Source: Escherichia phage fEgEco12. From it: a stretch of 64,000 nucleotides of DNA. Positions within the stretch are counted from its first letter, which is position 1; every line of letters begins with the position of its first letter. Positions 1 to 64,000 of the stretch are shown here, in pieces. The notes under the pieces were generated by a model. It had not been told where the DNA came from. It saw nothing but the letters and a program-made list of their open reading frames with translations, and did no database searches. Both the position numbers and the translations under genes were made by a program. The DNA is taken from the sequence record PP777464.1; one strand, written 5' to 3'.

Positions 1-577
1 AGTAGGCAGAGGAAGTCTGCCGTACTTTGTAGTTTCCAAGCTCCTTTTCCATTTTGCAAATTACATCAAATGTAATCAAAAGTAATCACGCAATGATTAG
101 TACTGAATTATTACTTTCACCTTAATTACAATTACCCTTTTACCCTTCGGGGTAAAATTCCATTACCCCTTGAGGCTCCAGCAAAAAGTTGGTTAGTACT
201 CCATCCTAAATCTCGATCCTAAAAATTTTGGAGTACCTATGAAATAAAAGTTGGATCTTCGAAAGTTGAAATTTACGTTGGGACGTTTATGATTTGTGGG
301 ATATAATGATGTTTGTAATCGGGTAGTTCTCAAGAATATCAGTACTGAAAGATGAAAGAAAGTTATTGACTTTATGATTCAGTACTGTATAATGTTCTAC
401 ATAGGGTGATGAGTTGCTGCGAACAATTCATTTACTCTACCTCCTGTCGTGAGACAGTACAGAAAAGATAGTTCCTCCTGTGGTGGTACATCTTTTTGAA
501 CCTCATATGAAAATCGTAATAACAGTACTGATATTAACAGAATGGTGTCAGTACTGATTTTAATCTAAAGCATTATG

Positions 578-597
578 CCACCAGCTTGTGCTGGTGG
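578..597. other. Perfect hairpin carrying Chi octamer on both strands
   Basis: CCACCAGC-ttgt-GCTGGTGG, 8-bp stem, 4-nt loop. Confidence 0.7.
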
Positions 598-780
598 ATT
601 CCCTCTAACAGTATTCAGTACTACATGATGGTCTTCATCCTCCTAGGGTAACATAGTGAGGGCTATGATGGCAGTACTGAATACTCCCTTTCAAAAGATA
701 GATCTATGGTATAGTACTGACGGATTTTGGGTGTAGTTACCCTGGATGGATTTTGGGCGTAGATATGTCTAGCCCTCCAG

Positions 781-920
781 AAGTCTGGAAGTAAAGATGG
801 CTATCCATCTAGACGGCTAAACGGCTAGATTTCTGGATGGCTGGATGGCTGGATGGCTAGACGTTTGGACGGCTAAACGGCTAGATGGTTACACGTCTGG
901 AAGTATAGACGGCTAAATCA
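781..920. repeat. Iteron-like array
   Basis: CTGGATGG x3 in tandem (833-856); ACGGCTAAACGGCTAGAT x2; flanking AGTCTGGAAGTA copies; dyad AGATGG..CCATCT. Confidence 0.6.
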
Positions 921-1544
921 AAATTTTATTTTGTTTTTTCCAATAGTTCCCCTACCGCGTGGGGATAGTTTCCCCGCAGTATCTGGTGTTAGATTTTTCT
1001 GAATCTGGAATCATTATCTTATAAACTGGGGGCAATGTCAACGGCCTGGACGGATATTTTTAAAAATTTTTTCAGTACTGAATTTTGGGCGTAACTATGC
1101 ACCCGGTGGGCTTGAGTCTTTCTCGACTTGATGGAACTATTATACAGTACTGAAAAAATAAAGCAATACCCTGGAAGCAAAAAAGTTTTAATTAATTTGC
1201 TTGCTATCCTGGGCCGGACTATGGTACTATATTTCAGTACTGAGAAAGTGCGTTTACCTGCTAGGGTGCGGGAGTGTATCCTTTTTTTATATCTTGAATT
1301 TTGGACGGATCTTCCCACCCCCTGGGGTATCCGCTTTCTCGCGTCTATGTAGTAATTATACGCTTTTTCAGGATCAAGTCAATACCTAAAAACAAAATAA
1401 TTGAAAATAATTTAACGCGTTTAAACGGCCTGTAAAGCCCTGGAATGATTGGAATGGTGCAAATGTATAGCTTATGTGTATTAATGCGTTAGAATGCGTC
1501 TGAGGACGTTTTACGGGGTATAGGGATGATTTAGTGGATTGATT

Positions 1545-1631
1545 CAGTACTGAATAATAGTACTCCTATATAGAAAGATAGTTCCCCTGGATGATTGCAG
1601 TACTGAATAATAGTACTCCTATATAGAAAGA
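1545..1631 (+). repeat. Direct repeat, 2 x 34 bp
   Basis: CAGTACTGAATAATAGTACTCCTATATAGAAAGA at about 1545 and 1598. Confidence 0.7.
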
Positions 1632-1662
1632 AAACTATTTTAAAAGTATTTGTAGAAAGTAC

Positions 1663-1690
1663 TTGCACCGTACTGATAAAAGCGTATAAT
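1663..1690 (+). promoter_or_regulatory. sigma70-like early promoter
   Basis: -35 TTGCAC, 16-nt spacer, -10 TATAAT; consensus AAAGTACTTGCAA..GCGTATAATGTTTTACATC recurs. Confidence 0.6.
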
Positions 1691-1703
1691 GTTTTACATC
1701 GAG

Positions 1704-1722
1704 AGCGGGAACACTTCCCGCT
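1704..1722 (+). promoter_or_regulatory. 5-prime UTR stem-loop
   Basis: AGCGGGA-acact-TCCCGCT between -10 box and RBS. Confidence 0.5.
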
Positions 1723-1745
1723 ACACATTAAGAGAGATTAAAACG

Positions 1746-2108
1746 ATGGCGACTCAAATCAATAAAATCATGCTTAACCTGGTAAACTTCCGCGATGAGA
1801 TGAAAGGTCTTCCGGCTGAAACTGTAAAAATTCACATTGCAGCTTATCGGGAACTTATTGCAATGTTGCCGCTTAAGCGTGAACAATACGCCGCTACTTT
1901 GATGCTGGATTCAATGATCCATATAATGATCTCAAATGATTTGACGATGGTTTATCAGTATATGGGCGAAAATTTCGCGGTGTGTAGTAAGCCAGTACCA
2001 GGGATGGCAACAACTGAGGAATTGCACGGCTTAAACTTAAAACAAGATGCATGGGATAATATGCCTCGTTTCCTGGTATGGGCTGACAGTGGCAAAATTT
2101 ACAAATAA
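1746..2108 (+). CDS. hypothetical early protein (120 aa)
   Basis: Promoter, UTR hairpin; track ORF 1689 begins inside the -10 box, first ATG after hairpin used. Confidence 0.65.
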   Translation: MATQINKIMLNLVNFRDEMKGLPAETVKIHIAAYRELIAMLPLKREQYAATLMLDSMIHIMISNDLTMVYQYMGENFAVCSKPVPGMATTEELHGLNLKQDAWDNMPRFLVWADSGKIYK

Positions 2109-2122
2109 GTTTAATAAAGTAC

Positions 2123-2150
2123 TTGCAAACTATGTTTAATGGCGTATAAT
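2123..2150 (+). promoter_or_regulatory. sigma70-like early promoter
   Basis: -35 TTGCAA, 16-nt spacer, -10 TATAAT, then GGGGAA-tag-TTCCCC hairpin. Confidence 0.6.
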
Positions 2151-2201
2151 GTTTTACATCAGGTGGGGAATAGTTCCCCCCTATATAAGAGGATTAAAAA
2201 A

Positions 2202-2441
2202 ATGGCTAAATCAAAAATGTTCTTAGGTCACAAAAACAAAACTCATTGGAATGTAAGCCTGTGGATTAATAACGATGAGGGATTGTATCGGTTGGCCCTG
2301 GACTTTATTGCCGCCAATACTAATCGCAATGATGCGGCCCGTCATATGATGTTATTTTTAGAACAGACTGGACAAGATAAAACACCGGACGGATTCAAAT
2401 ATAGCACTACTGCGATCCGTGCGGCGATGGTTGGAATGTAA
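2202..2441 (+). CDS. hypothetical early protein (79 aa)
   Basis: ATG 8 nt after GAGGA; upstream track start lies in promoter. Confidence 0.65.
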   Translation: MAKSKMFLGHKNKTHWNVSLWINNDEGLYRLALDFIAANTNRNDAARHMMLFLEQTGQDKTPDGFKYSTTAIRAAMVGM

Positions 2442-2527
2442 TAGAATTTATTTAAAGTACTATCATTTTTTTGCGATAGTACTTTATAATAGTGTTTTAT
2501 TCATACACCAACGATAAGGGCAACAGC

Positions 2528-2794
2528 ATGAATATTAAGTATTTTGCGACGCGTGAACAAGCTCGGATCGCCGCACGCCAGGACGGGGCAACGTTTAAAG
2601 ATATGGGCGTACAATCGGAACGTGGTAAACGTTGGGCCATTGTAAAGCGTAGTACCGCCAGATCATTACAGTACTGGTTAGCGGCCTTAAAAAGTCCCGA
2701 TAGTGTATCGCGTCGAGTGGTAGAAATAAAGCTCGACCGAAAGGGCAACCGCGTGACCGTGTACCGTACTAAAAAGATTGCAGTACTTGAATAA
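2528..2794 (+). CDS. hypothetical protein, paralog of 14846-15241
   Basis: Shared KYFATREQARIAARQDGATFKDMG and DRKGNRVTVY blocks. Confidence 0.65.
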   Translation: MNIKYFATREQARIAARQDGATFKDMGVQSERGKRWAIVKRSTARSLQYWLAALKSPDSVSRRVVEIKLDRKGNRVTVYRTKKIAVLE

Positions 2795-2801
2795 AAAGTA
2801 C

Positions 2802-2829
2802 TTGCAAACTATGTTTAAAGGCGTATAAT
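2802..2829 (+). promoter_or_regulatory. sigma70-like early promoter
   Basis: TTGCAA, 16 nt, TATAAT; followed by AGCGGGAAC/TTCCCGC hairpin. Confidence 0.6.
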
Positions 2830-2875
2830 GTTTTACATCGAGAGCGGGAACTCTTCCCGCCTATAACCTGGAGTA

Positions 2876-3112
2876 ATGAAAATGACTAATATGTATATGA
2901 CTGAAGTTAAAACCGTAAAAGATACTACCACGAATAAAACTACTTACTTACAGCGGATCTGTGGTGTATGGCAACGTATCAGCAAATCAAAGTACTTTAA
3001 ATTAACATCATATGCAAACCGTTCGGATTCATTCAGTACTGAAATAAAAGGTAATAAAGTACACCAATACGGCACTTATTATTATTATAGCCTGGACGCG
3101 ATTGCAGTATAA
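2876..3112 (+). CDS. hypothetical early protein
   Basis: ORF track; start 2876 or 2882, the latter better spaced from GGAG. Confidence 0.6.
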   Translation: MKMTNMYMTEVKTVKDTTTNKTTYLQRICGVWQRISKSKYFKLTSYANRSDSFSTEIKGNKVHQYGTYYYYSLDAIAV

Positions 3113-3142
3113 GCAGTTTACAAATCTTTACAATTGCCGGTA

Positions 3143-3171
3143 TTGACTTATTTTGTCAGTACTGGCATAAT
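3143..3171 (+). promoter_or_regulatory. sigma70-like promoter with no ORF downstream
   Basis: TTGACT, 17 nt, CATAAT; followed by conserved box TAGCCCATAGGGTGCGGGAGTGTATC. Confidence 0.45.
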
Positions 3172-3361
3172 GTATTCATTGGCAGATAAGCCGTAGCCCA
3201 TAGGGTGCGGGAGTGTATCTATAGAAAAAGTAGTTTATTACAGTTACAATTGTGCACCCGGTGGGTTAGCTGTTGTCATGGGGTATATTATGCCAGTACT
3301 TGATAATGCTGTCAATACTTTTTTTTACTATTCAGTACTGAAAACTATTTTTAAAAAGTAC

Positions 3362-3389
3362 TTGCAAACTATGTTTAAAGGCGTATAAT
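3362..3389 (+). promoter_or_regulatory. Consensus early promoter driving a non-coding element
   Basis: TTGCAA, 16 nt, TATAAT; no ORF before the next promoter at 3480. Confidence 0.55.
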
Positions 3390-3396
3390 GTTTTAC

Positions 3397-3478
3397 ATCA
3401 GGACGGGGAACGAAATAAGTAACTTCCCGTTAAGTAGCCCAGGAGTAAGGCACACGAAAAACTCCCCTGATAAAATAG
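3397..3478 (+). ncRNA. Candidate small RNA (about 80 nt)
   Basis: Promoter-driven, no start codon, predicted stem-loops; near-identical copy at 13650-13728, variant at 5947-6040. Confidence 0.35.
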
Positions 3479-3479
3479 T

Positions 3480-3507
3480 TTGACAAATGTTTTTAAAAGC
3501 GTATAAT
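3480..3507 (+). promoter_or_regulatory. sigma70-like promoter
   Basis: TTGACA, 16 nt, TATAAT upstream of 3540 gene. Confidence 0.6.
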
Positions 3508-3539
3508 ACTTACATCAACTACTGAATGAGGGTTACAAA

Positions 3540-4151
3540 ATGAAAACTATCACTACTACTACTTTCGTTATGGATTTTTCTGAATTGAACGCAGAACAAA
3601 AAACGTCAGCTATCGAACTGGTTCGGGAACGTGAAAAAAACTCAAACGACAATTATTTTTCTGAAAGTGAAATTGAATACTATAAAGAAACAGTACTACC
3701 GGAATATGGCATTAATGACGCTGAAATACAATTCAGTGGCTTTTGGTCCCAGGGTGACGGTGCATCAATCAGTACTGACCACGTTGACGCAGTGAAGTTT
3801 TTACGCAAGGTAAGAGCATTAACTAAGTATCGCTCAATCCGTCACTTGCTGAATGAAGATGATTTGGCGATGAGTGTAAAGCGTTCGCACTCCCACTACT
3901 CGCATGAGAATACTGTAAGCGGGTACATTGAATCGGCTTACACTGATTTAACCGCAAAACAAGAAACGTTAGTTAATGAGCTTGAGGAACTACTCACTGA
4001 AACTATTCGTGAATTATCCCGCAAGTTGTACCGTGATTTAGAGAATGCATATGAGGATCAATTCACTACTGAAAACATTACGGCACTGATTGAGGGTAAC
4101 GAGTATCAATTCAATGTTATTGATGGCGTAGTGGAATCAATCGAATATTAA
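3540..4151 (+). CDS. hypothetical early protein (203 aa)
   Basis: ORF track; promoter and RBS GAGGG; acidic protein, no family recognised. Confidence 0.7.
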   Translation: MKTITTTTFVMDFSELNAEQKTSAIELVREREKNSNDNYFSESEIEYYKETVLPEYGINDAEIQFSGFWSQGDGASISTDHVDAVKFLRKVRALTKYRSIRHLLNEDDLAMSVKRSHSHYSHENTVSGYIESAYTDLTAKQETLVNELEELLTETIRELSRKLYRDLENAYEDQFTTENITALIEGNEYQFNVIDGVVESIEY

Positions 4152-4163
4152 TTTAAAAAGTAC

Positions 4164-4191
4164 TTGCAAACTAAGTTTAAAAGCGTATAAT
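4164..4191 (+). promoter_or_regulatory. sigma70-like early promoter
   Basis: TTGCAA, 16 nt, TATAAT, then AGCGGGAATAGTTCCCGCT hairpin. Confidence 0.6.
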
Positions 4192-4243
4192 ACTTTATAT
4201 CGAGAGCGGGAATAGTTCCCGCTACTAATGAGGAATACTACAA

Positions 4244-4408
4244 ATGAATACTTTTACCTTCGCTCAATTGAACGCCCTGGATGTATTGTCTGATGCTTTG
4301 CGGGATGCAACTGAAAGCGGTTTATTTGACAATGTTGACATTCACCCTGATGTAATTAATAATTTTTGTGATGCTATCGCAGAAGTACTGGAAGATCTAA
4401 AAAAATAA
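4244..4408 (+). CDS. small hypothetical protein (54 aa)
   Basis: Below ORF-track cutoff; promoter, hairpin, RBS GAGGAA; open frame to TAA. Confidence 0.55.
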   Translation: MNTFTFAQLNALDVLSDALRDATESGLFDNVDIHPDVINNFCDAIAEVLEDLKK

Positions 4409-4496
4409 TAGAAAGTACTTGCAATTAGTTTTCAGTACTGTATAATGGTTTACATCAAAGGGAGAAATGGTTCTCCCTGGTAATGAGGAAAATACA

Positions 4497-4718
4497 ATGG
4501 CTAATATCACTACTCTTTCCCAACTGGAAGCACTGGTTAAATCTATGCGGGAACATGCTGACAAAATCGGCGTACAAGATCCAGCCGTTTGCTTCTGCGA
4601 CGAATTGAATGATGATACCCTGGTAATAGCAGAAGTCCAGGACGTTTCTAACTATTCCTCGCGTTACACTGGCGGCGTAGCAAATAAAGGTGACTTCTGT
4701 TTATACCTTACAAAATAA
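4497..4718 (+). CDS. hypothetical early protein (73 aa)
   Basis: ATG after hairpin GGGAGAA..TTCTCCC and RBS GAGGAAAA. Confidence 0.65.
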   Translation: MANITTLSQLEALVKSMREHADKIGVQDPAVCFCDELNDDTLVIAEVQDVSNYSSRYTGGVANKGDFCLYLTK

Positions 4719-4723
4719 CAACG

Positions 4724-4753
4724 CGGGGAGATAATAACTCCCCGTTACTTTTT
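4724..4753 (+). terminator. Rho-independent terminator
   Basis: CGGGGAG-ataataa-CTCCCCG then T-run. Confidence 0.6.
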
Positions 4754-4962
4754 CAGTACTGAATCATTTAATAGACGGATCTCGGCACCCGGTGGGTTAG
4801 TGACAGTTTCGTCTTGATGTAATAATTATGCCAGTACTGGATGCACTTGTCAACAACTATTTTTTCAAATACTTTTTATTAAAATACTTGCAATTAGTTT
4901 TTAAACGCGTATAATGTTTTGCATAGGGGGAGCGGTTCCCCTGGTAACTAAGGAATAAGAAA

Positions 4963-5199
4963 ATGCTTGAACAAATCAAATCAACGTCTGCGAATGTAAC
5001 GGGAACGGTAGTACACTTTACTAGTGATGAATCGCGGGGTGTACCCTATTGTGCTGTACATGTAAACACTGAGGGTAACTACTGGTTTACGGTTTACGGA
5101 TCATATTCATTTGGACGGCCTGGGCATCAAAAAATTCTGGATAAAGTACAACCAACGGGTAAAAATATCACGGCTGAAATGTTTTATAAAAAATCATAA
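4963..5199 (+). CDS. hypothetical early protein (78 aa)
   Basis: ORF track; promoter, hairpin GGGGGAGCGGTTCCCC, RBS AAGGAA. Confidence 0.65.
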   Translation: MLEQIKSTSANVTGTVVHFTSDESRGVPYCAVHVNTEGNYWFTVYGSYSFGRPGHQKILDKVQPTGKNITAEMFYKKS

Positions 5200-5283
5200 A
5201 GTACTTGATAATAGTTTTTAGTACTGTATAATATTTTACATCGCAAGGGGGAGCGGTTCCCCCTGGTAACTAAGGATAATCAA

Positions 5284-5583
5284 ATGAAAATTGCAATCAT
5301 CGCCCTGGCTTTATCTGTTTCCTCTTTCGCTGTTAATGCGTCATTAGATGTAAGTAGTGAAAAATTCATTCAGTGCACTGTTGCAATGACCGATGAAAGA
5401 ACTGGCGAGATTGTATTAAAGGATTTAGAGATCCAGCCGGAAGCATTTAAAAACGGCCCGTTCCATGAAGAAGACGAAAACGGTAGCACAACAATTTATT
5501 ATGATGCCAGTACTAAACGCGGTTCGGTCACTGTTATGGATACCGAGAAAGTAACTCATACCGGCGTTATTAATTGCCGTTGA
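5284..5583 (+). CDS. putative exported small protein
   Basis: N-terminal signal-peptide-like MKIAIIALALSVSSFAVNA; promoter and hairpin upstream. Confidence 0.6.
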   Translation: MKIAIIALALSVSSFAVNASLDVSSEKFIQCTVAMTDERTGEIVLKDLEIQPEAFKNGPFHEEDENGSTTIYYDASTKRGSVTVMDTEKVTHTGVINCR

Positions 5584-5604
5584 TAGATACTACGGGGTAA
5601 CATC

Positions 5605-5835
5605 ATGACTAAGCGAATTGTTTTACTTAACGAAAGCAGTACTACACAACTACTTAACGCCGTGCATTATGATATTGAAACGAGCGTTAATCTTATCAGT
5701 ACTGTAGTTCTGTTGGACACTGGAAAGGTAGCCAATGATAAAGCGATTGCAGGTATACTAACGGATCTTGTGCCTGGTAGCAGTGCACCAATAACGTTAA
5801 ATGGTAAAGTGTTTAATATTTTACTCACTGATTAA
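5605..5835 (+). CDS. hypothetical protein (76 aa)
   Basis: ORF track; RBS GGGG 7 nt upstream; terminator follows. Confidence 0.6.
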   Translation: MTKRIVLLNESSTTQLLNAVHYDIETSVNLISTVVLLDTGKVANDKAIAGILTDLVPGSSAPITLNGKVFNILLTD

Positions 5836-5841
5836 GTACAT

Positions 5842-5870
5842 AGCCCACCTGGTGGGCTTTTTTGTTTTTG
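5842..5870 (+). terminator. Rho-independent terminator
   Basis: AGCCCACC/GGTGGGCT hairpin then TTTTTTGTTTTT. Confidence 0.65.
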
Positions 5871-5917
5871 TAGTATCGTAGTACTGAGATACTTTGAAAA
5901 TAGTTTTAAAAAAGTAG

Positions 5918-5945
5918 TTGACATTACCACAGAAAAGCGTAGAAT
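5918..5945 (+). promoter_or_regulatory. sigma70-like promoter
   Basis: TTGACA, 16 nt, TAGAAT; long structured leader before 6069. Confidence 0.55.
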
Positions 5946-6068
5946 GTATTACATCAAGACGGGGAGCACTAAGTAGACCGCCAGTAAGTCGAACGAAAAA
6001 CTGGACACGTCGAGAAAACTTTGATACACTAATAAACGTAAACTAAACTTTAATTGAGGATTTATAAA

Positions 6069-6551
6069 ATGGCTAATGTAAAATCATTCATCAAAGCACT
6101 GGTAGCAAATGAAACTAACGTCGCGGCTGAGATCCTGGCTGAACTGGATAACGATACCATGAAAGCGGTACGCAATAATTTTAACATCGCGTACAGTACT
6201 GCGAAAGAACTACAAGCAAATAAAGCGGCAGAAATTGAAGCGGCAAAGGCGGCCCGTGAAGCAGAACTACAAGCAACAATCGAAAGTATTCAGGCGGCAG
6301 TAGTTGGATTGGATCTGGAAGTAGTTACAGAGATGGCACAAAAAGCCCTGGCGGTTAAGTATGGGGAAGACAAGCCAGAAGTAAAAGCCAAAAAATGGAT
6401 TCAGGAACGCGTAGCGGTAGTACTGGACAACGGGGAAGAATATCTGATTCCGGTGCGTGGTAACTGTATTGCGGTAGTACTGGACGCGATTAACTCCAGT
6501 GGTATGACTCGCGAGGAATGGATCGAAGCTCATCGCAAAGTTGAAGCATAA
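6069..6551 (+). CDS. hypothetical protein, Ala/Lys/Glu-rich (160 aa)
   Basis: ATG 8 nt after GAGGA; track start is an upstream TTG. Confidence 0.65.
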   Translation: MANVKSFIKALVANETNVAAEILAELDNDTMKAVRNNFNIAYSTAKELQANKAAEIEAAKAAREAELQATIESIQAAVVGLDLEVVTEMAQKALAVKYGEDKPEVKAKKWIQERVAVVLDNGEEYLIPVRGNCIAVVLDAINSSGMTREEWIEAHRKVEA

Positions 6552-6572
6552 CAATTAAAGTACTGAATCACT

Positions 6573-6600
6573 AGCCCACCTTAAACAGTGGGCTTTTTTG
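6573..6600 (+). terminator. Rho-independent terminator
   Basis: AGCCCAC..GTGGGCT hairpin then TTTTTT. Confidence 0.65.
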
Positions 6601-6826
6601 TGTCTATAGTATTCCAGGCCACCAGCACCGCCTAGAAACGATTCTAACGCATTAAACTGATTATCTGATGCATCGCCCTAGCTGGTGGCGTTAAGGTCGT
6701 TAGAATGCGATTGAGAGCGTTTAAAGTATTTTGCAAAAAGTAATAAAAAGTACTTGCACGATTAAGAGATTAGCGTATAATTAATTACATCAAGGCGAGA
6801 CACCTTAACTAACTGAGGATATAAAG

Positions 6827-6979
6827 ATGAATACTTATGAACTGGATTGTTTTACTTTACAAGTAATGTCAGTATGCAGTAAGAAAGATTGGTCATCAAA
6901 GGAATTTAAAGCAGTTATCGCGTGTGCAAAACACGGCAAGACTATCAATGAAACGGCATCAATCATTGATAAACTTTAA
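6827..6979 (+). CDS. small hypothetical protein (50 aa), paralog of 10703-10846
   Basis: Below track cutoff; promoter upstream; shared C-terminal pattern with 10703 gene. Confidence 0.5.
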   Translation: MNTYELDCFTLQVMSVCSKKDWSSKEFKAVIACAKHGKTINETASIIDKL

Positions 6980-6987
6980 AAAATAGT

Positions 6988-7016
6988 TTGACAATAGTTT
7001 TAAGTACTGGCATAAT
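6988..7016 (+). promoter_or_regulatory. sigma70-like promoter
   Basis: TTGACA, 17 nt, CATAAT. Confidence 0.6.
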
Positions 7017-7049
7017 ACATACATCAACTACTGAATAGGAATTAAAAAA

Positions 7050-7277
7050 ATGGCTATTATCATTACTCGCGTATCTGGTACTACTGGCAACGAACAAGTA
7101 GTTGCAGTCATTACCAACAAGGAAGGTGCGGAATTGCAAAATGCAATGAATACCTGGGCCGTTAATGAGTTCGGTCAGTGGGCAAGTGTAGCATACATTG
7201 AAACCTATCAAGTGCCGTCGATTAGTTTAACTGATTTGGGCGTTGAGCGTATCCTTTGCCTGGATGAATTAAATTAA
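7050..7277 (+). CDS. hypothetical early protein (75 aa)
   Basis: ORF track; promoter, RBS AGGAA. Confidence 0.65.
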   Translation: MAIIITRVSGTTGNEQVVAVITNKEGAELQNAMNTWAVNEFGQWASVAYIETYQVPSISLTDLGVERILCLDELN

Positions 7278-7362
7278 AAAAGTACTTGCAAAGTAAATCG
7301 AATAAAGTATAATACATTACATCAAGGGGAGAAATGATTCTCCCCACTACAAGGAAACTAAT

Positions 7363-7506
7363 ATGAAAACTTGTCAATGTGGTCAGAAATCTATTACGGG
7401 TTTAAAGCGGGGCGTTGCTCTTTGCCAGTACCATTATAATTTACAAGTATGGGGTAAAGAATGGGCCGACCAGGTGGAAGCAGCAAAGAAAGCAAAAAGT
7501 AAGTAA
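7363..7506 (+). CDS. small Cys-rich hypothetical protein (47 aa)
   Basis: Below track cutoff; promoter, GGGGAGAAATGATTCTCCCC hairpin, RBS AAGGAA; CxC...CxxH. Confidence 0.55.
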   Translation: MKTCQCGQKSITGLKRGVALCQYHYNLQVWGKEWADQVEAAKKAKSK

Positions 7507-7525
7507 AAATATTATCACAGTACTA

Positions 7526-7554
7526 TTGACATAGTTTGATAGTACTGGCATAAT
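7526..7554 (+). promoter_or_regulatory. sigma70-like promoter, second subtype
   Basis: TATTGACATAGTTTGATAGTACTGGCATAAT; same box upstream of 10433, 10703 and 18946 genes. Confidence 0.6.
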
Positions 7555-7595
7555 AGATTTTATCAAGACAACATATTAATTTAAGGAATACAAAA

Positions 7596-7919
7596 ATGGC
7601 TAAAACTATCATTAACACCGTTTCCCTGGCTGCAATCCGTGCAATCAATGTTGACGGTAAACGTTGGACTGATTCATATGGCAATACTTATCATTCTTGT
7701 CATGTAAGCGTCGAACTGGATAACGGTTTGAATGATCTGGCGGTTGAATCATTTACTTATGGCTATGAAGATGCATATCAACAAACGGCGTTAGATCTAT
7801 TAAAGGAATCAGTAGACGGGCTTAATACTGATGAAACCTCCCTTACTCGTTTGTGCAATGATCTTAATATCCCGTTGCATTGTACTGTACAGAATGTTAA
7901 ACGCAAAAAAGATCTTTAA
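7596..7919 (+). CDS. hypothetical protein, paralog of 14427-14750
   Basis: Shared RWTDSYGNTYHSC and FTYGY blocks and C-terminal VKRKKD. Confidence 0.7.
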   Translation: MAKTIINTVSLAAIRAINVDGKRWTDSYGNTYHSCHVSVELDNGLNDLAVESFTYGYEDAYQQTALDLLKESVDGLNTDETSLTRLCNDLNIPLHCTVQNVKRKKDL

Positions 7920-7999
7920 TTAGCTTTACTTTATGCAGATACTTTGATATAGTGTCTGCATAGGGGAAAGAAATTAAATTAACTTAAGAGGAACGTATA

Positions 8000-8269
8000 A
8001 TGAAAAATATCAGTACTTTAATCGACGCAGGTACACATGTTCGGCGGTCTATGGTTGCAACCAGTACTACAAAACAAGTAGCGAGCGGTTATCTTGTATT
8101 TGTGCACGATGGTAAACTACTGGAACGTTCAATCAATTTTGATGTTAAAAACAATTGCCGTTTTATTATCTTTAAGCGTGAGCAATATAAAATTGATTTA
8201 CCAGCAAAGCCCATTAGTGGGGCGTACAACGTGCAATCATTGTTTGAACGTCAACCATACACCTATTAA
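8000..8269 (+). CDS. hypothetical protein (89 aa)
   Basis: ORF track; RBS AAGAGGAA. Confidence 0.6.
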   Translation: MKNISTLIDAGTHVRRSMVATSTTKQVASGYLVFVHDGKLLERSINFDVKNNCRFIIFKREQYKIDLPAKPISGAYNVQSLFERQPYTY

Positions 8270-8320
8270 TCAAAACATCGTTAGCGGTCGATTCAGGCCG
8301 CTTATATTGGGGATTATACC

Positions 8321-8593
8321 ATGAACGTTAATCAAGTACTGAATGAAGTTGAAAGCATCATTAAACCAATGAAACGCATTGATGCTATGTTAACACCGGA
8401 AGAATGCCGCCTATATGAGCGTTATAGCGTCGAACAAGTCCAGGCGATGGCTATGGCTACCCCAGCCGTTAAACCGCCTGAGAATGCGTTACAGGACGTT
8501 ACAGGGGATTATATCATTAATCCAGTACTAGGGAAGATGGCTGCAATCACCGAAGATCAACAAGACTACTTAAGCCAGTACTTAAAAGGTTAA
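8321..8593 (+). CDS. hypothetical protein (90 aa)
   Basis: ORF track; RBS GGGGA. Confidence 0.6.
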   Translation: MNVNQVLNEVESIIKPMKRIDAMLTPEECRLYERYSVEQVQAMAMATPAVKPPENALQDVTGDYIINPVLGKMAAITEDQQDYLSQYLKG

Positions 8594-8598
8594 TTAAT

Positions 8599-8808
8599 AT
8601 GCTTACTGTACAGGATAAGATCGACATCTTAAAGGTTAATATGTATGTGATTGATGCAGTACCTGGTAAAGTATTTGCATACGATGACACCACTGTAAGC
8701 GATTTCTACTATAGCCAGGACGTGGGGGATCTTTCTGTACAGTCGGTTATTGAAAACGTAGTTAATGTAGCGTATGAGCATTTACTTTCAAATAGTACTT
8801 GCAATTAG
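8599..8808 (+). CDS. hypothetical protein (69 aa)
   Basis: ORF track; 3-prime end overlaps next promoter. Confidence 0.55.
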   Translation: MLTVQDKIDILKVNMYVIDAVPGKVFAYDDTTVSDFYYSQDVGDLSVQSVIENVVNVAYEHLLSNSTCN

Positions 8809-8877
8809 TTTTTAAACGCGTATAATGTTTTACATGAAGGGGAGAAATGATTCTCCCCACTAATTAAGGAATATGAA

Positions 8878-9024
8878 ATGAAAGCATCAAAAAAGAGTAA
8901 TACTAAGAAAGCACGTTCACCTTTCGCTGGGGTATTCCCTTTACGTTTCGTTGATGAAGTAGTTTCCTACCCGCCGGGCCTTACTCCTGAGATGGTAGAA
9001 AGTTTGCGTAAATCTAAAAAATAG
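8878..9024 (+). CDS. small basic hypothetical protein (48 aa)
   Basis: Below track cutoff; promoter, GGGGAGAAATGATTCTCCCC hairpin, RBS AAGGAA. Confidence 0.55.
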   Translation: MKASKKSNTKKARSPFAGVFPLRFVDEVVSYPPGLTPEMVESLRKSKK

Positions 9025-9105
9025 TACTTGCAATTAGTTTTTAGTACTGTATAATGTTTTACATGAAGGGGAGAAATGATTCTCCCCAATAACAGGAGAA
9101 TCAAA

Positions 9106-9258
9106 ATGAAACAATACAACGCTCGGTTTGATGTTACTATCGGTAACGGCAAAGGTCAATTCTCTTTCAGTACTCGCAAAAGTTATACAGAAAACTTCCT
9201 GCGTAATTGTGCACTGACCGCCGCACAAATTAAACATTACTTTCAGGCTAAAAAATGA
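9106..9258 (+). CDS. hypothetical protein (50 aa)
   Basis: ATG after RBS CAGGAG; track start lies in UTR hairpin. Confidence 0.6.
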   Translation: MKQYNARFDVTIGNGKGQFSFSTRKSYTENFLRNCALTAAQIKHYFQAKK

Positions 9259-9344
9259 AATCATTAGCTTATTACAGTTCGGCCCTGGTCGGTGCATTGA
9301 TCGCGGCGTTGTTAGTAACCTATCTATTCTTTATGGTGATTTAA
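9255..9344 (+). CDS. candidate hydrophobic micropeptide (29 aa)
   Basis: ATGA overlap with upstream stop; single predicted TM helix; speculative. Confidence 0.3.
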   Translation: MKSLAYYSSALVGALIAALLVTYLFFMVI

Positions 9345-9488
9345 ATGAATCCAACAGGTTTAAACTATAAAAGTTGTTCGGCGTTTACGAAAGCAAATAA
9401 AGCGAATGCACGTAAAGCGAAAGTACAGGAATACATCAAGCAAGGCATGACGCGAAAGGCGGCGATTCTAAAAGCTAAAAATAAATGA
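9345..9488 (+). CDS. small basic hypothetical protein (47 aa)
   Basis: TAAATG junction with upstream peptide; Lys/Ala-rich. Confidence 0.45.
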   Translation: MNPTGLNYKSCSAFTKANKANARKAKVQEYIKQGMTRKAAILKAKNK

Positions 9489-9605
9489 AAAAAGTGGTTG
9501 ACTCCGGTCAGCCATTTTGCTATTATATATTCATTGAGAGATAGCTCACTAGCCCACAGGGTGCATAAGTGTATCTATTATATAAGTATTGAGTACTGAA
9601 AACTA
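9489..9605 (+). repeat. Conserved intergenic module, copy 1 of 4
   Basis: TTGACTCCGGTCAG..TATTAT promoter inside near-palindrome, then box TAGCCCACAGGGTGCATAAGTGTATC; copies near 13487, 16755, 19507. Confidence 0.6.
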
Positions 9606-9698
9606 TTTTTAAAAAGTACTTGCAAACTATCTCAATAAGCGTATAATGTTTTACATCGAAAGGGGAAACGGTTTCCCCTGGTAATAAGGAAACAAATC

Positions 9699-10040
9699 AT
9701 GACTATCTCAATTGCTCAATCTAACTTTGAAAATGAAATCATCGCCCAGGCACTGCGTTTAAATGATGGTCGGGCCGAAATTAATTACGGTTTCAATTCA
9801 GGCGGTTGTGAAAAATATCAGTACTTTGTAACGGCTGATGGCGGTGTCCTGGGTATCAATACAGTTATTGTAAACATACAGAAAATTAATTTCAATGATC
9901 CAGACGATAGCCAGTTTTACATCACTGGCGTAGACGTGAACTATGAGGATGACTCACTAACTGATGATCACACTGGCGAGCGGTTAGAAAGTGCATACGG
10001 TGAAGATGATTATCAGTCCGGTCCAGAAGATTTCGAATAA
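9699..10040 (+). CDS. hypothetical protein, acidic C-terminus (113 aa)
   Basis: ORF track; promoter, hairpin GGGGAAACGGTTTCCCC, RBS AAGGAA. Confidence 0.65.
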   Translation: MTISIAQSNFENEIIAQALRLNDGRAEINYGFNSGGCEKYQYFVTADGGVLGINTVIVNIQKINFNDPDDSQFYITGVDVNYEDDSLTDDHTGERLESAYGEDDYQSGPEDFE

Positions 10041-10136
10041 TATAAAAAAATAGTTTGACAATAGATTATAGTACTGTATAATAGTTTACATCAAGGGGAG
10101 AAAAACTTCTCCCCACTAACAGAGAGAAAAAACAAA

Positions 10137-10349
10137 ATGGCTAATATCTGCACTGTACTGAAAAATGCAAAACAAGTTTTATTTTCTGATCACGATCATT
10201 TAAACAAGGATATTACTGGCGTTCGGAATATCAAAGATGTAAAAAGTGTTATGGGTATCTATTGCAATATGAAACGTGTTGGAACGTTCGGCGACAAAGT
10301 ACTATACCAGGCAGGGGATTACAATTTTACACTGACTATCATTAACTAA
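10137..10349 (+). CDS. hypothetical protein (70 aa)
   Basis: ORF track; promoter TTGACA..TATAAT, hairpin, RBS. Confidence 0.65.
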   Translation: MANICTVLKNAKQVLFSDHDHLNKDITGVRNIKDVKSVMGIYCNMKRVGTFGDKVLYQAGDYNFTLTIIN

Positions 10350-10432
10350 AAATATTATCACAGTACTATTGACATAGTTTGATAGTACTGACATAATAAC
10401 TTTTATCAACTACACTACTAAGGAATTAAAAA

Positions 10433-10612
10433 ATGGCTATCATCGCAAAAACTGAAATCGTTGGTCTGGATTCTATCATCATGACGTTTGAAGATCAAAA
10501 AGGTATGTATGTAGTTTCATATGGTGATTATGTTCGGGAGTATGAAACGGTAGACGAAGCCTTTGAAAGTTATATTCGCCAGGTGAATAAAGCATACGAC
10601 GACTACCGCTAA
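10433..10612 (+). CDS. small hypothetical protein (59 aa)
   Basis: Below track cutoff; subtype-2 promoter, RBS AAGGAA. Confidence 0.55.
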   Translation: MAIIAKTEIVGLDSIIMTFEDQKGMYVVSYGDYVREYETVDEAFESYIRQVNKAYDDYR

Positions 10613-10702
10613 AATATATTACCAGTACTATTGACATAGATTGATAGTACTGTATAATAAGTTTTATAAACAGTAGTTAACTTAACCTAAGAGAGAAATA
10701 AA

Positions 10703-10846
10703 ATGATCGCACTGGATTCATTCATCGACGCAGTACTGGCAAAAACTGGCGAGGATCTGACCGCAGAACAATACGCGATGATCGAGCAATGTCAGCAAAA
10801 CGGTAAATCGGTGAAAGATACTGTTAAGATTATCCGCAAGATGTAA
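10703..10846 (+). CDS. small hypothetical protein (47 aa), paralog of 6827-6979
   Basis: Below track cutoff; promoter, RBS GAGAGAAA. Confidence 0.5.
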   Translation: MIALDSFIDAVLAKTGEDLTAEQYAMIEQCQQNGKSVKDTVKIIRKM

Positions 10847-10951
10847 TATTATAGCCCACTGGTTAACGCTGGTGGGCTTTAATCATTTACCCTATACAAT
10901 GCCAGTACTAAACCGTTTATCTCGTTAGAATGCGTTACAGGACGTTTGACA

Positions 10952-11149
10952 ATGATTAGCATGAAATCAGTACAAAAACAAATAGAAACATTATCAAAAA
11001 TTAAACGTAAACAGTACTCGTTAGAATATACAATCAATGGTAACTATCATCTAATGAAAGAGAATAATTTCATTGTCATTGATGAATCATTGCAAGTTAT
11101 TAGTATAGTACTGAAAGCATTAATCAATGACAGAAAAAAATTAAAATAA
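10952..11149 (+). CDS. hypothetical protein
   Basis: ORF track (TTG at 10946); weak RBS; start uncertain. Confidence 0.4.
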   Translation: MISMKSVQKQIETLSKIKRKQYSLEYTINGNYHLMKENNFIVIDESLQVISIVLKALINDRKKLK

Positions 11150-11244
11150 TCTATTGACAATATCCTCCAGTACTGGCATAATACTTACATCAAGACGAGA
11201 ACGTCACTAACCCATAGGGTGCACAAATGTAACTATATAATATC

Positions 11245-11315
11245 GATCAATAAATGATCAAAAAAGTACTGGATCAATTTAGCATAAGGCGTATAATTCT
11301 GATCAATTCTTGATC
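11245..11315. promoter_or_regulatory. Cluster of five GATC sites in (T)GATCAA context around a promoter
   Basis: GATC at 11245, 11256, 11272, 11301, 11312 within 71 bp. Confidence 0.6.
11270..11297 (+). promoter_or_regulatory. Promoter with GATC-containing degenerate -35
   Basis: Consensus -35 replaced by TGGATC; -10 TATAAT; two GATC just downstream. Confidence 0.5.
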
Positions 11316-11478
11316 AAAGGCAATATACGCAGTTGAATTTATATAGACAGTACAAAGGCGTTACTATTCGTGGTAATGCTGGTGGATATGTAGTATCATA
11401 TGGTTTGAATAAGATAAACACTAGTAGTATTATTGTAGCATTACAGTACTATAGTATTTTTATAATGAGGTTAAAATA

Positions 11479-11736
11479 ATGGCAGTAGGATACGCGAAAG
11501 ACGGGGCCGAACAAGACGAGATTCATGCAGTGATTCAGGCCGCCGTTAACCACGCTAGAAAGCAAATTAACGCACAAAGAGAATCACTTGTACATTGCCT
11601 CGACTGCGGCGATAAAATCCCTGAGAATCGACGCCAGGCCGTTATAGGGTGCATGTATTGTATTACTTGCCAGGAGGATCATGATAGTACTTTTAAAAGA
11701 GATCCGCGTAATTGTTGGCATAGATCTATGAGATAA
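11479..11736 (+). CDS. TraR/DksA-family C4 zinc-finger protein
   Basis: CLDCGDKIPENRRQAVIGCMYCITCQ = C-x2-C-x17-C-x2-C spacing typical of TraR/DksA. Confidence 0.7.
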   Translation: MAVGYAKDGAEQDEIHAVIQAAVNHARKQINAQRESLVHCLDCGDKIPENRRQAVIGCMYCITCQEDHDSTFKRDPRNCWHRSMR

Positions 11737-11799
11737 AAAGTATTGACAGTACTGAAAGATAGTGTATAATGTTTTATATCTTAACTGAGGATAGTAATC

Positions 11800-12156
11800 A
11801 TGGGAATACAACATATCACGCGTACTACTGACAATGGCGAGATCACTGGCTATCAAGTACAGGGCAAAGTAGCACAATTGCAGTACTGGTTTGTTAAACG
11901 TGGAATCATTGCACCGGATCTTGATTATGACCGTGTAGCGTTTATTGATTCTCTTTATGTTGATCCTGATAGTCGGGGCAATGGTGAAGGTAACGAATTA
12001 ATGAATGCCTTTATTGATGCCGCCGATGATTCAGATTGTATCATCTTAGAATGCGATACGGGAGAAGATAACGCCTTTAATCTTAAAGAATGGTACGAAG
12101 GTTTCGGATTCGAGGTATTGATAGATAGTGAATATCCTATCATGATTTTATCATAG
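11800..12156 (+). CDS. minimal GNAT-like N-acetyltransferase (putative)
   Basis: Motif-A-like SRGNGEGNELMNAF and C-terminal NAFNLKEWYEGFGFE. Confidence 0.5.
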   Translation: MGIQHITRTTDNGEITGYQVQGKVAQLQYWFVKRGIIAPDLDYDRVAFIDSLYVDPDSRGNGEGNELMNAFIDAADDSDCIILECDTGEDNAFNLKEWYEGFGFEVLIDSEYPIMILS

Positions 12157-12234
12157 TACTTGCATTTAGTTTTCAGTACTGTTATAGTACTTGCATCAAG
12201 GGGAAACATCTTCCCCTACTAAGAGGAAATAAAA

Positions 12235-12423
12235 ATGGAAAACTTATCAAGTATTTTAGTACAAGATGATTTCGGTAATCCTGGAAGTGCTATCATTGTT
12301 CGGGGCAATAAAGCAACGTTTGTTATTGCTGGTGGACCCGTACAGCGTAGCATTAAAAATAATGCTGTTACCATTAATAATGTACGCTATCGCTTAGATA
12401 AAGAATTAATTCATAAACTGTAA
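12235..12423 (+). CDS. hypothetical protein (62 aa)
   Basis: ORF track; promoter, hairpin GGGGAAACATCTTCCCC, RBS; internal Chi. Confidence 0.6.
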   Translation: MENLSSILVQDDFGNPGSAIIVRGNKATFVIAGGPVQRSIKNNAVTINNVRYRLDKELIHKL

Positions 12424-12450
12424 TATTAATTTAATAGAGGATAACAATAA

Positions 12451-12774
12451 ATGTACATTCATACTACTGTCACAAAGGAAGTCCGTTGCCAGTTCGAAAG
12501 TATTCCGGGCGTATGTTTCATCACTGGTACGTTTTCCCCTGGTGATCGTGATAATCCAGTACTGTTACAGTTACGCCATCCATTATGGGATAAAGCATTT
12601 GATCTGCCGTTGAATGAATTCGCAACCACTGCTGATAAGTACATTAAAAATATTCGCGAGAATGATTGCCTATTCATTAATGCTTTTAGTGATGCCGCGT
12701 TAAGTGAGATCCATGCTGTATTGGTTGCAATCATGGAATCAATGGAGAAAACTATATTCAAACAAGGTGAATAA
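12451..12774 (+). CDS. hypothetical protein (107 aa)
   Basis: ORF track; RBS AGAGGA. Confidence 0.6.
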   Translation: MYIHTTVTKEVRCQFESIPGVCFITGTFSPGDRDNPVLLQLRHPLWDKAFDLPLNEFATTADKYIKNIRENDCLFINAFSDAALSEIHAVLVAIMESMEKTIFKQGE

Positions 12775-12857
12775 AAACTATTGACAATGCAATCCAGTAC
12801 TGTATAATAGTTTACATGAAGGGGAGAAATGATTCTCCCCACTAAGAGGAAAGAAAA

Positions 12858-13070
12858 ATGCAAGGTCAACTAATCGTTCGTAAATGGTCTGATACTAACG
12901 AAAAACCGTGGGATGTACAATACATCGCCCCAAATGGTGAATCCAGATATCAACCAGGTGTAACGCATAGTACTGAGCAATTCGCCGCCGCTCATCGCGA
13001 ACGTCTGTTACAATCAATGCAGCAAGGTTCCGGTGAAAAATTCATTCAGGATCATTGGCTGAAAGATTAA
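12858..13070 (+). CDS. hypothetical protein (70 aa)
   Basis: ORF track; promoter TTGACA..TATAAT, hairpin, RBS AGAGGAAA. Confidence 0.65.
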   Translation: MQGQLIVRKWSDTNEKPWDVQYIAPNGESRYQPGVTHSTEQFAAAHRERLLQSMQQGSGEKFIQDHWLKD

Positions 13071-13157
13071 AAAAGTACTTGCACAGTACTGAATAAAGTG
13101 TATAATGTTTTATATCGGAAGGGGAATAGTTCCCCTCCTAACAAAGAGGAAAGTATA

Positions 13158-13331
13158 ATGGTCCAGGTAGAATTAACAGTACTGAAAGATCTGTTTTATC
13201 GGATTGGTACTACTGGCGAATATCCGAAGGGTGATAATGCAAAACTTTACGTATCACTCGACTTATGGCAACGCGAACAATTAGCAACGGCCTGGCGTAA
13301 AGGCAAAGCAGATCGAGAGGTGAAAGCATGA
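13158..13331 (+). CDS. hypothetical protein (57 aa)
   Basis: ATG after hairpin and RBS AGAGGAAAG; track start in -10 box. Confidence 0.6.
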   Translation: MVQVELTVLKDLFYRIGTTGEYPKGDNAKLYVSLDLWQREQLATAWRKGKADREVKA

Positions 13332-13477
13332 AAGAATTCTTATTTGAAGTAGTGTTTCAAGGTGTCGGTAATAACCAACTGATTCGATCAAGTGGTTATA
13401 ATGTTAACCAGGCATGGAATAACATTAAACAAATGTACCCGAACGCTATCACATATCGCAACCCGAAAGAAGTTTAA
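13328..13477 (+). CDS. small hypothetical protein (49 aa)
   Basis: Below track cutoff; ATGA overlap with upstream stop. Confidence 0.45.
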   Translation: MKEFLFEVVFQGVGNNQLIRSSGYNVNQAWNNIKQMYPNAITYRNPKEV

Positions 13478-13486
13478 AAATATTTG

Positions 13487-13600
13487 AAAAAGGGATTGAC
13501 TCCGGTCAGTCCCTTTGCTATTATATACGCATAGAAACAAATTAGCCCACAGGGTGCATAAATGTATCTATTGTTTGCTGGTGGCTAGTACTGAAAACTA
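13487..13600 (+). repeat. Conserved intergenic module, copy 2
   Basis: Same TTGACTCCGGTCAG promoter and TAGCCCACAGGGTGCATAAATGTATC box; includes Chi at 13577. Confidence 0.6.
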
Positions 13601-13615
13601 TTTTTAAAAAAGTAC

Positions 13616-13643
13616 TTGCATTGTACTTAGAATCAAGTATAAT
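13616..13643 (+). promoter_or_regulatory. Promoter driving second candidate sRNA
   Basis: TTGCAT, 16 nt, TATAAT. Confidence 0.5.
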
Positions 13644-13649
13644 GTTTTA

Positions 13650-13728
13650 CATCAGGACGGGGAACGAAATAAGTAACCCCGTTAAGTAGTCCAGGAGTAA
13701 GACATACGAAAAACTCCCCTGATAAAAT
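13650..13728 (+). ncRNA. Candidate small RNA, copy 2
   Basis: Near-identical to 3397-3478; compensatory change in first stem (ACGGGG/CCCCGT). Confidence 0.35.
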
Positions 13729-13731
13729 AGT

Positions 13732-13759
13732 TTGACAATAGAAAGTAAACGAGTATAAT
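13732..13759 (+). promoter_or_regulatory. sigma70-like promoter
   Basis: TTGACA, 16 nt, TATAAT upstream of 13793. Confidence 0.6.
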
Positions 13760-13792
13760 ACTTACATCAACCACTGATAAGGAAACATTAAA

Positions 13793-14068
13793 ATGCGGAC
13801 TTTACTTACAGCTAACGAAATCGAGCAAGTACTGACTACTAATCTGGAACAATGGAAACGTGAAGCAGATATCCAGGCGGTTCAATGCCTTAACGATAAG
13901 TTAACGCCAGATGACTTAAGCACGATTGTTGATCCACAATTTTATGAAGATATTCACGACACGTCTTTAAGCGTCGAGGATGTACTTGATAAGCACTACA
14001 TTGATACTGATTTACATGTTTACGGTCGTAAAAACTTTATCACTATTCACGACATTTACAATACTTAA
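13793..14068 (+). CDS. hypothetical protein (91 aa)
   Basis: ORF track; promoter and RBS AAGGAAA. Confidence 0.65.
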   Translation: MRTLLTANEIEQVLTTNLEQWKREADIQAVQCLNDKLTPDDLSTIVDPQFYEDIHDTSLSVEDVLDKHYIDTDLHVYGRKNFITIHDIYNT

Positions 14069-14156
14069 GTATTGACAAAGTATCTTAGTACTGTATAATA
14101 GTTTACATCAAGTGAGGGGAAACGGTTCCCCTCCTAACAAAGAGAGAGAAATAAAA

Positions 14157-14339
14157 ATGGCTAAGTGCACTATCTGTAATAAAGAAATAGTATTAGTTCC
14201 AAGTGCCCGTGAACGTGCCGCTCGGTTCGGTGGCAAAGCGTCAGACTATACAAAAATGTTTACTGCCCATACAGCTTGCCAGGTAGCAAAACGTTCACAA
14301 GAAAGCGTAGAATTAATGCGTAAACTTTCCAAAAAATAA
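14157..14339 (+). CDS. small Cys-containing hypothetical protein (60 aa)
   Basis: ATG after hairpin and RBS; CTIC...C pattern. Confidence 0.6.
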   Translation: MAKCTICNKEIVLVPSARERAARFGGKASDYTKMFTAHTACQVAKRSQESVELMRKLSKK

Positions 14340-14426
14340 GTATTGACAAAGTATCTTAGTACTGTATAATAGTTTACATCAAGCGAGGGGAATAGTTCCC
14401 CTCCTAACAAAGAGAGAGAAATAAAA

Positions 14427-14750
14427 ATGGCTATGATCCTTGCCCAGAAAGTAGAATTGAAAATTGTAACCTCCTTTGACATTAACGTTAATCGGTGGAC
14501 TGATTCACACGGCAATACTTACCACTCTTGCTACGTGTCTGCGTTAATTGGCGACCGCTGGGAAGACCTGGGACACGAAACCTTTACATACGGTTACGGT
14601 ACACAAGGCGAATACACGGGCTTGGAGATCATTAAAGAAACCGTTATAGGTTTCAACCCGAAAGAAAAAGTTATTCATCGCATCGAGGAAGAGATCAACA
14701 AAGAAATAACAGTTCGCTACCACGATGTAAAACGTAAGAAAGACATGTAA
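14427..14750 (+). CDS. hypothetical protein, paralog of 7596-7919
   Basis: Promoter/UTR cassette 14339-14426 nearly identical to 14069-14156. Confidence 0.7.
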   Translation: MAMILAQKVELKIVTSFDINVNRWTDSHGNTYHSCYVSALIGDRWEDLGHETFTYGYGTQGEYTGLEIIKETVIGFNPKEKVIHRIEEEINKEITVRYHDVKRKKDM

Positions 14751-14772
14751 TAGAATCCATTTAAAGTACTAT

Positions 14773-14801
14773 TTGACATTGCCCAGATAGTACTTTATAA
14801 T
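14773..14801 (+). promoter_or_regulatory. sigma70-like promoter
   Basis: TTGACA, 17 nt, TATAAT. Confidence 0.6.
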
Positions 14802-14845
14802 AGACTCTAACTTGTAGTACTAACTCAACTAATAGGATGTATACC

Positions 14846-15241
14846 ATGATTACTAAATTCTACGCTACCCGTGAAGCTGCCCGTATTGTTGCACGCGAGG
14901 AAGGAGCAGCATTTAAAGACATGGGCAAAGATGCAACGAAAGGACAACGCTGGGCCGTACAGTTCAAAGAAATCTCTGATATTGTGAATTCACCTGAGCC
15001 AGTACTGACAGCAGCAGAACTAAAACGAGCGGATATGCTGGCGGCAATACTTGACGCACAAGATGAGTTTATCGCTGATTCTGATATCAAAGTACAGGTA
15101 AACCACACCGCATGGACTCACGCGGATCACCTGGCAAACCTTAAGCGTCCAAGTGAACTGATTCGCAACCAGAAAGAGATCCGACATGATCGTAAGGGTA
15201 ATCGTGTAACAGTATACAGTAAACGCCGCCAGGTTATCTAA
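14846..15241 (+). CDS. hypothetical protein, paralog of 2528-2794
   Basis: Shared N- and C-terminal blocks; RBS AGGA. Confidence 0.65.
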   Translation: MITKFYATREAARIVAREEGAAFKDMGKDATKGQRWAVQFKEISDIVNSPEPVLTAAELKRADMLAAILDAQDEFIADSDIKVQVNHTAWTHADHLANLKRPSELIRNQKEIRHDRKGNRVTVYSKRRQVI

Positions 15242-15263
15242 TAACTTGCAGTACTAACAACAC

Positions 15264-15288
15264 GGCGGGATCAGTTCCCGCCTTTTTT
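15264..15288 (+). terminator. Rho-independent terminator
   Basis: GGCGGGA-tcagt-TCCCGCC then TTTTTT. Confidence 0.7.
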
Positions 15289-15302
15289 ATAGGACAAACA
15301 AA

Positions 15303-15557
15303 ATGATTAAGGTTCAACTATATAAAGATAACATCTTACGGGTACACTATAAAGCACCTCAGAGAATCATCACAAAGGCCGTACAGCTTGCTAATGAGTT
15401 TATTAATGGTAACCTATTACCTAGGAAGTTAAGCAACGGGAAACTGCGTGTAATCGACGTGGACACTAACAACAGGATAGTAATCGAGAACACAGGAAAG
15501 ATAAACCTTTATGAGCATCAACAATACAATAAGAAAATAAAACTAATATCACGTTGA
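15303..15557 (+). CDS. hypothetical protein (84 aa)
   Basis: ORF track. Confidence 0.55.
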   Translation: MIKVQLYKDNILRVHYKAPQRIITKAVQLANEFINGNLLPRKLSNGKLRVIDVDTNNRIVIENTGKINLYEHQQYNKKIKLISR

Positions 15558-15610
15558 CAGTACTCAATTGTTTTAGTACTATGTACACATACCAACACGG
15601 GAGAAACAAA

Positions 15611-15829
15611 ATGAAATTATCTAAAATCGAAAAGAAAACTATTGATGAAGCAGTTAAGCACGGTTATACCTTTCGTAATGATTCACATTTTACCAATTTT
15701 CAACAAGGGTATCGTACTATTAAAAAACTAATTGACAAAGGTTTATTAGTTGAAGTCAATAACGGTAACGGTATCGAGTATCAACCAACACAGGACGCAT
15801 TTTATTTTAAGAAATATAATATTATCTAA
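15611..15829 (+). CDS. hypothetical protein (73 aa)
   Basis: Track start is the TTG of the -35 box; ATG after RBS GGGAG. Confidence 0.6.
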   Translation: MKLSKIEKKTIDEAVKHGYTFRNDSHFTNFQQGYRTIKKLIDKGLLVEVNNGNGIEYQPTQDAFYFKKYNII

Positions 15830-15886
15830 TTGACAGTACTCAAATGTTTTAGTACTATATGTACATACCAACACGGGGGAAACAAA

Positions 15887-16129
15887 ATGATTACTTTAGA
15901 AAAACGTATCAAAGAAACTACATCGCTGGTGGAACTGTTAACAGTACTCAAATGTAAAACAACACCATTCAGCACGCCGGACTTTATTAATATGGTTGAT
16001 GTTAATGGTCGCTATCGTATCACGGTCGAACAAGGAGCGGCGAAAGTATTCAGTACTAAAAACACGAAGGAAGTGATCCACGCCGTTAATGTTAAAAAAG
16101 TAGTTGCCATTGATAGTAAAGTACTGTAA
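15887..16129 (+). CDS. hypothetical protein (80 aa)
   Basis: Duplicated promoter as for 15611; ATG after RBS GGGGGA; internal Chi. Confidence 0.6.
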   Translation: MITLEKRIKETTSLVELLTVLKCKTTPFSTPDFINMVDVNGRYRITVEQGAAKVFSTKNTKEVIHAVNVKKVVAIDSKVL

Positions 16130-16160
16130 TATAGTTTCATTAACTCAAGGAGAACATGCA

Positions 16161-25071: not shown

Positions 25072-25318
25072 AATGAAATACTTAACAGACGATGAGTTAA
25101 AAGAACGATTAATTAAATCCAGAAAACTTACAAATCAACTTCCAAACGACACAAACAAGTCACATGCCGAAAGGAGTGCAGAAGTTTTATACATTCAACT
25201 CCTGTACTTTCTTGGAACTGACAGACAAGAGTATTACATTGAAAGTATGCTTCGATATCTTAAATTCTCTATAAAGGAAAAGGTACATGCTCAAGAATTT
25301 AAAAATCCTAACAGTTAA
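25061..25318 (+). CDS. A-family small protein
   Basis: Motif FLGTDRQEYY; N-terminus MQNEMKYLTDDEL. Confidence 0.6.
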   Translation: MQNEMKYLTDDELKERLIKSRKLTNQLPNDTNKSHAERSAEVLYIQLLYFLGTDRQEYYIESMLRYLKFSIKEKVHAQEFKNPNS

Positions 25319-25529
25319 TGAATATCATAAGATTGTAATGAAAACTAATAGTGCAATATCTAAAAAATCAAACCCAAAGTACATACTGGAACACACATTC
25401 GAAGAACGTCAATTAGCTTTAGTTGAAGCAAAACTTCTTGCACTCCTAGGAACAAACTATCAGGAAGAATACATCAGAAAACTAATATACCTTTTAACTA
25501 AACACATCAGGAAAAGAAAAAAAGCATGA
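25287..25529 (+). CDS. A-family small protein
   Basis: Motif LLGTNYQEEY. Confidence 0.6.
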   Translation: MLKNLKILTVNEYHKIVMKTNSAISKKSNPKYILEHTFEERQLALVEAKLLALLGTNYQEEYIRKLIYLLTKHIRKRKKA

Positions 25530-25756
25530 AGCACTTGACAGATGATGAACATGGGCTTATAGTAATGGATGTAATCAACATCGAATACAAAAAGTTGATA
25601 CGCTACCGTTGTTATGAAGATAAGCAACTCGTTCTAGCAGAACAGAAGTTGTTTCGACTCTTAAACACAAACTTCCAAGCACAATACGAAGAATCGTATT
25701 TGTACCTACTGTCGAGGAAAGCAAAAAGAGATTATGAAAATTTTAAGCCACAGTGA
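25526..25756 (+). CDS. A-family small protein
   Basis: Motif LLNTNFQAQY; ATGA junction. Confidence 0.6.
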   Translation: MKHLTDDEHGLIVMDVINIEYKKLIRYRCYEDKQLVLAEQKLFRLLNTNFQAQYEESYLYLLSRKAKRDYENFKPQ

Positions 25757-25949
25757 ACAAACAGAATTGTTAATCTTTAATACAAGTAAATTCTTAAACA
25801 TAACATTGTCTGATATAGATGAGGATGAAAAAGAGTTACTTAGAGCAGATTTAAGAGTTCTTTTATATGTTGGAACTAACTTCCAAGAGCAATTCGTTGA
25901 GGACTACATCGATGAACTTAAAGAATCTGTACTGAGAACATGCAAATGA
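25734..25949 (+). CDS. A-family small protein
   Basis: Motif YVGTNFQEQF. Confidence 0.6.
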   Translation: MKILSHSEQTELLIFNTSKFLNITLSDIDEDEKELLRADLRVLLYVGTNFQEQFVEDYIDELKESVLRTCK

Positions 25950-26182
25950 AAATCCTTTCACCAAGTGAATACCACGAACTATTAAGTAGTTTAATTCTAA
26001 AATTGTATATAGCAAAGACCACAGATTTACCTGATGAAGAAAAAAATATTCTAATGAGTGAAATCTATGTTAATTCTACCCTAGGGACTAACTATCAAGA
26101 ATGTAATATTAATGATTACATCAAAGAACTAAAAAGGTTTATCCAATGCAAATGCGAATCATTACCGACGAAGAATACCTAA
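25940..26182 (+). CDS. A-family small protein
   Basis: Motif TLGTNYQECN. Confidence 0.6.
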   Translation: MQMKILSPSEYHELLSSLILKLYIAKTTDLPDEEKNILMSEIYVNSTLGTNYQECNINDYIKELKRFIQCKCESLPTKNT

Positions 26183-26397
26183 CAATCATAAATGGACTGT
26201 TTTCGAAGTTATTTGCCATTAACACATCAAAACTTCCAGATACTGATAAAATTATTAAGTTAAATGAAATCTACGTTCAAGCTACTCTAGGAACAAACTA
26301 TCAAGAAGCCAATGTGTATAATTACATTAATACACTCAAAAGGGTAATAAAATTAAAATGCACAGACAGCACAAACAGCCAATACACAAACCCCTAG
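26146..26397 (+). CDS. A-family small protein
   Basis: Motif TLGTNYQEAN; close paralog of previous. Confidence 0.6.
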   Translation: MQMRIITDEEYLTIINGLFSKLFAINTSKLPDTDKIIKLNEIYVQATLGTNYQEANVYNYINTLKRVIKLKCTDSTNSQYTNP

Positions 26398-26597
26398 GAA
26401 CAGCAGAATACATTGAACTAATGGCTGCAAACTTCTCATCCTTTAAGAAACTGATGCAAGAATCAAATAATGATTTAGAATATCATATCAAAAGTTCAGA
26501 TTTAAGATTACTACTCACTCTAGGAACAGACAGTCAGTACAAATTCGTACAGGAGCATATTAGAGCACTTTTAAATGGCATCAGGGATAAACTATGA
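26358..26597 (+). CDS. A-family small protein
   Basis: Motif TLGTDSQYKF; start uncertain. Confidence 0.5.
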   Translation: MHRQHKQPIHKPLGTAEYIELMAANFSSFKKLMQESNNDLEYHIKSSDLRLLLTLGTDSQYKFVQEHIRALLNGIRDKL

Positions 26598-26809
26598 AGG
26601 AAATATCAAATCAAGAGTACTTGGCACTATTCAGGAAGAATAATCACAAATATATGGCACTTGATTCAAGAACTGATATAAGTGAACTTCAGAAAAATCT
26701 TTTGCGTTCAGAGATGATAGTACTGACACTCTTAGGAACACAGCATCAAGAGAGAACTGTTAATTCACACATAGAGATTCTTATGCAGATAGTACAGGAA
26801 AAGATATGA
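26594..26809 (+). CDS. A-family small protein
   Basis: Motif LLGTQHQERT; ATGA junction. Confidence 0.6.
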   Translation: MKEISNQEYLALFRKNNHKYMALDSRTDISELQKNLLRSEMIVLTLLGTQHQERTVNSHIEILMQIVQEKI

Positions 26810-27027
26810 GAATCATAACACAACAAGATATGCTTAAGTTCGCAAGGGTTCATGCATCTGAATTTGATGCTATATTATCAAAAAGTTACAACAACCCTTA
26901 TACACAAGATGTACATTACAGTGAATTATGGATGTATATACTTTTAGGTACAGATCATCAAGAGCAAGCAGTACAGAAGTATTTGAGAGCTTTACGTGAT
27001 GCTACAGCTAATGGAGTACATGTTTAA
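26806..27027 (+). CDS. A-family small protein
   Basis: Motif LLGTDHQEQA; ATGA junction. Confidence 0.6.
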   Translation: MRIITQQDMLKFARVHASEFDAILSKSYNNPYTQDVHYSELWMYILLGTDHQEQAVQKYLRALRDATANGVHV

Positions 27028-27028
27028 T

Positions 27029-27280
27029 ATGAAAGTACTGACAGAACTAGAAATGTATCATAGATTTAATAAGTACTATCATTTACTTAAGCCTATACAG
27101 AGAATTAAATGTCCATTTGAAGAGAAACAGGTTTTAATCTATGAGCACAAGTTCTTTGTATCATTAGGTACAGATCAACAAGAGTACTATTTGACGTTGT
27201 ACTTGATTACATTAATAGATTTCATTCACTATAAAACCACACAATCTAAACAAGCTAATAAAGAGAAATATGAAAACTAA
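27029..27280 (+). CDS. A-family small protein
   Basis: Motif SLGTDQQEYY; start at MKVLTELEM after GGAG. Confidence 0.55.
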   Translation: MKVLTELEMYHRFNKYYHLLKPIQRIKCPFEEKQVLIYEHKFFVSLGTDQQEYYLTLYLITLIDFIHYKTTQSKQANKEKYEN

Positions 27281-27608
27281 TATAAAACTCAAGGTATATA
27301 AATCATTTGCAAGTACATACATCAAATGCCATACATGTAACTCTGTAATGGACTACAAAGGTAAGCCATTTGCACTTACTTATGATAATACAAGAGGTTT
27401 TTATATATCTTTTGCTGATTACAAATATAACATATACGAACACATTGACATTGAAGATTTAAGTACTTTATCTGAAGAGGAATACTTTCAAGAATCATTA
27501 GTATGGGATTTGGAGTTTCCTATGCCATTAGTACATAAGATGATAGTACTAATAAAAGAAACTAAACCTGTACCTAATGGTTATGAAGAACACATTATTG
27601 AGTATTAA
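27270..27608 (+). CDS. B-family protein
   Basis: Motif SEEEYFQESLVWD; near-identical to next gene. Confidence 0.65.
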   Translation: MKTNIKLKVYKSFASTYIKCHTCNSVMDYKGKPFALTYDNTRGFYISFADYKYNIYEHIDIEDLSTLSEEEYFQESLVWDLEFPMPLVHKMIVLIKETKPVPNGYEEHIIEY

Positions 27609-27622
27609 TATATAAGGTAACT

Positions 27623-27964
27623 ATGAAAACTAATATACAACTCAATGTATACAGTTCAGAAGAACATACATATATCAAATGCAGTCTATGTAAAGATGTA
27701 ATGGACTACAAGGGTAAGCCATTCACAATTACTTATGATTCTTATGTTAATGATTTATATATATCATTTCTTAATTACGAAAAGAAAATATACAAGCACG
27801 TTGATATTAAAGATTTAAGTACTTTATCTGAAGAAGAATACTTTCAAGAATCATTAGTATGGGATTTAGAATTTCCTATGCCATTAGTACATAAAATGGT
27901 AGTCCTAATGAAAGAAACTAAACCGGAGTTTAATGGTTATGAAGAACACATCGTTGAGTACTAA
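27623..27964 (+). CDS. B-family protein
   Basis: Motif SEEEYFQESLVWD; tandem duplicate of 27270. Confidence 0.65.
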   Translation: MKTNIQLNVYSSEEHTYIKCSLCKDVMDYKGKPFTITYDSYVNDLYISFLNYEKKIYKHVDIKDLSTLSEEEYFQESLVWDLEFPMPLVHKMVVLMKETKPEFNGYEEHIVEY

Positions 27965-27967
27965 ACA

Positions 27968-28192
27968 ATGAAAATATTATCATACAAAGATTACCGCAAG
28001 CTTCGCGGTATTTTGCGACCAGAAATTCAAAGAATTAATTCTCTTCCTATATCTAATGCAGAATGTTCAGTACTGAAAGATGAGTTAATATTAAAACACA
28101 CAGTAGGAACTAACTATCAAGCTGATAGTGTTCGATATCTAATTTGGGGATTAATATGCATAGTAAAGGAAAAACAAGCTCAAGTACTGTGA
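27968..28192 (+). CDS. A-family small protein (interleaved)
   Basis: Motif TVGTNYQADS. Confidence 0.6.
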   Translation: MKILSYKDYRKLRGILRPEIQRINSLPISNAECSVLKDELILKHTVGTNYQADSVRYLIWGLICIVKEKQAQVL

Positions 28193-28518
28193 CAATCGAA
28201 GTGAATTCTATTAATGCTGGTAATGCAGTAGATAAGTTCTTTATTGCTCAAGGGTACAGGAAAGATATTCATCAATATTGTTCAGTATATGGGGAGTACA
28301 ATAGTACTGAAGATATAATTTATTGGTCAACACATCAAGATTATCTAACTAAAATTGGCATTCCAGATGTTAGTACTTTATCTGAAGAAGAATACTTTCA
28401 GTACAGCTTAGTACATGATTTACCTATACCTTTAGGGTTAATCAAGGGTATACAGGAAGAGGTTCATAAGCTTAAATCCATGAGTAAAGGTACTTTCATT
28501 AGAACAGTGCAATACTAG
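28144..28518 (+). CDS. B-family protein
   Basis: Motif SEEEYFQYSLVHD; start approximate. Confidence 0.55.
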   Translation: MGINMHSKGKTSSSTVTIEVNSINAGNAVDKFFIAQGYRKDIHQYCSVYGEYNSTEDIIYWSTHQDYLTKIGIPDVSTLSEEEYFQYSLVHDLPIPLGLIKGIQEEVHKLKSMSKGTFIRTVQY

Positions 28519-28519
28519 C

Positions 28520-28548
28520 TTGACAGTACTTTTCATTACTGATATAGT
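28520..28548 (+). promoter_or_regulatory. Internal sigma70-like promoter
   Basis: TTGACA, 17 nt, TATAGT. Confidence 0.5.
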
Positions 28549-28577
28549 ACCTGTACGTTAATCATGGGGTAAAAATT

Positions 28578-28823
28578 ATGTTGAATTTTTTAAATTTCCT
28601 TATCGTCTTGTGTATTGTTCTTGGGATTGCACCATTTGTATTGTATTTCATGGATTCAGATGAAATGCAGAAGATGAATTGTACAAGGACAGGACAGAGT
28701 AGAGTAGAGACGATTCTTATGCCTGTTACGGTTATTGTTAACAACATGCCCATTACCAACATGGTCCCTACCCTAACGACAACGTACCAGTACTCTTGTA
28801 CAGACGGAGAGAGGTGGAGATAA
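28578..28823 (+). CDS. small membrane protein (putative)
   Basis: Hydrophobic N-terminus LNFLNFLIVLCIVLGIAPFVLYF; own promoter and RBS. Confidence 0.55.
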   Translation: MLNFLNFLIVLCIVLGIAPFVLYFMDSDEMQKMNCTRTGQSRVETILMPVTVIVNNMPITNMVPTLTTTYQYSCTDGERWR

Positions 28824-29146
28824 TGCGTAAGTTCAATTGTATTGTACGTAAGAATTCATGTTACATTGTAGTAGCTGATTTTAATACAGGTTCTGGATTG
28901 AAGATATTTGAGTACAGAAAATGCAATAATTCTTTTCATTGGAAATTGGGTGCAAGAAAAGCAAAAACAATTTCAGTACCGAATTTATGTTCTATCTCTG
29001 AAGAAGAAGAGTTTCAGTACTTGTTAGTACATGATGATTCTTTAGGATTTACATTAGAAGATATGAAGAAAGTACAACAGCAGATGATTGCACATTGTCA
29101 TCTTCCAAAGAATTTTGTTCAACACGTATGTGAATTCCACATATAA
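28823..29146 (+). CDS. B-family protein
   Basis: Motif SEEEEFQYLLVHD; TAATG junction; strong RBS GGAGAGAGGTGGAGA. Confidence 0.6.
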   Translation: MRKFNCIVRKNSCYIVVADFNTGSGLKIFEYRKCNNSFHWKLGARKAKTISVPNLCSISEEEEFQYLLVHDDSLGFTLEDMKKVQQQMIAHCHLPKNFVQHVCEFHI

Positions 29147-29155
29147 GAGAAGAAT

Positions 29156-29467
29156 ATGAAATTTAATATAGCAAAAACATCGAGTATATGTATTTTTGGT
29201 TATGCAGAAGAGTTAGGTGATATTGACATTCTTTTGTACAAAAAGGATGGTGTTATGCATTTCAAGTACCAGGATGAAGAGGCAGACAATTATCTTTTAC
29301 CTAATTTAGTACACATGCAGGAAGAGGAATTATTCCAGTACAGCTTAATATACGACATTGATATTTGCACGATGCCAGTATTAATTAGTATTCAAAAAGT
29401 GATGCTAGATATGTATGATAAGCTAATACAAGGTATGTCAGGGAGGATCATTGAAATTGACATATAA
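29156..29467 (+). CDS. B-family protein
   Basis: Motif QEEELFQYSLIYD. Confidence 0.6.
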   Translation: MKFNIAKTSSICIFGYAEELGDIDILLYKKDGVMHFKYQDEEADNYLLPNLVHMQEEELFQYSLIYDIDICTMPVLISIQKVMLDMYDKLIQGMSGRIIEIDI

Positions 29468-29495
29468 GAATATACCTAAAGGAGATGCAATATAA

Positions 29496-29747
29496 ATGTA
29501 CAAAAAAATAAACCGTTATTTGTATGCATCAAAGTACAGGGATTTTTGTTTACAAGGGGGAGATGACGATTTTGCTCTGAGGTTATCGGAATTTAATATG
29601 TTATTTTATCTTGGTACAAAAGAACAAGAAGATACAGTACAGAAATTTCTCAATCATCTTGTACAAAAAATTAATATGCAAATTTTGATGCTTAAGTTAC
29701 AGAATGAGATAAATGAATATGAATCCAGAAATAGTTCAGGATCTTAA
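29496..29747 (+). CDS. A-family small protein (divergent)
   Basis: Motif YLGTKEQEDT; RBS AAGGAG. Confidence 0.55.
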   Translation: MYKKINRYLYASKYRDFCLQGGDDDFALRLSEFNMLFYLGTKEQEDTVQKFLNHLVQKINMQILMLKLQNEINEYESRNSSGS

Positions 29748-30123
29748 AAAAGTAATATTTCTTTTGAATACAAGAAGCTCTTTATATAAGGAGTTCAAGG
29801 ATATTAAAACATCGTGTAATATAGATTTTTTTGAAACCATACATGCGGAGTTTCGTGATTTAATTGCAGATGCATTGTTTGAATTTTCCGAGAAATATCA
29901 AGGTACAGTCTTCGGTGTTAAGAATGTTCTTCGTCCAAGTACAGGTACAAGGAAGATTGAGTTATCACATTTTACAATTGGTAACAACGATTTATTCAGT
30001 TATAACCCCAGTACATCTTTATATTTTATTCCTGTTTCAGACAAAAATCATCCTATTCATTACGGATGGATTATATCTTATACAATAAATGGAACGGAGT
30101 ATCCTATTAAATGGCACGATTAG
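29713..30123 (+). CDS. hypothetical protein in array, no family motif
   Basis: ORF track; start approximate. Confidence 0.45.
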   Translation: MNMNPEIVQDLKKVIFLLNTRSSLYKEFKDIKTSCNIDFFETIHAEFRDLIADALFEFSEKYQGTVFGVKNVLRPSTGTRKIELSHFTIGNNDLFSYNPSTSLYFIPVSDKNHPIHYGWIISYTINGTEYPIKWHD

Positions 30124-30262
30124 GGTGTGAAGATTATAATATGAATATATTATTAAGAAATATTAATGCAGATTATTGTGTATGGGTTAAGAATAGAGAT
30201 ATGATGTATTATGATTTTTATTTAGATTGTGCCATTAAGCGTTTTTTAAGAGAAGAACATTA

Positions 30263-30445
30263 ATGAAAACCGTTAATACAAAAGCAATAAATGATTTAAA
30301 TGATTCTTTATTAGTAAGTATCAAGATGTATTACAATATACATTTAAAGGGTGGTATAGATAATTACAATTATTATCTTTCATTAGTTACAATAGAACAT
30401 TTAAATTATATAGATCAGTTATTACATCCAAATCCACCAAATTAA
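30263..30445 (+). CDS. hypothetical small protein
   Basis: ORF track only. Confidence 0.35.
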   Translation: MKTVNTKAINDLNDSLLVSIKMYYNIHLKGGIDNYNYYLSLVTIEHLNYIDQLLHPNPPN

Positions 30446-30456
30446 GGAATACCAAT

Positions 30457-31017
30457 ATGAATGATATTGAGTTATTGGTACATAAGATTTGCACAATATC
30501 GTTAGTGCTGGACAATGCGAATACAGTACAGAGTTCCCTTTTAAGAATTAATAAAGTTGGGAGTAGTTTATATTTGGAAGTAAAAGCTGGTTTTGCAGGA
30601 CAGTACAATGATAAAATCAAAGAAGAAGTTAAGGGAAATGAAGATGCTTTCATTGAGGTTTGTGCAACAGTTGGTTCAAATCCAATTTCAGTATCACCTT
30701 TAATGCGAAATGAAAATTCAGAATTTGATTCCAGTTTTGAAGGTTATTTGTGGTACAATTATGGTGATGATTATTTTATATATCAGAATTCCAAAACGGA
30801 TTATAGTGAAGAAGGTATAAAATTCATTGATCCTTACAATGAAGCAGAAGTATTTCAGACATCCCTAATATACAATACAAATCAAATGAAGTATCTTATG
30901 TTGTTTAGTACAATGCATTTGAATCCATTGAAAGATAATTTAAAATTTTTCATTCGTTTAGAATTAGTTGATATTGCTTATGATCTTTTAATGCAAGGAT
31001 ATAGTTATGAAGTATAA
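30457..31017 (+). CDS. B-family protein
   Basis: Motif EAEVFQTSLIYN; C-terminus LMQGYSYEV shared with 31094 gene. Confidence 0.6.
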   Translation: MNDIELLVHKICTISLVLDNANTVQSSLLRINKVGSSLYLEVKAGFAGQYNDKIKEEVKGNEDAFIEVCATVGSNPISVSPLMRNENSEFDSSFEGYLWYNYGDDYFIYQNSKTDYSEEGIKFIDPYNEAEVFQTSLIYNTNQMKYLMLFSTMHLNPLKDNLKFFIRLELVDIAYDLLMQGYSYEV

Positions 31018-31087
31018 AATGCTTTATACAAAAGATATGATTTATGTTGAATTAGAAGACAATGACGATGTATCCATCAATAGGTAA
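31007..31087 (+). pseudogene. Truncated remnant of an MKYKMLYT-type B-family gene
   Basis: 26 codons MKYKMLYTKDMIYVELEDNDD match the N-terminus of the 31590 gene. Confidence 0.5.
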
Positions 31088-31093
31088 TAATAT

Positions 31094-31600
31094 ATGAATG
31101 AGATAGAATTATTAGCACACAAGATTAGTACAGTAATGCTTATGCTCAAGAATAATCATTCTATGCATAAGTACATTTTTATAGGTGATTTACGCATAGA
31201 AGATAGATATGATAAATTATCGTTTATGTTTAAAGATGAAAGTAATGCAAAAGTTTGTTTTGCAGCATTTGCCCAAGGCAATCCAGAACAAGCATCTCCT
31301 GTTATATATGAAAATAGTGAAGGGTATTTGTGGGTCAACACAAACGATTATTTCTTTTATGTTTTGAAACAAGATGATGAAGTAGAAGCACGAATTGATT
31401 TAATTGATATTAGTACAGATTGTAGTGCTGAATTATTTCAGAAATCGTTATTATACAGTCCTCGTCAAATACATTATCTAAAGTTATTCAGTTCATTGTA
31501 CGCGAATCCTTTAATTAAGGGTTTTAAATTTTATATCAAAATTCCGCACCTTTCAAACGTTTATGATTTATTAATGCAAGGATATAGTTATGAAGTATAA
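31094..31600 (+). CDS. B-family protein
   Basis: Motif SAELFQKSLLYS; C-terminus LMQGYSYEV. Confidence 0.6.
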   Translation: MNEIELLAHKISTVMLMLKNNHSMHKYIFIGDLRIEDRYDKLSFMFKDESNAKVCFAAFAQGNPEQASPVIYENSEGYLWVNTNDYFFYVLKQDDEVEARIDLIDISTDCSAELFQKSLLYSPRQIHYLKLFSSLYANPLIKGFKFYIKIPHLSNVYDLLMQGYSYEV

Positions 31601-31901
31601 AATGCTGTATACATTAACATTAATATATGTAGAATTAGAATCCGATTCAGATGCATGGAATTTGGTTAAAGAGGTCGATACCAATCAATGGTACATGGCA
31701 AATTTAGACGCACATGTTGTTACGGATTATTTTATAGATTTTAATACATTATCTGAAGAAGAATTTTTCCAAATGCAATTGGTGGTTGACATGTACGGAC
31801 ATGACATGGTAACATTAAGAAATATACAGAAAGTCGTTAATGAATTCCAAAGCAAGAAAGATTATGAAGTAGGAGCGTATTATGACATCGACGTACAGTG
31901 A
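31590..31901 (+). CDS. B-family protein
   Basis: Motif SEEEFFQMQLVVD; N-terminus MKYKMLYT. Confidence 0.6.
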   Translation: MKYKMLYTLTLIYVELESDSDAWNLVKEVDTNQWYMANLDAHVVTDYFIDFNTLSEEEFFQMQLVVDMYGHDMVTLRNIQKVVNEFQSKKDYEVGAYYDIDVQ

Positions 31902-31921
31902 AAGCAATGAGTACAATAGTT

Positions 31922-32248
31922 ATGAAGTATAAAATGCTTTATACATTATCAGGGATATATGTAGAATTAGAACCCGATTATCCAGATGGATGGAATTTTA
32001 TTAAACGCTCCGAAAGAAATACATGGCACATGGCACATTTGGATAATGACGTAATATTAGACAATTTTGTGGATTTTAATACATTATCAGAAGAAGAATT
32101 CTTCCAAATGCAATGTGTGCTTGACACAAAAGGATTTGATGTGCTATTATTAAGGAATATACAGAAAGCTGTTAACGAATTAATATCCAATGACGAGTTA
32201 GGCAAAGTGAGGCTGTTCCATGATCTCGAAGTACCGTACCAGCAATGA
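31922..32248 (+). CDS. B-family protein
   Basis: Motif SEEEFFQMQCVLD; paralog of 31590; start at MKYKMLYT. Confidence 0.6.
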   Translation: MKYKMLYTLSGIYVELEPDYPDGWNFIKRSERNTWHMAHLDNDVILDNFVDFNTLSEEEFFQMQCVLDTKGFDVLLLRNIQKAVNELISNDELGKVRLFHDLEVPYQQ

Positions 32249-32789
32249 AATTCAGTACACCTACGCTAATGCAATCCTAATGGGACAAAAGTTAGCTTGT
32301 ATTGTTGCAGCCTTATATAATGTACAGAAAGCAGCACATAATAAAAAACCATATACAAGAATCATTAACGCATTCATGGGGTTTAAACCATCTGATTTTG
32401 ATTCACATATTGCGTGCACAAGTTATTTTGACAAACGATTCAATACACCTGATACCCCAAATGCCCGTAGTGTTATTAGTCTTTTACAGTTTAATCCAAC
32501 ACCAGTTATATCAAAGAATGATTTGGATTACACATGGTACAATTCAAATCAAGATTCATTTTATTCTAATGATCAATCGATTGAATATAATAAAATTAAA
32601 TCAGAGGAAGCATTTTTTCAGGAATCATTATTTACACATGAACGTTCTTTGTTTTATAGTGTTATGTTGAGTACAGTATACAATAGTCCATTACACAAGA
32701 ATAACAAAATTAATTTCAGTTTTTGTGCTTATGCGATTGATGGTGTTTATGAGTGCTTAATGGAGGTATTGAGTTATGAAGCTGAATAA
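32220..32789 (+). CDS. B-family protein
   Basis: Motif SEEAFFQESLFTH. Confidence 0.6.
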   Translation: MISKYRTSNEIQYTYANAILMGQKLACIVAALYNVQKAAHNKKPYTRIINAFMGFKPSDFDSHIACTSYFDKRFNTPDTPNARSVISLLQFNPTPVISKNDLDYTWYNSNQDSFYSNDQSIEYNKIKSEEAFFQESLFTHERSLFYSVMLSTVYNSPLHKNNKINFSFCAYAIDGVYECLMEVLSYEAE

Positions 32790-33117
32790 TACATTTGATA
32801 TTAATAAGTTAAGAGAATGGTTTAATAATATTGAAATTGACGCCATTCCTTATCATACATATGAACAAAGCGATTTACAAAGTATTGATATCAGAGAGTT
32901 GTACAAATATTATCAGAGTGCATTAGAGATGCATAAGTTATTTTTGAGTACAAATTTCATCCTAAATTACAATTTTGAGGAATTTAATAATTATAATTTA
33001 GTACAGAAATATGTAGTAGCAAAGTACATGTACAATCAAGGTATAAAAGGTTGCATCGAATTCAATACCGTTCTTATTTTAGTTGAGGTAATTTTATGCA
33101 CCGCATGTCTGATTTAG
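32776..33117 (+). CDS. hypothetical protein in array, no family motif
   Basis: ORF track. Confidence 0.4.
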   Translation: MKLNNTFDINKLREWFNNIEIDAIPYHTYEQSDLQSIDIRELYKYYQSALEMHKLFLSTNFILNYNFEEFNNYNLVQKYVVAKYMYNQGIKGCIEFNTVLILVEVILCTACLI

Positions 33118-33593
33118 AGTTCAGTTTAGATGCAGCCTTTAAATTTGTTCACAAAATAGAAACAATATATCGTACATTATGTGCAATAACATCAGTATCA
33201 AAAGAGTTTGATGTTGGTGAAAGGTATCAGGTGTGGAATAATTCATTTTATAATAAAGAACATTCTGCGACGGCATTTTATATTTTAGCATTTAATCCCA
33301 GCAATTGTTACCCAGAGAAGCATGAACGTTATCCAAATGACGACATGTGGTTTGAGTACAAAGAAGATGCTGATATGTCGTCAATTGTAGTTCCTGATGA
33401 TTTTAATGCACAAGATTTAACAGAAGAGTGGTGGTTCCAGCAGAATTTAGTACATGATGATATTGATTTATTTTTCTATATTGCATTTAAAATGCTTTAT
33501 CACAACAATATAGTTAAAGAAAGTTTATCGTTTTCATGTCTATATATTGATGATTTGTACAATGAAATTCAAATAAACATGCCTGTATCGTAA
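33096..33593 (+). CDS. B-family protein
   Basis: Motif TEEWWFQQNLVHD. Confidence 0.6.
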   Translation: MHRMSDLEFSLDAAFKFVHKIETIYRTLCAITSVSKEFDVGERYQVWNNSFYNKEHSATAFYILAFNPSNCYPEKHERYPNDDMWFEYKEDADMSSIVVPDDFNAQDLTEEWWFQQNLVHDDIDLFFYIAFKMLYHNNIVKESLSFSCLYIDDLYNEIQINMPVS

Positions 33594-33611
33594 GATATGG
33601 GCTTTTTTTGT

Positions 33612-33640
33612 TTGACACAAGTACAAATGCATGGTACAAT
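33612..33640 (+). promoter_or_regulatory. Internal sigma70-like promoter
   Basis: TTGACA, 17 nt, TACAAT; RBS AAGGAG before 33668. Confidence 0.55.
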
Positions 33641-33667
33641 GTGTAATCATTTTTTAAGGAGATACCT

Positions 33668-34216
33668 ATGGAAAATTTTAAAATACCAGATGATTTCAAT
33701 TCAGTACAAGAGATGGTACACAAGGTTCATTATATTTTTCATGAATTAATTATTGCCAATTCATCCGGTATGCAAATTGAGTTAAAGGATATTGATAGAG
33801 AAGAAGTATTTCTGGCTTCCCCAAATTCAATCATTCCTTTTTATGGACAAGATCGTTTATGGTTCATGAGAGATACCCCAATTGACAAATACAAAATACA
33901 AACAAAATCAGAGTTTTATTCTATTTTTGAATATCTTAATATTACATTACAAACACAAGATATAAATGCAATAAGTGCCATGAGTGCTGAGGAATATTTT
34001 CAGTACAGTACATTGCATAGTCCAGAAGAAATCTTTGTTGTTATGCTCGTTGCAAAATTGAGTACAGTTGATTTTGGGACGTACCCAAATAAATCATTCA
34101 AGATTATTATTCCTGCATTCGTCGATCTTTATGATTTCATTGTGCACAAGAAAGAAAGTACAGTGTACGATATGTATCGTTCAAATATCAGTATGATTAC
34201 AGGGGAATTAAAATGA
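33668..34216 (+). CDS. B-family protein
   Basis: Motif SAEEYFQYSTLHS; own promoter and strong RBS. Confidence 0.65.
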   Translation: MENFKIPDDFNSVQEMVHKVHYIFHELIIANSSGMQIELKDIDREEVFLASPNSIIPFYGQDRLWFMRDTPIDKYKIQTKSEFYSIFEYLNITLQTQDINAISAMSAEEYFQYSTLHSPEEIFVVMLVAKLSTVDFGTYPNKSFKIIIPAFVDLYDFIVHKKESTVYDMYRSNISMITGELK

Positions 34217-34821
34217 ACATAGATCAATTAATGAAGTACAGTACAAGTGTAATTCCAGTGCTAAGTAAAGCATTAGATGCATTCAATGCTAAGTACCCTG
34301 AAGGTTCAGAGTTAAATATTCCTTTTACCACAGAAGGGATTGTTGATACGTACATTGTAAACATCAGTAGTACAGGTATTGTTTTGAAGCAAAAGTACGG
34401 CGAAAGTGAATATTATGGATTGAAGCTGGATAATATTTCAGGAGAGAAGACACCTTATGAGTTTTGGGTTCCGAATAACATTGAGTCATGGAAAACAAAT
34501 ATTAATAAGAGAGACGAAAGAAATTTACCTCTTGTACAAAATAATGAAAAAAGAATTGACGTATTTTATTATTACAGTACAGCCCAGTTTCCAGAAGAGA
34601 TTTATTTAAATTCAGAGGTTCATGAAGATATTGAATCATTTTTCTTTCAGTTATCATTGGTACAGGATATCATGCCTGTGCAAATGTTCAGGGATGAAAT
34701 AAATTTAGCGAAAGAGATTTCGGATATGTTACCTGAATTTAGTGTTCTTTATGGTAGTAGAGCTTTACCTGAAAATGTTTACAAAGAATTTATTTCCATT
34801 GTTAAAGGGTTGAATATATAA
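34213..34821 (+). CDS. B-family protein
   Basis: Motif IESFFFQLSLVQD; ATGA junction. Confidence 0.6.
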   Translation: MNIDQLMKYSTSVIPVLSKALDAFNAKYPEGSELNIPFTTEGIVDTYIVNISSTGIVLKQKYGESEYYGLKLDNISGEKTPYEFWVPNNIESWKTNINKRDERNLPLVQNNEKRIDVFYYYSTAQFPEEIYLNSEVHEDIESFFFQLSLVQDIMPVQMFRDEINLAKEISDMLPEFSVLYGSRALPENVYKEFISIVKGLNI

Positions 34822-34822
34822 T

Positions 34823-35017
34823 ATGACCGCCTATGATATCAAACAAAGGCATACGAAGTTTGATTTGTTCACATACCAATTCCACAATGATATAGTGAAT
34901 TTTAACATCAATGCGTCCTTGCATCCTACATCACAAGATGATTTTGACAACAGAGTGCTTAACATCGTGGTGCTTTTGTGTTATAATCATTTCAGTGAAT
35001 ATTTTAACACAAGATAA
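34823..35017 (+). CDS. hypothetical small protein
   Basis: ORF track only; may be leader of next gene. Confidence 0.3.
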   Translation: MTAYDIKQRHTKFDLFTYQFHNDIVNFNINASLHPTSQDDFDNRVLNIVVLLCYNHFSEYFNTR

Positions 35018-35030
35018 GGTTGAGGCACAC

Positions 35031-35549
35031 ATGTATCAGGCCAAGTACAATACATCATATGCATTTGCACACAACATTTTGAAGATCATCAAAGCGTTAG
35101 AGGGTGGATTGCTTAGTCATAAGTACACCAGAGTAGGTGACAATTGGTTCAGAAATGATGATGAGTTCAGAAGTCATAAGATTGTTTACAGCAATAATTA
35201 CAGTGCCAATTACCTTCAGGATGTTGCTATGTGCTTCGAATACGTGTTACAGTTCAGGGGTTCCATCAGTCCTGATCTAAGAGAACACATGTACATTCGA
35301 TACCTACCAATGCTTAAGGATGAGAAAACAATATTCAATTCAGTACACCACAGAGTACGAGAGAGATCATTCAGGGATATTTTAGAAGATGAAGCTGCCT
35401 ATTTTCAGCAATCATTGATTGATGCTCCTGATGTGTTACAGATGCAGAATTTGTATAATGTATTAGATGCGAACATCGATACGGATATCTTTTTTTCCTT
35501 AAGTGATTATGAAACATTTTTGGAAGATTTAAAGGAAATAGGATTATGA
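35031..35549 (+). CDS. B-family protein
   Basis: Motif DEAAYFQQSLIDA; ATG after AGGTTGAGG. Confidence 0.55.
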   Translation: MYQAKYNTSYAFAHNILKIIKALEGGLLSHKYTRVGDNWFRNDDEFRSHKIVYSNNYSANYLQDVAMCFEYVLQFRGSISPDLREHMYIRYLPMLKDEKTIFNSVHHRVRERSFRDILEDEAAYFQQSLIDAPDVLQMQNLYNVLDANIDTDIFFSLSDYETFLEDLKEIGL

Positions 35550-35890
35550 GTAGATTTTCAGTTTATATAGTAAACGTCAGTAAAGATGGTAGTTTAATTG
35601 AATTTGATGTAGTTGATAACAATGATAATTCATATGGTATTAAGGTACAGGACAATGATGTACAGTTCAGTACAAGGACAAATTTTGAGAATCCAGTCCA
35701 AGTTCCGAATTTCATAGAAGATGAAGCTGCACGATTCCAACACGAAACGGCCTTTGATAATTTAGCGATGCATATTATTATGCAACAAAGTTTAGTTCAA
35801 TTGCTTCAGGTATTCAGACAAAATATATATGTACATGAAGTGTCGATTAATGGCATTCAAAGTTCCGTTTTGTTCGGTACAAATATGTAA
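35546..35890 (+). CDS. B-family protein (divergent)
   Basis: Motif DEAARFQHETAFD; ATGA junction. Confidence 0.55.
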   Translation: MSRFSVYIVNVSKDGSLIEFDVVDNNDNSYGIKVQDNDVQFSTRTNFENPVQVPNFIEDEAARFQHETAFDNLAMHIIMQQSLVQLLQVFRQNIYVHEVSINGIQSSVLFGTNM

Positions 35891-35900
35891 GGAAAGTACA

Positions 35901-36455
35901 ATGAGTTCAATGAGTTTATTAGATACATTAGAAAAAGACAGAAGTGCCATTAAGAGATTAAAAAATCTTGTCCAGAGCATTGCGAACAACGCTGAGAAGT
36001 TCAGTGACAATCTTAGTATAGGTGATATAACCAGTACAGGAATAAAATCCCTGAAGTCAGATTTATTAATTCATAAGGAAGATAAATTATTATTTGTATT
36101 GAGTTCAGATTTAATGGTTGCAAGTAATGGTTTCAATTCGATATCAACACAAGATGGTAGCACAGGATTATATCTATCACAGGGTGTCCAGACGAACGAA
36201 CAAAAGTGTTTTAGTTCAGGAGTACAGAATCCCTTTAAGTTCAGTACAGAACAAGCTACAGAGCTTTTAGATGCTTCAGAAGAGATGTTATTTCAGTACA
36301 AAACGGTTCATACAGATTTTGAATTACGATGCATGTACGCTGTTAAGCATTATGTTCAGGAGTTCGAGAATTTAAGTTATCTTTTAGTTCGAACGAATAC
36401 AAAGAACATTGGTGCATTAGAAGATTACATTTCAAAAGTTGTTAAAGGGTGCTAA
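35901..36455 (+). CDS. B-family protein
   Basis: Motif SEEMLFQYKTVHT; ATG after RBS AAGGAAAG. Confidence 0.6.
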   Translation: MSSMSLLDTLEKDRSAIKRLKNLVQSIANNAEKFSDNLSIGDITSTGIKSLKSDLLIHKEDKLLFVLSSDLMVASNGFNSISTQDGSTGLYLSQGVQTNEQKCFSSGVQNPFKFSTEQATELLDASEEMLFQYKTVHTDFELRCMYAVKHYVQEFENLSYLLVRTNTKNIGALEDYISKVVKGC

Positions 36456-36464
36456 AGGGTGCTG

Positions 36465-36626
36465 ATGAAAGAGTTATTTGAAGAACAGTTCGATACATAT
36501 GTGGATAATATTCTTTATTCTAGTCGTGCTAGTCAACGAGGAAATCGTGCTTACAACATAGATTACCTATTAACGGTGCTGAGTTCACAGTACACCTACG
36601 CTGTGCAGAGGACATATTATGGATAA
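36465..36626 (+). CDS. small hypothetical protein (53 aa)
   Basis: Below track cutoff; open frame; weak RBS. Confidence 0.35.
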   Translation: MKELFEEQFDTYVDNILYSSRASQRGNRAYNIDYLLTVLSSQYTYAVQRTYYG

Positions 36627-36822
36627 TTTTAGAGATGTTGCAAAGGAGAAGTTCAAGTGCAGTTTAGATTACGGTTTAAATGATTTTCTTACATGCACAA
36701 TGTACAGGAATGATGATTATGAGCAATCCGTAATTTCGTTGCACAGATATTTCGAAATAATTTACGCAAGATATCTTAGAAGGTTAGATGGAATAGGGGA
36801 TTGGAGTTATGATTACGTTTGA
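36619..36822 (+). CDS. hypothetical small protein
   Basis: ORF track. Confidence 0.4.
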   Translation: MDNFRDVAKEKFKCSLDYGLNDFLTCTMYRNDDYEQSVISLHRYFEIIYARYLRRLDGIGDWSYDYV

Positions 36823-37024
36823 AGAGCCGGAAGTGGTATATTGCTATAGTGTGAAAGGTTTTGAATACATGATGGATTCGATTTTGAAGGATACATATTT
36901 GGTTCAGATTGCAGTTGCAGATGATGCAGTACAACGAGTATTGAATATATACGAGAAGACGAGTCGAAGGCTTTGTGCGATGAAAAGGATTGAAGAAATC
37001 AAGCTTTCTAGGCTGAATAAATAG
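36809..37024 (+). CDS. hypothetical small protein
   Basis: ORF track; RBS GGGGA. Confidence 0.4.
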   Translation: MITFEEPEVVYCYSVKGFEYMMDSILKDTYLVQIAVADDAVQRVLNIYEKTSRRLCAMKRIEEIKLSRLNK

Positions 37025-37220
37025 AGACGTTTCGTTTTCACAGGCCGCAGGGGGGGGTCAAAAAAATTTTCGCTGAAAAACATGTTAAGGTATATGTTTA
37101 ATATAAAGTTTTAAAATGTGTTCACAGAGTACAGTTCATGTTTCCTGAAACAAAAAATACCCCGCCGCAAACGTTCTCCTTATATTGGAGTTTACCTTAT
37201 TAATTACAGTAGAGATTATT

Positions 37221-37598
37221 ATGGAAATAAAATATAAAGAATTTTGTATAGGGACATGGATGTACACGGGTGAGTTGATTACGTGTTGTAATTTGTACAA
37301 AGGTGATTTAAACTACACAAGGGGCAAGGTTATAAAGTTCTGGAATTCACAATTTTATTTAATGGATCTTGGTACTGGATTTAGTTGTAAAGCAACCGAT
37401 ATGCTGGACTATACCTTAATGGATGATGCTGCACTATTTCAGGAGTCATTAGTATTTGACAAGAAGTACATCTGTACATTAGAAGAGATTGTTGAAATCC
37501 AGCGTAGAATTAAATGCATTCACAGGGAATGTATAGATAAATGGTGTAAAACTGGTGAAACTAATTTTAGTAATCATTTCAATCTAGGGGAAGAGTGA
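37221..37598 (+). CDS. B-family protein (CNLxKGD subfamily)
   Basis: Motif DDAALFQESLVFDKKY; first of four tandem subfamily members. Confidence 0.6.
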   Translation: MEIKYKEFCIGTWMYTGELITCCNLYKGDLNYTRGKVIKFWNSQFYLMDLGTGFSCKATDMLDYTLMDDAALFQESLVFDKKYICTLEEIVEIQRRIKCIHRECIDKWCKTGETNFSNHFNLGEE

Positions 37599-37954
37599 TG
37601 GAATTTGATTTTTTAATATCAGTACATTCTTTTAAGAACAGTTTTCAGTACTTTTGTAATTTAAACAAAGGTGATTTGATGCACAGTGCAAATGAGTATA
37701 TTCATTTTACGGATGGTAAATTCACATTCATTGATTACAATTCATTACAGTATCCACATCAGGATATGCCGGATTATACAGTAATGGATGCCGCTGAACT
37801 ATTTCAGGAGTCATTAGTATTTGATAAGAAGTACTTGTGTACATTTGAAGAAGTTATTGCAATACAAAATGAAATGAAAGAGTATGACTCTTTGAATAAA
37901 GGCAATGTCAGTATTAATCAAGAATACAAATTCAATATAGGAATACCAGAATGA
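37595..37954 (+). CDS. B-family protein (CNLxKGD subfamily)
   Basis: Motif DAAELFQESLVFDKKY; ATGA junction. Confidence 0.6.
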   Translation: MMEFDFLISVHSFKNSFQYFCNLNKGDLMHSANEYIHFTDGKFTFIDYNSLQYPHQDMPDYTVMDAAELFQESLVFDKKYLCTFEEVIAIQNEMKEYDSLNKGNVSINQEYKFNIGIPE

Positions 37955-38316
37955 CATATGATTATTCAATGTACGTTTGTAAGTCCAGAACGGGGTGGGA
38001 TTTGTGCTGTAATCTTGTCAAGGGTGATTCGGAACATGAGTTGAGTTTATATATTCAGTACTCGGATTTGTGTTTTAATTTCATTGATGTATTACATGAT
38101 GACTTCGACTATAACTCTGAAAGTATTACAGATTATACAGTACTGGATGATGTTGAACTATTTCAAGCTTCTTTGGTGTTTGACAAGAATAAGTACTCAT
38201 GTACAATAGAAGATATGATTTTTATACAAAATGAAATGAAGAGATATGTTAAAGAAAACACCTTTGATACATCTACACCAACAACAAGTAATTATTATTT
38301 CAATACAGGTGAGTAA
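37951..38316 (+). CDS. B-family protein (CNLxKGD subfamily)
   Basis: Motif DDVELFQASLVFDKNKY; ATGA junction. Confidence 0.6.
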   Translation: MTYDYSMYVCKSRTGWDLCCNLVKGDSEHELSLYIQYSDLCFNFIDVLHDDFDYNSESITDYTVLDDVELFQASLVFDKNKYSCTIEDMIFIQNEMKRYVKENTFDTSTPTTSNYYFNTGE

Positions 38317-38317
38317 T

Positions 38318-38662
38318 ATGGAATATGATTTTTCTATGTTTATACCTAAGATTAGTACTTCACTGGAAGTGTATTGCAATCTTAACAAAGGTGATTATGA
38401 ACACAAAATGGATCAGTACATTAAATTTAATGGTTCTTACTTTAGCTTCATTGATTATCAGGCCAAAGGAACAGTTGTAGAAAATATGAAAGACTATACA
38501 ACTGTACAGGGTGAGGCTGAAATATTTCAAGAGTCATTAATATTTGACAAGAAGTACTTGTGTACACTAGAGGAAGTTATTGAACTCCAACAGAAGATGA
38601 AAGAATATAGAAGAATCTGTATAGAGACTGATTCCAAAGATAGGTATCGTTTTAAGCTATGA
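38318..38662 (+). CDS. B-family protein (CNLxKGD subfamily)
   Basis: Motif GEAEIFQESLIFDKKY. Confidence 0.6.
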   Translation: MEYDFSMFIPKISTSLEVYCNLNKGDYEHKMDQYIKFNGSYFSFIDYQAKGTVVENMKDYTTVQGEAEIFQESLIFDKKYLCTLEEVIELQQKMKEYRRICIETDSKDRYRFKL

Positions 38663-38844
38663 ATAAAAAAGAACAAATGGAATCATTCATGAATACAATA
38701 CTTCGACGATTCGTAATTGATATTAGACATAACAACAGCATTAGGAATGACATGTACTTCGGTACATATGATATTAGTGAATTGTATATAGCTAATATTC
38801 ACATGGTTTACCGAGATTATATCAAGACACAACACAGGAGTTGA
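38659..38844 (+). CDS. hypothetical small protein
   Basis: ORF track; ATGA junction. Confidence 0.4.
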   Translation: MNKKEQMESFMNTILRRFVIDIRHNNSIRNDMYFGTYDISELYIANIHMVYRDYIKTQHRS

Positions 38845-38845
38845 T

Positions 38846-39316
38846 ATGAGTTTTGCAAGAGCATTAGAAATTGCTAAGTTAATTGATTTATGTAAAAAGG
38901 AAATAGTACTCAATCAACTCAATGGGTATCTATTCAAGGAAGGTAAAGCTTATTGTCGAATGATATACGATGACAGTAGTGAGTACATTCACATGTACGA
39001 AGAAAACTTAGATTCTTCTGAAACAACACTCACTGGGTGTGATGTTAATCTGGAAGATAATTACATGTACTTCTGTCGTGATGCTGATATTTTAATACAA
39101 TATACTGACATTATAACTGGTGCAGCAGAGAAACATCTTCCGTATTCAGTACTGGATAATGACTGGGGAAGTGAAGAGTTCTACTTCCAGCAGAATACTA
39201 TCTACGAGGAATATGTGCTTGACAAGCTTGTCATTCTGTGGTACTTTAATAATACAGATTGTCCTAGCTTCTATTTGGACTTGGATCTACTACGAGTTAT
39301 TAAAGAGGATATATGA
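38846..39316 (+). CDS. B-family protein (GPW-SEEYYFQ subfamily)
   Basis: Motif GSEEFYFQQNTIYE. Confidence 0.6.
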   Translation: MSFARALEIAKLIDLCKKEIVLNQLNGYLFKEGKAYCRMIYDDSSEYIHMYEENLDSSETTLTGCDVNLEDNYMYFCRDADILIQYTDIITGAAEKHLPYSVLDNDWGSEEFYFQQNTIYEEYVLDKLVILWYFNNTDCPSFYLDLDLLRVIKEDI

Positions 39317-39753
39317 GTTTAGCAAGTGCACTTAAACTGGCACACAAAATACATCACTTCCACGATAACATAAAAAGTGGTTTCTATGGTGATAAAGTAA
39401 GTGCATTTGGTAATGAGTATTATCTATCAGGTATAAAGACATACTCTGATGATATTTTACTTATGGGCCATGATAAAGACAATACTATACAGTACTCTTC
39501 ATGTAGTCAATATACTAGTTTTTTTGTATATATTCCAGGTACTAAGATTACTTTTGACACATCAAATACACCTGTTGACTTCGGGGTACTTGATGGGCCG
39601 TGGGGTACTGAAGAGTATTACTTCCAACAGAGTCTTATTTTTAACCAAGAAATGCTTGATTCCTTGGTTGTTTTGTGGTACTTTAAGGAATTGAATTTTG
39701 AACCCTTCTTCCTTGACTGGGGAGCATGTGAATATTTAAGTACAGGGGATTAG
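39313..39753 (+). CDS. B-family protein (GPW-SEEYYFQ subfamily)
   Basis: Motif GTEEYYFQQSLIFN. Confidence 0.6.
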   Translation: MSLASALKLAHKIHHFHDNIKSGFYGDKVSAFGNEYYLSGIKTYSDDILLMGHDKDNTIQYSSCSQYTSFFVYIPGTKITFDTSNTPVDFGVLDGPWGTEEYYFQQSLIFNQEMLDSLVVLWYFKELNFEPFFLDWGACEYLSTGD

Positions 39754-39755
39754 TA

Positions 39756-40247
39756 ATGTCATTAGAAAGTGCATTGAAAGAAGCAAAGAAGATTCATGAG
39801 TACATGATTATGGTACAAGAAGGTTCAGTGCCTGGTGTGTATAAAACATCTGATACTGAATTTTTTGTAAAAGACCGCGACGATTATGATGAGTCAGAGA
39901 TATGTGCAGAAACGTTAGTACTACACACTGATACGGGTGATACTGATGACTGTGAATATCATATGTACAATCAGTACATTAGTTATTGTAGAGATGAAGA
40001 TATTATAATTTACAGTCCTGATTACGATGATTATGACACAATCATTCCGTATTCAGTACTGGAAGGTCCGTGGGATAGTGAAGAATATTACTTCCAGAAC
40101 AGTACTGTGTACAATGAAGAAGAATTAGATGTTATTGTAATTATGTGGTACTTTAAAAGTATTGGTTCTGATAGTTTCTATTTCGATTATGAATACGTAG
40201 AGAATACTGTAGGGGAAGATAATGTCATTACAAAGTGCTCTGGATAA
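39756..40247 (+). CDS. B-family protein (GPW-SEEYYFQ subfamily)
   Basis: Motif DSEEYYFQNSTVYN. Confidence 0.6.
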   Translation: MSLESALKEAKKIHEYMIMVQEGSVPGVYKTSDTEFFVKDRDDYDESEICAETLVLHTDTGDTDDCEYHMYNQYISYCRDEDIIIYSPDYDDYDTIIPYSVLEGPWDSEEYYFQNSTVYNEEELDVIVIMWYFKSIGSDSFYFDYEYVENTVGEDNVITKCSG

Positions 40248-40665
40248 AGCAAAAGAACTACAGGTATATATTGAAGATATCAAGGCTGGGAAGTTCGAAG
40301 AAGTATACAAAGCCGAGAATGGTAACTACTACAAGGATAGTGATTTTACCACAACTACAGTTATTCTTGGGCTGAATTCCAAAAGTCCCGCAGATTTTTC
40401 ACAATACAATCCAGATGCAGAATTTATCAGTTATGCTTATGGTGGTGAAATCCGTTTTTATAATCGCAGCAGACCTTTAAAATTGAACTTTGAAGTACTG
40501 AAAGGTCCGTGGGATAGTGAAGAGTATTACTTTCAGAATAGTACTTTGTATGATGATGAAGTACTAGATACTTTAGTTATTATGTGGTACTTTAAAAGTA
40601 TTGATAGTACAAGATTTTATTTGGATTATGAATATGTACGTGAAGCATATAAGGGCAAACGATGA
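40222..40665 (+). CDS. B-family protein (GPW-SEEYYFQ subfamily)
   Basis: Motif DSEEYYFQNSTLYD. Confidence 0.6.
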   Translation: MSLQSALDKAKELQVYIEDIKAGKFEEVYKAENGNYYKDSDFTTTTVILGLNSKSPADFSQYNPDAEFISYAYGGEIRFYNRSRPLKLNFEVLKGPWDSEEYYFQNSTLYDDEVLDTLVIMWYFKSIDSTRFYLDYEYVREAYKGKR

Positions 40666-40976
40666 AATTCTTATACAGTATTCAGTACATTCCTGGTACA
40701 ATTAGTTTAATGTATTTCTTCGATCATGATAATTTCCAGCTCCTTGCCATTAGAAGATGTAATGAATCTTTAATGATTGAATATCTTCACGATTGTGATT
40801 ATATTCCTGACTTCCTTGAATGCGATTACAGAGATGATCATGAATCATTTATTTTTCAGGAATCACTTGTATGGGATAAGAGAATTAATTTTTATGCTTT
40901 ACTTGAGATACAAAAACAAGTGAAGTACTACTGGGATTACTTAATTACCCAAAAATATATAGAGATTGAAATATAA
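40662..40976 (+). CDS. B-family protein
   Basis: Motif DHESFIFQESLVWD; ATGA junction. Confidence 0.6.
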   Translation: MKFLYSIQYIPGTISLMYFFDHDNFQLLAIRRCNESLMIEYLHDCDYIPDFLECDYRDDHESFIFQESLVWDKRINFYALLEIQKQVKYYWDYLITQKYIEIEI

Positions 40977-41419
40977 TGTACGAAAGTGTTCTTAAGCACG
41001 CTGAAGAATTAGTTAATATAGTAAAGTTCTTTCAAAATAATGTAAAGTACTTAGACTATAAAGGGGCATATATTAGTACTATAAGTGTTGGAACAGATAT
41101 ACTAGGATTAGGTAATGAATATAAGTACGAGTCACATGATTATGATTTGGAATTCAAGTACTTCGTATGGGATTCTGGAACTTTCTATTCTATAGAGGAA
41201 GATGGCAAATATTTTGAATTCACAGAAGAAGAAGTACTATTTTTAAATTCAGAAGATGCTTACTTCCAGTACAGTACTATATACCCAAATGGGGCGTTAA
41301 GAGCTTTAGTAGTTTTTAATGCATTTCTGAAAGAGAACTTTAATAATTCTATATTCATTGATTTAGATTATGTATATGAACTAAATCAGGTAATATATAT
41401 GGAGTCCAGAGAAAAATGA
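40976..41419 (+). CDS. B-family protein
   Basis: Motif SEDAYFQYSTIYP. Confidence 0.6.
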   Translation: MYESVLKHAEELVNIVKFFQNNVKYLDYKGAYISTISVGTDILGLGNEYKYESHDYDLEFKYFVWDSGTFYSIEEDGKYFEFTEEEVLFLNSEDAYFQYSTIYPNGALRALVVFNAFLKENFNNSIFIDLDYVYELNQVIYMESREK

Positions 41420-41862
41420 GTTACGAAAGTGCAATCAAGAAAGCAAATGATATTCTAAAAGTTGTTAAGTTCTTCAAAGAAAATCCTGAATACGTAGATG
41501 ATAAACGCAGAGAAGTTTCTAATGGTACGAAGATTACAATTGATTCTTTATTTGACACTAGCAACGACAACTGTAGTACTATTGAATTAGCATACGATTA
41601 TATTTCATTGAACAGAAAATATGATGAAGTTACGATAGAGCGTCATGAGAATGAAGAATCTTTTAAAATTTCTGATATTTTATCTCTGAGTACAGAAGAA
41701 GGGTACTTCCAGGGAAGTACTGTTTATAATGAAGGAACACTAGACAATCTATGTACATTTAGTGTACTATATCAGAAGTCAGTACTGGATATATTTTATC
41801 TAGACACTGAAAAACTTGATAGGTTAGTTGATTTCGTTACTATAGAAGAGGCATCCGTTTGA
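41416..41862 (+). CDS. B-family protein
   Basis: Motif TEEGYFQGSTVYN; paralog of 40976. Confidence 0.6.
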   Translation: MSYESAIKKANDILKVVKFFKENPEYVDDKRREVSNGTKITIDSLFDTSNDNCSTIELAYDYISLNRKYDEVTIERHENEESFKISDILSLSTEEGYFQGSTVYNEGTLDNLCTFSVLYQKSVLDIFYLDTEKLDRLVDFVTIEEASV

Positions 41863-42392
41863 GAAAAATTAACATTAATGATTATGATGCATTACAAGAT
41901 TTATCAAAAAAGATTCGCACTATCGTACCAGTACTGAAAAAATGCAGTACTGGATTAATTGATCCTAGTACAGTTATTAGTGAGAAGTACGATTTCCATA
42001 AACTTCTACAAGGGAATGGTGCATTCCAGAAGTGTGAGATACGTGAGAAACACGTCATTGATACATCATTGCTTTCAATTGGTTCAGCCGTTCATAAGAA
42101 TGTTGTATACCTTGAATCCAGATCTGAAACTATTCGACAGATGACTTTTAAGAAAAAGTGTACTGAAATTGACGTGTACACTATGATATGGGGTTATCCA
42201 GAGTTATATCGTACTATTAATATTCCTAAGTACAATTACAATTCATTTGAAGAACAGTGCTTTCAACTATCTTGTACTGATCCTGACTATGCTATTATTC
42301 AGTTCTATATGGAATTGCAGATGGCATTTAACAGTAATTTAAATATCAATTTATTAAAGGTTGATTTCGATGAAGTATTCAAAAACATTTAA
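41859..42392 (+). CDS. B-family protein
   Basis: Motif SFEEQCFQLSCTDP; probable TTG start overlapping upstream stop. Confidence 0.5.
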   Translation: MRKININDYDALQDLSKKIRTIVPVLKKCSTGLIDPSTVISEKYDFHKLLQGNGAFQKCEIREKHVIDTSLLSIGSAVHKNVVYLESRSETIRQMTFKKKCTEIDVYTMIWGYPELYRTINIPKYNYNSFEEQCFQLSCTDPDYAIIQFYMELQMAFNSNLNINLLKVDFDEVFKNI

Positions 42393-42588
42393 TCGAATTG
42401 AATACATGAGAACTGTGAGTGCAGTGTGGGACATATGGTTCACTACTAAACCAAAAATGGATTACCATGACTTTAAGCTATTGTTCTTCGTTGGCTCTAA
42501 CAAACAGGATGTTGCAATGAAGGGTTATATTCAGCACTTACAGGAACTAATCCAGAAGAGAATATATGAAAATAATAGACCAAGATGA
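42361..42588 (+). CDS. A-family small protein (interleaved)
   Basis: Motif FVGSNKQDVA. Confidence 0.5.
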   Translation: MISMKYSKTFNRIEYMRTVSAVWDIWFTTKPKMDYHDFKLLFFVGSNKQDVAMKGYIQHLQELIQKRIYENNRPR

Positions 42589-42757
42589 TATTGCCAAACT
42601 ATTCAATATATATTCTTCTAAAATGATGCAAACCGACTCATATAGTACTGAATTCAAAGAATTAAAAGTACTGATGTATTTGGGTACACAGTATCAGGAA
42701 CAAGTTGTTAAAGAATATATTGATTCTTTACAGAAGGATATCCGTTATGTACAATGA
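42566..42757 (+). CDS. A-family small protein (interleaved)
   Basis: Motif YLGTQYQEQV. Confidence 0.6.
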   Translation: MKIIDQDDIAKLFNIYSSKMMQTDSYSTEFKELKVLMYLGTQYQEQVVKEYIDSLQKDIRYVQ

Positions 42758-43301
42758 ACTTGACTTGGCATTTGAGCGTGTAAAAATCTTCATTGAAACT
42801 TATATTATGCATGAAACTATACTGAAAACAAAAGGAATATGGTTCACTGATAAATTTCTTACTATGGCTATGAGAGGTGGAATGAAACATCTGTACTGCA
42901 CAGATAATGCAAGAATTTCAGTACTGAATTATGATGAAAGTGTAGCATCCAGTACCAGTTTAATTTCTACATACAATGATAATGTTATTAGTATTATGTG
43001 CAATATGAATGTCCCATCTATTTCTGTATATAAAAACTGTGATAGTTCATTGGAGTACAAGATTGAGCAGTACTTATATCCTAACACAGAAGAAAACATC
43101 TTTCAAAATAGTCTTATGTGGGATGATACATCTACTAAGTGCATATATCTTTATAATAAATTAAAAGAGTACATTGTTGATAGTTCAATTAGTACTGCTG
43201 TATTCAGTGTTACTGTTTTTAATGATAATCGTGAAGATATGAGTTCTTACAGAGACATTGTAAGAATACATGCAATGTATAAGGATCTACTATGTTATTA
43301 A
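42747..43301 (+). CDS. B-family protein
   Basis: Motif TEENIFQNSLMWD. Confidence 0.55.
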   Translation: MYNELDLAFERVKIFIETYIMHETILKTKGIWFTDKFLTMAMRGGMKHLYCTDNARISVLNYDESVASSTSLISTYNDNVISIMCNMNVPSISVYKNCDSSLEYKIEQYLYPNTEENIFQNSLMWDDTSTKCIYLYNKLKEYIVDSSISTAVFSVTVFNDNREDMSSYRDIVRIHAMYKDLLCY

Positions 43302-43894
43302 ATGCAAATAAATGTTGTAGTATTGAGGTTCATTTGTATTTTAAGAAATTAGTAAATGATATTATCTATATGCAAGAAATCATTTATCACAAAAGAATGG
43401 ACTTAGAAAAAGCATTAGTTCAGTTCTCTTTTAATCTCGATGGTGATATATCGTTAGATGGTGATGGATTGCGTATAGCATTTGACGGTAATACAAATAG
43501 GGTTTTCTTTTGGATAGATAATAAATTATGTTCATCAATATGTCGTACTTTTTATAACCCTATTTCGGACTTATATCAATTGGTGTATTCTAAAGGTGCA
43601 GTTGAAGCATCATACGGTGATAGCTTTGCACTAGGAAAGAGTATCCCATATATGCAATCATTTGATATTGAATTAGTCAGTACTGATGAAGATGCGATGT
43701 TCACAAATGATATAACAATGCAGCGTGAATCTGCAATGAGATATATTACAAATTCTATGCATACATTCTTCGAAAGAACAGAATTTGATAATGTGTATAT
43801 AGCAAATGTAAATATTTTTACTGACCTTTGTCAGTTCTTGAGAAGTATTTTTGATTTCGATGAAAGCTATTGTAAGCTTTATACTGAGGTTTAA
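43292..43894 (+). CDS. hypothetical protein in array (B-like, motif degenerate)
   Basis: ORF track; no clear F-Q core. Confidence 0.45.
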   Translation: MLLNANKCCSIEVHLYFKKLVNDIIYMQEIIYHKRMDLEKALVQFSFNLDGDISLDGDGLRIAFDGNTNRVFFWIDNKLCSSICRTFYNPISDLYQLVYSKGAVEASYGDSFALGKSIPYMQSFDIELVSTDEDAMFTNDITMQRESAMRYITNSMHTFFERTEFDNVYIANVNIFTDLCQFLRSIFDFDESYCKLYTEV

Positions 43895-43899
43895 ATGCC

Positions 43900-44259
43900 A
43901 TGAATACCATTAGTATTACGTACTACACAACGAAAAAATACGTTTGTTGTTTACTTTCGTTAAAGACAAATGATGATATGTTTGAAATGGCGGCATATAC
44001 ATTAGAATTATCAGAAGATGGTTTTCAATGTCATGAAGCGTACTCAAATACACGTGAAGATACAATTGATACTACGCTAATGCAAGAAGATGAGTTATTT
44101 CAAGAAAGTTTAGTATGGGATAAAAAATACTATTGTGATTTTGATTTTCTTTGTTTAATCCAGAAAGAAATGAAAAGGATCTTCGACAATTATCCGGTGA
44201 AGAGATTGAGTACTAAGCCGGAGCAGTACAGGAGAATTTTATTCCGTTATGAAGACTGA
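43900..44259 (+). CDS. B-family protein
   Basis: Motif QEDELFQESLVWDKKYY. Confidence 0.6.
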   Translation: MNTISITYYTTKKYVCCLLSLKTNDDMFEMAAYTLELSEDGFQCHEAYSNTREDTIDTTLMQEDELFQESLVWDKKYYCDFDFLCLIQKEMKRIFDNYPVKRLSTKPEQYRRILFRYED

Positions 44260-44587
44260 ATTAGTAAAAATAATGTACGCAACTCACACTAAGTTATTAT
44301 TGGTTAAAATGAATTATAACAGAAAACATAATGAATTCTGTACATTAATCCGAAATGAGGAATCATTTACATTGCGTACCAATGATAAGCCAATGCTAAC
44401 TATAAATGATTTTTCATGTTTAGATACAGGTGAATTGTTCCAGGAGTCATTAGTACTGGATAGTAGTATACATTTGGAAATTGAAGTACTACAACAGTAC
44501 CAGATACTTTTGAATCGTATTATGGAAAATTATCCATGTGAAGTTGGTGGACCAATGCAATTCAAATCAAAGATGTATGAACTATGA
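44249..44587 (+). CDS. B-family protein
   Basis: Motif DTGELFQESLVLD. Confidence 0.6.
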   Translation: MKTELVKIMYATHTKLLLVKMNYNRKHNEFCTLIRNEESFTLRTNDKPMLTINDFSCLDTGELFQESLVLDSSIHLEIEVLQQYQILLNRIMENYPCEVGGPMQFKSKMYEL

Positions 44588-44594
44588 GGTTAGT

Positions 44595-45128
44595 ATGTTA
44601 GATAAAATAAAGAACGAGGGAACTCTATACAATCATCTTAAGTTGGATACGTTCGAGGCAGCAATCAGTACTGCACAAGATATAATTGATATTATCAAGT
44701 ACATTAAAGAAAATAAGTTAAAATGTGTGAAAACGCCAGAACGTACAATGTACAAAGATGACGACCTTCACGTATCAGTTGTTAAGCCAAAAGATAAGGA
44801 TGGTAATAGAGATTTCTATAATAACAGTGGACAGTATGAATGTGAATATGATCCCGAATTTAGAGGTGGATTCATGTGCTTCAGTAAAACAGATACTTCA
44901 CATGTTGAGATACGTACATTAAAAGGTCTAGGTAGATTTGAGTTCATGGATATAGAACTAAATGAAGAAAACTACTTCCAACAATCATTGCTTAATACTG
45001 AATACAATTTAGGTGTACTATTCATGTACAAGTACTTATATGAGCACTTAAATGAAGACTTCTATCTGGACTTAGAAGATTACCATTTAGTATGGAAAGA
45101 AATGGTAGAACTTCGTGAGAACTCTTGA
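44595..45128 (+). CDS. B-family protein
   Basis: Motif NEENYFQQSLLNT. Confidence 0.6.
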   Translation: MLDKIKNEGTLYNHLKLDTFEAAISTAQDIIDIIKYIKENKLKCVKTPERTMYKDDDLHVSVVKPKDKDGNRDFYNNSGQYECEYDPEFRGGFMCFSKTDTSHVEIRTLKGLGRFEFMDIELNEENYFQQSLLNTEYNLGVLFMYKYLYEHLNEDFYLDLEDYHLVWKEMVELRENS

Positions 45129-45154
45129 CACCCTCCAAATCTTTGTGATATAAT
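45125..45154 (+). promoter_or_regulatory. Internal sigma70-like promoter
   Basis: TTGACA, 18 nt, TATAAT. Confidence 0.55.
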
Positions 45155-45187
45155 CTCTTTATATTAATTGTAAAGGGTTATATCACT

Positions 45188-45667
45188 ATGTCCAAAGACC
45201 TATCATTTAGCAATGCACAAAAAATCGCACAAAATATCATTAAACTTCATAAGTTCTTTGTAACAGTTAAAGAGAATATAATTCTCCCACGATGCACACT
45301 TTATGCGTACAAAAATTATTTGTCAATGAATAGCAATTTGTTGCATACTACAGATGAGAATTTCTGTGGTATTCGTGTACTTGACGATGCACCATCAGGG
45401 GATTTTATCTCATATTGTTTCCATACATCTGATAGTTTTAAGTACTATCATCCTAGATCTAATGATGATGATGAATATGACACATTTAATGTTAGATCAG
45501 AAGAAGAATTCTTCCAGTACAGTACTTTGTACAATGAGAGAATCGTGTTTAGTTCTACAATTTTTACAGTACTTAAAGATGAACTCAATGACGCAAATGA
45601 TAGATTCTATATGGATTTAAACTTCGTAGATGAAATCATTGAGTACATGGAGAAAAATGGTCTATGA
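45188..45667 (+). CDS. B-family protein
   Basis: Motif SEEEFFQYSTLYN; own promoter. Confidence 0.65.
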   Translation: MSKDLSFSNAQKIAQNIIKLHKFFVTVKENIILPRCTLYAYKNYLSMNSNLLHTTDENFCGIRVLDDAPSGDFISYCFHTSDSFKYYHPRSNDDDEYDTFNVRSEEEFFQYSTLYNERIVFSSTIFTVLKDELNDANDRFYMDLNFVDEIIEYMEKNGL

Positions 45668-46146
45668 TTACAACAGAATATGATTACGATGGTGTTTTAG
45701 AATTTGCATCTAACATTCATCGCATTGCAAAGGAGTTCAGAAGTCCCCAACCTTTCGGTGGAATGCCTTTTGGTGGAATGTTCCAATATGACCAATTCAG
45801 TTCAACCAAAGGAAGACTTGCCTTTAAAAATAATAAGGGCAATCAAGTATATGCTGAGTTCTTTGACGATAATGACTTTCACTACAGAGCTGAATATATT
45901 TCATATTGCCAAGGGTCTGATTTGAAGATTAACATTGATACATTTAGAGATTCAGTGTTTATCCCTTATAGTGAGTTAGTTTTCATGACAGAAGAAATGT
46001 ACTTCCAAGGGTCTTGTATTCATGATGCAAAAGTACTTAATGCTATATTACTTTATGGTGCACTACTTCATCATTACAAATACAAACAACGATTCTTTAT
46101 AGATTTAGTTGTATACCATCAATGCGTGGATTATTTGAATGCATAA
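45664..46146 (+). CDS. B-family protein
   Basis: Motif TEEMYFQGSCIHD; ATGA junction. Confidence 0.6.
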   Translation: MITTEYDYDGVLEFASNIHRIAKEFRSPQPFGGMPFGGMFQYDQFSSTKGRLAFKNNKGNQVYAEFFDDNDFHYRAEYISYCQGSDLKINIDTFRDSVFIPYSELVFMTEEMYFQGSCIHDAKVLNAILLYGALLHHYKYKQRFFIDLVVYHQCVDYLNA

Positions 46147-46501
46147 TACAACAACAATTCAGTACATGACGGATGGCAATGATTGCTTTGCTTCAAGATA
46201 TGAATTCATCAAGAACCATTTCGTAACCTATATCCCTGAATATAATCAGTTTTATCTACAGATTTACCAAAATGATTCATATATGAATGAGATATATTCT
46301 GAAATAAAAATCCCTGATTATAGTACTTTATCAGAAGAGGAATTGTTTCAGGAGAGCACTGTCAATACTGAAGATGTGTACGAACTAATGGAATACCAGA
46401 AGGTACTTAAATATTTCCATGAAGTTCAGGATATACAAATGGATAGTGTTAAAACGTGGAATTATAACACATACGAGGTAAATTATGTTCGAAATGATTA
46501 A
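46139..46501 (+). CDS. B-family protein
   Basis: Motif SEEELFQESTVNT. Confidence 0.6.
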   Translation: MHNTTTIQYMTDGNDCFASRYEFIKNHFVTYIPEYNQFYLQIYQNDSYMNEIYSEIKIPDYSTLSEEELFQESTVNTEDVYELMEYQKVLKYFHEVQDIQMDSVKTWNYNTYEVNYVRND

Positions 46502-46898
46502 AATTATGCAACGATGCATTGTTGACCAACATGGAATATATGGATATAGTTTAAGTGCAGCTATTGACAAAAACAAAACAACATATGTAAGCTATAATGC
46601 AGTACTTGGATTTGATATATTCATTAATGCCAACAATAAAATCAAACAAGCCAAGGATGTATCTATAATGACCCCTGATGAGCTATTTCAGTACAGCTTA
46701 GTTCTGCCGGGCTGTATTGATTTACAACGTCTAGGAGCTATACAGAAGGTTTTACGCGAACATAAAGTACAACCAAATAAAATCACACACATTCCAGAAA
46801 CATTCTACAAACCCATAGAAGTAGAAACCCCTGATTATATGTTAAGTGATGATGAGTTCTACGAGAAACACTTCCCTGGTAAAGTTTGGAGAGACTAA
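46485..46898 (+). CDS. B-family protein
   Basis: Motif TPDELFQYSLVLP. Confidence 0.6.
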   Translation: MFEMIKIMQRCIVDQHGIYGYSLSAAIDKNKTTYVSYNAVLGFDIFINANNKIKQAKDVSIMTPDELFQYSLVLPGCIDLQRLGAIQKVLREHKVQPNKITHIPETFYKPIEVETPDYMLSDDEFYEKHFPGKVWRD

Positions 46899-47380
46899 TG
46901 AACCGAAAGTACAGAGAAACTATGAAGTTCGCTAAGGAGTGTTTAGAGACAGTTGATTTCATTTTCGATAACAAAGACTCATTGGGTCGCCACTTCGTAA
47001 TTACAAAGAAAGAAGATAAGAGATACAAATGTCAACGATTAGGATACAGTATTGAGTTCTCCTTAATGATTGATGGCATGATAAACTCCTTATATGAATG
47101 TGGTAAGACTGATTACATTTCATTTAGATCTTGGAGTGAACGTGTCATGTTCTTGACTCCAAATGGAGTTGTATATCCTTTTCTTGATGATTTATCAGAA
47201 GAAAGTTACTTTCAAAATAGTTTAATTTACACAGAAAAAGAACTCAAGATGCTATTCATTATGTCGTACTTTAAAAAGTACTGCAAATTTAAATCATTAG
47301 CTTTTGAGATTTCTGCAATGAAAGTATTCATTAAAAATGTAAAAGAATTAAAGAGGATTTACGATGTACATAGAAAATGA
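46886..47380 (+). CDS. B-family protein
   Basis: Motif SEESYFQNSLIYT. Confidence 0.6.
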   Translation: MERLMNRKYRETMKFAKECLETVDFIFDNKDSLGRHFVITKKEDKRYKCQRLGYSIEFSLMIDGMINSLYECGKTDYISFRSWSERVMFLTPNGVVYPFLDDLSEESYFQNSLIYTEKELKMLFIMSYFKKYCKFKSLAFEISAMKVFIKNVKELKRIYDVHRK

Positions 47381-47906
47381 TAATGTAAAATGCATTGCCG
47401 ACATTTGTATAAAATTAATGAAAATTTTCATTAACCCAAAATACAAGACTCGTTCATTACGTCATGACATTGATGAACATTGTGTAATTACTATTCTAGG
47501 TAATATGCTTGATGTAAAGTACGATGGTAAATTGTTATTCGGTATACGAGAAGAGAAGATAGATGATGTCTTCTTTTCTCCTAAAGATAAGTTTGAACCT
47601 TCTGATTATAAAGTAATTATTCGTGATGATAGTATCTACATTAGTAGTGATCATTCAAATTACGTCGAACAGATATACACTGAAAATGTTGACTACAACC
47701 ATGAACTACTAGATTTACCAACATCAGACATAGATATGGAGAGAATCAAATTTTCATTATCAAATAATGAGTACTTAGGTATACAAACATATTATGCACT
47801 TCAGGGAAAGATTCCACCTGCGATGTATATAAGAATTGAGATTGGTAATGTATTCAATGAGAAGGTTATATCAATTGCTGATAAAATATTGAAGGTACAA
47901 TTATGA
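47364..47906 (+). CDS. hypothetical protein in array (motif degenerate)
   Basis: ORF track. Confidence 0.45.
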   Translation: MYIENDNVKCIADICIKLMKIFINPKYKTRSLRHDIDEHCVITILGNMLDVKYDGKLLFGIREEKIDDVFFSPKDKFEPSDYKVIIRDDSIYISSDHSNYVEQIYTENVDYNHELLDLPTSDIDMERIKFSLSNNEYLGIQTYYALQGKIPPAMYIRIEIGNVFNEKVISIADKILKVQL

Positions 47907-48460
47907 ATTTTACTAATTATAATTTACATAGACTTGAATTACGTCATTGTATTGCATTTGCAAAAACATTAATGTGCATCATTGATACACTATCATCTAA
48001 AACTTTTCGAAAGGATAATGATTTATGCCTTAAAAAAGGTAAAGTACAAAAATACGATTATACAGATGAAACGTATTTTGATATCTTTTTGGGAACAAAT
48101 GATAGTACAAGAGTAGGATGTTTGGGAACAGTTGGAACACATTGCTTTACATGGAATCCAAATTCAAGTAAAGTACGAATTGACACCAACGATACATGTT
48201 ATGCTGACCTTAGTACTGAATCTGATTTAGAATCAGTTATGTTCCAACACATGTTAATTCATAAACCAAATGAAATTCTTTATCTTGTTGCTTTTAGTTA
48301 TCTCTTACAAAATTATAAATCAGGTTTTACTATTGAAACTGATATCGATGAGATTATGGATGAGATTCCTAGTTTAAAAGATATTCTTGAAGAAAAAGAT
48401 TTCTATCAGGACTTTAGAGATTTATACAACATGCACAGGGAGTTATCTGATAATGAATAA
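47903..48460 (+). CDS. B-family protein (divergent)
   Basis: Motif LESVMFQHMLIHK; ATGA junction. Confidence 0.55.
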   Translation: MNFTNYNLHRLELRHCIAFAKTLMCIIDTLSSKTFRKDNDLCLKKGKVQKYDYTDETYFDIFLGTNDSTRVGCLGTVGTHCFTWNPNSSKVRIDTNDTCYADLSTESDLESVMFQHMLIHKPNEILYLVAFSYLLQNYKSGFTIETDIDEIMDEIPSLKDILEEKDFYQDFRDLYNMHRELSDNE

Positions 48461-48971
48461 AGATGATATTCTAATCAGACTAATCAACAGTCTGTTAAAA
48501 TTCGTGAATAGTGATAGCGATACACACAATGTAGGTGACATTGAATTCAAATCATTTGGAATGTACGGTGAGGACAAAACATATTATGCATCAATGAAAT
48601 TCCAAGATTATTATGAAATGTTAATTGCGTTAACATACGAAGATGTGGACCAAAGATGGAGTTCCAGTATTTCTCTGTCGAGAATGGTAATTCGTAGTAA
48701 ACATCGTTACATTTCGTCAAAGAATACTCCTAATTTGTTTGATATTGTTTTGAATGAAAATACCAACCCCCCATCTAAACATGATATCGTACCTTTAACT
48801 GATGAAGTACAGTTTCAATTGAGTACCATTTGTGATGAAGATGTGATATCATGTATGAAAATTTACGAGAAGATTGGTAGTGATATCCCTAAGAACTATT
48901 ACATAACAATAGATGGAACGTACCTCCGAGATGAGGCTCTAGCGTACATTGACAGCGTTTTACCAAAATAA
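48453..48971 (+). CDS. B-family protein (divergent)
   Basis: Motif TDEVQFQLSTICD. Confidence 0.55.
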   Translation: MNKDDILIRLINSLLKFVNSDSDTHNVGDIEFKSFGMYGEDKTYYASMKFQDYYEMLIALTYEDVDQRWSSSISLSRMVIRSKHRYISSKNTPNLFDIVLNENTNPPSKHDIVPLTDEVQFQLSTICDEDVISCMKIYEKIGSDIPKNYYITIDGTYLRDEALAYIDSVLPK

Positions 48972-48992
48972 AGACCCTTATGGGTCTTTTTG
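48972..48992 (+). terminator. Rho-independent terminator inside array
   Basis: AGACCC-ttat-GGGTCT then TTTTTGTGTTT. Confidence 0.6.
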
Positions 48993-49002
48993 TGTTTAGT
49001 GC

Positions 49003-49031
49003 TTTACATGAGCATTCAGGTGTGTTATAAT
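49003..49031 (+). promoter_or_regulatory. Internal sigma70-like promoter
   Basis: TTTACA, 17 nt, TATAAT; RBS CAGGAG before 49059. Confidence 0.55.
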
Positions 49032-49058
49032 CGCTTTTAACAGAGTACAGGAGAAGAT

Positions 49059-49622
49059 ATGAGTACTGAATTAATTAAAGAAATCACATTGTTGGTAAAG
49101 CATTGTTTTAAGTTCATTGATGATAATGGTTCACGCCAGTACATTAAAGTTAATGAGAAATATAACATTAACGTCCTAAAGAATGAAACCGTTAACAGTT
49201 ATGCAAACATTGAGTTAGATGTTGAGGACAAATACACCGCATTACACATCATTTCGTCCGGCGATAGAAAACAAGATTATCGTTCTACATTTTATGATGA
49301 TAGTGTTACTGTTGGTTATAAATTTCATAAAAATAAAATTGCTTATAAGAATACATACACACATGAAGTAATTGAAGAGTACAATTATAAAATTAAAAAA
49401 GACGAGTACGATGTACTTTTATTCAATGCGAACCTCATACACAACGCTGGTACTGTTCGCAATCTTATGTTAGCATATGAAATTCCAAAGATTATAGAAA
49501 GAAATGAATTGATAATCTTTAAAACTATATTAAAATTCAGTACAGAAGAATTAGAAGATCTAGTACTGGCTCTTAAGACGTTCATCAATGAACATGTACC
49601 TGTTAAATTAGAGGACTTATAA
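49059..49622 (+). CDS. hypothetical protein in array, no family motif
   Basis: ORF track; own promoter and RBS. Confidence 0.55.
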   Translation: MSTELIKEITLLVKHCFKFIDDNGSRQYIKVNEKYNINVLKNETVNSYANIELDVEDKYTALHIISSGDRKQDYRSTFYDDSVTVGYKFHKNKIAYKNTYTHEVIEEYNYKIKKDEYDVLLFNANLIHNAGTVRNLMLAYEIPKIIERNELIIFKTILKFSTEELEDLVLALKTFINEHVPVKLEDL

Positions 49623-50206
49623 TGCAAGCTGAACACATTCAAATTATGAAATTGATGCATGACATTGCAGAACTATCTGAAAAGCACAACATTACTGAAC
49701 ATGAGCCTATTGGAAATTATCGTCTTAAAGTTGAATGCAAATCACCATATCGTTTTGGTTCAGTAGTACTGGAGTCTTATAAAGTTTACGATTATGGAAC
49801 GACAAAAAAAGGTTCATGGGATACTATGGCAATGTATATCCGTACATCAAGGCATAGTGAGCGAATTGGTTCCATTACTCCAAACATGATATTTGTCAAT
49901 GCTTTACACGAAGATATTAATCGAATTGTTGAATCTAATTTTGATGACGTAGAGAATGATACATATTTGGAAATTCCACCAGAACTAGATCAAAGTGAAG
50001 ACATTCGTGAAGCATACATTTTCCAGAGATCAGTACTTGACAACTTCAAGGAGTTTGAGTACATGATGCTTTGCTATGAAACTGCAAAAGCTATTGACAC
50101 TGGTGAATTGGTAATGTATAGTAAGTTCATTAACTGTGAATCCGATACATTAAAAGAGCTACACACGGCAATCAAAAACATCAAGGATACATATGAACGC
50201 TTATAG
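49622..50206 (+). CDS. B-family protein
   Basis: Motif IREAYIFQRSVLD. Confidence 0.55.
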   Translation: MQAEHIQIMKLMHDIAELSEKHNITEHEPIGNYRLKVECKSPYRFGSVVLESYKVYDYGTTKKGSWDTMAMYIRTSRHSERIGSITPNMIFVNALHEDINRIVESNFDDVENDTYLEIPPELDQSEDIREAYIFQRSVLDNFKEFEYMMLCYETAKAIDTGELVMYSKFINCESDTLKELHTAIKNIKDTYERL

Positions 50207-50771
50207 TTATATGACAGCCCGACACCAACAGCTATATGATATCAGTACAAAGATGCTACACATTGTTGGTAGTGCCAAAGAAATTAACAAACATTACCTC
50301 ATTCGTGATGTGTCATTTTCATCTAAATGTATGTCCAAAGAATATTACGATCACGGTATTCTTACTATTTCTGGTGCCAGGAATATTTGTATTGTAAAAA
50401 ATAATAGTAAAAGTAATGAAGAGTGCGAGATTAGATCCGATATCCAAATTAATGATGATGGAAGTTTTTCACACCATCCATTTCATATTAGTACTGTTGG
50501 TGTTTTATATAATATTAAAGTACTATTCGGTGATAAAGAGTATGAGTTAAAAGCTATCAATCCAGAATCAAGTACAGTTGATGAAGAACTGTTTCAGATG
50601 AGCACCGTTATACCTGAAGAGGTTCTTAGTACTGTTATTTTTTGTAGTTTAATTTATCACACATACAAAAAGTACCAGTTCGATTTCCACATTTTAGGAA
50701 CGTACATCTTCAATACTTTGAATGTTGATCGTTTAAAAGCATTAAATGCAGCAATGGATAAGGTGCTATAA
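50193..50771 (+). CDS. B-family protein
   Basis: Motif VDEELFQMSTVIP. Confidence 0.6.
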   Translation: MNAYSYMTARHQQLYDISTKMLHIVGSAKEINKHYLIRDVSFSSKCMSKEYYDHGILTISGARNICIVKNNSKSNEECEIRSDIQINDDGSFSHHPFHISTVGVLYNIKVLFGDKEYELKAINPESSTVDEELFQMSTVIPEEVLSTVIFCSLIYHTYKKYQFDFHILGTYIFNTLNVDRLKALNAAMDKVL

Positions 50772-51199
50772 TGACAAGAGATGAATGCTTATACATATGG
50801 GATATAATTGAAACTACACTTTCAAATCCAGAAAATTATAAAACAAAAAAAAGACAACGACACAAAATATGGATAGATTTGTTCGTTGAGGGCATACACG
50901 CAGTGACTATTTGGGATTCACCGAGGGCATCATCATCTACTCTGTTGGACAATGAATGCATTGATTGCATTAATTCCAATTTTCATCTCTACGGTACTAC
51001 ATATTTCGGCACATTTCTGGATATTGAAAGTAAAGATGATATTGATTCACTTGCTTTACAATACGGAGTACTGTATGATACTAAATTAATTTACGATTTA
51101 GTACTAGCTTCTTATGTGTATAAATTAATGATGAAATATAATCATATTTCAGTTTCAGTTTATACTAAGGATATTCTTTCATTAAGAGACAAAACATGA
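50771..51199 (+). CDS. hypothetical protein in array (motif degenerate)
   Basis: ORF track; possible remnant ALQYGVLYD. Confidence 0.45.
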   Translation: MTRDECLYIWDIIETTLSNPENYKTKKRQRHKIWIDLFVEGIHAVTIWDSPRASSSTLLDNECIDCINSNFHLYGTTYFGTFLDIESKDDIDSLALQYGVLYDTKLIYDLVLASYVYKLMMKYNHISVSVYTKDILSLRDKT

Positions 51200-51702
51200 G
51201 TTTATTAAATGCACGAGAATTAGTTGAGATGTATGAGATCTTATCTTCATATAAAAATTCCCCAAAAGATGTAATTCTAAACAAAAAGTTCCATGTCAAT
51301 GTTGATCATATGAAAAATATAGATATGATTTCTTTAGTGGAAAGTCGTAAATCGGGTATTGAGCGTGATATCATGCGTTTGATTTATATTACCAAACCAT
51401 CATATACTAATGATAGTTCAATTAGTAATGAGACGTTTTTGTACACTCCTTATACTGATTGTACTTTAGTTTCAATGTCTAATCAGAAACAAGATACTAT
51501 CCAATTCATCAATACCAGTACTGATAACATTGAAGAAAATGAATTCCAAAACAATACATTAAGTTCATGTAGTAGTGTTATAACCTTTATGTCATATCTG
51601 TGGTCAATCAAATCAAATGCAATTGTATATAGTTCTAATTACACACAAGATTGTATTGTTGAATCATTTAAAGTTCTAAAGGAATACTATGAAAATAACT
51701 AA
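51196..51702 (+). CDS. B-family protein (divergent)
   Basis: Motif IEENEFQNNTLSS; ATGA junction. Confidence 0.55.
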   Translation: MSLLNARELVEMYEILSSYKNSPKDVILNKKFHVNVDHMKNIDMISLVESRKSGIERDIMRLIYITKPSYTNDSSISNETFLYTPYTDCTLVSMSNQKQDTIQFINTSTDNIEENEFQNNTLSSCSSVITFMSYLWSIKSNAIVYSSNYTQDCIVESFKVLKEYYENN

Positions 51703-52270
51703 TGATTTTATTAGAAGCTTAGTGCACCCTATGCTTGGTGTTATGAAAAAACTACAGACTCTACCTGAAGACAACGATTACAAGTTTAATCGTTTTGATT
51801 CGGATGTGTTTTGTATTGAAATGGAAATTAATAACAATCGTTATTTTCATTTAAAATTCAAAGAATCGTCGAGTTCGCACTACAACTTTGACATGAATTT
51901 TAAAATAAGCAATGATATTGAAGAAAACGCAATATCAAATCATATTAGCAGAAATGGTTTCATGCATAGAACTAATATGTTCAATAATAAAAACAGTATT
52001 ATATCTAAATGGAATCATCAATTCACTAAAATTTGTGATATTGATTGCAGTACATTTGGTGAAGAACAATACTTTCAGTTAAGTACAATACATGAACTTC
52101 CACCATATGATTGTGTAAAAACATGGTTTGATATTCATAATATAATTGATGATGCAATCGTACTTCCATTTGGGTTGTCAATATCATATACTGCACCTAA
52201 AACGTTTGTTTTTACTGAAGATATGATTATGAAAAAGATATGGGCGATGATGCCACTTATGCTTGATTAA
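51689..52270 (+). CDS. B-family protein
   Basis: Motif GEEQYFQLSTIHE. Confidence 0.6.
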   Translation: MKITNDFIRSLVHPMLGVMKKLQTLPEDNDYKFNRFDSDVFCIEMEINNNRYFHLKFKESSSSHYNFDMNFKISNDIEENAISNHISRNGFMHRTNMFNNKNSIISKWNHQFTKICDIDCSTFGEEQYFQLSTIHELPPYDCVKTWFDIHNIIDDAIVLPFGLSISYTAPKTFVFTEDMIMKKIWAMMPLMLD

Positions 52271-52281
52271 CGGAGAACTAC

Positions 52282-52833
52282 ATGAATCAAAGTCATGATC
52301 TTTTTAAATTATGTGCATCCAAAGATGTGGAAGGATGGGCAGATAAAATCAATACAATTATTAACCGTTATCTTGGCTTCTGTGCACGTTCACGAAGTGA
52401 AGGTTCAATGCGTTTCCAAATAACCATGACAATCGATGGTGTTACGATTTATGTCAACGAAGAACGTCTTGGTATTAATCTCTATGATAGTTGTGTCTTT
52501 GCTATTCACCAGAAAATGGGGGCAGGTTGGGGTTGTAATAATATGAACACCAATGCTTTTTTCTGGGTAGGTCATAGCAACACAGTACTTGATCCTTCAA
52601 AGAAATCAAACCTTTTAGATGATAATTTGGTATATGATTTAGCTTACTCTGAAGAACAACATTTCCAGTTAAGTACAATACATAGCTTAGTTCAATATGA
52701 AGATTGTATCAAAGCATTAGAATTATGCCATTCACTTGAACTTAAAGAAAAATTGATACAAATTTACCCACTGTTCTTCCATGAAGAAGTACAATGCACA
52801 CTAGATCATATTTTATATGGGTACGACAAATGA
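52282..52833 (+). CDS. B-family protein
   Basis: Motif SEEQHFQLSTIHS; paralog of 51689. Confidence 0.6.
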   Translation: MNQSHDLFKLCASKDVEGWADKINTIINRYLGFCARSRSEGSMRFQITMTIDGVTIYVNEERLGINLYDSCVFAIHQKMGAGWGCNNMNTNAFFWVGHSNTVLDPSKKSNLLDDNLVYDLAYSEEQHFQLSTIHSLVQYEDCIKALELCHSLELKEKLIQIYPLFFHEEVQCTLDHILYGYDK

Positions 52834-53432
52834 GAAAAAGTTATCAAGAAGCTATTGACCTAATTCGAGAAGTTATTAAGGTGGCTCCTGATGCGATAGC
52901 ATTCAAGAAGTCCCTATATAAAAAGTATGGTCCCATGTCAAGTATGTGCTGTCAAAAGAAACGTAGTAAATTCACTACGCAGTACTGGCATGATTCTATT
53001 ATCCTGAGTAATGAACATCAGCGTATTTTAACAATCGAATCAGTAGATAATCAATATGGTGAAGGAATGATTTGTGTTCCTGACTATGATGAAATTAATT
53101 TCAATTGTGGAGATTATGAGACTACATTATTATTACACGAGGGTTACCCTGAAGGTGATGTAATGGCAGAGTATAACCCAAAAACCAAAATACTGAAACG
53201 TGGTATGCAGTTCAAAATCAATAACAAAGATGATGTGGAAGCAGCACTAATGCAACTTAGTACTAGTGAACCTATCACTATTGATGTAGAAGAGTTATGG
53301 GGCATCATTTCAGTACTTAATGAGTGTTATAAAATTAAATCATTACACAAGTACGCTATCATTTTACATACTAATTGTGCAATGATAAAATGCAAGAACA
53401 TACAAGAGATGGCGGTTCCAGATGAACTTTAA
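52830..53432 (+). CDS. B-family protein (divergent)
   Basis: Motif VEAALMQLSTSEP; ATGA junction. Confidence 0.5.
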   Translation: MRKSYQEAIDLIREVIKVAPDAIAFKKSLYKKYGPMSSMCCQKKRSKFTTQYWHDSIILSNEHQRILTIESVDNQYGEGMICVPDYDEINFNCGDYETTLLLHEGYPEGDVMAEYNPKTKILKRGMQFKINNKDDVEAALMQLSTSEPITIDVEELWGIISVLNECYKIKSLHKYAIILHTNCAMIKCKNIQEMAVPDEL

Positions 53433-54006
53433 AGAAATAGAAAGTAAAATTAAGTACTTTAAAGATATTAAAAAACTTTGGGAAAAGTATAAAATTGATT
53501 ATCAATTCCAAGATGATGATACTGTTCAAAACATTGATATTAATATTCGTGTAAAGTTCAAGAATGGCAATTATGGCGAAGTTAAATTGAATGCTATTGG
53601 TGTATTCCTTAAGGATTATGATGGTTCTTCACTCGCTCAATTCGATTTCACACCTGATCCTGATGATATGTTATTGAGTGAAGTCAATGCATATGACCTT
53701 GAGATGTTTAATGGTAAACCTTTACTATTCCGCTTATCAGATGAATGGGATGAGATTTACTACACATACAAAGATGGTGTGATTCGAGACGCAAATGATG
53801 AAGTAGTAAATGATATGGAAGAACGTCTATTTCAAGAATCATGTGTGTCATCGGAGTCATATACATATCAATATCTACTTGACATGTTCGATTTGTATAG
53901 TAAAATAGATTCAGAAATGAGTACATTGGGTATTCATTATCTTACAATCAACGACTTTGCACAACTTGAAACAGCGGTTAAAGCCCTGGTCAAAGTACTG
54001 AAATAG
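53422..54006 (+). CDS. B-family protein
   Basis: Motif MEERLFQESCVSS. Confidence 0.6.
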   Translation: MNFKEIESKIKYFKDIKKLWEKYKIDYQFQDDDTVQNIDINIRVKFKNGNYGEVKLNAIGVFLKDYDGSSLAQFDFTPDPDDMLLSEVNAYDLEMFNGKPLLFRLSDEWDEIYYTYKDGVIRDANDEVVNDMEERLFQESCVSSESYTYQYLLDMFDLYSKIDSEMSTLGIHYLTINDFAQLETAVKALVKVLK

Positions 54007-54015
54007 GAATGAATT

Positions 54016-54429
54016 ATGAAACTGTATCATGCGAGTACTGTAAAAATTGATAACTTTTATATCCCGTATGGTGGTCTTCATATGGGAGGTAAACACAGTG
54101 CTTTAGAAGCTGCATTACGCAAGCTTAGAAGCCCACTGAACGTTGTTGACGCTGATACAGTATACTTACATACCTTAGAAGTTGATGTTGATAACGTGCT
54201 TCGGTGGACGGATATGGGCAGTGATGACGAATGGCGTGGAGTGATTGAGTACTGCGAAATTAACGGCTATGATGCAGTTCAGTACAAAAACGATTACGAA
54301 CCAGATACAGTTCCTAGCTATATGATTTGGGATACGTCTAAGGTTCGCATTGTCGAAGTTGATGCTATGCACATGGATGACGCAGAAATGATCATCGAAG
54401 ATTTCCTTGATGAATATGAAGGTGTATAA
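54016..54429 (+). CDS. hypothetical protein, no family motif
   Basis: ORF track; compositionally distinct (GC-richer codons). Confidence 0.5.
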   Translation: MKLYHASTVKIDNFYIPYGGLHMGGKHSALEAALRKLRSPLNVVDADTVYLHTLEVDVDNVLRWTDMGSDDEWRGVIEYCEINGYDAVQYKNDYEPDTVPSYMIWDTSKVRIVEVDAMHMDDAEMIIEDFLDEYEGV

Positions 54430-54947
54430 TGATTGAACCTATGACAGTACTAGCACGTACTAAATTATTATTGAAGATTGCTGAAATATTCACTGTTCTT
54501 ATGTACAATAATAAAGACATAAATGACTTAGATATTAAGCAACCGTGGCAAATTACAAAGTTCACGGCGTTCCACCGATTGTCATATAATGGTGAAACTG
54601 TTCTTGATTTTAATCCAAAAGCCAAGTTCGTGAATTACGCTGCATTATATGGATGTAATGGTGGATTAACAAATGACTTCACTAAAATAAAAGTACAATC
54701 AGAATCATTAGAATTTAATGACTTACTATATCCAGAATTTAAGTTAACTGAAGAATCACTATTTCAGTACTCACTAATTATAAAAGATGTATATGATCTT
54801 GAGTACTACAAAGAGTTAGTAGATATTTTTAAGAATACTCGACTTTCAAAAGATATTGTGATATTCTGGTATGTTGAGTATGTTACAGAGGAATTGCTTG
54901 AAGAATTTCTTCTAAATATGACAGCAATCAAGGAGAAGTTATGTTAG
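54429..54947 (+). CDS. B-family protein
   Basis: Motif TEESLFQYSLIIK. Confidence 0.6.
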   Translation: MIEPMTVLARTKLLLKIAEIFTVLMYNNKDINDLDIKQPWQITKFTAFHRLSYNGETVLDFNPKAKFVNYAALYGCNGGLTNDFTKIKVQSESLEFNDLLYPEFKLTEESLFQYSLIIKDVYDLEYYKELVDIFKNTRLSKDIVIFWYVEYVTEELLEEFLLNMTAIKEKLC

Positions 54948-55414
54948 ACATTTTAGGAAACATCGATACAGCAAATTATTTTATTCAAGATGCACTGTTC
55001 AATACAGTACAGAAAGGGTTGGATGTACGATGTAATATCCATCAGGGAGATGGGTATTTTGTTGATATCACTGAAACACGCAAGAACGTGTTCAATTTAA
55101 ACATTACCACATTGACACGTCAAAACATTGCACGTATTTTGGTTAATAAAGATGAAATAGTTCTTCGTTATAATTCCAAATTCTTGTTCACATACAAGAA
55201 GAAGACTGACATGTTCAGTACTAATTTGTTTGATGAACCCTTCAATCTGGAAGACTTAGAAGCAACTTTCTTTACACAGAACACTATGCTGAAATTCAAT
55301 GATGTTGAATTTTCATCAGAAGTAATGTCTGAAACACTACAAATGGTTAAGGTAGTATTCTATGCTTTTCAACAGTTTAACGAAGAACGAAACAAGGTTA
55401 ACAACAACAGATGA
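54941..55414 (+). CDS. B-family protein (divergent)
   Basis: Motif LEATFFTQNTMLK. Confidence 0.5.
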   Translation: MLDILGNIDTANYFIQDALFNTVQKGLDVRCNIHQGDGYFVDITETRKNVFNLNITTLTRQNIARILVNKDEIVLRYNSKFLFTYKKKTDMFSTNLFDEPFNLEDLEATFFTQNTMLKFNDVEFSSEVMSETLQMVKVVFYAFQQFNEERNKVNNNR

Positions 55415-55775
55415 ACTAATCGCGGCGATGGGAGCCAATGAGAAATACTTCAATGGGATTCATTTTTTTAAAACGGATCTTAGTGAAAGTAAAGTACTAT
55501 ATGTGTATGGCTCCCAGTACTGCATTGTTACAAAGCACCCCGATGCGATTTCACTAAAATTTAATACTTATTCAAAAAACTTCTTGACGATTAATAAAAG
55601 CAATGTTACTATGTCTGGTATAGGGAATCAGGTTGTTGAGATTCCTTTGGACTCAATTGATTCTATTGAGTTCTTTCAATACGAGTGCTTAGGTGTTGAT
55701 TTTGGTACTGTCAGTACTGAATCTATGCGATCATTAATTAATTTACTTAAAGGTAAAGTTCATGCTTTTAACTAA
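55362..55775 (+). CDS. B-family protein (divergent)
   Basis: Motif SIEFFQYECLGVD; start uncertain. Confidence 0.5.
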   Translation: MLFNSLTKNETRLTTTDELIAAMGANEKYFNGIHFFKTDLSESKVLYVYGSQYCIVTKHPDAISLKFNTYSKNFLTINKSNVTMSGIGNQVVEIPLDSIDSIEFFQYECLGVDFGTVSTESMRSLINLLKGKVHAFN

Positions 55776-56262
55776 TTCGATGAAGTATTCATTTAAAATT
55801 ATCAAAGAAATACTAAATGGATCTAAAAATCATAGTGGGTCTTCCTTTACTAGTGACCAGATCCAACACAGTACAAAGGATTGTACTGTAATCTTTGGGT
55901 TACATAGTCTGCGTTTGACAATAGTAAATAATATTGATAACACAGCAATTGTAATCACCCCATGTCATATTCAGAATGATACTGGTGTATACTTACACCA
56001 CATGGGGACTGTATTCTACATCTTCAATACTGAAGAAAACATTGTTAAAGAATACAACACACTCAATGTTGATGCTGGTGAGTTATTTCAATTGAGTACT
56101 GTCAATGATTGTAACTTCAGTGACAATGCAGAAGTACTTCCATTGTTTCTAAGTCTTCTCAATAACATGGAAAAACTAACCATTGCATACAACAAAAGTG
56201 ACGTACCGCAAGCAGTATTGAATATCACCGAAGCAATGGAGAAATACAAAGCTGTGACCTAA
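55762..56262 (+). CDS. B-family protein
   Basis: Motif DAGELFQLSTVND. Confidence 0.6.
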   Translation: MLLTNSMKYSFKIIKEILNGSKNHSGSSFTSDQIQHSTKDCTVIFGLHSLRLTIVNNIDNTAIVITPCHIQNDTGVYLHHMGTVFYIFNTEENIVKEYNTLNVDAGELFQLSTVNDCNFSDNAEVLPLFLSLLNNMEKLTIAYNKSDVPQAVLNITEAMEKYKAVT

Positions 56263-56304
56263 TATATGTGCACATGGAGTGCCTTTGAAGATCAAGGATA
56301 GATC

Positions 56305-56778
56305 ATGGAGATTAAAACTGTTGAGAATGGAAAGATAGATGACATTTTAGAGTTGGACGCATTCAAAGTTCATGATATAATGTTCAATGTAAAGGACATA
56401 ATTCAGTGCTTGTTTTTATGCAGTAAAACTATGCACGACTTCTTTCACAATCCAAATACTAATGTTTTCATACTAACAATCAGTACTAGTAATTCGTTTA
56501 TCATGGGTATGCCTATGAGTACAAATGACGAGTACATTGATTGTGTTATTCGTAACAATGATAATATTACCCCACAATCTGAAGTACGTAAGAAAAAGAA
56601 TACATACACCATCAAAGATGATAAAATCATGATGTGTTGTAGTAAAGGGTTTATTTTGGATAATTTTAAAGTGAAAGATAGTTATCATGATTTTAAAGTA
56701 TCAGAGACACAAACTAATGTAGTTCTTTACGCAAGTGATATTGAAAGCCTAACAGTTAAAGATCCCGATTTGGAGTAA
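56305..56778 (+). CDS. hypothetical protein (157 aa)
   Basis: ORF track. Confidence 0.5.
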   Translation: MEIKTVENGKIDDILELDAFKVHDIMFNVKDIIQCLFLCSKTMHDFFHNPNTNVFILTISTSNSFIMGMPMSTNDEYIDCVIRNNDNITPQSEVRKKKNTYTIKDDKIMMCCSKGFILDNFKVKDSYHDFKVSETQTNVVLYASDIESLTVKDPDLE

Positions 56779-56780
56779 GT

Positions 56781-56912
56781 ATGGCTAAAAATGTAAACAA
56801 CTTTGTACAAAAGCATATGAATGAGTTTAATAAACCTCAAACACATGTGGACCGTAAAAAAGCAATGAAGAATGGTAAAGTAAAACACAAGTCGAGATTT
56901 ATTCTCGACTAA
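56781..56912 (+). CDS. small basic hypothetical protein (43 aa)
   Basis: Below track cutoff; RBS GGAG 5 nt upstream; terminator hairpin at 3-prime end. Confidence 0.45.
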   Translation: MAKNVNNFVQKHMNEFNKPQTHVDRKKAMKNGKVKHKSRFILD

Positions 56913-56920
56913 TTTTTTGT
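56891..56920 (+). terminator. Rho-independent terminator (putative)
   Basis: GTCGAGA-tttat-TCTCGAC then TAATTTTTTG. Confidence 0.5.
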
Positions 56921-56945
56921 CCGAAATTTAGGAGATTGTATTACT

Positions 56946-57794
56946 ATGGATACAACAGATTTTCGTAATTTCAAAAAGTATTCAGTACTTGAACATATCA
57001 ACGAATTTCTGAATTCCCCAACACCATTTGGTATCAGTACATCAGATACATACGATGGATATAGAATCTTCCCATGCAATGACTTTCAAATTTCTGTCAA
57101 AAAAGGTACTTCAAAAGAAGTTGCAATTCGTGATGTAGTACTGTATAGCGATTCTTCTATTTCTTACTGTCATGATGTGAACAATTTTGAATCTCTTTCA
57201 ACACCTAATTGTTCATACTACAAATCCAATGACACAATGATGTACAAAGAAGAACACATCAATGGGGTTTCGTTTTATAAAACCGCCAGCGATAAATCAT
57301 ATACATCTAGAGATGATTTTGGAAAATATACATGCACTATGTATACGGATGATGAAAAATCAAATCGTATTCATTCATTCGAATCCAAATTCAAAGAGAG
57401 TGAAGTTTCAAATATCACTATACAAGAAAAGGTTACCGAAGATGGTGTTGTGTATCGTAGTACTGCATTCTTCCGAATGAAAGATATTGCAACTGGTCGC
57501 CCAATGATGTATAATATTGACATATTCATGAAAGGTGAATCATCGGAAGTGGTGATTAGTACTGGTTATCGTACCAACTACACATTTACAATGGAATCAC
57601 CTGATGCATCGTTGGTACATCTATTCAACAATTTATATACTTTCCAATTCGAACTTGGTTTCGAAACAAATGAATATCAAATATTTGAGATATTAAAAAG
57701 TAATATTATTAATAAATTGGAATATTACTTCAAGTTAGGTGGGAAGATGAACATAGTTAATACTATGTTACGCAACATAAAAGAAACAATGTAA
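56946..57794 (+). CDS. hypothetical protein (282 aa)
   Basis: ORF track; RBS AGGAG. Confidence 0.6.
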   Translation: MDTTDFRNFKKYSVLEHINEFLNSPTPFGISTSDTYDGYRIFPCNDFQISVKKGTSKEVAIRDVVLYSDSSISYCHDVNNFESLSTPNCSYYKSNDTMMYKEEHINGVSFYKTASDKSYTSRDDFGKYTCTMYTDDEKSNRIHSFESKFKESEVSNITIQEKVTEDGVVYRSTAFFRMKDIATGRPMMYNIDIFMKGESSEVVISTGYRTNYTFTMESPDASLVHLFNNLYTFQFELGFETNEYQIFEILKSNIINKLEYYFKLGGKMNIVNTMLRNIKETM

Positions 57795-57810
57795 TTATGG
57801 AGGATTTGGT

Positions 57811-58104
57811 ATGGATACTAAATTCAAACTTATTTTCAAAACAGAGCCGTATATCCCTTATACTGGTGAACGTTTTATTCCACCTGGTGCAGTGGAGATT
57901 GAGCATCCTGATGGAACAAAATTGTATCTCAGCCCATGTTCGTATGAACGTGCAGTTGAAATGCTAATTATGAATAGCAAACACTGTAGTAATAAGTACA
58001 TTAGCTACTTATACAATGAACATATTCTAGAATTTAATGATGAGAATATGTTTATGCTGGCTATTAACGATTTCAATAACTGGCACGAAAGTTTGACTAT
58101 TTGA
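57811..58104 (+). CDS. hypothetical protein (97 aa)
   Basis: ORF track; RBS GGAGGA. Confidence 0.6.
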   Translation: MDTKFKLIFKTEPYIPYTGERFIPPGAVEIEHPDGTKLYLSPCSYERAVEMLIMNSKHCSNKYISYLYNEHILEFNDENMFMLAINDFNNWHESLTI

Positions 58105-58114
58105 TAAAATATTG

Positions 58115-58142
58115 TGGACATGACAATTCCTTGTGATATAAT
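58115..58142 (+). promoter_or_regulatory. Putative sigma70-like promoter
   Basis: TGGACA, 16 nt, TATAAT. Confidence 0.45.
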
Positions 58143-58175
58143 GTTCACATCTTTTTTTGATAAATGGAGATATAG

Positions 58176-58562
58176 ATGAATACAAGTTCTGTTCTAAAAG
58201 CTATTGGTGGTGTACTTCTGATTGAAGTCCAGGGTGAACCTAAGCTATGTTGCTTAGAAGACATGAAGAATACTAAACACTTCAGTACTGGACAGATTTT
58301 CAATGCTATTCGTGTTCTTAACGACAAATCAGTACAAGACTATGGAAAGGTATGGCCTTCGTATGTAAATCCTGAAGGTGAAATTAGTGCTGATTGGAAA
58401 ACAATTGAAGCAGTACGTGTGAGTTGTGAGAGCGATTGGGATTTCATCGTTGAAGTATGTGACCAACTGCAAGAAGATGTGCCAGAGATTATCGAACGTA
58501 AAGAAGTTCTAGCACAACTTGATAAATTCCGTCACGGTACTCTACCGTATGACGTAATCTAA
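58176..58562 (+). CDS. hypothetical protein (128 aa)
   Basis: ORF track; RBS GGAGA. Confidence 0.6.
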   Translation: MNTSSVLKAIGGVLLIEVQGEPKLCCLEDMKNTKHFSTGQIFNAIRVLNDKSVQDYGKVWPSYVNPEGEISADWKTIEAVRVSCESDWDFIVEVCDQLQEDVPEIIERKEVLAQLDKFRHGTLPYDVI

Positions 58563-58613
58563 TCTGATTTATTAAAAACTATCTAACTAACATTATATAA
58601 AAAGGAATTTAAA

Positions 58614-58919
58614 ATGGAAGACAACGGAATGAAATTTGATATGTTTGAAGGTATACCAGAGTTCGATTTCAATAAACTTGAAAATGGTGAAGAATCAGAA
58701 CTAGTAAGTGTTACACTAAAATCAGATACCAAAAAGAAATATTCCCCATCAGTTCGTTCACGTTCTCAAGAAGAATATGAAACCTTCATTGAGAGTATTC
58801 ATTACGAAACGTTCCATCATGCAGATGGTACTCCGTATGAAGTTCGTGTTACAGTACTGAAGCCTGAAGTAAACCCAATGGAAAATCTACGTCCTGTTTA
58901 CTGCTGGGCAAGCCACTAA
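58614..58919 (+). CDS. hypothetical protein (101 aa)
   Basis: ORF track; RBS AAGGAA. Confidence 0.6.
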   Translation: MEDNGMKFDMFEGIPEFDFNKLENGEESELVSVTLKSDTKKKYSPSVRSRSQEEYETFIESIHYETFHHADGTPYEVRVTVLKPEVNPMENLRPVYCWASH

Positions 58920-58929
58920 TAAACCAAAG

Positions 58930-58958
58930 GACGGGATATAATATCTCGTCTTTTTTTT
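58930..58958 (+). terminator. Rho-independent terminator
   Basis: GACGGGA..TCTCGTC hairpin then TTTTTTTT. Confidence 0.6.
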
Positions 58959-58970
58959 GTCTGGAGATAT

Positions 58971-59819
58971 ATGAAACTTTATCTAATCGTTGACTACAGT
59001 AAGGGTTATTATGACTACGCAGAAGAATCTGAAGGGTATTGCTCGTCTACTAATGTCAATGTACGCACCAGTAGTACACATGAGCATGAATCTATTACAA
59101 ACCTAAAAGATTTCATCGCATATCGAGCATTTGAAAAGAATTTCTGTCGTAGTAGATATTCGAAGTTTGAGTACCCGTTAATTGATGTTCCTGATGAATT
59201 GATGTTCCAGTTAATGCTAACTGGAGTACAAGATTATGATTACATCGCGTACAATCACATTACTAAGAAAATTTATATCGGTACGTCAACACATGACATT
59301 TCTATGTATGCATCATGCCCGGATGATCGAATGAATGATAGAAAATCATACTATAGTGGATCAGTTGGTTCAAATGATTCATTAAATAAAAATTTATTCT
59401 TTGAGTACGAGTTTGATAATCATCGAGGGAAAAAAGACCGAGAAGATTATTGTACTGAAATTGATAGTACCAATGGATATGAAGAAGTGAAAGAAGCGAT
59501 AATGCCATATATCCTTGACAAGTACTACAAAGATTTTCAGTACTGTAGTAATTTTCTAATCCGAAATTCTATCATAATCGGTCGTCAAAGTACTGCATTC
59601 TCTAAGTACTACAATGATTCCCCTGTTGCTGAAAATGAAAACTGTAATATTCTCTCAATTCCACGTGAAGATATGGTATTCATGTTCACATCTTTCATTG
59701 AAGATGATGAGTTGTATGTAAAAAACAAGCACAGGTTCATGCCAAGTAAGATTGAGGTTATGAGAAGCTTAAGTGCAGATATCTTAACTAATTTCACTGA
59801 AAAAACAGAATACAACTGA
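58971..59819 (+). CDS. hypothetical protein (282 aa)
   Basis: ORF track; RBS GGAGA; weak B-like stretch DELMFQLMLTG. Confidence 0.6.
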   Translation: MKLYLIVDYSKGYYDYAEESEGYCSSTNVNVRTSSTHEHESITNLKDFIAYRAFEKNFCRSRYSKFEYPLIDVPDELMFQLMLTGVQDYDYIAYNHITKKIYIGTSTHDISMYASCPDDRMNDRKSYYSGSVGSNDSLNKNLFFEYEFDNHRGKKDREDYCTEIDSTNGYEEVKEAIMPYILDKYYKDFQYCSNFLIRNSIIIGRQSTAFSKYYNDSPVAENENCNILSIPREDMVFMFTSFIEDDELYVKNKHRFMPSKIEVMRSLSADILTNFTEKTEYN

Positions 59820-59849
59820 GACATACCATAAGTTTATGATATAATGTAA

Positions 59850-59881
59850 GGTGACAGCAGAATATGTTGTCGCCTTTTTTT
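59850..59881 (+). terminator. Rho-independent terminator
   Basis: GGTGACAGC-agaatat-GTTGTCGCC then TTTTTTT. Confidence 0.7.
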
Positions 59882-60501
59882 AATCCTGAAAGGTTCCATA
59901 TGGAAATGATTAAAGCCTAATCCACTCGAAAAGTAGAGGGTAGATGAGTAGTCCTTTCAGTACGAACAGCAAATGAAACCCGTTAGATGATGGCATAGTT
60001 TGAACCACTCACGGCAATGCGGCTGTATAAAGAACTCCAATAGGATAAAGAGAGTTCCTCGATAGACATATAAGGATCGCACCTTACCAATTATCTAAGG
60101 GAGATTTCATGAGAAATTTGCGGTCGTAATTTATACAATATAGTTGCGTCCAAAATTCGTGAAATCAAATACAAGTACTGGTCATATGGTATTTGTATTA
60201 TGTGTCGGGATGTTTAAGACCGACGACCGTTGCTACAAGAACCGCGATAGAGAGAAACAGAGCAACCCGCTTTCGCCTCGTAAGAGAATTCGTGATATGA
60301 ACTATGTGAAGGCCACCAGCGTCAAACTTTTTTTGTTCTTTCCCCTGCGGGGGGGATGAAATATGCTCAAGCAAACCCCGTCAATATTAATTAAAACAAA
60401 TCATAGTACTTTCGTCGAATTAGACATGCGAAGCGTGTATAATTCGACTGGTGTTGATGTAGTCAACGCCATGTACAGTCATTGATGTTTCCATAGGAAT
60501 A

Positions 60502-61047
60502 ATGATGTCATTTATTAAAAAATCTAAAAGCGTCACTTATAAAACACTAGAATTTGTTGATTCAGACAATCAGAACCAAGACCAAGAGAATTTTACTGGT
60601 TTTGTTGTGATTAAAGAAAAGGGATGTATTTCGTACATCAAAGAGTTGCAGTGCGGTTTTGAATTAACTTCCATTAAGTTATTCCCAACCAAGAAGCCTA
60701 CAATTCTTAAAGCTCGTTATGGGAACTACTACGAAGAGCGTTATAGTAATAATCTAATCAGTGCGAAAGCACATATCGTCAATGGAGAACTAGAAGGAGA
60801 ATATAGAAAATTCAACCCACAAGGAAAATGTGTTTGGGTTAAATACTTCAATTCAGGAAATGATGTAACATCAGAAATTATTGAGTTTTTAGGTTTAACA
60901 TGTACCCTTGAAACTCTTCATGATTACAAATTTAATACTGAAGAAGAGTTTAATCTGATGATGCGTTATGGATCACATTTTAAATTTTTATATGAATACA
61001 ACATTGACAGTAGTACTTTTGATGACATAGTACTTAACTGTCTATAA
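60502..61047 (+). CDS. hypothetical protein, possible MORN/YwqK-like repeats
   Basis: Repeats of G-x-Y-x-E and NGELEGEY / FNSGND; weak. Confidence 0.45.
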   Translation: MMSFIKKSKSVTYKTLEFVDSDNQNQDQENFTGFVVIKEKGCISYIKELQCGFELTSIKLFPTKKPTILKARYGNYYEERYSNNLISAKAHIVNGELEGEYRKFNPQGKCVWVKYFNSGNDVTSEIIEFLGLTCTLETLHDYKFNTEEEFNLMMRYGSHFKFLYEYNIDSSTFDDIVLNCL

Positions 61048-61063
61048 TCAAAGGAAATTATGT

Positions 61064-61588
61064 ATGTCGAAGAAGGATGCTTCGAAGAAAAAACAATCAG
61101 TACATTTCAGTACTGGGAAAGATAACTGGACTACTCCAAAGGATTTCTTTGAAGATTTGGATGAACTCTGGGGATTTACACTAGATGCAGCATGTGTTAA
61201 AGAAACAGCATTGTGTGATAATTTCTTTACACCAGAAGACAATTCACTTGAACAGGACTGGGGAAACAATATCGTGTGGCTCAACCCACCGTACAGTGAT
61301 TTGAAAACGTGGTTATCTAAGGCAGTTGATGCATATAACAAAGGTGCTACAGTACTGATTCTCGTACCATCAAGAACTGATACTATAGCCTTTCAGGATT
61401 ATGCTGCGAAAGTTTGTGATTGTATTTGTTTTATAAAAGGTCGCTTAAAGTTCGGTATCCCTGAAGAACCAGATAAAAAGACTGACAGTGCTCCATTCCC
61501 TAGTTGTTTAATAGTACTGGATAAGTATTTGACTCCAGCTAAAATCAACCATCTTAAATCTATTGGTCAGGTGATGAAGAACATATGA
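61064..61588 (+). CDS. DNA N6-adenine methyltransferase (phage Dam family)
   Basis: N-terminal DNWTTPKDFF and catalytic NPPYS motifs. Confidence 0.75.
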   Translation: MSKKDASKKKQSVHFSTGKDNWTTPKDFFEDLDELWGFTLDAACVKETALCDNFFTPEDNSLEQDWGNNIVWLNPPYSDLKTWLSKAVDAYNKGATVLILVPSRTDTIAFQDYAAKVCDCICFIKGRLKFGIPEEPDKKTDSAPFPSCLIVLDKYLTPAKINHLKSIGQVMKNI

Positions 61589-62118
61589 AAGAAACATGCG
61601 TAGTGACATTCGGAAGAATTAACCCTGTACATCGAGGTCATGGTTTAGTGTTTGAAAAAGCTCAAGCACTACAAGAACAGTACAATGCTGATTTGAAAAT
61701 ATTCCTTAGTACCAGTACTGATGCCATCAAAAACCCATTACCTCCTGAACTGAAAATGTACTATACAGAAGGATTTTACCCATCTGTACAAGAAAATATC
61801 TATACAGAAGATAATCTGTTTGATATAATGAGAGAACTGGATGGAAAGTACTTAGATGTTCTTTTCATATGTGGTTCAGATAGACTTGAACCATTCCAAA
61901 AAACACTTGACACGTACAATGGGAAGTTATATAATTTTTGTTCAATCAAGGCAGTTCAAGCTGGAATTGACCGAAATATAAGTCGCTACAGTTCCACACA
62001 GATGCGTGAGTTTGCCAAGAATGAAGATTTTAATAGCTTCAGTACTTTTCTACCTGGTAATGATGATGCACTGAAAACTAAACTATTTGAAGATGTAATA
62101 AAATACATGAGGAAATAA
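61585..62118 (+). CDS. Nucleotidyltransferase, NMN adenylyltransferase-like
   Basis: GRINPVHRGH (H-x-G-H) and YSSTQMR (S-x-T-x-x-R) motifs; ATGA junction with methyltransferase. Confidence 0.6.
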   Translation: MKETCVVTFGRINPVHRGHGLVFEKAQALQEQYNADLKIFLSTSTDAIKNPLPPELKMYYTEGFYPSVQENIYTEDNLFDIMRELDGKYLDVLFICGSDRLEPFQKTLDTYNGKLYNFCSIKAVQAGIDRNISRYSSTQMREFAKNEDFNSFSTFLPGNDDALKTKLFEDVIKYMRK

Positions 62119-62120
62119 CT

Positions 62121-62414
62121 ATGTCAGTACTGTTTAAAACTAACCCAGTACTTTGGGATCAGAATGAGGATTCGGGTTTCCGTTCAATCCATGTTGAATT
62201 CAAAGGTAATACGGTGGTTGCAATCATTGCAAACAAAACTTTAGGAAACTGGACTGCACAAGTTGTTCCTATGGGATATTCTTATACATCTGATGAAGTT
62301 GCGTTTCTGGCTGAATTATATAGTCAAACACCATTCATCATCAATGTTCTAGAGCGTAGTGATAAGTTAACACATGACGAAGTAATTGACTTCCTGGCGA
62401 ACTTACATGTCTGA
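62121..62414 (+). CDS. hypothetical protein (97 aa)
   Basis: ORF track. Confidence 0.55.
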   Translation: MSVLFKTNPVLWDQNEDSGFRSIHVEFKGNTVVAIIANKTLGNWTAQVVPMGYSYTSDEVAFLAELYSQTPFIINVLERSDKLTHDEVIDFLANLHV

Positions 62415-62694
62415 TGATTCAAATCTAACAGGTTATTTTTTGCAAGAATCAATGATCAAATTCAGTGAACATTTTCCAGTACTAGATGGTGTGGAGATGT
62501 GGCATGTAAAACCACTCTTCCACACTTTCAGTAAAGAGCACAAAATGTTATTGACTGAGGCTTGTAAATCGAATAAAATATGCCAAATCAAGATTGGTGT
62601 AAATGTCTACAAAGGATTAGTCATCTTTTTTGACAACAACAGCAACTACTTTTATATTGTTAAGGAGCATTACGTTGACAAATACAAATACTAA
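62407..62694 (+). CDS. hypothetical protein
   Basis: ORF track; start moved to first ATG. Confidence 0.5.
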   Translation: MSDDSNLTGYFLQESMIKFSEHFPVLDGVEMWHVKPLFHTFSKEHKMLLTEACKSNKICQIKIGVNVYKGLVIFFDNNSNYFYIVKEHYVDKYKY

Positions 62695-63289
62695 TACATA
62701 TTTTCGTTATCTTCGCCTAGGGCTTTCCCTACGCCCAATCCGTGGTAAGTGTGATTCACTTGCTGATTTGGATTATGCATATGCATTACATTGTGATGGT
62801 GTTCAATATGTATTAGGTGACTATGGCACATTCGAAGAATCCAATGACAGTTCAGAAATTATTGCTGGTGTTGCTAACCTTAACAACATTGCCAATAGTT
62901 CTCGTCATGAAATCGTTCTTGAAATTCAGAACTTCATTGAGAAAAATACTGGCAAGCGTACATGGTCATATGTCGGTACTGATGCACAAATGTCAATCGC
63001 ATTTGGTAACGAAGATGGTTATGTAGCACAACTTATTATGGATTTTGAATCAGAAGAGAAGTTCCAAGAATACAAAGAAAAAATCATCCAATCCTTATTG
63101 CAAATGGGTATTCCTGAAGATCGTATGCCTGAAATTCAAAGCATTGATGAGTTTGTTCTTATCCCATCTGATGAAAAATATGATGCGATGTTCACAGCAC
63201 TGAACATTCCTGGTGTAGTGGTTGAGTACTTCGATGATGGTGATAGTGACATTTACCTAGATCTCGACGACGATGATGACGATGAATAA
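62675..63289 (+). CDS. acidic-tail protein
   Basis: Probable TTG start 7 nt after AGGAG; C-terminus DDGDSDIYLDLDDDDDDE. Confidence 0.5.
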   Translation: MTNTNTNTYFRYLRLGLSLRPIRGKCDSLADLDYAYALHCDGVQYVLGDYGTFEESNDSSEIIAGVANLNNIANSSRHEIVLEIQNFIEKNTGKRTWSYVGTDAQMSIAFGNEDGYVAQLIMDFESEEKFQEYKEKIIQSLLQMGIPEDRMPEIQSIDEFVLIPSDEKYDAMFTALNIPGVVVEYFDDGDSDIYLDLDDDDDDE

Positions 63290-63295
63290 TACATA

Positions 63296-63324
63296 TAGCC
63301 CGACATAAGTTCGGGCTATTTTTG
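63296..63324 (+). terminator. Rho-independent terminator
   Basis: TAGCCCGA-cataagt-TCGGGCTA then TTTTTG. Confidence 0.7.
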
Positions 63325-63335
63325 TAAGGGGAAAT

Positions 63336-63605
63336 ATGAATTACAAACATATACAATTCACTTATATGGAATTATTTAAATTACACCACAATCACCGAAG
63401 TACTAACACAATTAATAAAAATGCGTTTACCCATAAAATATGGTCAAATTATCTAGAAGAATTACGTGAGTATTTTGTTAATACTGAAATTGTCATTAAT
63501 GGAAAAAAACGAAAGATACTTAGAGTAGATAGTTTCGGTGGTAGATTAGTACTTTCATATAAATTTGATAACGACCTATTCTCTGTGGATTTGGTGAATA
63601 TATGA
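63336..63605 (+). CDS. C-family small protein
   Basis: ORF track; N-terminus MNYKHIQFTY. Confidence 0.55.
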   Translation: MNYKHIQFTYMELFKLHHNHRSTNTINKNAFTHKIWSNYLEELREYFVNTEIVINGKKRKILRVDSFGGRLVLSYKFDNDLFSVDLVNI

Positions 63606-63862
63606 ATTATAAAGATTTCCAATTAACATTCAAGTGCATTCGTGACCTAGCAAATAAAAATAATAGTATATTTTTAGAAGATACATGTAATGAAATGATT
63701 AATACTGTGCGTGAGAGGATTAAAGAAAAATTCAGTACTGTAATTATTAATAACGATCATGCAGAATTTTCAGATATAATCATTAAGCTCGATGGTAAAG
63801 TTGAGGTACAGTTCTTCACAGATTTTGGATTTACGAGTGTTCCTCTGGAGATATTCCCTTGA
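63602..63862 (+). CDS. C-family small protein
   Basis: N-terminus MNYKDFQLTF; ATGA junction. Confidence 0.55.
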   Translation: MNYKDFQLTFKCIRDLANKNNSIFLEDTCNEMINTVRERIKEKFSTVIINNDHAEFSDIIIKLDGKVEVQFFTDFGFTSVPLEIFP

Positions 63863-63870
63863 AATTAAAT

Positions 63871-64000: not shown

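Follow-up and report, generated by a model that had tools for sequence, protein, structure and literature searches.

The window analysed here, 64,000 nucleotides of Escherichia phage fEgEco12 (PP777464.1), carries a gene for an 85-aa C4 zinc-finger protein (Table 1) which, judging from its sequence, is a member of the TraR/DksA superfamily with YbiI as its nearest subfamily and does not belong to the TraR family in the strict sense. The best-supported mechanism for this protein is that of a binder of the RNAP secondary channel which may reprogramme host transcription, a reading that our analysis leads us to hold with moderate confidence. The gene is already annotated in public records with essentially the same interpretation: it is labelled 'C-4 type zinc finger protein' in Ecwhy_1 (Ecwhy1_480), its homolog in 121Q is gp294, and the GenBank labels elsewhere read 'TraR/DksA C4-type zinc finger protein' or 'DksA-like zinc-finger protein'.

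The cysteine spacing C-x2-C-x17-C-x2-C and the size of 85 aa on which the initial annotation was built were found exactly as quoted, with the putative zinc ligands at C40-x2-C43-x17-C61-x2-C64. All four ligands are invariant among 47 homologs, and of the two cysteines beyond the motif C58 is not conserved and C79 is conserved within the phage clade. The profile search suggested there as a check, against the TraR/DksA C4 zinc-finger family, was positive, as Pfam PF01258 (zf-dskA_traR) matched residues 39-68 above its gathering score (36.9 bits against 24.9, E 3.7e-9), and PHROG 54, 'DksA-like zinc-finger protein', matched with an E value of 8e-19. The best NCBIfam model was the YbiI equivalog NF008243 (PRK11019), with a score of 78.6 bits against a cut-off of 96 and with residues 1-73 of the protein aligned to positions 1-72 of the 88 in the model. 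The cut-offs of the TraR models, TIGR02419 (49.1 against 59.7) and NF010268 (PRK13715; 31.6 against 108), and of the NCBIfam DksA_like model NF033459 (14.2 against 105) were not reached. Sequence search in the PDB gave E. coli YbiI (2KGO, full length) as the best match (E 2.4e-11, residues 1-69), followed by TraR (6N57 and 5W1S; E 5e-6, residues 18-68).

Structural modelling in AlphaFold2 with an alignment of the 47 homologs (mean pLDDT 71) predicted a helix at residues 6-28, a zinc-knuckle region, a short helix at residues 62-68 and a poorly defined tail. Foldseek search against the PDB returned YbiI (2KGO) as the best fold match and then RNAP-bound TraR (6N57/5W1S; TM ~0.5 on target), with weaker matches to Chlamydia Dks, DksA and DksA2 (DksA entries 7KHI, 5VSW and 1TJL). 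Comparison of the phage/YbiI alignment with the TraR clade in hhalign gave a probability of 99% (E 5.9e-18) for an ungapped alignment of residues 19-74 with TraR 16-71. The TraR alignment was built with a TraR sequence verified against 5W1S, and its profile is narrow, as the homolog search gave only close TraR relatives with identities of at least 66%. The hhalign match runs through residue 74, while the tail past residue 68 has pLDDT values of only 51-65 in the model.

In TraR, residues 2-27 form an N-terminal helix, residues 28-57 a globular zinc domain seated on the beta' rim helices and beta'Si3, and residues 58-73 a C-terminal helix seated on the beta-lobe/Si1 (PMC6970531). The TraR residues P45, E46, R48 and R49 mediate the binding to the rim helices and beta'Si3 (PMC9239242, PMC6970531), and TraR function needs the DxxDxA tip as well as R48 and R49 (PMC9239242). 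In the register of our alignment (offset 3), the RNAP-contact residues P45, E46, R48, R49 and G54 of TraR correspond to P48, E49, R51, R52 and G57 of the phage protein. Among the 47 homologs, P48, R51 and R52 never vary, E49 is kept in at least 90%, and G57 is invariant or nearly so. Two TraR residues are not kept in this register, P43 being replaced by K46 and K50 by Q53.

The DxxDxA motif is required for function and not for binding in both TraR and lambda Orf73, and the tip aspartates of DksA are likewise essential for function and dispensable for binding (PMC9239242). This tip was sought in the 85-aa protein and is absent, since TraR D3, D6 and A8 fall on A6, G9 and E11 at offset 3. With a slip of one residue D8-x-A10 pairs with TraR D6-x-A8, but the first Asp position is then occupied by an aromatic residue. 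Forcing DxxDxA onto the N-terminus was rejected and the motif was scored as missing, because the gaps introduced by MAFFT are arbitrary and the profile-profile alignment, which stops short of the first 18 residues, does not cover the tip. The N-terminus is about 4 residues longer than that of TraR, and the predicted C-terminal helix has about half the TraR length. The N-terminal sequence MAVGYAKDGAEQDEI fits the YbiI-type MAxG[FWY]AKDGA, followed by a helix of the same length, and the pattern MAxG[WF]AxDGA is common to the phage clade and the bacterial 88-aa proteins. The C-terminal tail of YbiI, ...YNRRGSKDSQLR, is not present in the phage clade, which has FKRxPRNCWHRSMR instead; the two tails can be aligned only as R-N-x-x-x-x-S-x-R, and P0200 has an intermediate form. 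Based on PF01258, PHROG 54, the hhalign match to the TraR clade at 99% probability and the top folds of YbiI, TraR and DksA, membership of the TraR/DksA superfamily is supported. The earlier assignment to this family is thus retained at that level, and the TraR-type part of it is not, with the scores below the TraR cut-offs and the DxxDxA tip absent.

A word-indexed search for homologs of the 85-aa protein returned 47 clusters in three groups, namely Asteriusvirus proteins (88-96% identity), full-length homologs from T4-like phages (62-72% identity), such as Citrobacter phage Moon, vB_EcoM_RZ and the Yersinia phages MHG19 and fHe-Yen9-01, and bacterial 88-aa YbiI-like proteins (42-51% identity in full-length alignment). 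Using tblastn, a full-length homolog was found in 532 of 50,697 phage records, mostly of large virulent myoviruses (T4-like and jumbo) infecting Klebsiella, Escherichia, Acinetobacter, Erwinia and Enterobacter. In JS98 the homolog lies in the mobD.3 region, and Mosigvirus phages have only a chimeric 54-aa remnant of the gene. An exhaustive profile search gave 2526 representative clusters at E <= 1e-3, in which the whole phage clade, with the N-terminal motif MAVG[FY]AKDGAEQ, forms one 50%-identity cluster, and the next matches are YbiI-like proteins with the consensus MAxGWAxDGAVQDQID...YNRRGSKDSQLR. In the literature searched, no experimental work was found on YbiI-type phage proteins and nothing specific on DksA-like proteins of virulent phages.

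The region from 10600 to 12200 of the window is 100% identical to Ecwhy_1 (MH791411.1, 354.5 kb, Asteriusvirus), with the + strand of the window corresponding to the minus strand of the record, and 92-99% identical to about 20 further 121Q/PBECO4-like jumbo coliphages. In vB_Ec-M-J the zinc-finger gene (12349-12606) lies within the annotated direct terminal repeat of 21,525 bp, and in phage records with resolved termini the region is present twice; the terminal repeats of relatives measure 20.7-21.0 kb (PMC11895373, PMC13070987). The first ~20 kb of the window hold dozens of small ORFs on the + strand, most of which are preceded by a stereotyped promoter cassette composed, in order, of an A-tract, AGTACTTGCA or TTGACA, a 16-nt spacer, TATAAT, GTTTTACATC, a GC-rich hairpin and a ribosome-binding site. 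Altogether, 39 near-consensus sigma-70 promoters are located on the + strand of the first 21 kb, and their discriminators are AT-rich (e.g. GTTTTAC and AGTTTAC). The promoter of the downstream acetyltransferase gene marks the end of the coding part of the zinc-finger transcription unit. The gene itself, its fold class and family, its conserved residues, this genomic setting and the promoter architecture are established by the analysis.

Table 1 Features of the zinc-finger locus and its upstream cassette in the window.
Feature	Position	Strand	Description	Basis
Indel cassette, 330 bp	11151-11480	.	Flanked by direct repeat TTAAAATAAT (11141-11150 and 11471-11480); absent in G17	
Promoter P1	11154-11182	+	TTGACA-17-CATAAT, TG extension, 11/12 against the sigma-70 consensus	Promoter scan
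Repeated element 3' of P1	11184-11233	+	Contains CCCATAGGGTGCACAAATGTA (11212-11231); invariant in relatives	
GATC cluster (GATCAA x5)	11245-11315	.	Surrounds degenerate promoter cassette P2 and hairpin	
P2, degenerate promoter cassette	11270-11275 and 11292-11297		TGGATC, 16-nt spacer, TATAAT	
Hairpin TGATCAA-TTC-TTGATCA	11300-11316		In GATC cluster	
48-aa ORF	11333-11479	+	TTG start (GTG in PBECO4); TAA stop overlaps zinc-finger ATG (TAATG)	
Chi octamer GCTGGTGG	11378-11385	+	Inside 48-aa ORF; position not conserved	
GAGG ribosome-binding site of zinc-finger gene	11467-11470	+	8 nt 5' of ATG	Read from sequence
Zinc-finger gene	11479-11736	+	ATG start, 85 aa; YbiI-like C4, TraR/DksA superfamily	ORF listing, Pfam, PHROG, PDB match
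Promoter of downstream acetyltransferase gene	11743-11770	+	TTGACA-16-TATAAT, 12/12	Promoter scan

The initial annotation had also placed the gene behind an unusually long leader with a GATC cluster and a Chi site. The gap between the end of the upstream annotated gene (11149) and the zinc-finger ATG is indeed 329 bp, but the notion of a leader had to be given up, as this stretch is an accessory cassette of 330 bp that brings a coding ORF and its own promoter(s). In G17, the zinc-finger gene is 92% identical and abuts the upstream gene, a homolog of 121Q gp292, with a TAATG overlap, and pairwise alignment with this phage shows a clean 330-column gap between the TTAAAATAAT repeats. We found the block in 26 records; G17, phAPEC6, Sharanji and ph0011 are among those that lack it. 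Because the cassette has duplicated the ...AGGTTAAAATAATG junction, the zinc-finger gene retains its ribosome-binding site and the overlap at its start codon, and the GAGG sequence is unchanged in five Asteriusvirus relatives. The zinc-finger homolog of the T4-like phage Moon is also translationally coupled to its upstream gene.

The 48-aa ORF inside the cassette is annotated as a CDS in JNE01, PBECO4, Turkey3 and 121Q (gp293). Its frame is open in two lineages despite differences at 39 of the 147 nt (11, 9 and 19 by codon position), and its product matches PHROG 38664 with an E value of 3.7e-31. Given this conservation and the PHROG match, the possibility of a chance ORF was rejected. A paralogous relationship with the 59-aa ORF at 10433, with 8 of 15 residues alike, was considered too weak to call.

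Promoter P1 of the cassette belongs to the promoter repeat families D6, D7, D11 and D12, and its hexamers are invariant in relatives. The CCCATAGGGTGCACAAATGTA unit that follows was found in 6 copies in the window by mismatch-tolerant search, against 0.00 expected by chance, and in 7 copies by motif-pattern search, all of them 22-29 nt past a promoter -10; similar sequence is located in the intergenic DNA of RaK2-like Klebsiella phages. The CCCAYAGGGTGC unit was also considered as a structured small RNA and rejected, given that RNAalifold analysis of 7 copies yielded a weak G-U-rich hairpin with no compensatory pairs. Single-sequence folds of this unit suggested an outer stem, the arm sequences of which differ between copies. 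A riboswitch, an attenuator or a known RNA in the leader was rejected on the basis of Rfam searches, which gave nothing at the gathering threshold for the whole window and nothing at E <= 1 for 11100-11520. Folding of the 292-nt leader is somewhat more stable than that of shuffled sequences (z = -3.3); the palindromic GATC repeats account for this, and it is no indication of function.

The GATC cluster was confirmed, as five GATC sites, all of them GATCAA, fall here and no other 100 bp of the window holds more than three. When 152 sites were placed uniformly in 64 kb, five fell within 72 bp in a fraction of 0.0045 of the simulation runs, and the fraction was 0.019 at the density of the first 20.6 kb. 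P2, which the cluster surrounds, is a decayed copy of the standard promoter cassette (repeat family D14), in which the -35 region and the 5' hairpin are made of GATCAA/TTGATC. In the PBECO4 lineage four upstream GATC sites are kept (TTGATCAA twice) and the hairpin is not. We rejected both a P1-pac-like packaging site and an essential regulatory site as roles for the GATC/TGATCA cluster, given that the block is missing in G17 and lies ~12 kb inside the terminal repeat. The cluster belongs to the optional cassette and not to the zinc-finger gene.

The Chi octamer is present as claimed, but it is not a feature of the zinc-finger gene, since its position is not conserved (position 11378 reads GCTGGGGA in 121Q and Turkey3 and is different in PBECO4) and it is one of 10 Chi sites on the same strand. 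All 10 lie within the first 20 kb of the window, with 3 more on the other strand, compared to an expectation of 0.15-0.5 from Markov models of order 1-4, and the equivalent region of 121Q contains 9. Chi enrichment is a property of the terminal-repeat region. This enrichment, the AGTACT-rich promoter cassettes and the repeated promoter-plus-motif units are region-wide and more unusual than the zinc-finger gene.

Combining the alignments, the model and the genomic setting, we speculate that host sigma-70-type promoters in the ~21-kb terminal repeat probably drive production of the zinc-finger protein early in infection. The N-terminal helix of the protein (about residues 6-28) would enter the secondary channel of the host RNAP, with the zinc-knuckle domain docking on the beta' rim helices via I47-P48-E49-x-R51-R52, and would alter the kinetics of initiation without binding DNA. 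Host promoters with short-lived open complexes, such as those of rRNA and ribosomal-protein genes, would be disfavoured, and the near-consensus phage promoters with AT-rich discriminators would be spared or favoured. Promoters inhibited by DksA/TraR have GC-rich discriminators and short-lived open complexes, whereas the discriminators of the phage promoters are AT-rich, so that the latter should be spared. Asteriusvirus and RaK2-like phages use the host RNAP together with phage sigma factors (PMC11895373, PMC5259590). In such phages, which have no RNAP of their own and combine the host core with phage sigma factors, the target enzyme is available throughout infection. The terminal-repeat setting and the sigma-70 promoters fit an early modulator of host RNAP; RNAP binding, the direction of the effect and the early timing are what we infer for this protein. 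Because it scores below the TraR, YbiI and DksA cut-offs and has no DxxDxA tip, reprogramming of RNAP is at most a reasonable reading.

The combination of a conserved binding surface (P48, E49, R51 and R52) with a DxxDxA tip that is not conserved may also be read in the opposite sense, namely that the protein occupies the DksA/TraR/Gre site and excludes DksA-ppGpp (and GreA/GreB) as an antagonist rather than a mimic, so that a stringent-type shutdown of the translation apparatus would be prevented during infection. The separation of function from binding at the DksA tip aspartates (PMC9239242) is in line with such a plug, and non-functional competitors for the channel, e.g. Rnk, are known. We nevertheless regard it as unlikely, considering that MAxG[FWY]AKDGA ranks with the most strongly conserved segments of the YbiI family as a whole, which points to an active rather than a decayed tip, and that YbiI reportedly complements a dksA mutant, which would require a positive, DksA-like function. 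The same long and invariant MAxG[FWY]AKDGA, together with the conserved basic tail, raises the idea that the YbiI-type clade of phages and bacteria acts on RNAP in a distinct mode, for which occlusion or re-coordination of the active centre and selectivity for the holoenzyme with a phage sigma factor are possible options. The tip of TraR lies 4.3 A from the catalytic Mg2+. A distinct mode of this kind appears improbable to us at present.

The conserved termini that YbiI has of its own and TraR lacks (MAxGWAxDGAVQDQID and YNRRGSKDSQLR), as well as the phage tail PRNCWHRSMR, could instead indicate that YbiI-type proteins, including the phage clade, work elsewhere than on RNAP and resemble TraR in fold only, for instance in a metal- or stress-linked role or on another nucleic-acid machine bound via the conserved basic C-terminal tail. 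There is precedent for such divergence in RSP0166 and SMc00049, C4 zinc-finger TraR/DksA homologs that do not act like DksA (PMC9239242). This reading, which we consider somewhat unlikely, is at variance with the conservation of the RNAP-contact residues in the globular domain, with the homology to TraR, ungapped over 56 residues, and with the fact that the sole functional hint for YbiI is a DksA-like activity. The neighbourhood of the gene, a mosaic of small accessory ORFs in which indels are frequent (the 330-bp cassette; an acetyltransferase gene present or absent), and the chimeric remnant in Mosigvirus phages could even suggest a dispensable passenger, derived from a host ybiI gene and without a role in infection. 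We hold this to be very improbable indeed, as full-length copies with invariant zinc ligands and the phage-specific tail are found, at 62-96% identity, throughout Asteriusvirus and in many T4-like genera, and both the translational coupling and the ribosome-binding site are kept even across the 330-bp indel.

With regard to its significance, the result confirms a routine annotation at the superfamily level and narrows it to the YbiI type rather than the TraR type. It is an ordinary find of modest practical value, given that the family is known to bind host RNAP and the gene had already been annotated. To our knowledge, experiments have so far been confined to TraR-length proteins of plasmids and temperate phages. 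The YbiI-type clade, present in 532 phage records, bears on how far the TraR paradigm reaches to lytic phages that use host RNAP throughout, and its phage members could also inform on the function of E. coli YbiI itself. If the distinct mode proved true, a host-takeover factor whose mechanism differs from that of TraR/Orf73 would be present in large virulent phages (T4-like and jumbo).

Among known systems, YbiI (2KGO) is collinear with the 85-aa protein from M1 to residue 69, with 43% identity over 68 aligned YbiI residues. The two share the MAxG[WFY]Ax(D)xA start, the helix length, the C4 spacing and the IPxxRR segment, and differ in one extra residue of the phage protein in the linker from helix to finger, in the tail (phage FKRxPRNCWHRSMR, YbiI GYNRRGSKDSQLR) and in the gene setting, a phage terminal repeat here and the chromosomal, Fur-linked fiu-ybiX-ybiI for YbiI. 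According to PMC2613031, which does not show the data, high expression of YbiI relieves a dksA mutant of its amino-acid auxotrophy. DksA has the same zinc-finger domain family and presumed RNAP binding site, but at 151 aa it is longer and comprises a two-helix coiled coil, residues that contact ppGpp and a C-terminal helix, unlike the 85-aa phage protein with its single N-terminal helix. The F-plasmid TraR (5W1S, 6N57) has the same three parts as the phage protein, an N-terminal helix, a C4 zinc-knuckle globular domain and a C-terminal segment, but the identity is only 26%, and the phage protein has a shorter C-terminal helix and an added basic tail.

Lambda Orf73, P2 Orf82, VP882 Orf61, VHML Orf8 and X. 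bovienii Gp34 are small phage proteins of the same superfamily (PMC9239242), and all five phage TraR homologs assayed bind RNAP and inhibit rrnB P1 (PMC9239242). Such homologs inhibit rRNA and ribosomal-protein promoters, and that of lambda raises the burst size (PMC9239242). X. bovienii Gp34, in which D3 of the tip is lacking, matches TraR in RNAP binding and has an IC50 of 415 nM for the inhibition of rrnB P1 (PMC9239242), so that an incomplete tip motif is compatible with activity. These five homologs are of TraR length and come from temperate phages, with their genes near lysis-lysogeny or replication genes, whereas the 85-aa protein is of the YbiI type and comes from a virulent jumbo phage and T4-like phages.

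All ten + strand Chi octamers (GCTGGTGG) of the window fall within its first 20 kb, which belong to the direct terminal repeat, against 0.15-0.5 expected under Markov models of order 1-4, and none was found on this strand in the remaining 44 kb; three octamers lie on the opposite strand. The equivalent 24 kb of the related jumbo coliphage 121Q carries nine. In the + strand orientation, the octamers would be read by RecBCD entering at the right-hand genome end, and they may therefore protect the genome end or promote recombination and circularisation of the linear genome. Close to the left end of the window, an inverted Chi pair at 578-597, CCACCAGC-ttgt-GCTGGTGG, gives a hairpin with a perfect 8-bp stem. 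Another hairpin, at 10855-10882, contains the Chi octamer at 10868 within its 3' arm; it is annotated as a terminator in phage G17 and was not called by a simple terminator scan.

A stereotyped promoter cassette is present in 17-19 copies across 1600-20150. It opens with an A-tract and continues with either AGTACTTGCA or TTGACA, separated by 16 nt from TATAAT; GTTTTACATC comes next, and then a GC hairpin (GGGGAGAA-N4-TTCTCCCC or variants) that would lie at the 5' terminus of the predicted transcript, ahead of a ribosome-binding site and small ORF. The motif AGTACT, often as CAGTACTG, occurs 256 times in the 64,000 nt, compared to about 21 expected from base composition, with the highest density in 1-20000, and is usually located immediately upstream of the -35 element of consensus promoters or between -35 and -10. 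Just past the terminal-repeat boundary, an array of paralogous coding repeats at 21200-23900 (repeat families D10, D17 and D18; motif ...GTNYQ...) suggests a tandemly duplicated small-gene family.

Short recurrent units were also identified, in which CCCAYAGGGTGCRNRARTGTAWC is placed 22-29 nt after a near-consensus promoter. Three of them share a hairpin embedding the -35 element (AAAGGGATTGACTCCGGTCAGTCCCTTT), and two copies, at 3198 (+) and 3264 (-), point towards each other. The units may act as a small RNA, as a 5' leader module or as a protein-binding site; no match was obtained in Rfam, no covariation was detected among the seven copies, and similar sequence is carried by RaK2-like Klebsiella phages.

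Coordinates of the features (window positions unless stated otherwise)
Feature	Position	Strand	Remark
Chi GCTGGTGG	590, 6681, 10868, 11378, 12328, 13577, 15925, 17823, 19402, 19625	+	within 1-20000
Chi, opposite strand	578, 6619, 60313	-	
Hairpin	10855-10882		AGCCCAC-N12-GTGGGCT, then TTT
Promoter cassettes	13587-13664, 10044-10137, 12770-12863		examples
Promoters with AGTACT	10631-10658, 11154-11182, 11743-11770		examples
CCCAYAGGGTGCRNRARTGTAWC units	3198 (+), 3264 (-), 9554, 11212, 13547, 16821, 19568		
CCCAYAGGGTGCRNRARTGTAWC unit	near 1258		degenerate copy
GNAT acetyltransferase gene	11800-12156		immediately downstream of the zinc-finger gene
Chimeric remnant, PHROG 25948	453-617 of L033		54 aa; vB_EcoM-RPN187 (Mosigvirus)

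The PHROG 25948 remnant of Escherichia phage vB_EcoM-RPN187 carries an unrelated N-terminus, onto which the second CxxC knuckle and a tail of the phage type (...VIYCVGCQSMHDEIFKREPRNCWHRSMR) are fused, and cannot form the four-cysteine zinc site. The 121Q and Ecwhy_1 lineages carry the GNAT acetyltransferase gene, whereas PBECO4, slurp01 and G17 lack it, a further indel in the same mosaic region as the zinc-finger gene.

Follow-up and report, generated by a model that had tools for sequence, protein, structure and literature searches.

Gene families that evolve by birth-and-death, in the sense of Nei and Rooney, are made up of long-lived paralogs recognisable by position, differ in the presence or absence of members, include truncated remnants and show little homogenisation. 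In the plastic or 'hyperplastic' regions of the T4 superfamily, and in tailed-phage mosaicism, blocks of small genes on one strand vary and identity shifts sharply near gene boundaries. The MGF360/505 genes of ASFV and the 'genomic accordions' of poxviruses are terminal arrays of paralogs with variable copy number and a presumed role in host interaction, and part of the growth of jumbo-phage genomes is attributed to tandem duplication, with 121Q as a cited example.

The tandem gene array of 121Q was noted by Hua et al. 2017, mBio (PMC5646251) and is mentioned again in a 2026 jumbo-phage review (PMC13282480). It belongs to the same genus and the same genomic neighbourhood as the array analysed here in a window of 64,000 nucleotides from Escherichia phage fEgEco12 (PP777464.1). 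Hua et al. give it one sentence, without coordinates, families, divergence estimates or a comparison of isolates, and call the copies 'very similar', whereas those in the groups that we examined are 31-73% identical. What is new relative to that paper is that sequence comparison allows turnover to be traced to apparent allele replacement, allele stacking and repeat-mediated deletion.

The array shares all four traits listed above with birth-and-death families, the variable blocks and boundary shifts with the T4-superfamily regions, and the terminal position, variable copy number and presumed host role with ASFV MGF360/505 and the accordions. However, it consists of two large tandem paralogous families, whereas the T4-superfamily regions hold unrelated ORFans, and it is without young copies in 15 arrays, whereas poxvirus accordions carry near-identical copies and expand and contract rapidly. 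It also belongs to a viral population with frequent recombination between genomes and not to a cellular lineage as in the birth-and-death model, and in the resolvable cases its new members appear to have been born by importing or stacking a divergent allele of another genome rather than by duplicating a resident gene.

Results

Extent and content of the array

The window stems from an E. coli jumbo phage of the genus Asteriusvirus, to which all genome matches (35/35) belong, the nearest being WPEC3 with 97.9% identity across 14 kb. The segment at 27270-40665, for which a preliminary description had noted duplication and decay inside an array, belongs to a much longer tandem array of small, related genes that extends well past these coordinates, with ~28 'LGTNYQ' genes at 21091-27280 and at least 40 genes with an EE-x-FQ-x-S motif from 27270 to about 56262 (the individual features described below all lie on the + strand). 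EE-x-FQ genes number at least 40 per genome and span about 29 kb; the variable genes are two very large paralogous families in tandem, with a repeat period of one unit length (353-365 nt). In the Ec-M-J record the terminal repeat is annotated up to 21525; window position 21000 falls at ~21533 when aligned to that record, which puts the array start ~100 nt past the repeat. As in a plastic accessory region, small one-strand ORFs without assigned function vary between near-identical relatives.

The array proteins are small and mostly acidic, with mutual similarities well above chance (blastp E 1e-16 to 1e-58). HMM searches matched them to phrog_13866, phrog_15629, phrog_9317, phrog_19795 and phrog_33987 (E 1e-9 to 1e-62), all five annotated 'unknown function', while a Pfam search gave no match and a PDB fold search detected no fold relative. 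EE-x-FQ proteins are restricted to RaK2-like jumbo phages, and AlphaFold2 models of two of them, E2 (pLDDT 86, pTM 0.80) and D3 (pLDDT 82; both genes are described below), place the invariant Phe-Gln in a short helix of a predicted alpha/beta fold.

At least 30 strong sigma-70-like promoter cassettes are predicted upstream of the array (1-20900). Within the array, a few good consensus matches lie in intergenic gaps, but their total is not above the shuffled expectation. One of the few gaps, at 33581..33640, holds a terminator-like hairpin followed by a predicted sigma-70-like promoter that matches the consensus (TTGACA-17-TACAAT, extended TG), and a terminator is annotated at the equivalent place in G17 and UE-S1. 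The location just past the terminal repeat and the upstream cassettes are indirect hints of early transcription from host-type promoters, and the array genes would probably be expressed early.

Age of the paralogs

Paralogs in the groups examined have dS values of 0.35 (E1/E2, the minimum) to 1.9, of which those above about 1 are saturated by the NG86 method. Neighbouring paralogs are mutual best matches (blastp, within the window), and their dN/dS of 0.3-0.8 is higher than that of most orthologs. Ortholog dN/dS, wherever dS is high enough for a judgement, lies mostly at 0.1-0.5, which suggests that purifying selection maintains the array genes.

E1 (27270..27608), a 112-aa member of the EE-x-FQ family, and E2 (27623..27964; 113 aa) had been taken for near-identical neighbours. 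They are indeed adjacent paralogs (blastp E 3e-58), but with 72.6% protein identity, 82% DNA identity and a dS of 0.35 they are related and not near-identical; DNA identity is 79% in the 5' 126 nt and 86% in the 3' 211 nt, with a 68-nt core at 94%. E1 is an extra copy in a minority of isolates, present at 96% identity or more in only 4 of 33 matching records (EC.P1, WPEC3, Ec-M-J and Turkey3). E2 has an ortholog in every isolate examined, and the lone gene at its position in WPEC5, Ecwhy_1, ph0011, SP27, 121Q, PBECO4 and G17 is 75-98% identical to it. The 3' part of E1 has 92% DNA identity to the 121Q allele versus 86% to its neighbour E2, which we would count as evidence that E1 was stacked beside E2. 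WPEC3 E1 differs from the window E1 by five amino acids, all within the last 18 codons and all matching E2; by its sequence, this 3' end reads as a gene conversion tract, and it is the single short one seen.

The most similar pairs within any of 15 arrays reach 84-88% DNA identity over 104-342 nt, and none is above 88%; the arrays compared are those of the window, of 3 metagenomic contigs and of 11 isolate loci, some of them partial. 'Births' therefore look like the stacking of pre-diverged alleles. With such values the array lacks the near-identical tandem copies in variable number of a genomic accordion, and with paralogs 31-73% identical it lacks the within-genome homogenisation of concerted evolution.

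The CNLxKGD...FQESLVFDKKY genes C1-C4 (37221-37598, 37598-37954, 37951-38316 and 38318-38662) all carry CNLxKGD and [LI]FQ[EA]SL[VI]FDK(N)KY, in agreement with the preliminary description, and are 39-47% identical in protein sequence in pairwise comparison (dS 0.76-1.7). The GPW-SEEYYFQ genes D1-D4 (38846-39316, 39313-39753, 39756-40247 and 40222-40665) are likewise related (31-42% pairwise identity, dS 1.3-1.9), but the motif ascribed to all four varies, reading GPWDSEEYYFQ, GPWGTEEYYFQ or NDWGSEEFYFQ. Positional orthologs of C1-C3 occur in the 10 gene-mapped relatives, save Ec-M-J, which is without C3; the order of D1-D4 is unchanged in 10/10, each gene best-matching its own position, and D1-D4 are a stable old quartet. 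In SP27, 121Q, PBECO4 and G17, the best match of each of D1-D4, C1-C3, A3, B2 and E2 is the gene at the same position. The genes thus group by position and not by genome, as expected of birth-and-death, as are the gain and loss of members between related genomes (E1, E3, E4, A2, B1, C3, C4 and others) and the truncated remnants (the stump at 31007-31087 described below and a C2 5'-end stump in G17 and 121Q). The paralogs are ancient, and most C and D quartet members hold their positions across the genus.

A model built on the preliminary description has recent in-situ tandem duplication followed by fast divergence under relaxed or positive selection and by decay, the stump having been left by internal deletion of a full MKYKMLYT gene. 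Mutual best matches between neighbours, the unit-length repeat period, the higher dN/dS of paralogs and the presence of truncated genes all fit this model, which we nevertheless consider unlikely: the youngest pair has a dS of 0.35, no pair in the 15 arrays is above 88%, and the C and D quartets, whose dS is saturated, are older than the radiation of the genus. The two quartets may themselves have come from in-situ duplication, albeit an ancient one.

The A and B genes and the stump

A1 (30457..31017; 186 aa, C-terminus LMQGYSYEV-stop) is shared with Ecwhy_1 at 100% identity and with ph0011 at 91%, whereas identity drops to 53-56% against the A gene at the same position in SP27, 121Q and slurp01. 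Its end lies in a 34-nt junction block, J1 (30988..31021), that comprises the A-gene end, an AAGGA ribosome-binding site and the B-gene start; a second copy, J2 (31571..31604), is identical to J1, as is the block in SP27, 121Q, PBECO4 and G17, though their A genes differ by about half. Of the junction reported to occur three times, MKYKMLYT is indeed found three times (starts 31007, 31590 and 31922) and LMQGYSYEV-stop only twice (ends 31017 and 31600); the third MKYKMLYT site follows a gene with the ending ...DIDVQ-stop and has just ATAGTTATGAAGTATAAAATGCT (31916-31938) in common with the others. Taken together, the paralog groups of the preliminary description are real, while neither the near-identity nor the threefold junction held up. 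A general conserved linker at all gene boundaries was not found, boundary versus interior identity being 0.75 versus 0.74 and 0.80 versus 0.71 in two stretches, and the A/B junction is thus a special case.

B1 (31590..31901; 103 aa, MKYKMLYT...) is limited to the window clade and Ecwhy_1. B2 (31898..32248; 108-116 aa depending on the start codon), 58% identical to B1 in protein sequence (dS 0.56), is the ortholog of the lone 121Q B gene (79% identical), and the junction block upstream of it is reduced to 23 nt. A2 (31094..31600; 168 aa), the second A-type gene, is 42% identical to A1, 49% to the SP27 A gene and ~95% to the second A gene of slurp01 and TH47; it is missing from Ecwhy_1, ph0011, SP27, 121Q, PBECO4, G17 and UE-S1, and in every case is found only together with the stump.

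This stump, a 26-codon ORF at 31007..31087, is present as described. Its first 64 nt (31007-31070) are a B-gene 5' end, with ~89% identity to the SP27/PBECO4/G17 B allele versus ~75% to the window's B1 (manual count), and 31071-31093 are homologous to what directly precedes the A gene in SP27, the last 23 nt (TATCCATCAATAGGTAA) matching SP27 TATCCATCGATAGGTAA. Because the tail matches A-gene upstream sequence and not a B-gene 3' end, a 'deletion remnant' is not supported. Since its halves match an SP27-type B 5' end and SP27 A upstream sequence, the stump looks instead like the novel joint of an out-of-register recombination, which by its sequence set a second, pre-diverged A allele beside the first. 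In slurp01 the stump is frameshifted by one extra A, has lost 6 nt at the joint and reads MKYKMMYTPRYDLC-stop, indicating that it is a decaying scar. It differs from slurp01's own B-gene 5' end mainly by this one-base insertion and the 6-nt deletion, whereas the A genes on either side share only 48% identity, which argues against an internal deletion and suggests that the event which made the joint did not produce A2 by copying the resident A gene. Alternatively, A2 could have arisen by an ancient in-situ duplication, later conversion having kept the stump close to B in sequence.

An uninterrupted stump joint is found in 11 records, and the stump plus the 168-aa gene occur in about 13 of ~35 Asteriusvirus genomes; TH47 has the same arrangement of A gene, 71-nt gap and A2 gene, and ECO103 4-12-1 probably carries it too, judging by its blast pattern. 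A second, independent stump in G17, slurp01 and 121Q consists of the first 27 C2 codons, behind which lie an additional family gene and a complete C2, in this order.

A conserved, independent micro-protein would speak against decay. The stump retains the B-gene start context (AAGGA ribosome-binding site, ATG overlapping the A1 stop), and in six close isolates its ORF is unbroken and has just 1-2 SNPs, as a functional 26-aa protein under selection would predict. Yet it is frameshifted in slurp01, is missing in most genomes, has been cleanly lost in Ecwhy_1 and is without the invariant FQ helix of the family, and the changes among close isolates, one non-synonymous (D to V) and two synonymous, indicate no constraint; we regard such a function as very improbable. 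In Ecwhy_1, A1 (100%) is joined directly to B1 (98%) over one junction block, A1-type on the left and B1-type on the right, the product expected of J1 x J2 recombination deleting the stump and A2.

Variation among isolates

As the preliminary description anticipated, gene content turns over between close isolates, and the copies are not all at the same positions. Gene maps of 10 relatives differ at E1, E3, E4, L28, an extra L29-like gene, A2, B1, A3, C3, C4+s4 versus a D-type gene, and G2, and content changes even between isolates that are otherwise 97-98% identical (direction and timing of changes are given by parsimony over about 15 sampled arrays). A3 (32220..32789; 189 aa), a distant A-type gene, is 100% identical in WPEC5 and Ecwhy_1, 75% in WPEC3 (dS 0.27) and 65% in Ec-M-J, with neighbours at 96-100%, a pattern that marks it as an apparent hot spot of allele replacement. 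At 29480..29493 the window and WPEC3 are without a ~166-nt small LGT-like gene that is carried by 8/8 other gene-mapped isolates: the window reads ..CCTAA followed directly by AGGAGATGCAAT..., and WPEC5 reads ..CCTAA, a 58-aa ORF and then AGGAGATACAAT.. Other genes have been lost, replaced or fused by unit-length unequal crossover. In Ec-M-J a hybrid gene with a C3 start and a C4 body marks a 365-nt unit-length deletion, and in Ecwhy_1, SP27, 121Q, PBECO4 and G17 a 163-aa D-type gene stands in place of C4 and a 61-aa ORF (38659-38844). Between the window and SP27, dS ranges from 0.012 (D4) up to 1.4 (F2); between the window and WPEC3 it is mostly <0.1, except for A3 (0.27) and C1 (0.37).

Could these differences be assembly or annotation artefacts of repetitive DNA in an array that is in fact static? 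The CMSTMSU record is UNVERIFIED, with ORFs broken by many frameshifts, and the metagenomic contigs end at about 28 kb here. The same variants are nonetheless found in independently sequenced isolates from different countries, the paralogs, none above 88% identity, are too divergent for assembly collapse, and the breakpoints are exact and make biological sense (hybrid genes, repeat-mediated deletions), making an artefact scarcely credible.

Discussion

We favour as probable the explanation that the array, with a putative accessory role in host interaction or anti-defence, changes by recombination between co-infecting relatives or sister genomes and not by fresh in-situ duplication and decay. 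In-register exchange would swap one gene for a highly divergent allele and produce a mosaic in which dS may jump up to about 100-fold between adjacent genes. Out-of-register or illegitimate exchange would stack a second, pre-diverged allele beside the resident one, with the 31007-31087 stump as an example of the joint scar left behind, and the new 'paralog' would be old from birth. Recombination at short conserved repeats (the 34-nt A/B junction; the C3 and C4 5' ends) would excise exactly one unit. The phenomenon is ordinary, though well documented here, and leaves concepts of phage mosaicism unchallenged.

The array proteins may be accessory host-interaction or anti-defence factors, and selection from variable hosts may maintain their diversity. 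A more speculative and rather doubtful extension is that the EE-x-FQ proteins form a diversified library of host-target or anti-defence binders, whose variety is kept by cassette exchange in co-infection and whose new paralogs come from stacked divergent alleles; if so, immune-evasion gene arrays would have a counterpart in this phage array.

The copies in this array are old, and present-day change appears to be mostly recombination between relatives, through swaps, stacking and repeat-mediated loss. Copy-number differences among therapeutic and environmental Asteriusvirus isolates thus need a different reading, and a large, fold-novel and fast-shuffling family is a reasonable place to seek host-range or anti-defence functions.

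Extent and setting of the array

The segment 27000-41000 of fEgEco12 is an unbroken series of small plus-strand ORFs, mostly overlapping or abutting, and megablast matched it to 35 phage records, all 35 of them Asteriusvirus jumbo phages (121Q/PBECO4 group) from Escherichia or Salmonella, with WPEC3 as the closest (97.9% identity across the entire query). The Ec-M-J record has direct terminal repeats annotated at 1-21525 and its position ~21533 is the aligned counterpart of window 21000, which places the array start ~100 nt past this boundary; GC drops there from ~0.38 to ~0.31. The array far exceeds the interval 27270-40665 covered by the preliminary description. At 21091-27280 lie ~28 tandem genes of 65-93 aa with the common motif [LIV]GT[ND][YF]Q (LGTNYQ family), and further sites of this family are found at 27968-28192, 29496-29747 and 42370-42757. 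From 27270 to ~56262, at least 40 of 69 ORFs carry the motif [ST]-x-[DE]-E-x-[FYL]-F-Q-x-S, and this EE-x-FQ family extends ~16 kb past 40665 (40662-56262), including relatives of the C quartet (CNLxKGD genes, 37221-38662) at 43900 and 44249 and of the D quartet (GPW-SEEYYFQ genes, 38846-40665) at 45664 and 46898.

A tandem array in 121Q was mentioned in one sentence by Hua et al. 2017 (PMC5646251), restated in a 2026 review (PMC13282480), and the CBB genome paper lists 22 paralogous ORFs (PMC5259590). The LGTNYQ family may be the '>30 genes' array of Hua et al. Our literature searches found the family described nowhere past that sentence, and no analysis of families, age or polymorphism.

The paralogs are old

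All ORFs named in the preliminary description exist, but its reading of them as products of recent tandem duplication is unsupported. E1 (27270-27608) and E2 (27623-27964), described as near-identical neighbours, are indeed paralogs, but with only 72.6% protein and 82% DNA identity, the best segment being a single 68-nt core at 94% DNA identity. Likewise, C1-C4 share CNLxKGD and FQESLVFDKKY, and D1-D4 share GPW-SEEYYFQ, as had been noted, but mutual identity is just 39-47% and 31-42%, respectively. Nei-Gojobori estimates of dS were 0.35 for E1/E2, 0.56 for the MKYKMLYT-type genes B1/B2 (31590/31907), ~1.0 for A1/A2 (30457/31094) and 0.76-1.9 within the C and D quartets, with paralog dN/dS at 0.3-0.8. 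In a self-comparison of 15 arrays, comprising the window, 11 loci from isolates (not all of full length) and three metagenomic contigs, DNA identity within an array never exceeded 88% for any pair aligned over 100 nt or more. The order of D1-D4 is the same in all ten gene-mapped relatives, as is that of C1-C3 except in Ec-M-J, and C1-C3 and D1-D4 each find their best match at their own position, even in 121Q; therefore both quartets are older than the sampled diversity of the genus. The preliminary description is confirmed in part as observation and supported in part as interpretation: the array is old and is undergoing reshuffling rather than fresh duplication.

The 31007-31087 stump is a recombination scar

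The junction LMQGYSYEV-stop / MKYKMLYT had been reported three times; MKYKMLYT does occur three times, but LMQGYSYEV-stop only twice, both copies lying within an identical 34-nt block (30988-31021 and 31571-31604), of which 23 nt are retained at the third MKYKMLYT site. The first block leads into a truncated 26-codon ORF (31007-31087), earlier taken for a deletion remnant. While this stump is real, a deletion is not its origin. By our own count on the compared sequences, its first 64 nt are ~89% identical to the B-gene 5' end of SP27, PBECO4 and G17 (...PDMIYVELEDDDD|GWN...) versus only ~75% to window B1 (31590-31901), and its remaining 23 nt (TATCCATCAATAGGTAATAATAT) and the A2 start match the sequence directly upstream of the A gene in SP27 (TATCCATCGATAGGTAAATT ATGAATGAGATAAAG). 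Thus, the stump joins the 5' 64 nt of a B gene to ~20 nt from upstream of an A gene, followed by A2 (31094-31600). We rejected an internally deleted B gene, as the tail matches sequence upstream of the A gene and not the B-gene 3' end; the stump is a recombination scar.

Eleven records carry the joint uninterrupted: six close ones and, at 92% identity, five of PBECO4 type. TH47 shows the same layout, its SP27-type A gene being separated from A2 by a 71-nt gap and A2 being followed by B, and the blast pattern of ECO103 4-12-1 equals that of TH47. The slurp01 module consists of an A gene (99% SP27-type), the stump, A2 (95% identical to window A2) and B (100% SP27-type). The slurp01 stump departs from the 5' end of the slurp01 B gene mainly in two ways: a one-base insertion, which shifts the frame so that the ORF reads MKYKMMYTPRYDLC-stop, and the loss of 6 nt at the joint. 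The two A genes of slurp01 are nevertheless just 48% identical to each other, so A2 was divergent before the joint formed. This frameshift, the absence of the stump from most genomes and its lack of an FQ helix speak against a conserved micro-protein.

The simplest reading of the origin of stump and A2 is 'allele stacking' between genomes, in which two genomes with different A alleles would have undergone unequal, illegitimate recombination. Later, the lineage of the window would have exchanged its first A gene for the A1 allele (30457-31017), and its B region would have given rise to B1 and B2 (31898-32248). Recombination between the two 34-nt repeats would delete the stump and A2, and the arrangement in Ecwhy_1, where A1 (100%) is joined to B1 (98%) over one junction block, is the product expected of such an event. 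None of the genomes read carries A2 as its only A allele, TH47 and slurp01 both having the stump module.

Stacking and conversion also appear elsewhere. The 3' part of E1 has 92% DNA identity to the 121Q allele versus 86% to its neighbour E2; therefore, E1 too looks like a stacked foreign allele. The E1 genes of WPEC3 and the window differ at five amino-acid positions, all five within the last 18 codons, and at all five the E1 of WPEC3 agrees with E2, marking a conversion tract. A second scar of this type, part of a module absent in the window, is found in G17, slurp01 and 121Q: there, C2 sequence breaks off after 27 codons and gives way to unrelated sequence (G17, locus L010, 15483-15644; 121Q, locus L008, 15137-15361), followed by an extra family member of 122-123 aa and then an intact C2.

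Gene turnover and allele mosaicism between isolates

Gene maps of ten relatives bore out the suggestion that gene content varies between related isolates. E1 is present at 96% identity or more only in EC.P1, WPEC3, Ec-M-J and Turkey3 (4 of 33 matching records), and for each of E3, E4 and the small LGT gene at 27968, several isolates have no copy. A 166-nt LGT-like gene at 29480-29493 is absent in the window and WPEC3 and present in the eight other mapped isolates, and WPEC3, WPEC5 and Ecwhy_1 have one LGT gene more in the interval from 24835 to 25061 (three 24835-type copies versus two in the window). Ecwhy_1, SP27, 121Q, PBECO4 and G17 carry a 163-aa D-type gene instead of C4 and the 61-aa ORF 38659-38844. 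Ec-M-J lacks C3, its local gene starting as C3 (ATGACAT) and continuing as C4 sequence; this hybrid is the product of a 365-nt, unit-length unequal crossover. Since several of these differences in content are found between genomes with 97-100% identity elsewhere, the flux is current. Many array ORFs of CMSTMSU (locus L003, MH494197; flagged UNVERIFIED_ORG) are in two pieces, each 96-100% identical to intact window genes, which suggests sequencing indels and not real pseudogenes; this record was left out of the evidence for decay.

Synonymous divergence between orthologs is uneven. Between the window and SP27, dS is 0.012 for D4, 0.02 for G1 and G3, and 1.0-1.4 for A1, B2, F2 and F3; against WPEC3 it is mostly below 0.1, with the exceptions of A3 (32220-32789; 0.27) and C1 (0.37). 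This unevenness is the signature of allelic replacement through recombination, and at one and the same locus alleles differ by as much (dS up to 1.4) as 'paralogs' within a genome do. Where dS was large enough for judgement, ortholog dN/dS was mostly 0.1-0.5, so the genes appear maintained by purifying selection. The idea that each gene boundary has a conserved linker serving as a recombination site was rejected as a general rule, only some junctions being conserved; identity within 30 nt of gene starts versus interiors was 0.75 versus 0.74 and 0.74 versus 0.73, and 0.80 versus 0.71 in the A region.

These dynamics fit three of the four defining features of the birth-and-death model and also fit general phage mosaicism; neither a genomic accordion nor concerted evolution matches them. 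Already in the literature, the array offers a well-documented example of phage genome dynamics of a known kind.

Promoter-like elements and the EE-x-FQ proteins

Intergenic gaps of window 1-20900, which corresponds to the annotated Ec-M-J terminal repeat, hold at least 30 promoter-like cassettes of 50-95 nt co-oriented with the array (for example 1634-1711, 13587-13664, 16859-16936 and 20051-20128). Each combines AAAAAGTACTTGCAA or TTGACA with TATAATGTTTTACATC at a spacing of 17 nt, followed by a GGGGAGAAatgaTTCTCCCC hairpin, and by sequence resembles a strong early promoter of the sigma-70 type that carries a 5' stem-loop. Distinct from this main cassette is a 93-nt element in three copies (65-90% identical; 13476-13568, 16745-16837 and 19497-19589) that contains GGGATTGACTCCGGTCAGTCCCTTTGCTATTATATA, a promoter-like sequence overlapping an inverted repeat. 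Within the array, sigma-70 promoters showed no excess over shuffled expectation; a handful of good matches to promoters and terminators lie in its intergenic gaps. Two of these rare gaps (28520-28548 and 33581-33640) contain sigma-70 promoters that are close to consensus and have an extended -10 TG; they may mark operon boundaries within the array. A terminator-like hairpin, annotated also in G17 and UE-S1, precedes the 33581-33640 promoter.

Pfam scans of window family members gave nothing over cut-off, and strong PHROG matches were all annotated 'unknown function'. A profile search of 5.8 billion proteins returned 44 matches, essentially all on Asteriusvirus-like contigs, and an exhaustive HMM search yielded 146 cluster representatives, of 50-170 aa in nearly all cases and with SEEE[FY]FQxSL present where checked; a 3493-aa repeat protein from the latter search, devoid of the EE-x-FQ motif, was discarded as a false positive. 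One hit of the profile search, P0026 (87 aa, 92% identical to E2), is assigned to Actinomadura adrarensis under the name 'DUF2283 domain-containing', which our Pfam scans did not reproduce; its source is probably phage DNA contaminating the Actinomadura assembly. In its AlphaFold2 model (pLDDT 86, pTM 0.80), E2 comprises five strands, two helices, the first formed by the motif, and a terminal strand; the D3 model (pLDDT 82) has an additional N-terminal helix. The family is acidic (median pI 5.0).

In the related phage PA5oct, terminal-repeat genes are expressed early (PMC7318152). Adjacency to the terminal repeat, the co-oriented upstream cassettes, the intergenic promoter and terminator matches and the pattern of diversification point to a possible early host-interaction or anti-defence role for the array proteins. 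The one remaining point of interest is this large protein family itself.

Follow-up and report, generated by a model that had tools for sequence, protein, structure and literature searches.

A conserved, pseudoknotted RNA family in Rak2-like jumbo phages and in small integrative islands of their enterobacterial hosts

Here, we analyze a 620-nt island between two genes in a 64-kb stretch of jumbo phage DNA (the window). The island (59882-60501) is a 100% match to Escherichia phage Ecwhy_1 (MH791411.1; Asteriusvirus, a Rak2/121Q-like jumbo phage of 354,537 bp), and the window is the reverse complement of the Ecwhy_1 record, with window position x corresponding to record position 309917 - x. The upstream gene, ORF 58971-59819, has a terminator hairpin on its 3' side, and the downstream gene (60502-61047) encodes a protein of 181 aa, with an ATG at 60502 and a second ATG at 60505. 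The first-pass annotation had reported a strong terminator before the island, which we recover at slightly moved coordinates (Table 1). It had also described both flanking genes as terminated; this is correct for the upstream gene, whose terminator is the one recognized here. The upstream terminator overlaps the 5' start of the RNA unit described below. The island was further described as GC-richer than its surroundings, and at 40.5% GC, it does exceed both the window (34.5%) and the flanks (33.7%), although this value lies only in the 93rd percentile among 620-nt windows and is, thus, raised rather than extreme.

The island contains one listed ORF of 71 aa (60144-60359), which had been read as translated noncoding sequence, and our data agree with that reading. 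The ORF starts with TTG and lacks a ribosome-binding site, and in 121Q the orthologous sequence is frameshifted by two 1-nt indels. Among 55 copies of the element, no ORF is conserved, the longest ORFs differing in strand and position. Moreover, the substitutions that separate the copies are paired compensatory changes and not codon-like. A 71-codon ORF does exist, and some GenBank records annotate hypothetical proteins across the region; nevertheless, that this ORF or another short ORF is the product of the locus is improbable in the extreme.

Searches for known RNAs were negative. With Rfam 15, the 64-kb window gave no match at the gathering threshold and, under permissive settings, nothing within the RNA at E ≤ 10, the models searched including those for group I/II introns, RNase P, tmRNA, 6S RNA, GOLLD, ROOL, riboswitches, and small ribozymes. 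Three of the bacterial loci described below matched ffs only, and eight further loci had no match inside the RNA coordinates. These scans were empty because the RNA family is absent from Rfam. ARAGORN detected no tRNA or tmRNA genes in the 64-kb window. The element is not mentioned in the papers searched on 121Q-like phages, CBB, phAPEC6, Sharanji, and UE-S1 or in a survey that covers more than ten thousand viral structured-RNA candidates, and the RNA family appears to be previously undescribed.

The island is widely conserved. When it was compared to 50,697 phage records, 61 genomes were matched, with four to five places per record, and a second query increased the count to 70 records, now with RaK2 and K64-1. 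All 61 matched genomes are Rak2-like jumbo phages of Escherichia, Salmonella, Erwinia, Yersinia, Serratia, Cronobacter, Pectobacterium, Klebsiella, and "Xanthomonas". Identity to 121Q is 95.0% for the island and 88.9% for a 1001-nt stretch that takes in the ends of the genes, from which it follows that the coding flanks are ∼79% identical. The island is, thus, more conserved between phages than its neighboring genes. The whole genome of Ecwhy_1 contains four dispersed paralogues on one strand that are 65-73% identical to one another (1.1-1.6, 113.7-114.2, 198.7-199.2, and 249.4-250.0 kb of 354 kb), each in an unannotated gap of 650-840 bp, and the genes downstream of the different copies are unrelated to one another. 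Copies from different phages fall into ∼5 orthologous classes with one member each per genome across genera; therefore, the duplications predate those genera. Pattern scans of IMG/VR identified 51 stretches, all on jumbo-phage-sized contigs or fragments thereof, and the copies on any one contig were always co-oriented. A looser 3' pattern gave only random matches in IMG/VR, without support by nhmmer.

These distributions bear on the suggestion, also made in the first-pass annotation, that the island is what remains of a mobile element. Several copies in the genome, homologues inside att-bounded integrative islands, and a short direct repeat, CGUCAR, that brackets a variable insert would be in line with a decayed MITE-like or transposon fragment or, alternatively, with a GC-rich spacer that has chance hairpins. 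However, transposons and MITEs are marked by terminal inverted repeats, near-identical copies, and variable sites, whereas the copies here are old paralogues that have diverged extensively and yet occupy syntenic positions conserved across genera. No terminal inverted repeats were seen in self-comparison or in alignments, and the short inverted repeats that had been noted in the island are present but are internal hairpins. In addition, the stretch is more conserved than the adjoining genes, and its covariation is far above both controls described below. A mobile remnant or chance origin is already refuted by the covariation and the cross-genus orthologous classes, and we regard it as very improbable.

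The RNA unit has its own promoter with an extended -10 element (Table 1). The same arrangement, TGRRACA-N13-TGnTATAAT, is present at 50 of 54 non-redundant copies. In Ecwhy_1, there are ∼24 promoters of this class compared to 1.6 expected, nearly all of them on the main coding strand and in front of genes for topoisomerase, primase, exonuclease, and DNA polymerase, among others. This class matches the "TGAAACG" promoter class upstream of DNA-synthesis genes in CBB and GAP32, and we infer from that work that it is a "middle" class (PMC5259590). Transcription is predicted to start ∼7 nt downstream of the promoter, near 59852 and inside the 5' arm of the terminator hairpin; therefore, the new transcript would not be able to form the full terminator stem. 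The antisense strand has only a weak promoter-like site and yielded no antisense regulator. At the other end, most copies, including the one in the window (copy A), have no 3' terminator and lead directly into the ribosome-binding site of the next gene, the last hairpin lying 10-25 nt before the ribosome-binding site and start codon. Transcription of copy A probably continues into the gene at 60502. Some copies are separated from the next gene by a further promoter, which reads TTGACA-17-TAGAAT in copy B. Class C copies have opposite-strand genes on both sides (in Ecwhy_1, UE-S1, GAP32, CBB, and others), keep all modules, and the class C copy ends at a terminator.

Several lines of evidence support that the conserved entity is a folded RNA. 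We built by hand a model of 17 helices and 98 pairs with four pseudoknots. For scoring, 55 copies with pairwise identities of <93% were aligned with MAFFT. First, 94.0% of the cells in this model are standard pairs. In the shuffled control, 77.0 ± 0.3% were paired and 0 of 500 shuffles reached 94.0%, and sliding the partners by 1-3 columns reduced pairing to 38-43%. The four pseudoknots were paired at 92.9 to 100% (Table 1). Second, 74 of the 98 pairs have changes on both sides, compared to 51.6 in shuffles and 32-38 after sliding, and the covariation score is 0.459, compared to 0.165 (shuffled) and 0.07-0.10 (slid). Third, in an independent mutual-information scan of 54 copies, the top scores were nearly all Watson-Crick pairs, and the four pseudoknots, which are beyond the reach of nested folding, were recovered. 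An earlier alignment of 20 copies had given 81 predicted pairs, 44 with compensatory double changes. Fourth, 81 positions in the 55-copy alignment are invariant and another 64 are ≥90% conserved, mostly in junctions and loops; the invariant blocks between helices are GAUGAG, ACCCG, CGGC.A...GGC, UAAA, GAUAGA, AAGGGA, GACCGU, and ACCCGC. Because G-U pairs are many and mismatches few, the folded strand is the plus strand of the window. The peripheral stems differ in length, and one class swaps P5 for a CCG-UUCG-CGG mini-hairpin, which is the classic behavior of a folded RNA. With compensatory pairs well above both the shuffled and the slid controls, the island is a conserved structured RNA, and selection acts on the plus-strand RNA to maintain a fold with 17 or more helices and four pseudoknots. 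The first-pass annotation had suggested a structured RNA, and the covariation, which includes the four pseudoknots, together with the dedicated promoter strongly supports this idea. Conserved in 61-70 phage genomes with massive base-pair covariation, the island is more than a product of chance. We conclude that it is almost certainly copy A of a gene family for a large, noncoding, pseudoknotted RNA. RNAalifold on a MAFFT alignment of 54 divergent copies gave an inconsistent fold and was replaced by a profile-anchored alignment, mutual information, and the hand-built model; the long-range pairs that RNAalifold proposed from the 3' module to GAUGAG and AAGGGAG were dropped as unsupported because these blocks are invariant.

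Table 1. Features of the RNA unit and its surroundings in the window
Feature	Position	Strand	Details
Promoter TGAGACA-N13-TGaTATAAT, extended -10	59817..59845	+	10/12 match, TG present
Intrinsic terminator of upstream gene	59848..59882	+	12-bp stem 59848-59876, 5-nt loop, T-run to ∼59882
Predicted RNA, ∼625 nt	59852..60476	+	5' end placed from the promoter, 3' limit from the last conserved hairpin
PK1	59886-59893 (CUGAAAGG) with 59953-59960 (CCUUUCAG)	+	59953-59960 lies in P3 loop; helix 1: 92.9% paired, 6/8 compensatory
P1 hairpin UUCC-AUAU-GGAA	59894..59905	+	From alignments; left out of the 17-helix scoring
P2 hairpin	59917..59943	+	Conserved loop GAAAA(U)GUA, then invariant GAUGAG; helix 2: 7/8 compensatory
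P3 stem closing PK1 loop	59948-50 with 59961-63 (59948..59963)	+	Helix 3: 100% paired
P4	59966-70 with 60022-26 (59966..60026)	+	Encloses P5; helix 4
P5 and extension hairpin	59980-83/59986-87 with 60009-14	+	Helix 5
PK2	AUG 60017-19 with CAU 60067-69 (60017..60069)	+	Helix 6: 100% paired, 2 compensatory
P6 hairpin	60032..60057	+	Helix 7: 6/6 pairs compensatory
P7 hairpin	60072..60085	+	Helix 8
Conserved block UAAGGGAG	60096..60103	+	AAGGGA invariant; flanking positions vary in few copies
P8 long hairpin	60103..60166	+	Conserved loop UACAAUAUAG; helix 9
71-aa ORF, TTG start, not a gene	60144..60359	+	ORF list; 121Q comparison; 55-copy ORF survey
Hairpin Hx, 10 bp	60169..60198	+	Helix 10: 10/10 pairs compensatory
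PK3	60181-60187 (Hx loop) with 60295-60301	+	Helix 11: 99.4% paired, 7/7 compensatory
P11 hairpin	60203..60225	+	Helix 12
PK4	GUUGC 60229-33 with GCAAC 60262-66 (P12 loop)	+	Helix 13: 100% paired
P10	60243-47 with 60290-94 (60243..60294)	+	Encloses P12 and P13; helices 14-16: 97.6-100% paired
P12	60250-54 with 60270-74	+	Among helices 14-16
P13	60277-79 with 60284-86	+	Among helices 14-16
Repeat 1 (CCACCAGCGUCAA)	60313..60325	+	Holds incidental Chi complement 60313-60320
U7 run	60328..60334	+	From alignments
G/C hairpin (UUCUUUCCCC-UGCG-GGGGGGAUGAA), 10 bp	60336..60360	+	G-run hairpin of the first-pass annotation; helix 17: 87% paired
Repeat 2 (CAAACCCCGUCAA)	60372..60384	+	Direct repeat of the CGUCAR motif of repeat 1
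Two downstream hairpins	60414-60448, 60449-60471 (60414..60471)	+	Module kept in most phage copies and in island copies
Ribosome-binding site AGGAA and start codon of downstream gene	60495..60504	+	Gene 60502-61047

The body of the RNA spans 59886-60301. Within it, the P1 stem varies among other copies, in which GNRA-type loops are often found at this place; the block UAAGGGAG is mostly single-stranded, its final base, G60103, opening P8; and P8 is shorter or missing in some paralogue classes. An invariant GACCG lies directly 5' of PK4, and the most conserved core, AUAGAGAGAAACAGAGCAACCCGCUUUCG, lies in the P10-P13 region. Downstream of the body follows a 3' module with two copies of the CGUCAR motif, for which a search for an intramolecular partner found none. 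The minus-orientation Chi and the G-run hairpin that had been noted in the island are both in this module: The Chi complement, CCACCAGC at 60313-60320, is part of the conserved RNA motif YAYCAKCGUCAR and is an incidental match because paralogues carry CCATCAGC or CTATCATC at the same place, and the G-run, CCCCTGCGGGGGGG at 60342-60355, shifted by 1 nt, is part of the G/C hairpin. In the 354-kb genome, the G/C hairpin and the motif AAAYCCCGUCA are restricted to the four copies of the RNA; therefore, this module belongs to the element, and we rejected it as a general phage promoter. Between the repeats, many paralogues have a terminator-like hairpin that precedes the U-run. This hairpin does not behave as an intrinsic terminator: Copy A has the U7 run (60328-60334) without the stem, and many classes lack both. 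Because it is absent in many classes and lacks a U tract in island copies, we consider the optional hairpin to be a peripheral stem and not the 3' end of the RNA. Rather, conservation runs on through two downstream hairpins (z = -3.9), the terminal one of which has 3 compensatory pairs, and the marked interval is, therefore, one conserved unit of ∼625 nt.

The position of this unit, insulated by the upstream terminator and, in most copies, ending just before a ribosome-binding site and start codon (60495-60504 for copy A), raises the question of whether it is a giant 5' leader that controls the downstream genes in cis, either by put-like antitermination or because the internal hairpin and U-run found in many copies act as a riboswitch-like decision point. 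HK022 put and similar antitermination RNAs are promoter-proximal, folded, present at more than one site per phage genome, and located upstream of long co-oriented gene arrays. However, put RNA is ∼ten times smaller, and the class C copies of the present family have nothing to antiterminate into. For a riboswitch or leader, every copy should lie in the 5' untranslated region of a regulable gene, and class C copies do not. A cis-regulatory leader is unlikely because class C copies, which lie between opposite-strand genes and have no same-strand downstream gene in any genus, keep every module. In addition, the internal hairpin is missing from many classes and has no U-run in island copies, the downstream genes are unrelated between copies, some copies are followed by a separate promoter, as in copy B, and in bacterial islands, a convergent cI gene faces the RNA, which leads into the 3' end of that gene. 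On balance, we consider control of downstream genes in cis to be improbable.

Copies of the RNA are not confined to phages. In a scan of one genome per bacterial species, with homologues confirmed by nhmmer, true homologues were present in seven assemblies, several of them on chromosome-sized contigs: Citrobacter amalonaticus (620-kb contig), Enterobacter chinensis (484 kb), Enterobacteriaceae RIT714, Silvania hatchlandensis, an Enterobacteriaceae MAG, and a Buttiauxella MAG; the remaining homologue lies on a 2.8-kb contig binned as Clostridium. Among 108 metagenome stretches, ∼70 were true homologues by nhmmer. In bacteria, the RNA lies within a small integrative element of ∼6-11 kb, with one copy each. 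The core of these islands consists of an integrase (a large serine recombinase or a tyrosine enzyme), the RNA, an opposite-strand CI/S24 repressor, a Ner-like regulator, a 286-aa membrane protein, a 138-aa protein, and a small serine recombinase. The islands have an integrase, an immunity switch, and cargo and no replication, packaging, or structural genes. Such an island is present in 2 of 5,426 complete E. coli genomes. In E. coli LR-29-1 (NZ_AP027515.1, around 3,479,000), it comprises 10.7 kb at the 3' end of ffs and is bordered by perfect 24-nt direct repeats 10,678 bp apart, and the RNA copy sits in a 1.4-kb gap without annotation. In island copies, none of the four pseudoknots is lost, the promoter, 3' module, and downstream hairpins are retained as well, and they keep the optional stem without the U tract.

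No homologues of the island proteins were found by tblastn against the phage genome, and the RNA is the only component common to the phage and the islands. Because island copies group with different phage paralogue classes, exchange has occurred more than once. Discrete, with an integrase and att repeats, and without structural genes, the host islands resemble phage satellites. By analogy with satellites of Pseudomonas jumbo phages, a helper phage may induce, replicate, and package them (PMC12595487).

What could such an RNA do? We suggest that it acts as a stand-alone, folded RNA in trans, i.e., as a machine, scaffold, decoy, or ribozyme, and that it is exploited by satellite-like islands. 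We hold this reading tentatively, as possible and the best explanation of the sequence patterns, and we are much less sure of a trans-acting scaffold or decoy mechanism than of a structured-RNA gene. The folded RNA itself would be the product, probably an abundant one, and would not regulate the gene 3' of it. It would bind a partner encoded elsewhere, either a host factor or a phage protein in trans, or act as a ribozyme; the several gene copies would serve dosage; and copies in the islands would have been captured as a means of exploiting or jamming this partner during phage infection. We favor a stand-alone RNA because of the ribozyme-like density of conserved junctions and pseudoknots, the purifying selection over its full length, and its place as the sole component shared with the islands. 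Class C, which is terminator-ended between opposite-strand genes, also speaks for it. Large RNAs with such conserved tertiary architecture are rare, and to date they have proved to work as ribozymes, RNP cores, or guide scaffolds or to form self-assembling cages. Other observations argue against a stand-alone RNA. The lack of a 3' terminator in most copies is unusual for a free-standing RNA gene, and the conserved CGUCAR direct repeat is without an intramolecular partner. Replication genes have promoters of this class too, a parallel to T4, whose origins share middle promoters. Moreover, ancient, dispersed, co-oriented copies and their capture by islands without replication genes suit a cis element, such as an origin, equally well or better.

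The strongest rival is an origin or primer RNA. ColE1 RNA II is a promoter-driven, folded transcript of ∼0.55 kb with no ORF. T4 oriF and oriG likewise have promoter-driven, ORF-less transcripts, T4 has several dispersed origins driven by middle promoters, and plasmids bearing T4 origins are replicated and packaged upon T4 infection. In the present case, each unit would mark a replication origin, at which the folded transcript from the middle promoter would prime or license leading-strand synthesis. The four to five dispersed and always co-oriented copies at conserved positions (1.3, 114, 199, and 250 of 354 kb) are consistent with this proposal, as are the lack of a terminator after most copies and the location of copy C at a divergent switch of gene orientation. 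As in T4-type origins, the units start at a promoter of the class that also precedes the replication genes, a class that is "middle" by inference from CBB and GAP32 (PMC5259590). However, four pseudoknots and ∼80 invariant nucleotides over 0.6 kb far exceed the needs of known origin transcripts, and conservation between close phages extends over the whole length; the fold is far more complex than that of ColE1 RNA II or the T4 transcripts. Also, no copy is located at the other divergent strand switch (311 kb), and GC skew over the whole genome merely tracks gene orientation and does not discriminate origins. No match to the RNA element was found in 72,556 PLSDB plasmids, and a plasmid replicon of the ColE1 RNA II type is, thus, not seen in this set. 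It accounts less well for the elaborate fold, and we consider an origin or primer RNA unlikely, although not markedly so.

The origin proposal extends to the islands: As satellites, they would pirate the helper origin in order to be replicated and afterwards packaged by the jumbo phage. That they have no replication or packaging genes and acquired different paralogue classes more than once fits this idea, and jumbo-phage satellites exist (PMC12595487). Argued from analogy, such piracy is as unlikely as the origin itself. The complete version, in which the units are Rak2-like phage origins defined by a pseudoknotted primer or licensing RNA and the 6-11-kb islands pirate this origin RNA to hijack a jumbo helper, is slightly more doubtful again; if true, an RNA would for the first time define how a satellite is linked to its helper, and the origin would be of a new kind.

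Whether it acts as a stand-alone RNA, as we prefer, or otherwise, the family has parallels among phage RNAs. GOLLD and ROOL have been cited as phage lncRNAs (PMC7567579). Like them, the present RNA is several hundred nucleotides long, has many helices and pseudoknots with conserved junctions, and is phage-encoded. In contrast to GOLLD and ROOL, to neither of which it has a covariance-model match, it exists as 4-5 diverged paralogues per genome, is confined to enterobacterial Rak2-like phages and host islands, uses the replication-gene promoter class, and does not lie near tRNA genes, of which there are none in the window. Four lncRNAs of the Pseudomonas jumbo phage PA5oct have been defined by RNA-seq (PMC7318152), and an RNA of ∼800 nt in ICP1 has been likened to GOLLD and ROOL by its authors (PMC7567579). 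These are abundant, ORF-less transcripts of 0.2-0.8 kb from large lytic phages, some of them in GC-richer gaps (PMC7318152, PMC7567579). They are supported by RNA-seq, with unknown function, and are single loci with no reported structure or covariation, whereas the present RNA is known from its sequence, is multi-copy, and covaries. PA5oct is a distant relative of the Rak2-like phages; its ncRNA001 and ncRNA002 were considered as homologues and rejected, as sequence inspection found none of the conserved blocks of the family in them.

For the islands, the closest parallel is with the satellites of Pseudomonas jumbo phages, which were first shown in 2025 and for which no mechanism is known (PMC12595487, PMC12772148). 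I55, the satellite found with JPTI55, is an integrative island without transfer, replication, and packaging genes that depends on a jumbo phage (PMC12595487, PMC12772148). The enterobacterial islands are just as minimal in their gene content. However, I55-type islands are 20-70 kb, with no shared RNA or cis element reported, whereas the enterobacterial islands are ∼6-11 kb, are known here from genome sequences, and have the RNA as their sole link to a jumbo phage.

Altogether, the locus defines a new RNA family of ∼0.6 kb with four pseudoknots, 4-5 copies of which are kept by a whole clade of 350-kb phages. It is the only sequence link between Rak2-like jumbo phages and tiny islands in E. coli, Citrobacter, Enterobacter, and relatives, and a connection between jumbo phages and satellite-like islands thereby becomes testable. 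The family also corrects the annotations of "hypothetical proteins" over these loci.

At the start of copy A of the large pseudoknotted non-coding RNA, the RNA promoter is interleaved with the intrinsic terminator of the upstream gene, whose hairpin contains the predicted start of the RNA in its 5' arm. Because of this position, the same DNA would terminate incoming transcripts, yet not the RNA's own predicted transcript.

The promoter belongs to a phage-specific class, (T)G(G/A)(G/A)AC(A/G)-N13-TGnTATAAT, with ~24 sites in the Ecwhy_1 record. These sites lie almost exclusively on the main coding strand, upstream of genes for topoisomerase, exonuclease, primase and DNA polymerase as well as all four RNA genes. 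The class matches the 'TGAAACG' promoters as described for CBB and GAP32.

Coordinates of features in the window and in the sequences compared with it
Feature	Sequence	Position	Remark
Promoter class, example sites	Ecwhy_1 record	53577, 70708, 77131, 100003	
Promoter class, window copy	Window	59817-59845	
RNA promoter with upstream-gene terminator	Window	59817-59882	Contains predicted RNA start
Chi octamers, + strand	Window	590-19625	Ten
LR-29-1 island	L203 (E. coli LR-29-1, NZ_AP027515.1)	15880-26581	10.7 kb; at ffs 3' end; bounded by 24-nt direct repeat
Inverted att-core copies	L203	19504, 24347	Latter with one mismatch
PA5oct lncRNAs	L073 (PA5oct)	764-999, 14452-14902	RNA-seq-defined

The RNA-seq-defined lncRNAs of PA5oct resemble this RNA family in being GC-rich gaps without ORFs in an AT-rich jumbo genome; however, the two compared here lack any conserved block of the family.

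In enterobacterial chromosomes, a family of ~6-7-kb minimal integrative elements adjoins ppdD/hofB in Citrobacter, Enterobacter and relatives (host-island loci L085, L091, L107, L131, L137 and others). These elements encode an integrase, the RNA, CI(S24), Ner and a small serine recombinase, together with a membrane protein of 286 aa and another protein of 138 aa, and carry neither replication genes nor structural genes. In the E. coli LR-29-1 island, the att core TGGGGGCCCTGCCA also occurs as two inverted internal copies. Because these copies flank the RNA and its adjoining genes on both sides, the sequence arrangement suggests that this island is a nested or rearranged element.

Several GenBank annotations draw one to six 'hypothetical protein' CDSs across the RNA locus (WPEC5, WPEC3, JP4, E9.1, SHEFM2K, the SD-x Salmonella phages and gene 416 of 121Q); these are probably over-calls.

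Finally, the Chi octamer GCTGGTGG occurs ten times on the + strand within ~19 kb of this phage of 34% GC, in surrounding sequences unrelated to one another. On the - strand, the entire window holds only three, one of which is an incidental match within the RNA. The distribution of Chi octamers in the window looks like enrichment biased by orientation.

Follow-up and report, generated by a model that had tools for sequence, protein, structure and literature searches.

Does the meeting of a DNA methyltransferase gene and a nucleotidyltransferase gene in a jumbo coliphage mark a joint device against restriction and against the depletion of NAD+? The initial annotation of this locus had proposed such a module; its account of the pair as a whole is supported in part by our analysis, which gave no sign, however, of a module that rebuilds NAD+. 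The two overlapping genes are encoded in a 350-kb jumbo phage genome (Asteriusvirus) and were studied in a window of 64 000 nt from Escherichia phage fEgEco12 (PP777464.1), which is 100% identical to the Asteriusvirus phage Ecwhy_1, whose annotation already names the pair as a DNA methyltransferase and a cytidyltransferase. ORF1 (61064..61588, + strand, ATG start, 174 aa) encodes, according to its HMM matches, a Dam-family (PF05869) orphan DNA N6-adenine methyltransferase; ORF2 (61585..62118, + strand, ATG start, 177 aa) encodes a stand-alone HIGH-motif nucleotidyltransferase (NTase) of the phage 'cytitidyltransferase' family (PHROG 3041/395). Both are real genes and not chance ORFs, as indicated by their Pfam and PHROG matches and by the fold that AlphaFold predicts for ORF2.

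The ORF list and the DNA itself confirm that the two genes share an ATGA start/stop overlap (61585..61588, + strand): the junction reads ...AACATATGAAAGAA..., and the ATG of ORF2 shares bases with the TGA of ORF1. The motifs that had been quoted for the two products (DNWTTP and NPPYS in ORF1, GRINPVHRGH and SSTQMR in ORF2) are likewise present in the translations. The overlap is not special, as 4-nt overlaps are routine in this genome: they occur at 13 out of ~93 same-strand gene junctions in the homologous 43-kb stretch of WPEC5 (counted from its annotation table), where more than half of the same-strand junctions overlap in one way or another. ORF2 might also be initiated independently, since a Shine-Dalgarno-like AGGTGA is found 10 nt before its ATG. 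The pair is flanked by a 181-aa ORF upstream (60502..61047, + strand; phrog_16210), which is syntenic with it in related jumbo phages, and by a 97-aa ORF downstream (62121..62414, + strand; phrog_14956), also syntenic with the pair. Two hairpins followed by T-runs resemble intrinsic terminators: one (59848..59876, + strand) closes the preceding unit, and the other (63295..63319, + strand), which follows the ORF at 62630-63289, is probably the 3' end of the transcription unit containing the pair.

Judged by its profile matches, ORF1 clearly belongs to the Dam family, as first described: it scores 114.3 bits against Pfam PF05869 (gathering threshold 28.1; E=6.3e-33), with the match covering profile positions 7-153 of 169. 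It also matches phrog_111 (E=2.6e-57) and is classified by PADLOC as an orphan methyltransferase (oMTase, 4e-35). The full-length HMM match, the catalytic (D/N)PP(Y/F) motif in the form NPPY (residues 74-77), the length of ~170 aa and the stand-alone occurrence in a phage all liken it to the known phage Dam family (PF05869/TIGR01712); it differs in failing the strict equivalog assignment, scoring slightly below the cut-off of NCBIfam TIGR01712 (91.8 bits against 97.05). An enzyme of this family would move the methyl group of SAM onto N6 of adenine in phage DNA, and the standard role proposed for it would be self-protection from restriction. GATC is mildly depleted in the window (152 sites observed against 201-247 expected).

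The second protein is harder to place. ORF2 matches PHROG 3041 ('cytidyltransferase') with E=8.7e-54 and PHROG 395 with E=2.6e-24, over residues 2-176, and its AlphaFold model (pLDDT 86.7, pTM 0.83) has the Rossmann fold of the HIGH nucleotidyltransferases. From this model we assign ORF2 with confidence to a predicted HIGH-motif nucleotidyltransferase fold with its catalytic motifs intact. The conserved residues are R11, H16-x-G-H19, K49-N-P-L, G97-S-D-R100 and S136-S-T-x-x-R141; all residues that are invariant or nearly so in the family (H19, R100, S136 and R141, as well as R11, P14, G18, N50, K57, G97, D99, Y111 and N112) are present in ORF2. The nucleotide-binding motifs, H16-R-G-H19 and S136-S-T-Q-M-R141, are common to the whole HIGH superfamily and not specific to NMN adenylyltransferases (NMNATs); the invariant motifs particular to the ORF2 family are GSDR and YNG-x-YNF. 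Among the Pfam and NCBIfam HMMs, ORF2 reaches the threshold of no NMNAT, PPAT or Pfam family. A direct sequence search of the PDB gave no match for ORF2, and a profile of its family scored at most 25 bits against any full-length PDB sequence. A word-indexed protein search returned close relatives only (at least 61% identity), and PADLOC gave no defence-related match for the NTase.

The initial annotation had likened ORF2 to archaeal-type NMNATs, and this likeness holds at the level of motifs and of nearest relatives but not at that of family membership. NadM and the archaeal NMNATs are indeed nearest to the family (HHalign probability 90.6% for NadM). The NMNAT models, however, are missed by a wide margin: ORF2 scores 18.4 against TIGR00482 (cut-off 112.45) and 16.5 against NF000840 (cut-off 150), in both cases with only the N-terminal HxGH stretch matching. 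ORF2 is also only 15-18% identical to NadM and archaeal-type NMNATs (Francisella NadM, 2qjt; M. jannaschii MJ0541, 1f9a; phage CBB_113), and it has GSDR and YNGxxYNF but neither a Nudix domain nor their conserved D..N..W segment. From published structures we take this segment to be the part that binds nicotinamide. In the HHalign alignment it falls opposite a variable, gapped and unconserved part of the NTase family, with the NadM Trp opposite a gap, and ORF2 contains no Trp at all.

A role against NAD depletion would further call for partner enzymes, and a Nampt or ADP-ribose pyrophosphokinase gene had been named as a partner to look for beyond the window. We looked for such partners in the window and in the complete Asteriusvirus genome TH47 (97.7% identity over a 3-kb query around the pair), and found none. 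Neither tblastn (E<=10) nor phmmer --max (E<=1) recovered Nampt, NadM, NadR, PnuC or Prs in these sequences; the sole match of any NAD-enzyme query was that of the NTase's own 25-residue HxGH stretch to NadR (E=0.38). The annotation of the first 50 kb of WPEC5 lists no NAD genes. The NARP2 pathway consists of a phage Nampt and an NMNAT/Nudix protein (Osterman et al. 2024, bioRxiv 10.1101/2024.02.11.579819). It resembles the present case in including a HIGH-superfamily NTase, in principle able to adenylylate NMN, but differs in that here the genome has no Nampt and the NTase no Nudix fusion: the Nampt CBB_115 found no match in TH47 or the window by tblastn (E<=10) or phmmer --max. For NARP1, E. 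coli Prs and Nampt (Namat family) were unmatched in the same sequences, a search that very divergent homologues could escape; for NARP3 (a NadR-like protein and PnuC; PMC13464706), PnuC was not found there and NadR matched only through the HxGH stretch of the NTase. Lacking Nampt/Namat, Adps/Prs, NadR and PnuC, the phage would be unable to recycle the nicotinamide released by TIR/SIR2 effectors.

Relatives of the phage give further evidence on this point. CBB, GAP32, BF, Munch, RaK2-like phages and Kaldavass encode a bona fide Nampt and NadM/Nudix pair besides their ORF2 orthologue, at a separate locus 20-25 kb away, and thus keep both a true NadM and the ORF2 orthologue. Hundreds of cyanophages, moreover, have the NTase family but no Nampt; of the 375 Synechococcus-phage records in which the family occurs, at most 55 could also have a Nampt/Namat match, leaving at least 85% without one. 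These data do not support a role against NAD depletion. That ORF2 is nevertheless a stand-alone NMN/NaMN adenylyltransferase, raising or restoring NAD+ from NMN or NaMN made by the host and forming with Dam a module against both restriction and NAD depletion, we regard as unlikely: its closest characterised relatives are NMNAT domains, and the P-loop kinase that is fused or adjacent to distant homologues resembles the layout of NadR (NMNAT plus kinase), but the failed HMM cut-offs, the unconserved D..N..W segment, the missing partners and the relatives that keep both enzymes speak against it.

The family to which ORF2 belongs is large. At E<=1e-3 it comprises 3,420 representative clusters (50% identity), and it is found in 565 phage records, 460 of them from cyanophages, mostly T4-like. 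It is core to the T4-like cyanophages and also occurs in RaK2-like jumbo phages, in pelagiphages and in thousands of metagenomic clusters. The names that GenBank gives its members range from cytidyltransferase through PPAT and NMNAT to ribonucleotide reductase. Nothing turned up in the literature under 'cytitidyltransferase', DUF6267 or DUF5824, nor did we find biochemical work on any member of the family. The cyanophage 'cytitidyltransferases' (T4-GC 190; e.g. P-SSM4 PSSM4_155 and Syn9 gp184; PHROG 395/3041/455) belong to the same family as ORF2, with 30-35% identity (E 1e-12 to 1e-22) and identical invariant residues. Unlike the 177-aa ORF2, however, they are 270-450 aa long, carry additional DUF5824-like modules at the N or C terminus, have DUF6267 upstream or fused, and are without a Dam neighbour; one member has been found in virions. 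The partner domains of distant homologues are DUF6267, DUF5824 and a Zeta/AAA_33 kinase, none of which is an NAD enzyme, and DUF6267 gave nothing significant against PDB sequences. When these domains and the cyanophage neighbours were sought in the Asteriusvirus genome, the NTase domain was all that the two had in common. The surroundings of 80 IMG/VR loci are those of T4-like replication and structural genes (UvsX, gp41-type helicase, virion proteins), with no metabolic partner gene near the NTase in any of the 80.

Could the two enzymes act together on phage DNA, with the NTase making or recycling a nucleotide-linked cofactor or donor for the methyltransferase, or with both acting in sequence? 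Direct adjacency or overlap of the Dam and NTase genes is kept in at least five genera (Asteriusvirus, Alcyoneusvirus KP13-7, Munch, Kaldavass and Eneladusvirus BF) at protein identities of 34-68% (34-41% at the lowest), and in KP13-7 it is intact despite genes inserted on both sides of the pair, so some functional coupling could exist. But the phages of this clade are broadly collinear, and adjacency is therefore expected even without coupling. The adjacency is confined to the RaK2-like clade: outside it, no Dam gene neighbours the NTase in P-SSM4, Cr30, C48C1 or the 80 IMG/VR loci. With PF05869 enzymes being ordinary SAM-dependent methyltransferases and overlapping junctions being normal in the genome, we consider a coupled DNA-modification pair very improbable. 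The same confinement to one phage clade bears on the proposed two-function module, whose pairing of Dam with the NTase is a matter of synteny.

Other functions of ORF2 alone fare little better. It could adenylylate another cofactor precursor as an auxiliary metabolic gene, e.g. FMN or, in the manner of PPAT (CoA synthesis), 4'-phosphopantetheine. But its likeness to CoaD/PPAT is at the fold level only (HHalign probability 30.6% for E. coli CoaD), no PPAT model of Pfam or NCBIfam scores, the family has an invariant GSDR where PPAT has RGLR after strand 4, and an essential CoaD is already supplied by the host; all this makes such a role very improbable. That the substrate is a macromolecule, either RNA or protein, or that the enzyme is delivered in the virion for early action as with the longer cyanophage homologues, has some points in its favour: purified virions of cyanophage S-SZBM1 contained the cytidylyltransferase and its neighbour (PMC9146016), 'virion structural protein' PHROGs come after the long homologues in T4-like IMG/VR contigs, and the HIGH superfamily includes the tRNA-modifying TmcAL, the best match to the C-terminal motif (3gmi, E 7e-6). 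The Asteriusvirus orthologue gp393c, however, is not among the 62 proteins of the phAPEC6 virion proteome, ORF2 has none of the extra domains, and its conserved KNPL loop appears from alignments to resemble the acceptor-phosphate loop of small-molecule NTases, which leaves this the faintest of the possibilities named here.

The reading that we prefer, with a probability of roughly 60%, is that of two independent enzymes, an orphan Dam and an orphan-family NTase with an acceptor expected to differ from NMN, which stand side by side by clade synteny and have no NARP-type role in NAD+ metabolism. The pair would lie in a tightly packed block of early/middle genes, kept together by synteny across the clade, with no functional coupling between ORF2 and Dam. 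ORF2 would belong, as a stand-alone and catalytically intact enzyme, to a large clade of HIGH-motif (cytidylyltransferase-like) nucleotidyltransferases that is specific to phages. By analogy with the superfamily, an NTP (ATP being the likeliest) would be bound through its triphosphate by the HxGH and SxTxxR motifs and R11; a small phosphorylated acceptor would then attack the alpha-phosphate of the bound NTP with its own phosphate, releasing pyrophosphate, and the predicted product is a pyrophosphate-linked NMP-phospho-acceptor of the dinucleotide type. We expect the acceptor not to be NMN because the presumed nicotinamide-binding segment is absent and the family has its own invariant motifs (GSDR and YNG-x-YNF). 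ORF2 would lie outside any NARP-type pathway of NAD+ reconstitution. A bolder reading, and a distinctly doubtful one, is that the family makes a nucleotide-linked metabolite new to phage biology, or that its members are divergent NMNATs which stand alone and recognise the acceptor in a new manner, and that in the RaK2-like clade it works with the linked Dam-like enzyme.

A lone HIGH-motif NTase beside a Dam gene should accordingly not be counted as a gene for NAD+ reconstitution or against Thoeris or DSR. Marine and jumbo phages carry this family in great abundance, and settling the biochemistry of a single member would change the annotation of hundreds of phage genomes.

Two further features came to light in the course of the analysis. 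An RNA of ~410 nt lies just upstream of it (59916-60326, + strand); it is multi-copy, supported by covariation and absent from Rfam (the interval 59.5-62.5 kb gave no hit when scanned for Rfam families and for tRNAs). TH47 holds four copies, with no common gene set downstream of them, and the experimentally detected ncRNA002 of PA5oct, considered as a homologue, gave no nhmmer match. The palindrome AGTACT is in 15-fold excess throughout a clade of jumbo phages. These incidental observations, the RNA and the AGTACT excess, may outweigh the result on the gene pair in importance.

The two genes lie in an Asteriusvirus-type jumbo coliphage, of which the window is a part. Positions 60400-63400 are 100% identical in Escherichia phage Ecwhy_1, 97–99% identical in WPEC5, EC.P1, TH47 and others, and about 82.5% identical in 121Q, PBECO4 and phAPEC6. 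ORF calling recovered both genes as the initial annotation had given them, on the + strand: a 174-aa ORF at 61064-61588 (Dam) and a 177-aa ORF at 61585-62118 (NTase), with the ATGA overlap and all four of the quoted motifs present. Two terminator-like hairpins, both on the + strand (59848-59876 and 63295-63319), enclose a unit made up of a ∼620-nt ORF-poor leader, a 181-aa ORF, Dam, NTase, a 97-aa ORF and two further small ORFs. We also observed a perfect sigma-70 consensus (TTGACA, 17 nt, TATAAT; 12/12) inside the NTase ORF (61907-61935, + strand), pointing to the downstream small ORFs; it could act as an internal promoter or have arisen by chance (overall, 22 promoter-like sites were found and 17.7 expected).

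Several GenBank records already annotate the pair as DNA methyltransferase and cytidyltransferase. In others the NTase is labelled phosphopantetheine adenylyltransferase (Turkey3) or mislabelled 'ribonucleotide reductase A' (Ecwhy_1; 121Q, KM507819; S-MbCM6/S-MbCM25). The C-terminal module of a cyanophage NTase homologue is matched by PHROG 4808 (91 positions), labelled 'ribonucleotide reductase alpha subunit', which suggests that the latter mis-annotation has been propagated. We read the pair, with a probability of roughly 0.6, as an orphan Dam methylase next to an active stand-alone nucleotidyltransferase from an abundant, biochemically uncharacterised phage family, which would adenylylate or cytidylylate a phosphorylated small acceptor, probably not NMN.

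By its sequence, the first gene is predicted unambiguously to belong to the phage Dam family, as had been proposed: it scores 114 bits against PF05869 (threshold 28), matches PHROG 111, is an 'orphan methyltransferase' in PADLOC (E=4e-35) and carries the catalytic NPPY motif. It falls 5 bits under the strict NCBIfam equivalog cut-off, and a sequence search turned up no solved structure of a relative. On the usual reading, such an orphan methylase would shield phage DNA from restriction; GATC is no more than mildly under-represented in the window.

No curated Pfam or NCBIfam model claims the NTase. It scores 16 bits against CTP_transf_like (threshold 21), 18 against FAD_syn (threshold 27) and 16–18 against the NCBIfam NMNAT models (cut-offs 112–150), the last matching only the first ∼25–40 residues around HxGH; it does match PHROG 3041 (E=9e-54) and PHROG 395, each labelled 'cytidyltransferase'. 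An AlphaFold model built from 12 homologues (pLDDT 86.7, pTM 0.83) confidently shows the Rossmann-type fold of the HIGH-motif nucleotidyltransferases, and PPAT/CoaD ranks first among its Foldseek matches (E 2.6e-6, TM ∼0.62). In a diverse alignment of the family, H19, R100, S136 and R141 are invariant, and R11, P14, G18, S42, N50, K57, G97, D99, Y111, N112, G127 and F152 are nearly so; the window protein holds every one of these residues, so that the enzyme is probably active.

Which acceptor it uses is where the main rival enters, namely that the second gene encodes a true NMNAT. The initial annotation had called it closest in pattern to archaeal-type NMNATs, and the nearest neighbour of the family profile is indeed the NMNAT domain of phage NadM (CBB_113; HHalign 90.6%, E 1.3e-6, 142 columns), ahead of E. 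coli NadR (74.6%, E 2.6e-5, 31 columns), CoaD (30.6%, E 5e-4, 142 columns) and NadD (28.8%, E 6e-4, 22 columns). This closeness is at superfamily distance, with 15–18% identity. Matches of the profile to PDB sequences are weak: over the full length, PPAT (E about 1e-4) and NaMNAT (6e-4) come out best, and the match to the TmcAL-like MJ0951 (7e-6) is confined to the C-terminal motif. In archaeal NMNAT structures the D..N..W residues bind nicotinamide, but this NadM segment aligns to a gapped, unconserved stretch of the NTase family, and the window protein has no tryptophan at all. Conversely, GSDR and YNG-x-YNF are invariant motifs peculiar to the family and missing from NMNAT and PPAT.

Genomic positions bear on the same question. 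NadM and Nampt, represented here by the NARP2-type genes CBB_113 (NadM NMNAT/Nudix) and CBB_115 of jumbo phage CBB, are widespread in phages (CBB, GAP32, BF, Munch, Kaldavass, EJP2, RaK2, K64-1 and KP13-7), and in several of these phages the small NTase, too, has an orthologue, at a separate locus: at 42.2 kb in Munch (NadM 65.7 kb, Nampt 67.4 kb) and at 32.0 kb in BF (NadM 53.8 kb, Nampt 55.5 kb). In these phages, then, the NMNAT of the NAD pathway is a protein other than the small NTase. We consider a true NMNAT unlikely, and favour adenylyl or cytidylyl transfer onto a small phosphorylated acceptor, probably one other than NMN.

A role against NAD depletion, as initially proposed, would call for a partner: Nampt/Namat in the phage NAD+ reconstitution pathway NARP2, Adps in NARP1, or NadR/PnuC in NARP3. 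The window was searched together with a complete Asteriusvirus genome, that of TH47, which shares 97.7% identity with the window over a 3-kb query around the pair. Nampt and NadM of CBB served as queries, as did NadR, Prs and PnuC of E. coli; tblastn was run at E<=10 (E<=1 with the E. coli proteins) and phmmer --max at E<=1 over all ORFs. The single match was the NTase itself to NadR, over 25 residues around HxGH. The initial annotation had seen no partner in the window, and the Nampt and Prs queries likewise found nothing within it; beyond it, where a Nampt or ADP-ribose pyrophosphokinase was to be looked for, none is detectable in the complete TH47 genome. The Asteriusvirus lineage thus has no detectable Nampt/Namat, Adps or NadR/PnuC, and, going by the published pathways, the phage would be unable to rebuild NAD+ from the nicotinamide or ADP-ribose freed by TIR/SIR2 effectors. 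The argument holds for cyanophages too, by counts: 375 Synechococcus-phage records have the NTase, but at most 55 have a Nampt/Namat match and at most eight a NadM match (both are ceilings, since Synechococcus was outside the ten most frequent genera in those searches).

The NTase family is large: an exhaustive profile search gave 3,420 50%-identity clusters at E<=1e-3 (2,252 of them at E<=1e-10), and tblastn found it in 565 phage records, among them 375 of Synechococcus phage, 61 of 'Cyanophage' and 24 of Prochlorococcus phage. The cyanophage carriers are T4-like cyanomyoviruses (e.g. S-PM2, Syn9 gp184 and P-SSM4); further carriers are Pelagibacter phage HTVC008M, Caulobacter phage Cr30 and RaK2-like jumbo phages. 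Among the best 150 representative hits, 93 have at least 380 aa (up to 1,224 aa), and the NTase domain is mostly N-terminal. A Pfam scan of 66 long homologues found CTP_transf_like in 47 (E<=1e-3), DUF5824 in 13 and a Zeta-toxin/AAA_33 P-loop kinase in five; in HTVC008M the kinase is the gene adjoining the homologue. A DUF6267 gene lies immediately upstream in P-SSM4 (L015 2354-3280, in the fetched locus) and C48C1 (L017 1823-3046), and PHROG 455 is a DUF6267-NTase fusion profile. Eighty IMG/VR loci with NTase homologues resemble T4-like myovirus fragments, in which UvsX and a gp41-type helicase are encoded upstream of the homologue and PHROGs labelled 'virion structural protein' downstream of it. 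None of the partner domains of the long homologues is detectable in the Asteriusvirus genome, and these associations give no indication of NAD metabolism. Fusions to the kinase fit a general scheme in which X-phosphate is made by the kinase and NMP-P-X by the NTase; NadR, RibF, HldE and CoA synthase conform to it too. Virions of cyanophage S-SZBM1 contain the cytidylyltransferase and its upstream neighbour gp139 (PMC9146016); by contrast, the Asteriusvirus orthologue, phAPEC6 gp393c, is absent, like the Dam protein gp394c, from the 62 virion proteins of that phage (PMC7247149).

Dam directly adjoins the NTase in four other RaK2-like phages: Munch (8-nt overlap; Dam 67% and NTase 53% identical to the window proteins), KP13-7 (4-nt overlap; 68% and 57%), Kaldavass (adjacent; 42% and 40%) and BF (adjacent; 41% and 34%). 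Mostly the same 181-aa and 97-aa ORFs flank the pair, which in KP13-7 is intact despite gene insertions on both sides. Among the other-phage and IMG/VR loci examined, Dam was found next to the NTase nowhere outside this broadly collinear clade, and 4-nt overlaps occur at 13 of ∼93 junctions in the homologous WPEC5 stretch. In our reading, the pairing reflects synteny inherited within a compact genome; that the two genes are truly coupled in function is very improbable. The Dam gene and a HIGH-superfamily NTase nearest to NMNAT thus stand from the initial interpretation, while the anti-NAD-depletion function and the two-gene counter-defence module do not find support.

A conserved element of ∼410 nt, a structured-RNA candidate, occupies the ORF-poor stretch directly upstream of the Dam/NTase block (59916-60326, + strand). 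TH47 has three paralogues, all on the − strand of the fetched stretches (L007:48130-48514, L010:17048-17424 and L012:2567-3018), and the size across copies is ∼360–450 nt. The element is better conserved than its flanking genes: it is 95% identical to 121Q (flanking genes 82.5%) and about 70–76% identical in Munch, BF, CBB, GAP32, Kaldavass and others, where neighbouring proteins share just 34–68%. There are four copies per Asteriusvirus genome and five in other RaK2-like genera (61 records, 271 places); a strong + strand terminator closes three of the four TH47 copies, whose neighbouring genes form no common set. RNAalifold, applied to 20 copies of 57–95% identity, predicted 63 pairs in 16 helices, with compensatory double changes at 33 of the 63. 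Of the cells, 97.8% are paired (34–44% with partners slid by 1–3 columns), double-change cells number 208 (5–17 in the slid controls), and the covariation score of 0.463 (<=0.072 in controls) was reached by none of 500 shuffles. Invariant G-U pairs place the element on the + strand. It has an optional ∼45-nt hairpin module in two alternative positions and tetraloop-receptor-like motifs; no match was found in Rfam 15, nor any detectable relation to ncRNA002, which RNA-seq defined in the related phage PA5oct. The stretch just 3' of the core (60327-60400) is also kept in paralogous and orthologous copies, in the order T-run, CCCC..GGGGGG hairpin, ATGAAA and then CAACAAATCCCGTCAAT; an open frame is not preserved, codon 3 being a stop in copy 4.

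The window contains 256 copies of the palindrome AGTACT where dinucleotide shuffles predict 17.3 ± 3.6, about a 15-fold excess. The motif can be extended to (C)AGTACT(G), has no codon (3-nt) phasing and is nearly absent at 20.9–26.6 kb and 29.0–37.6 kb. Its density is 2.6 per kb in the whole TH47 genome, 2.9–3.6 per kb in the CBB, Munch and BF loci and 0.13 per kb in a cyanophage locus; the similar densities in the former four make it a clade-wide DNA-level signal, which may serve as a promoter element, be bound by a protein or be a target of methylation.
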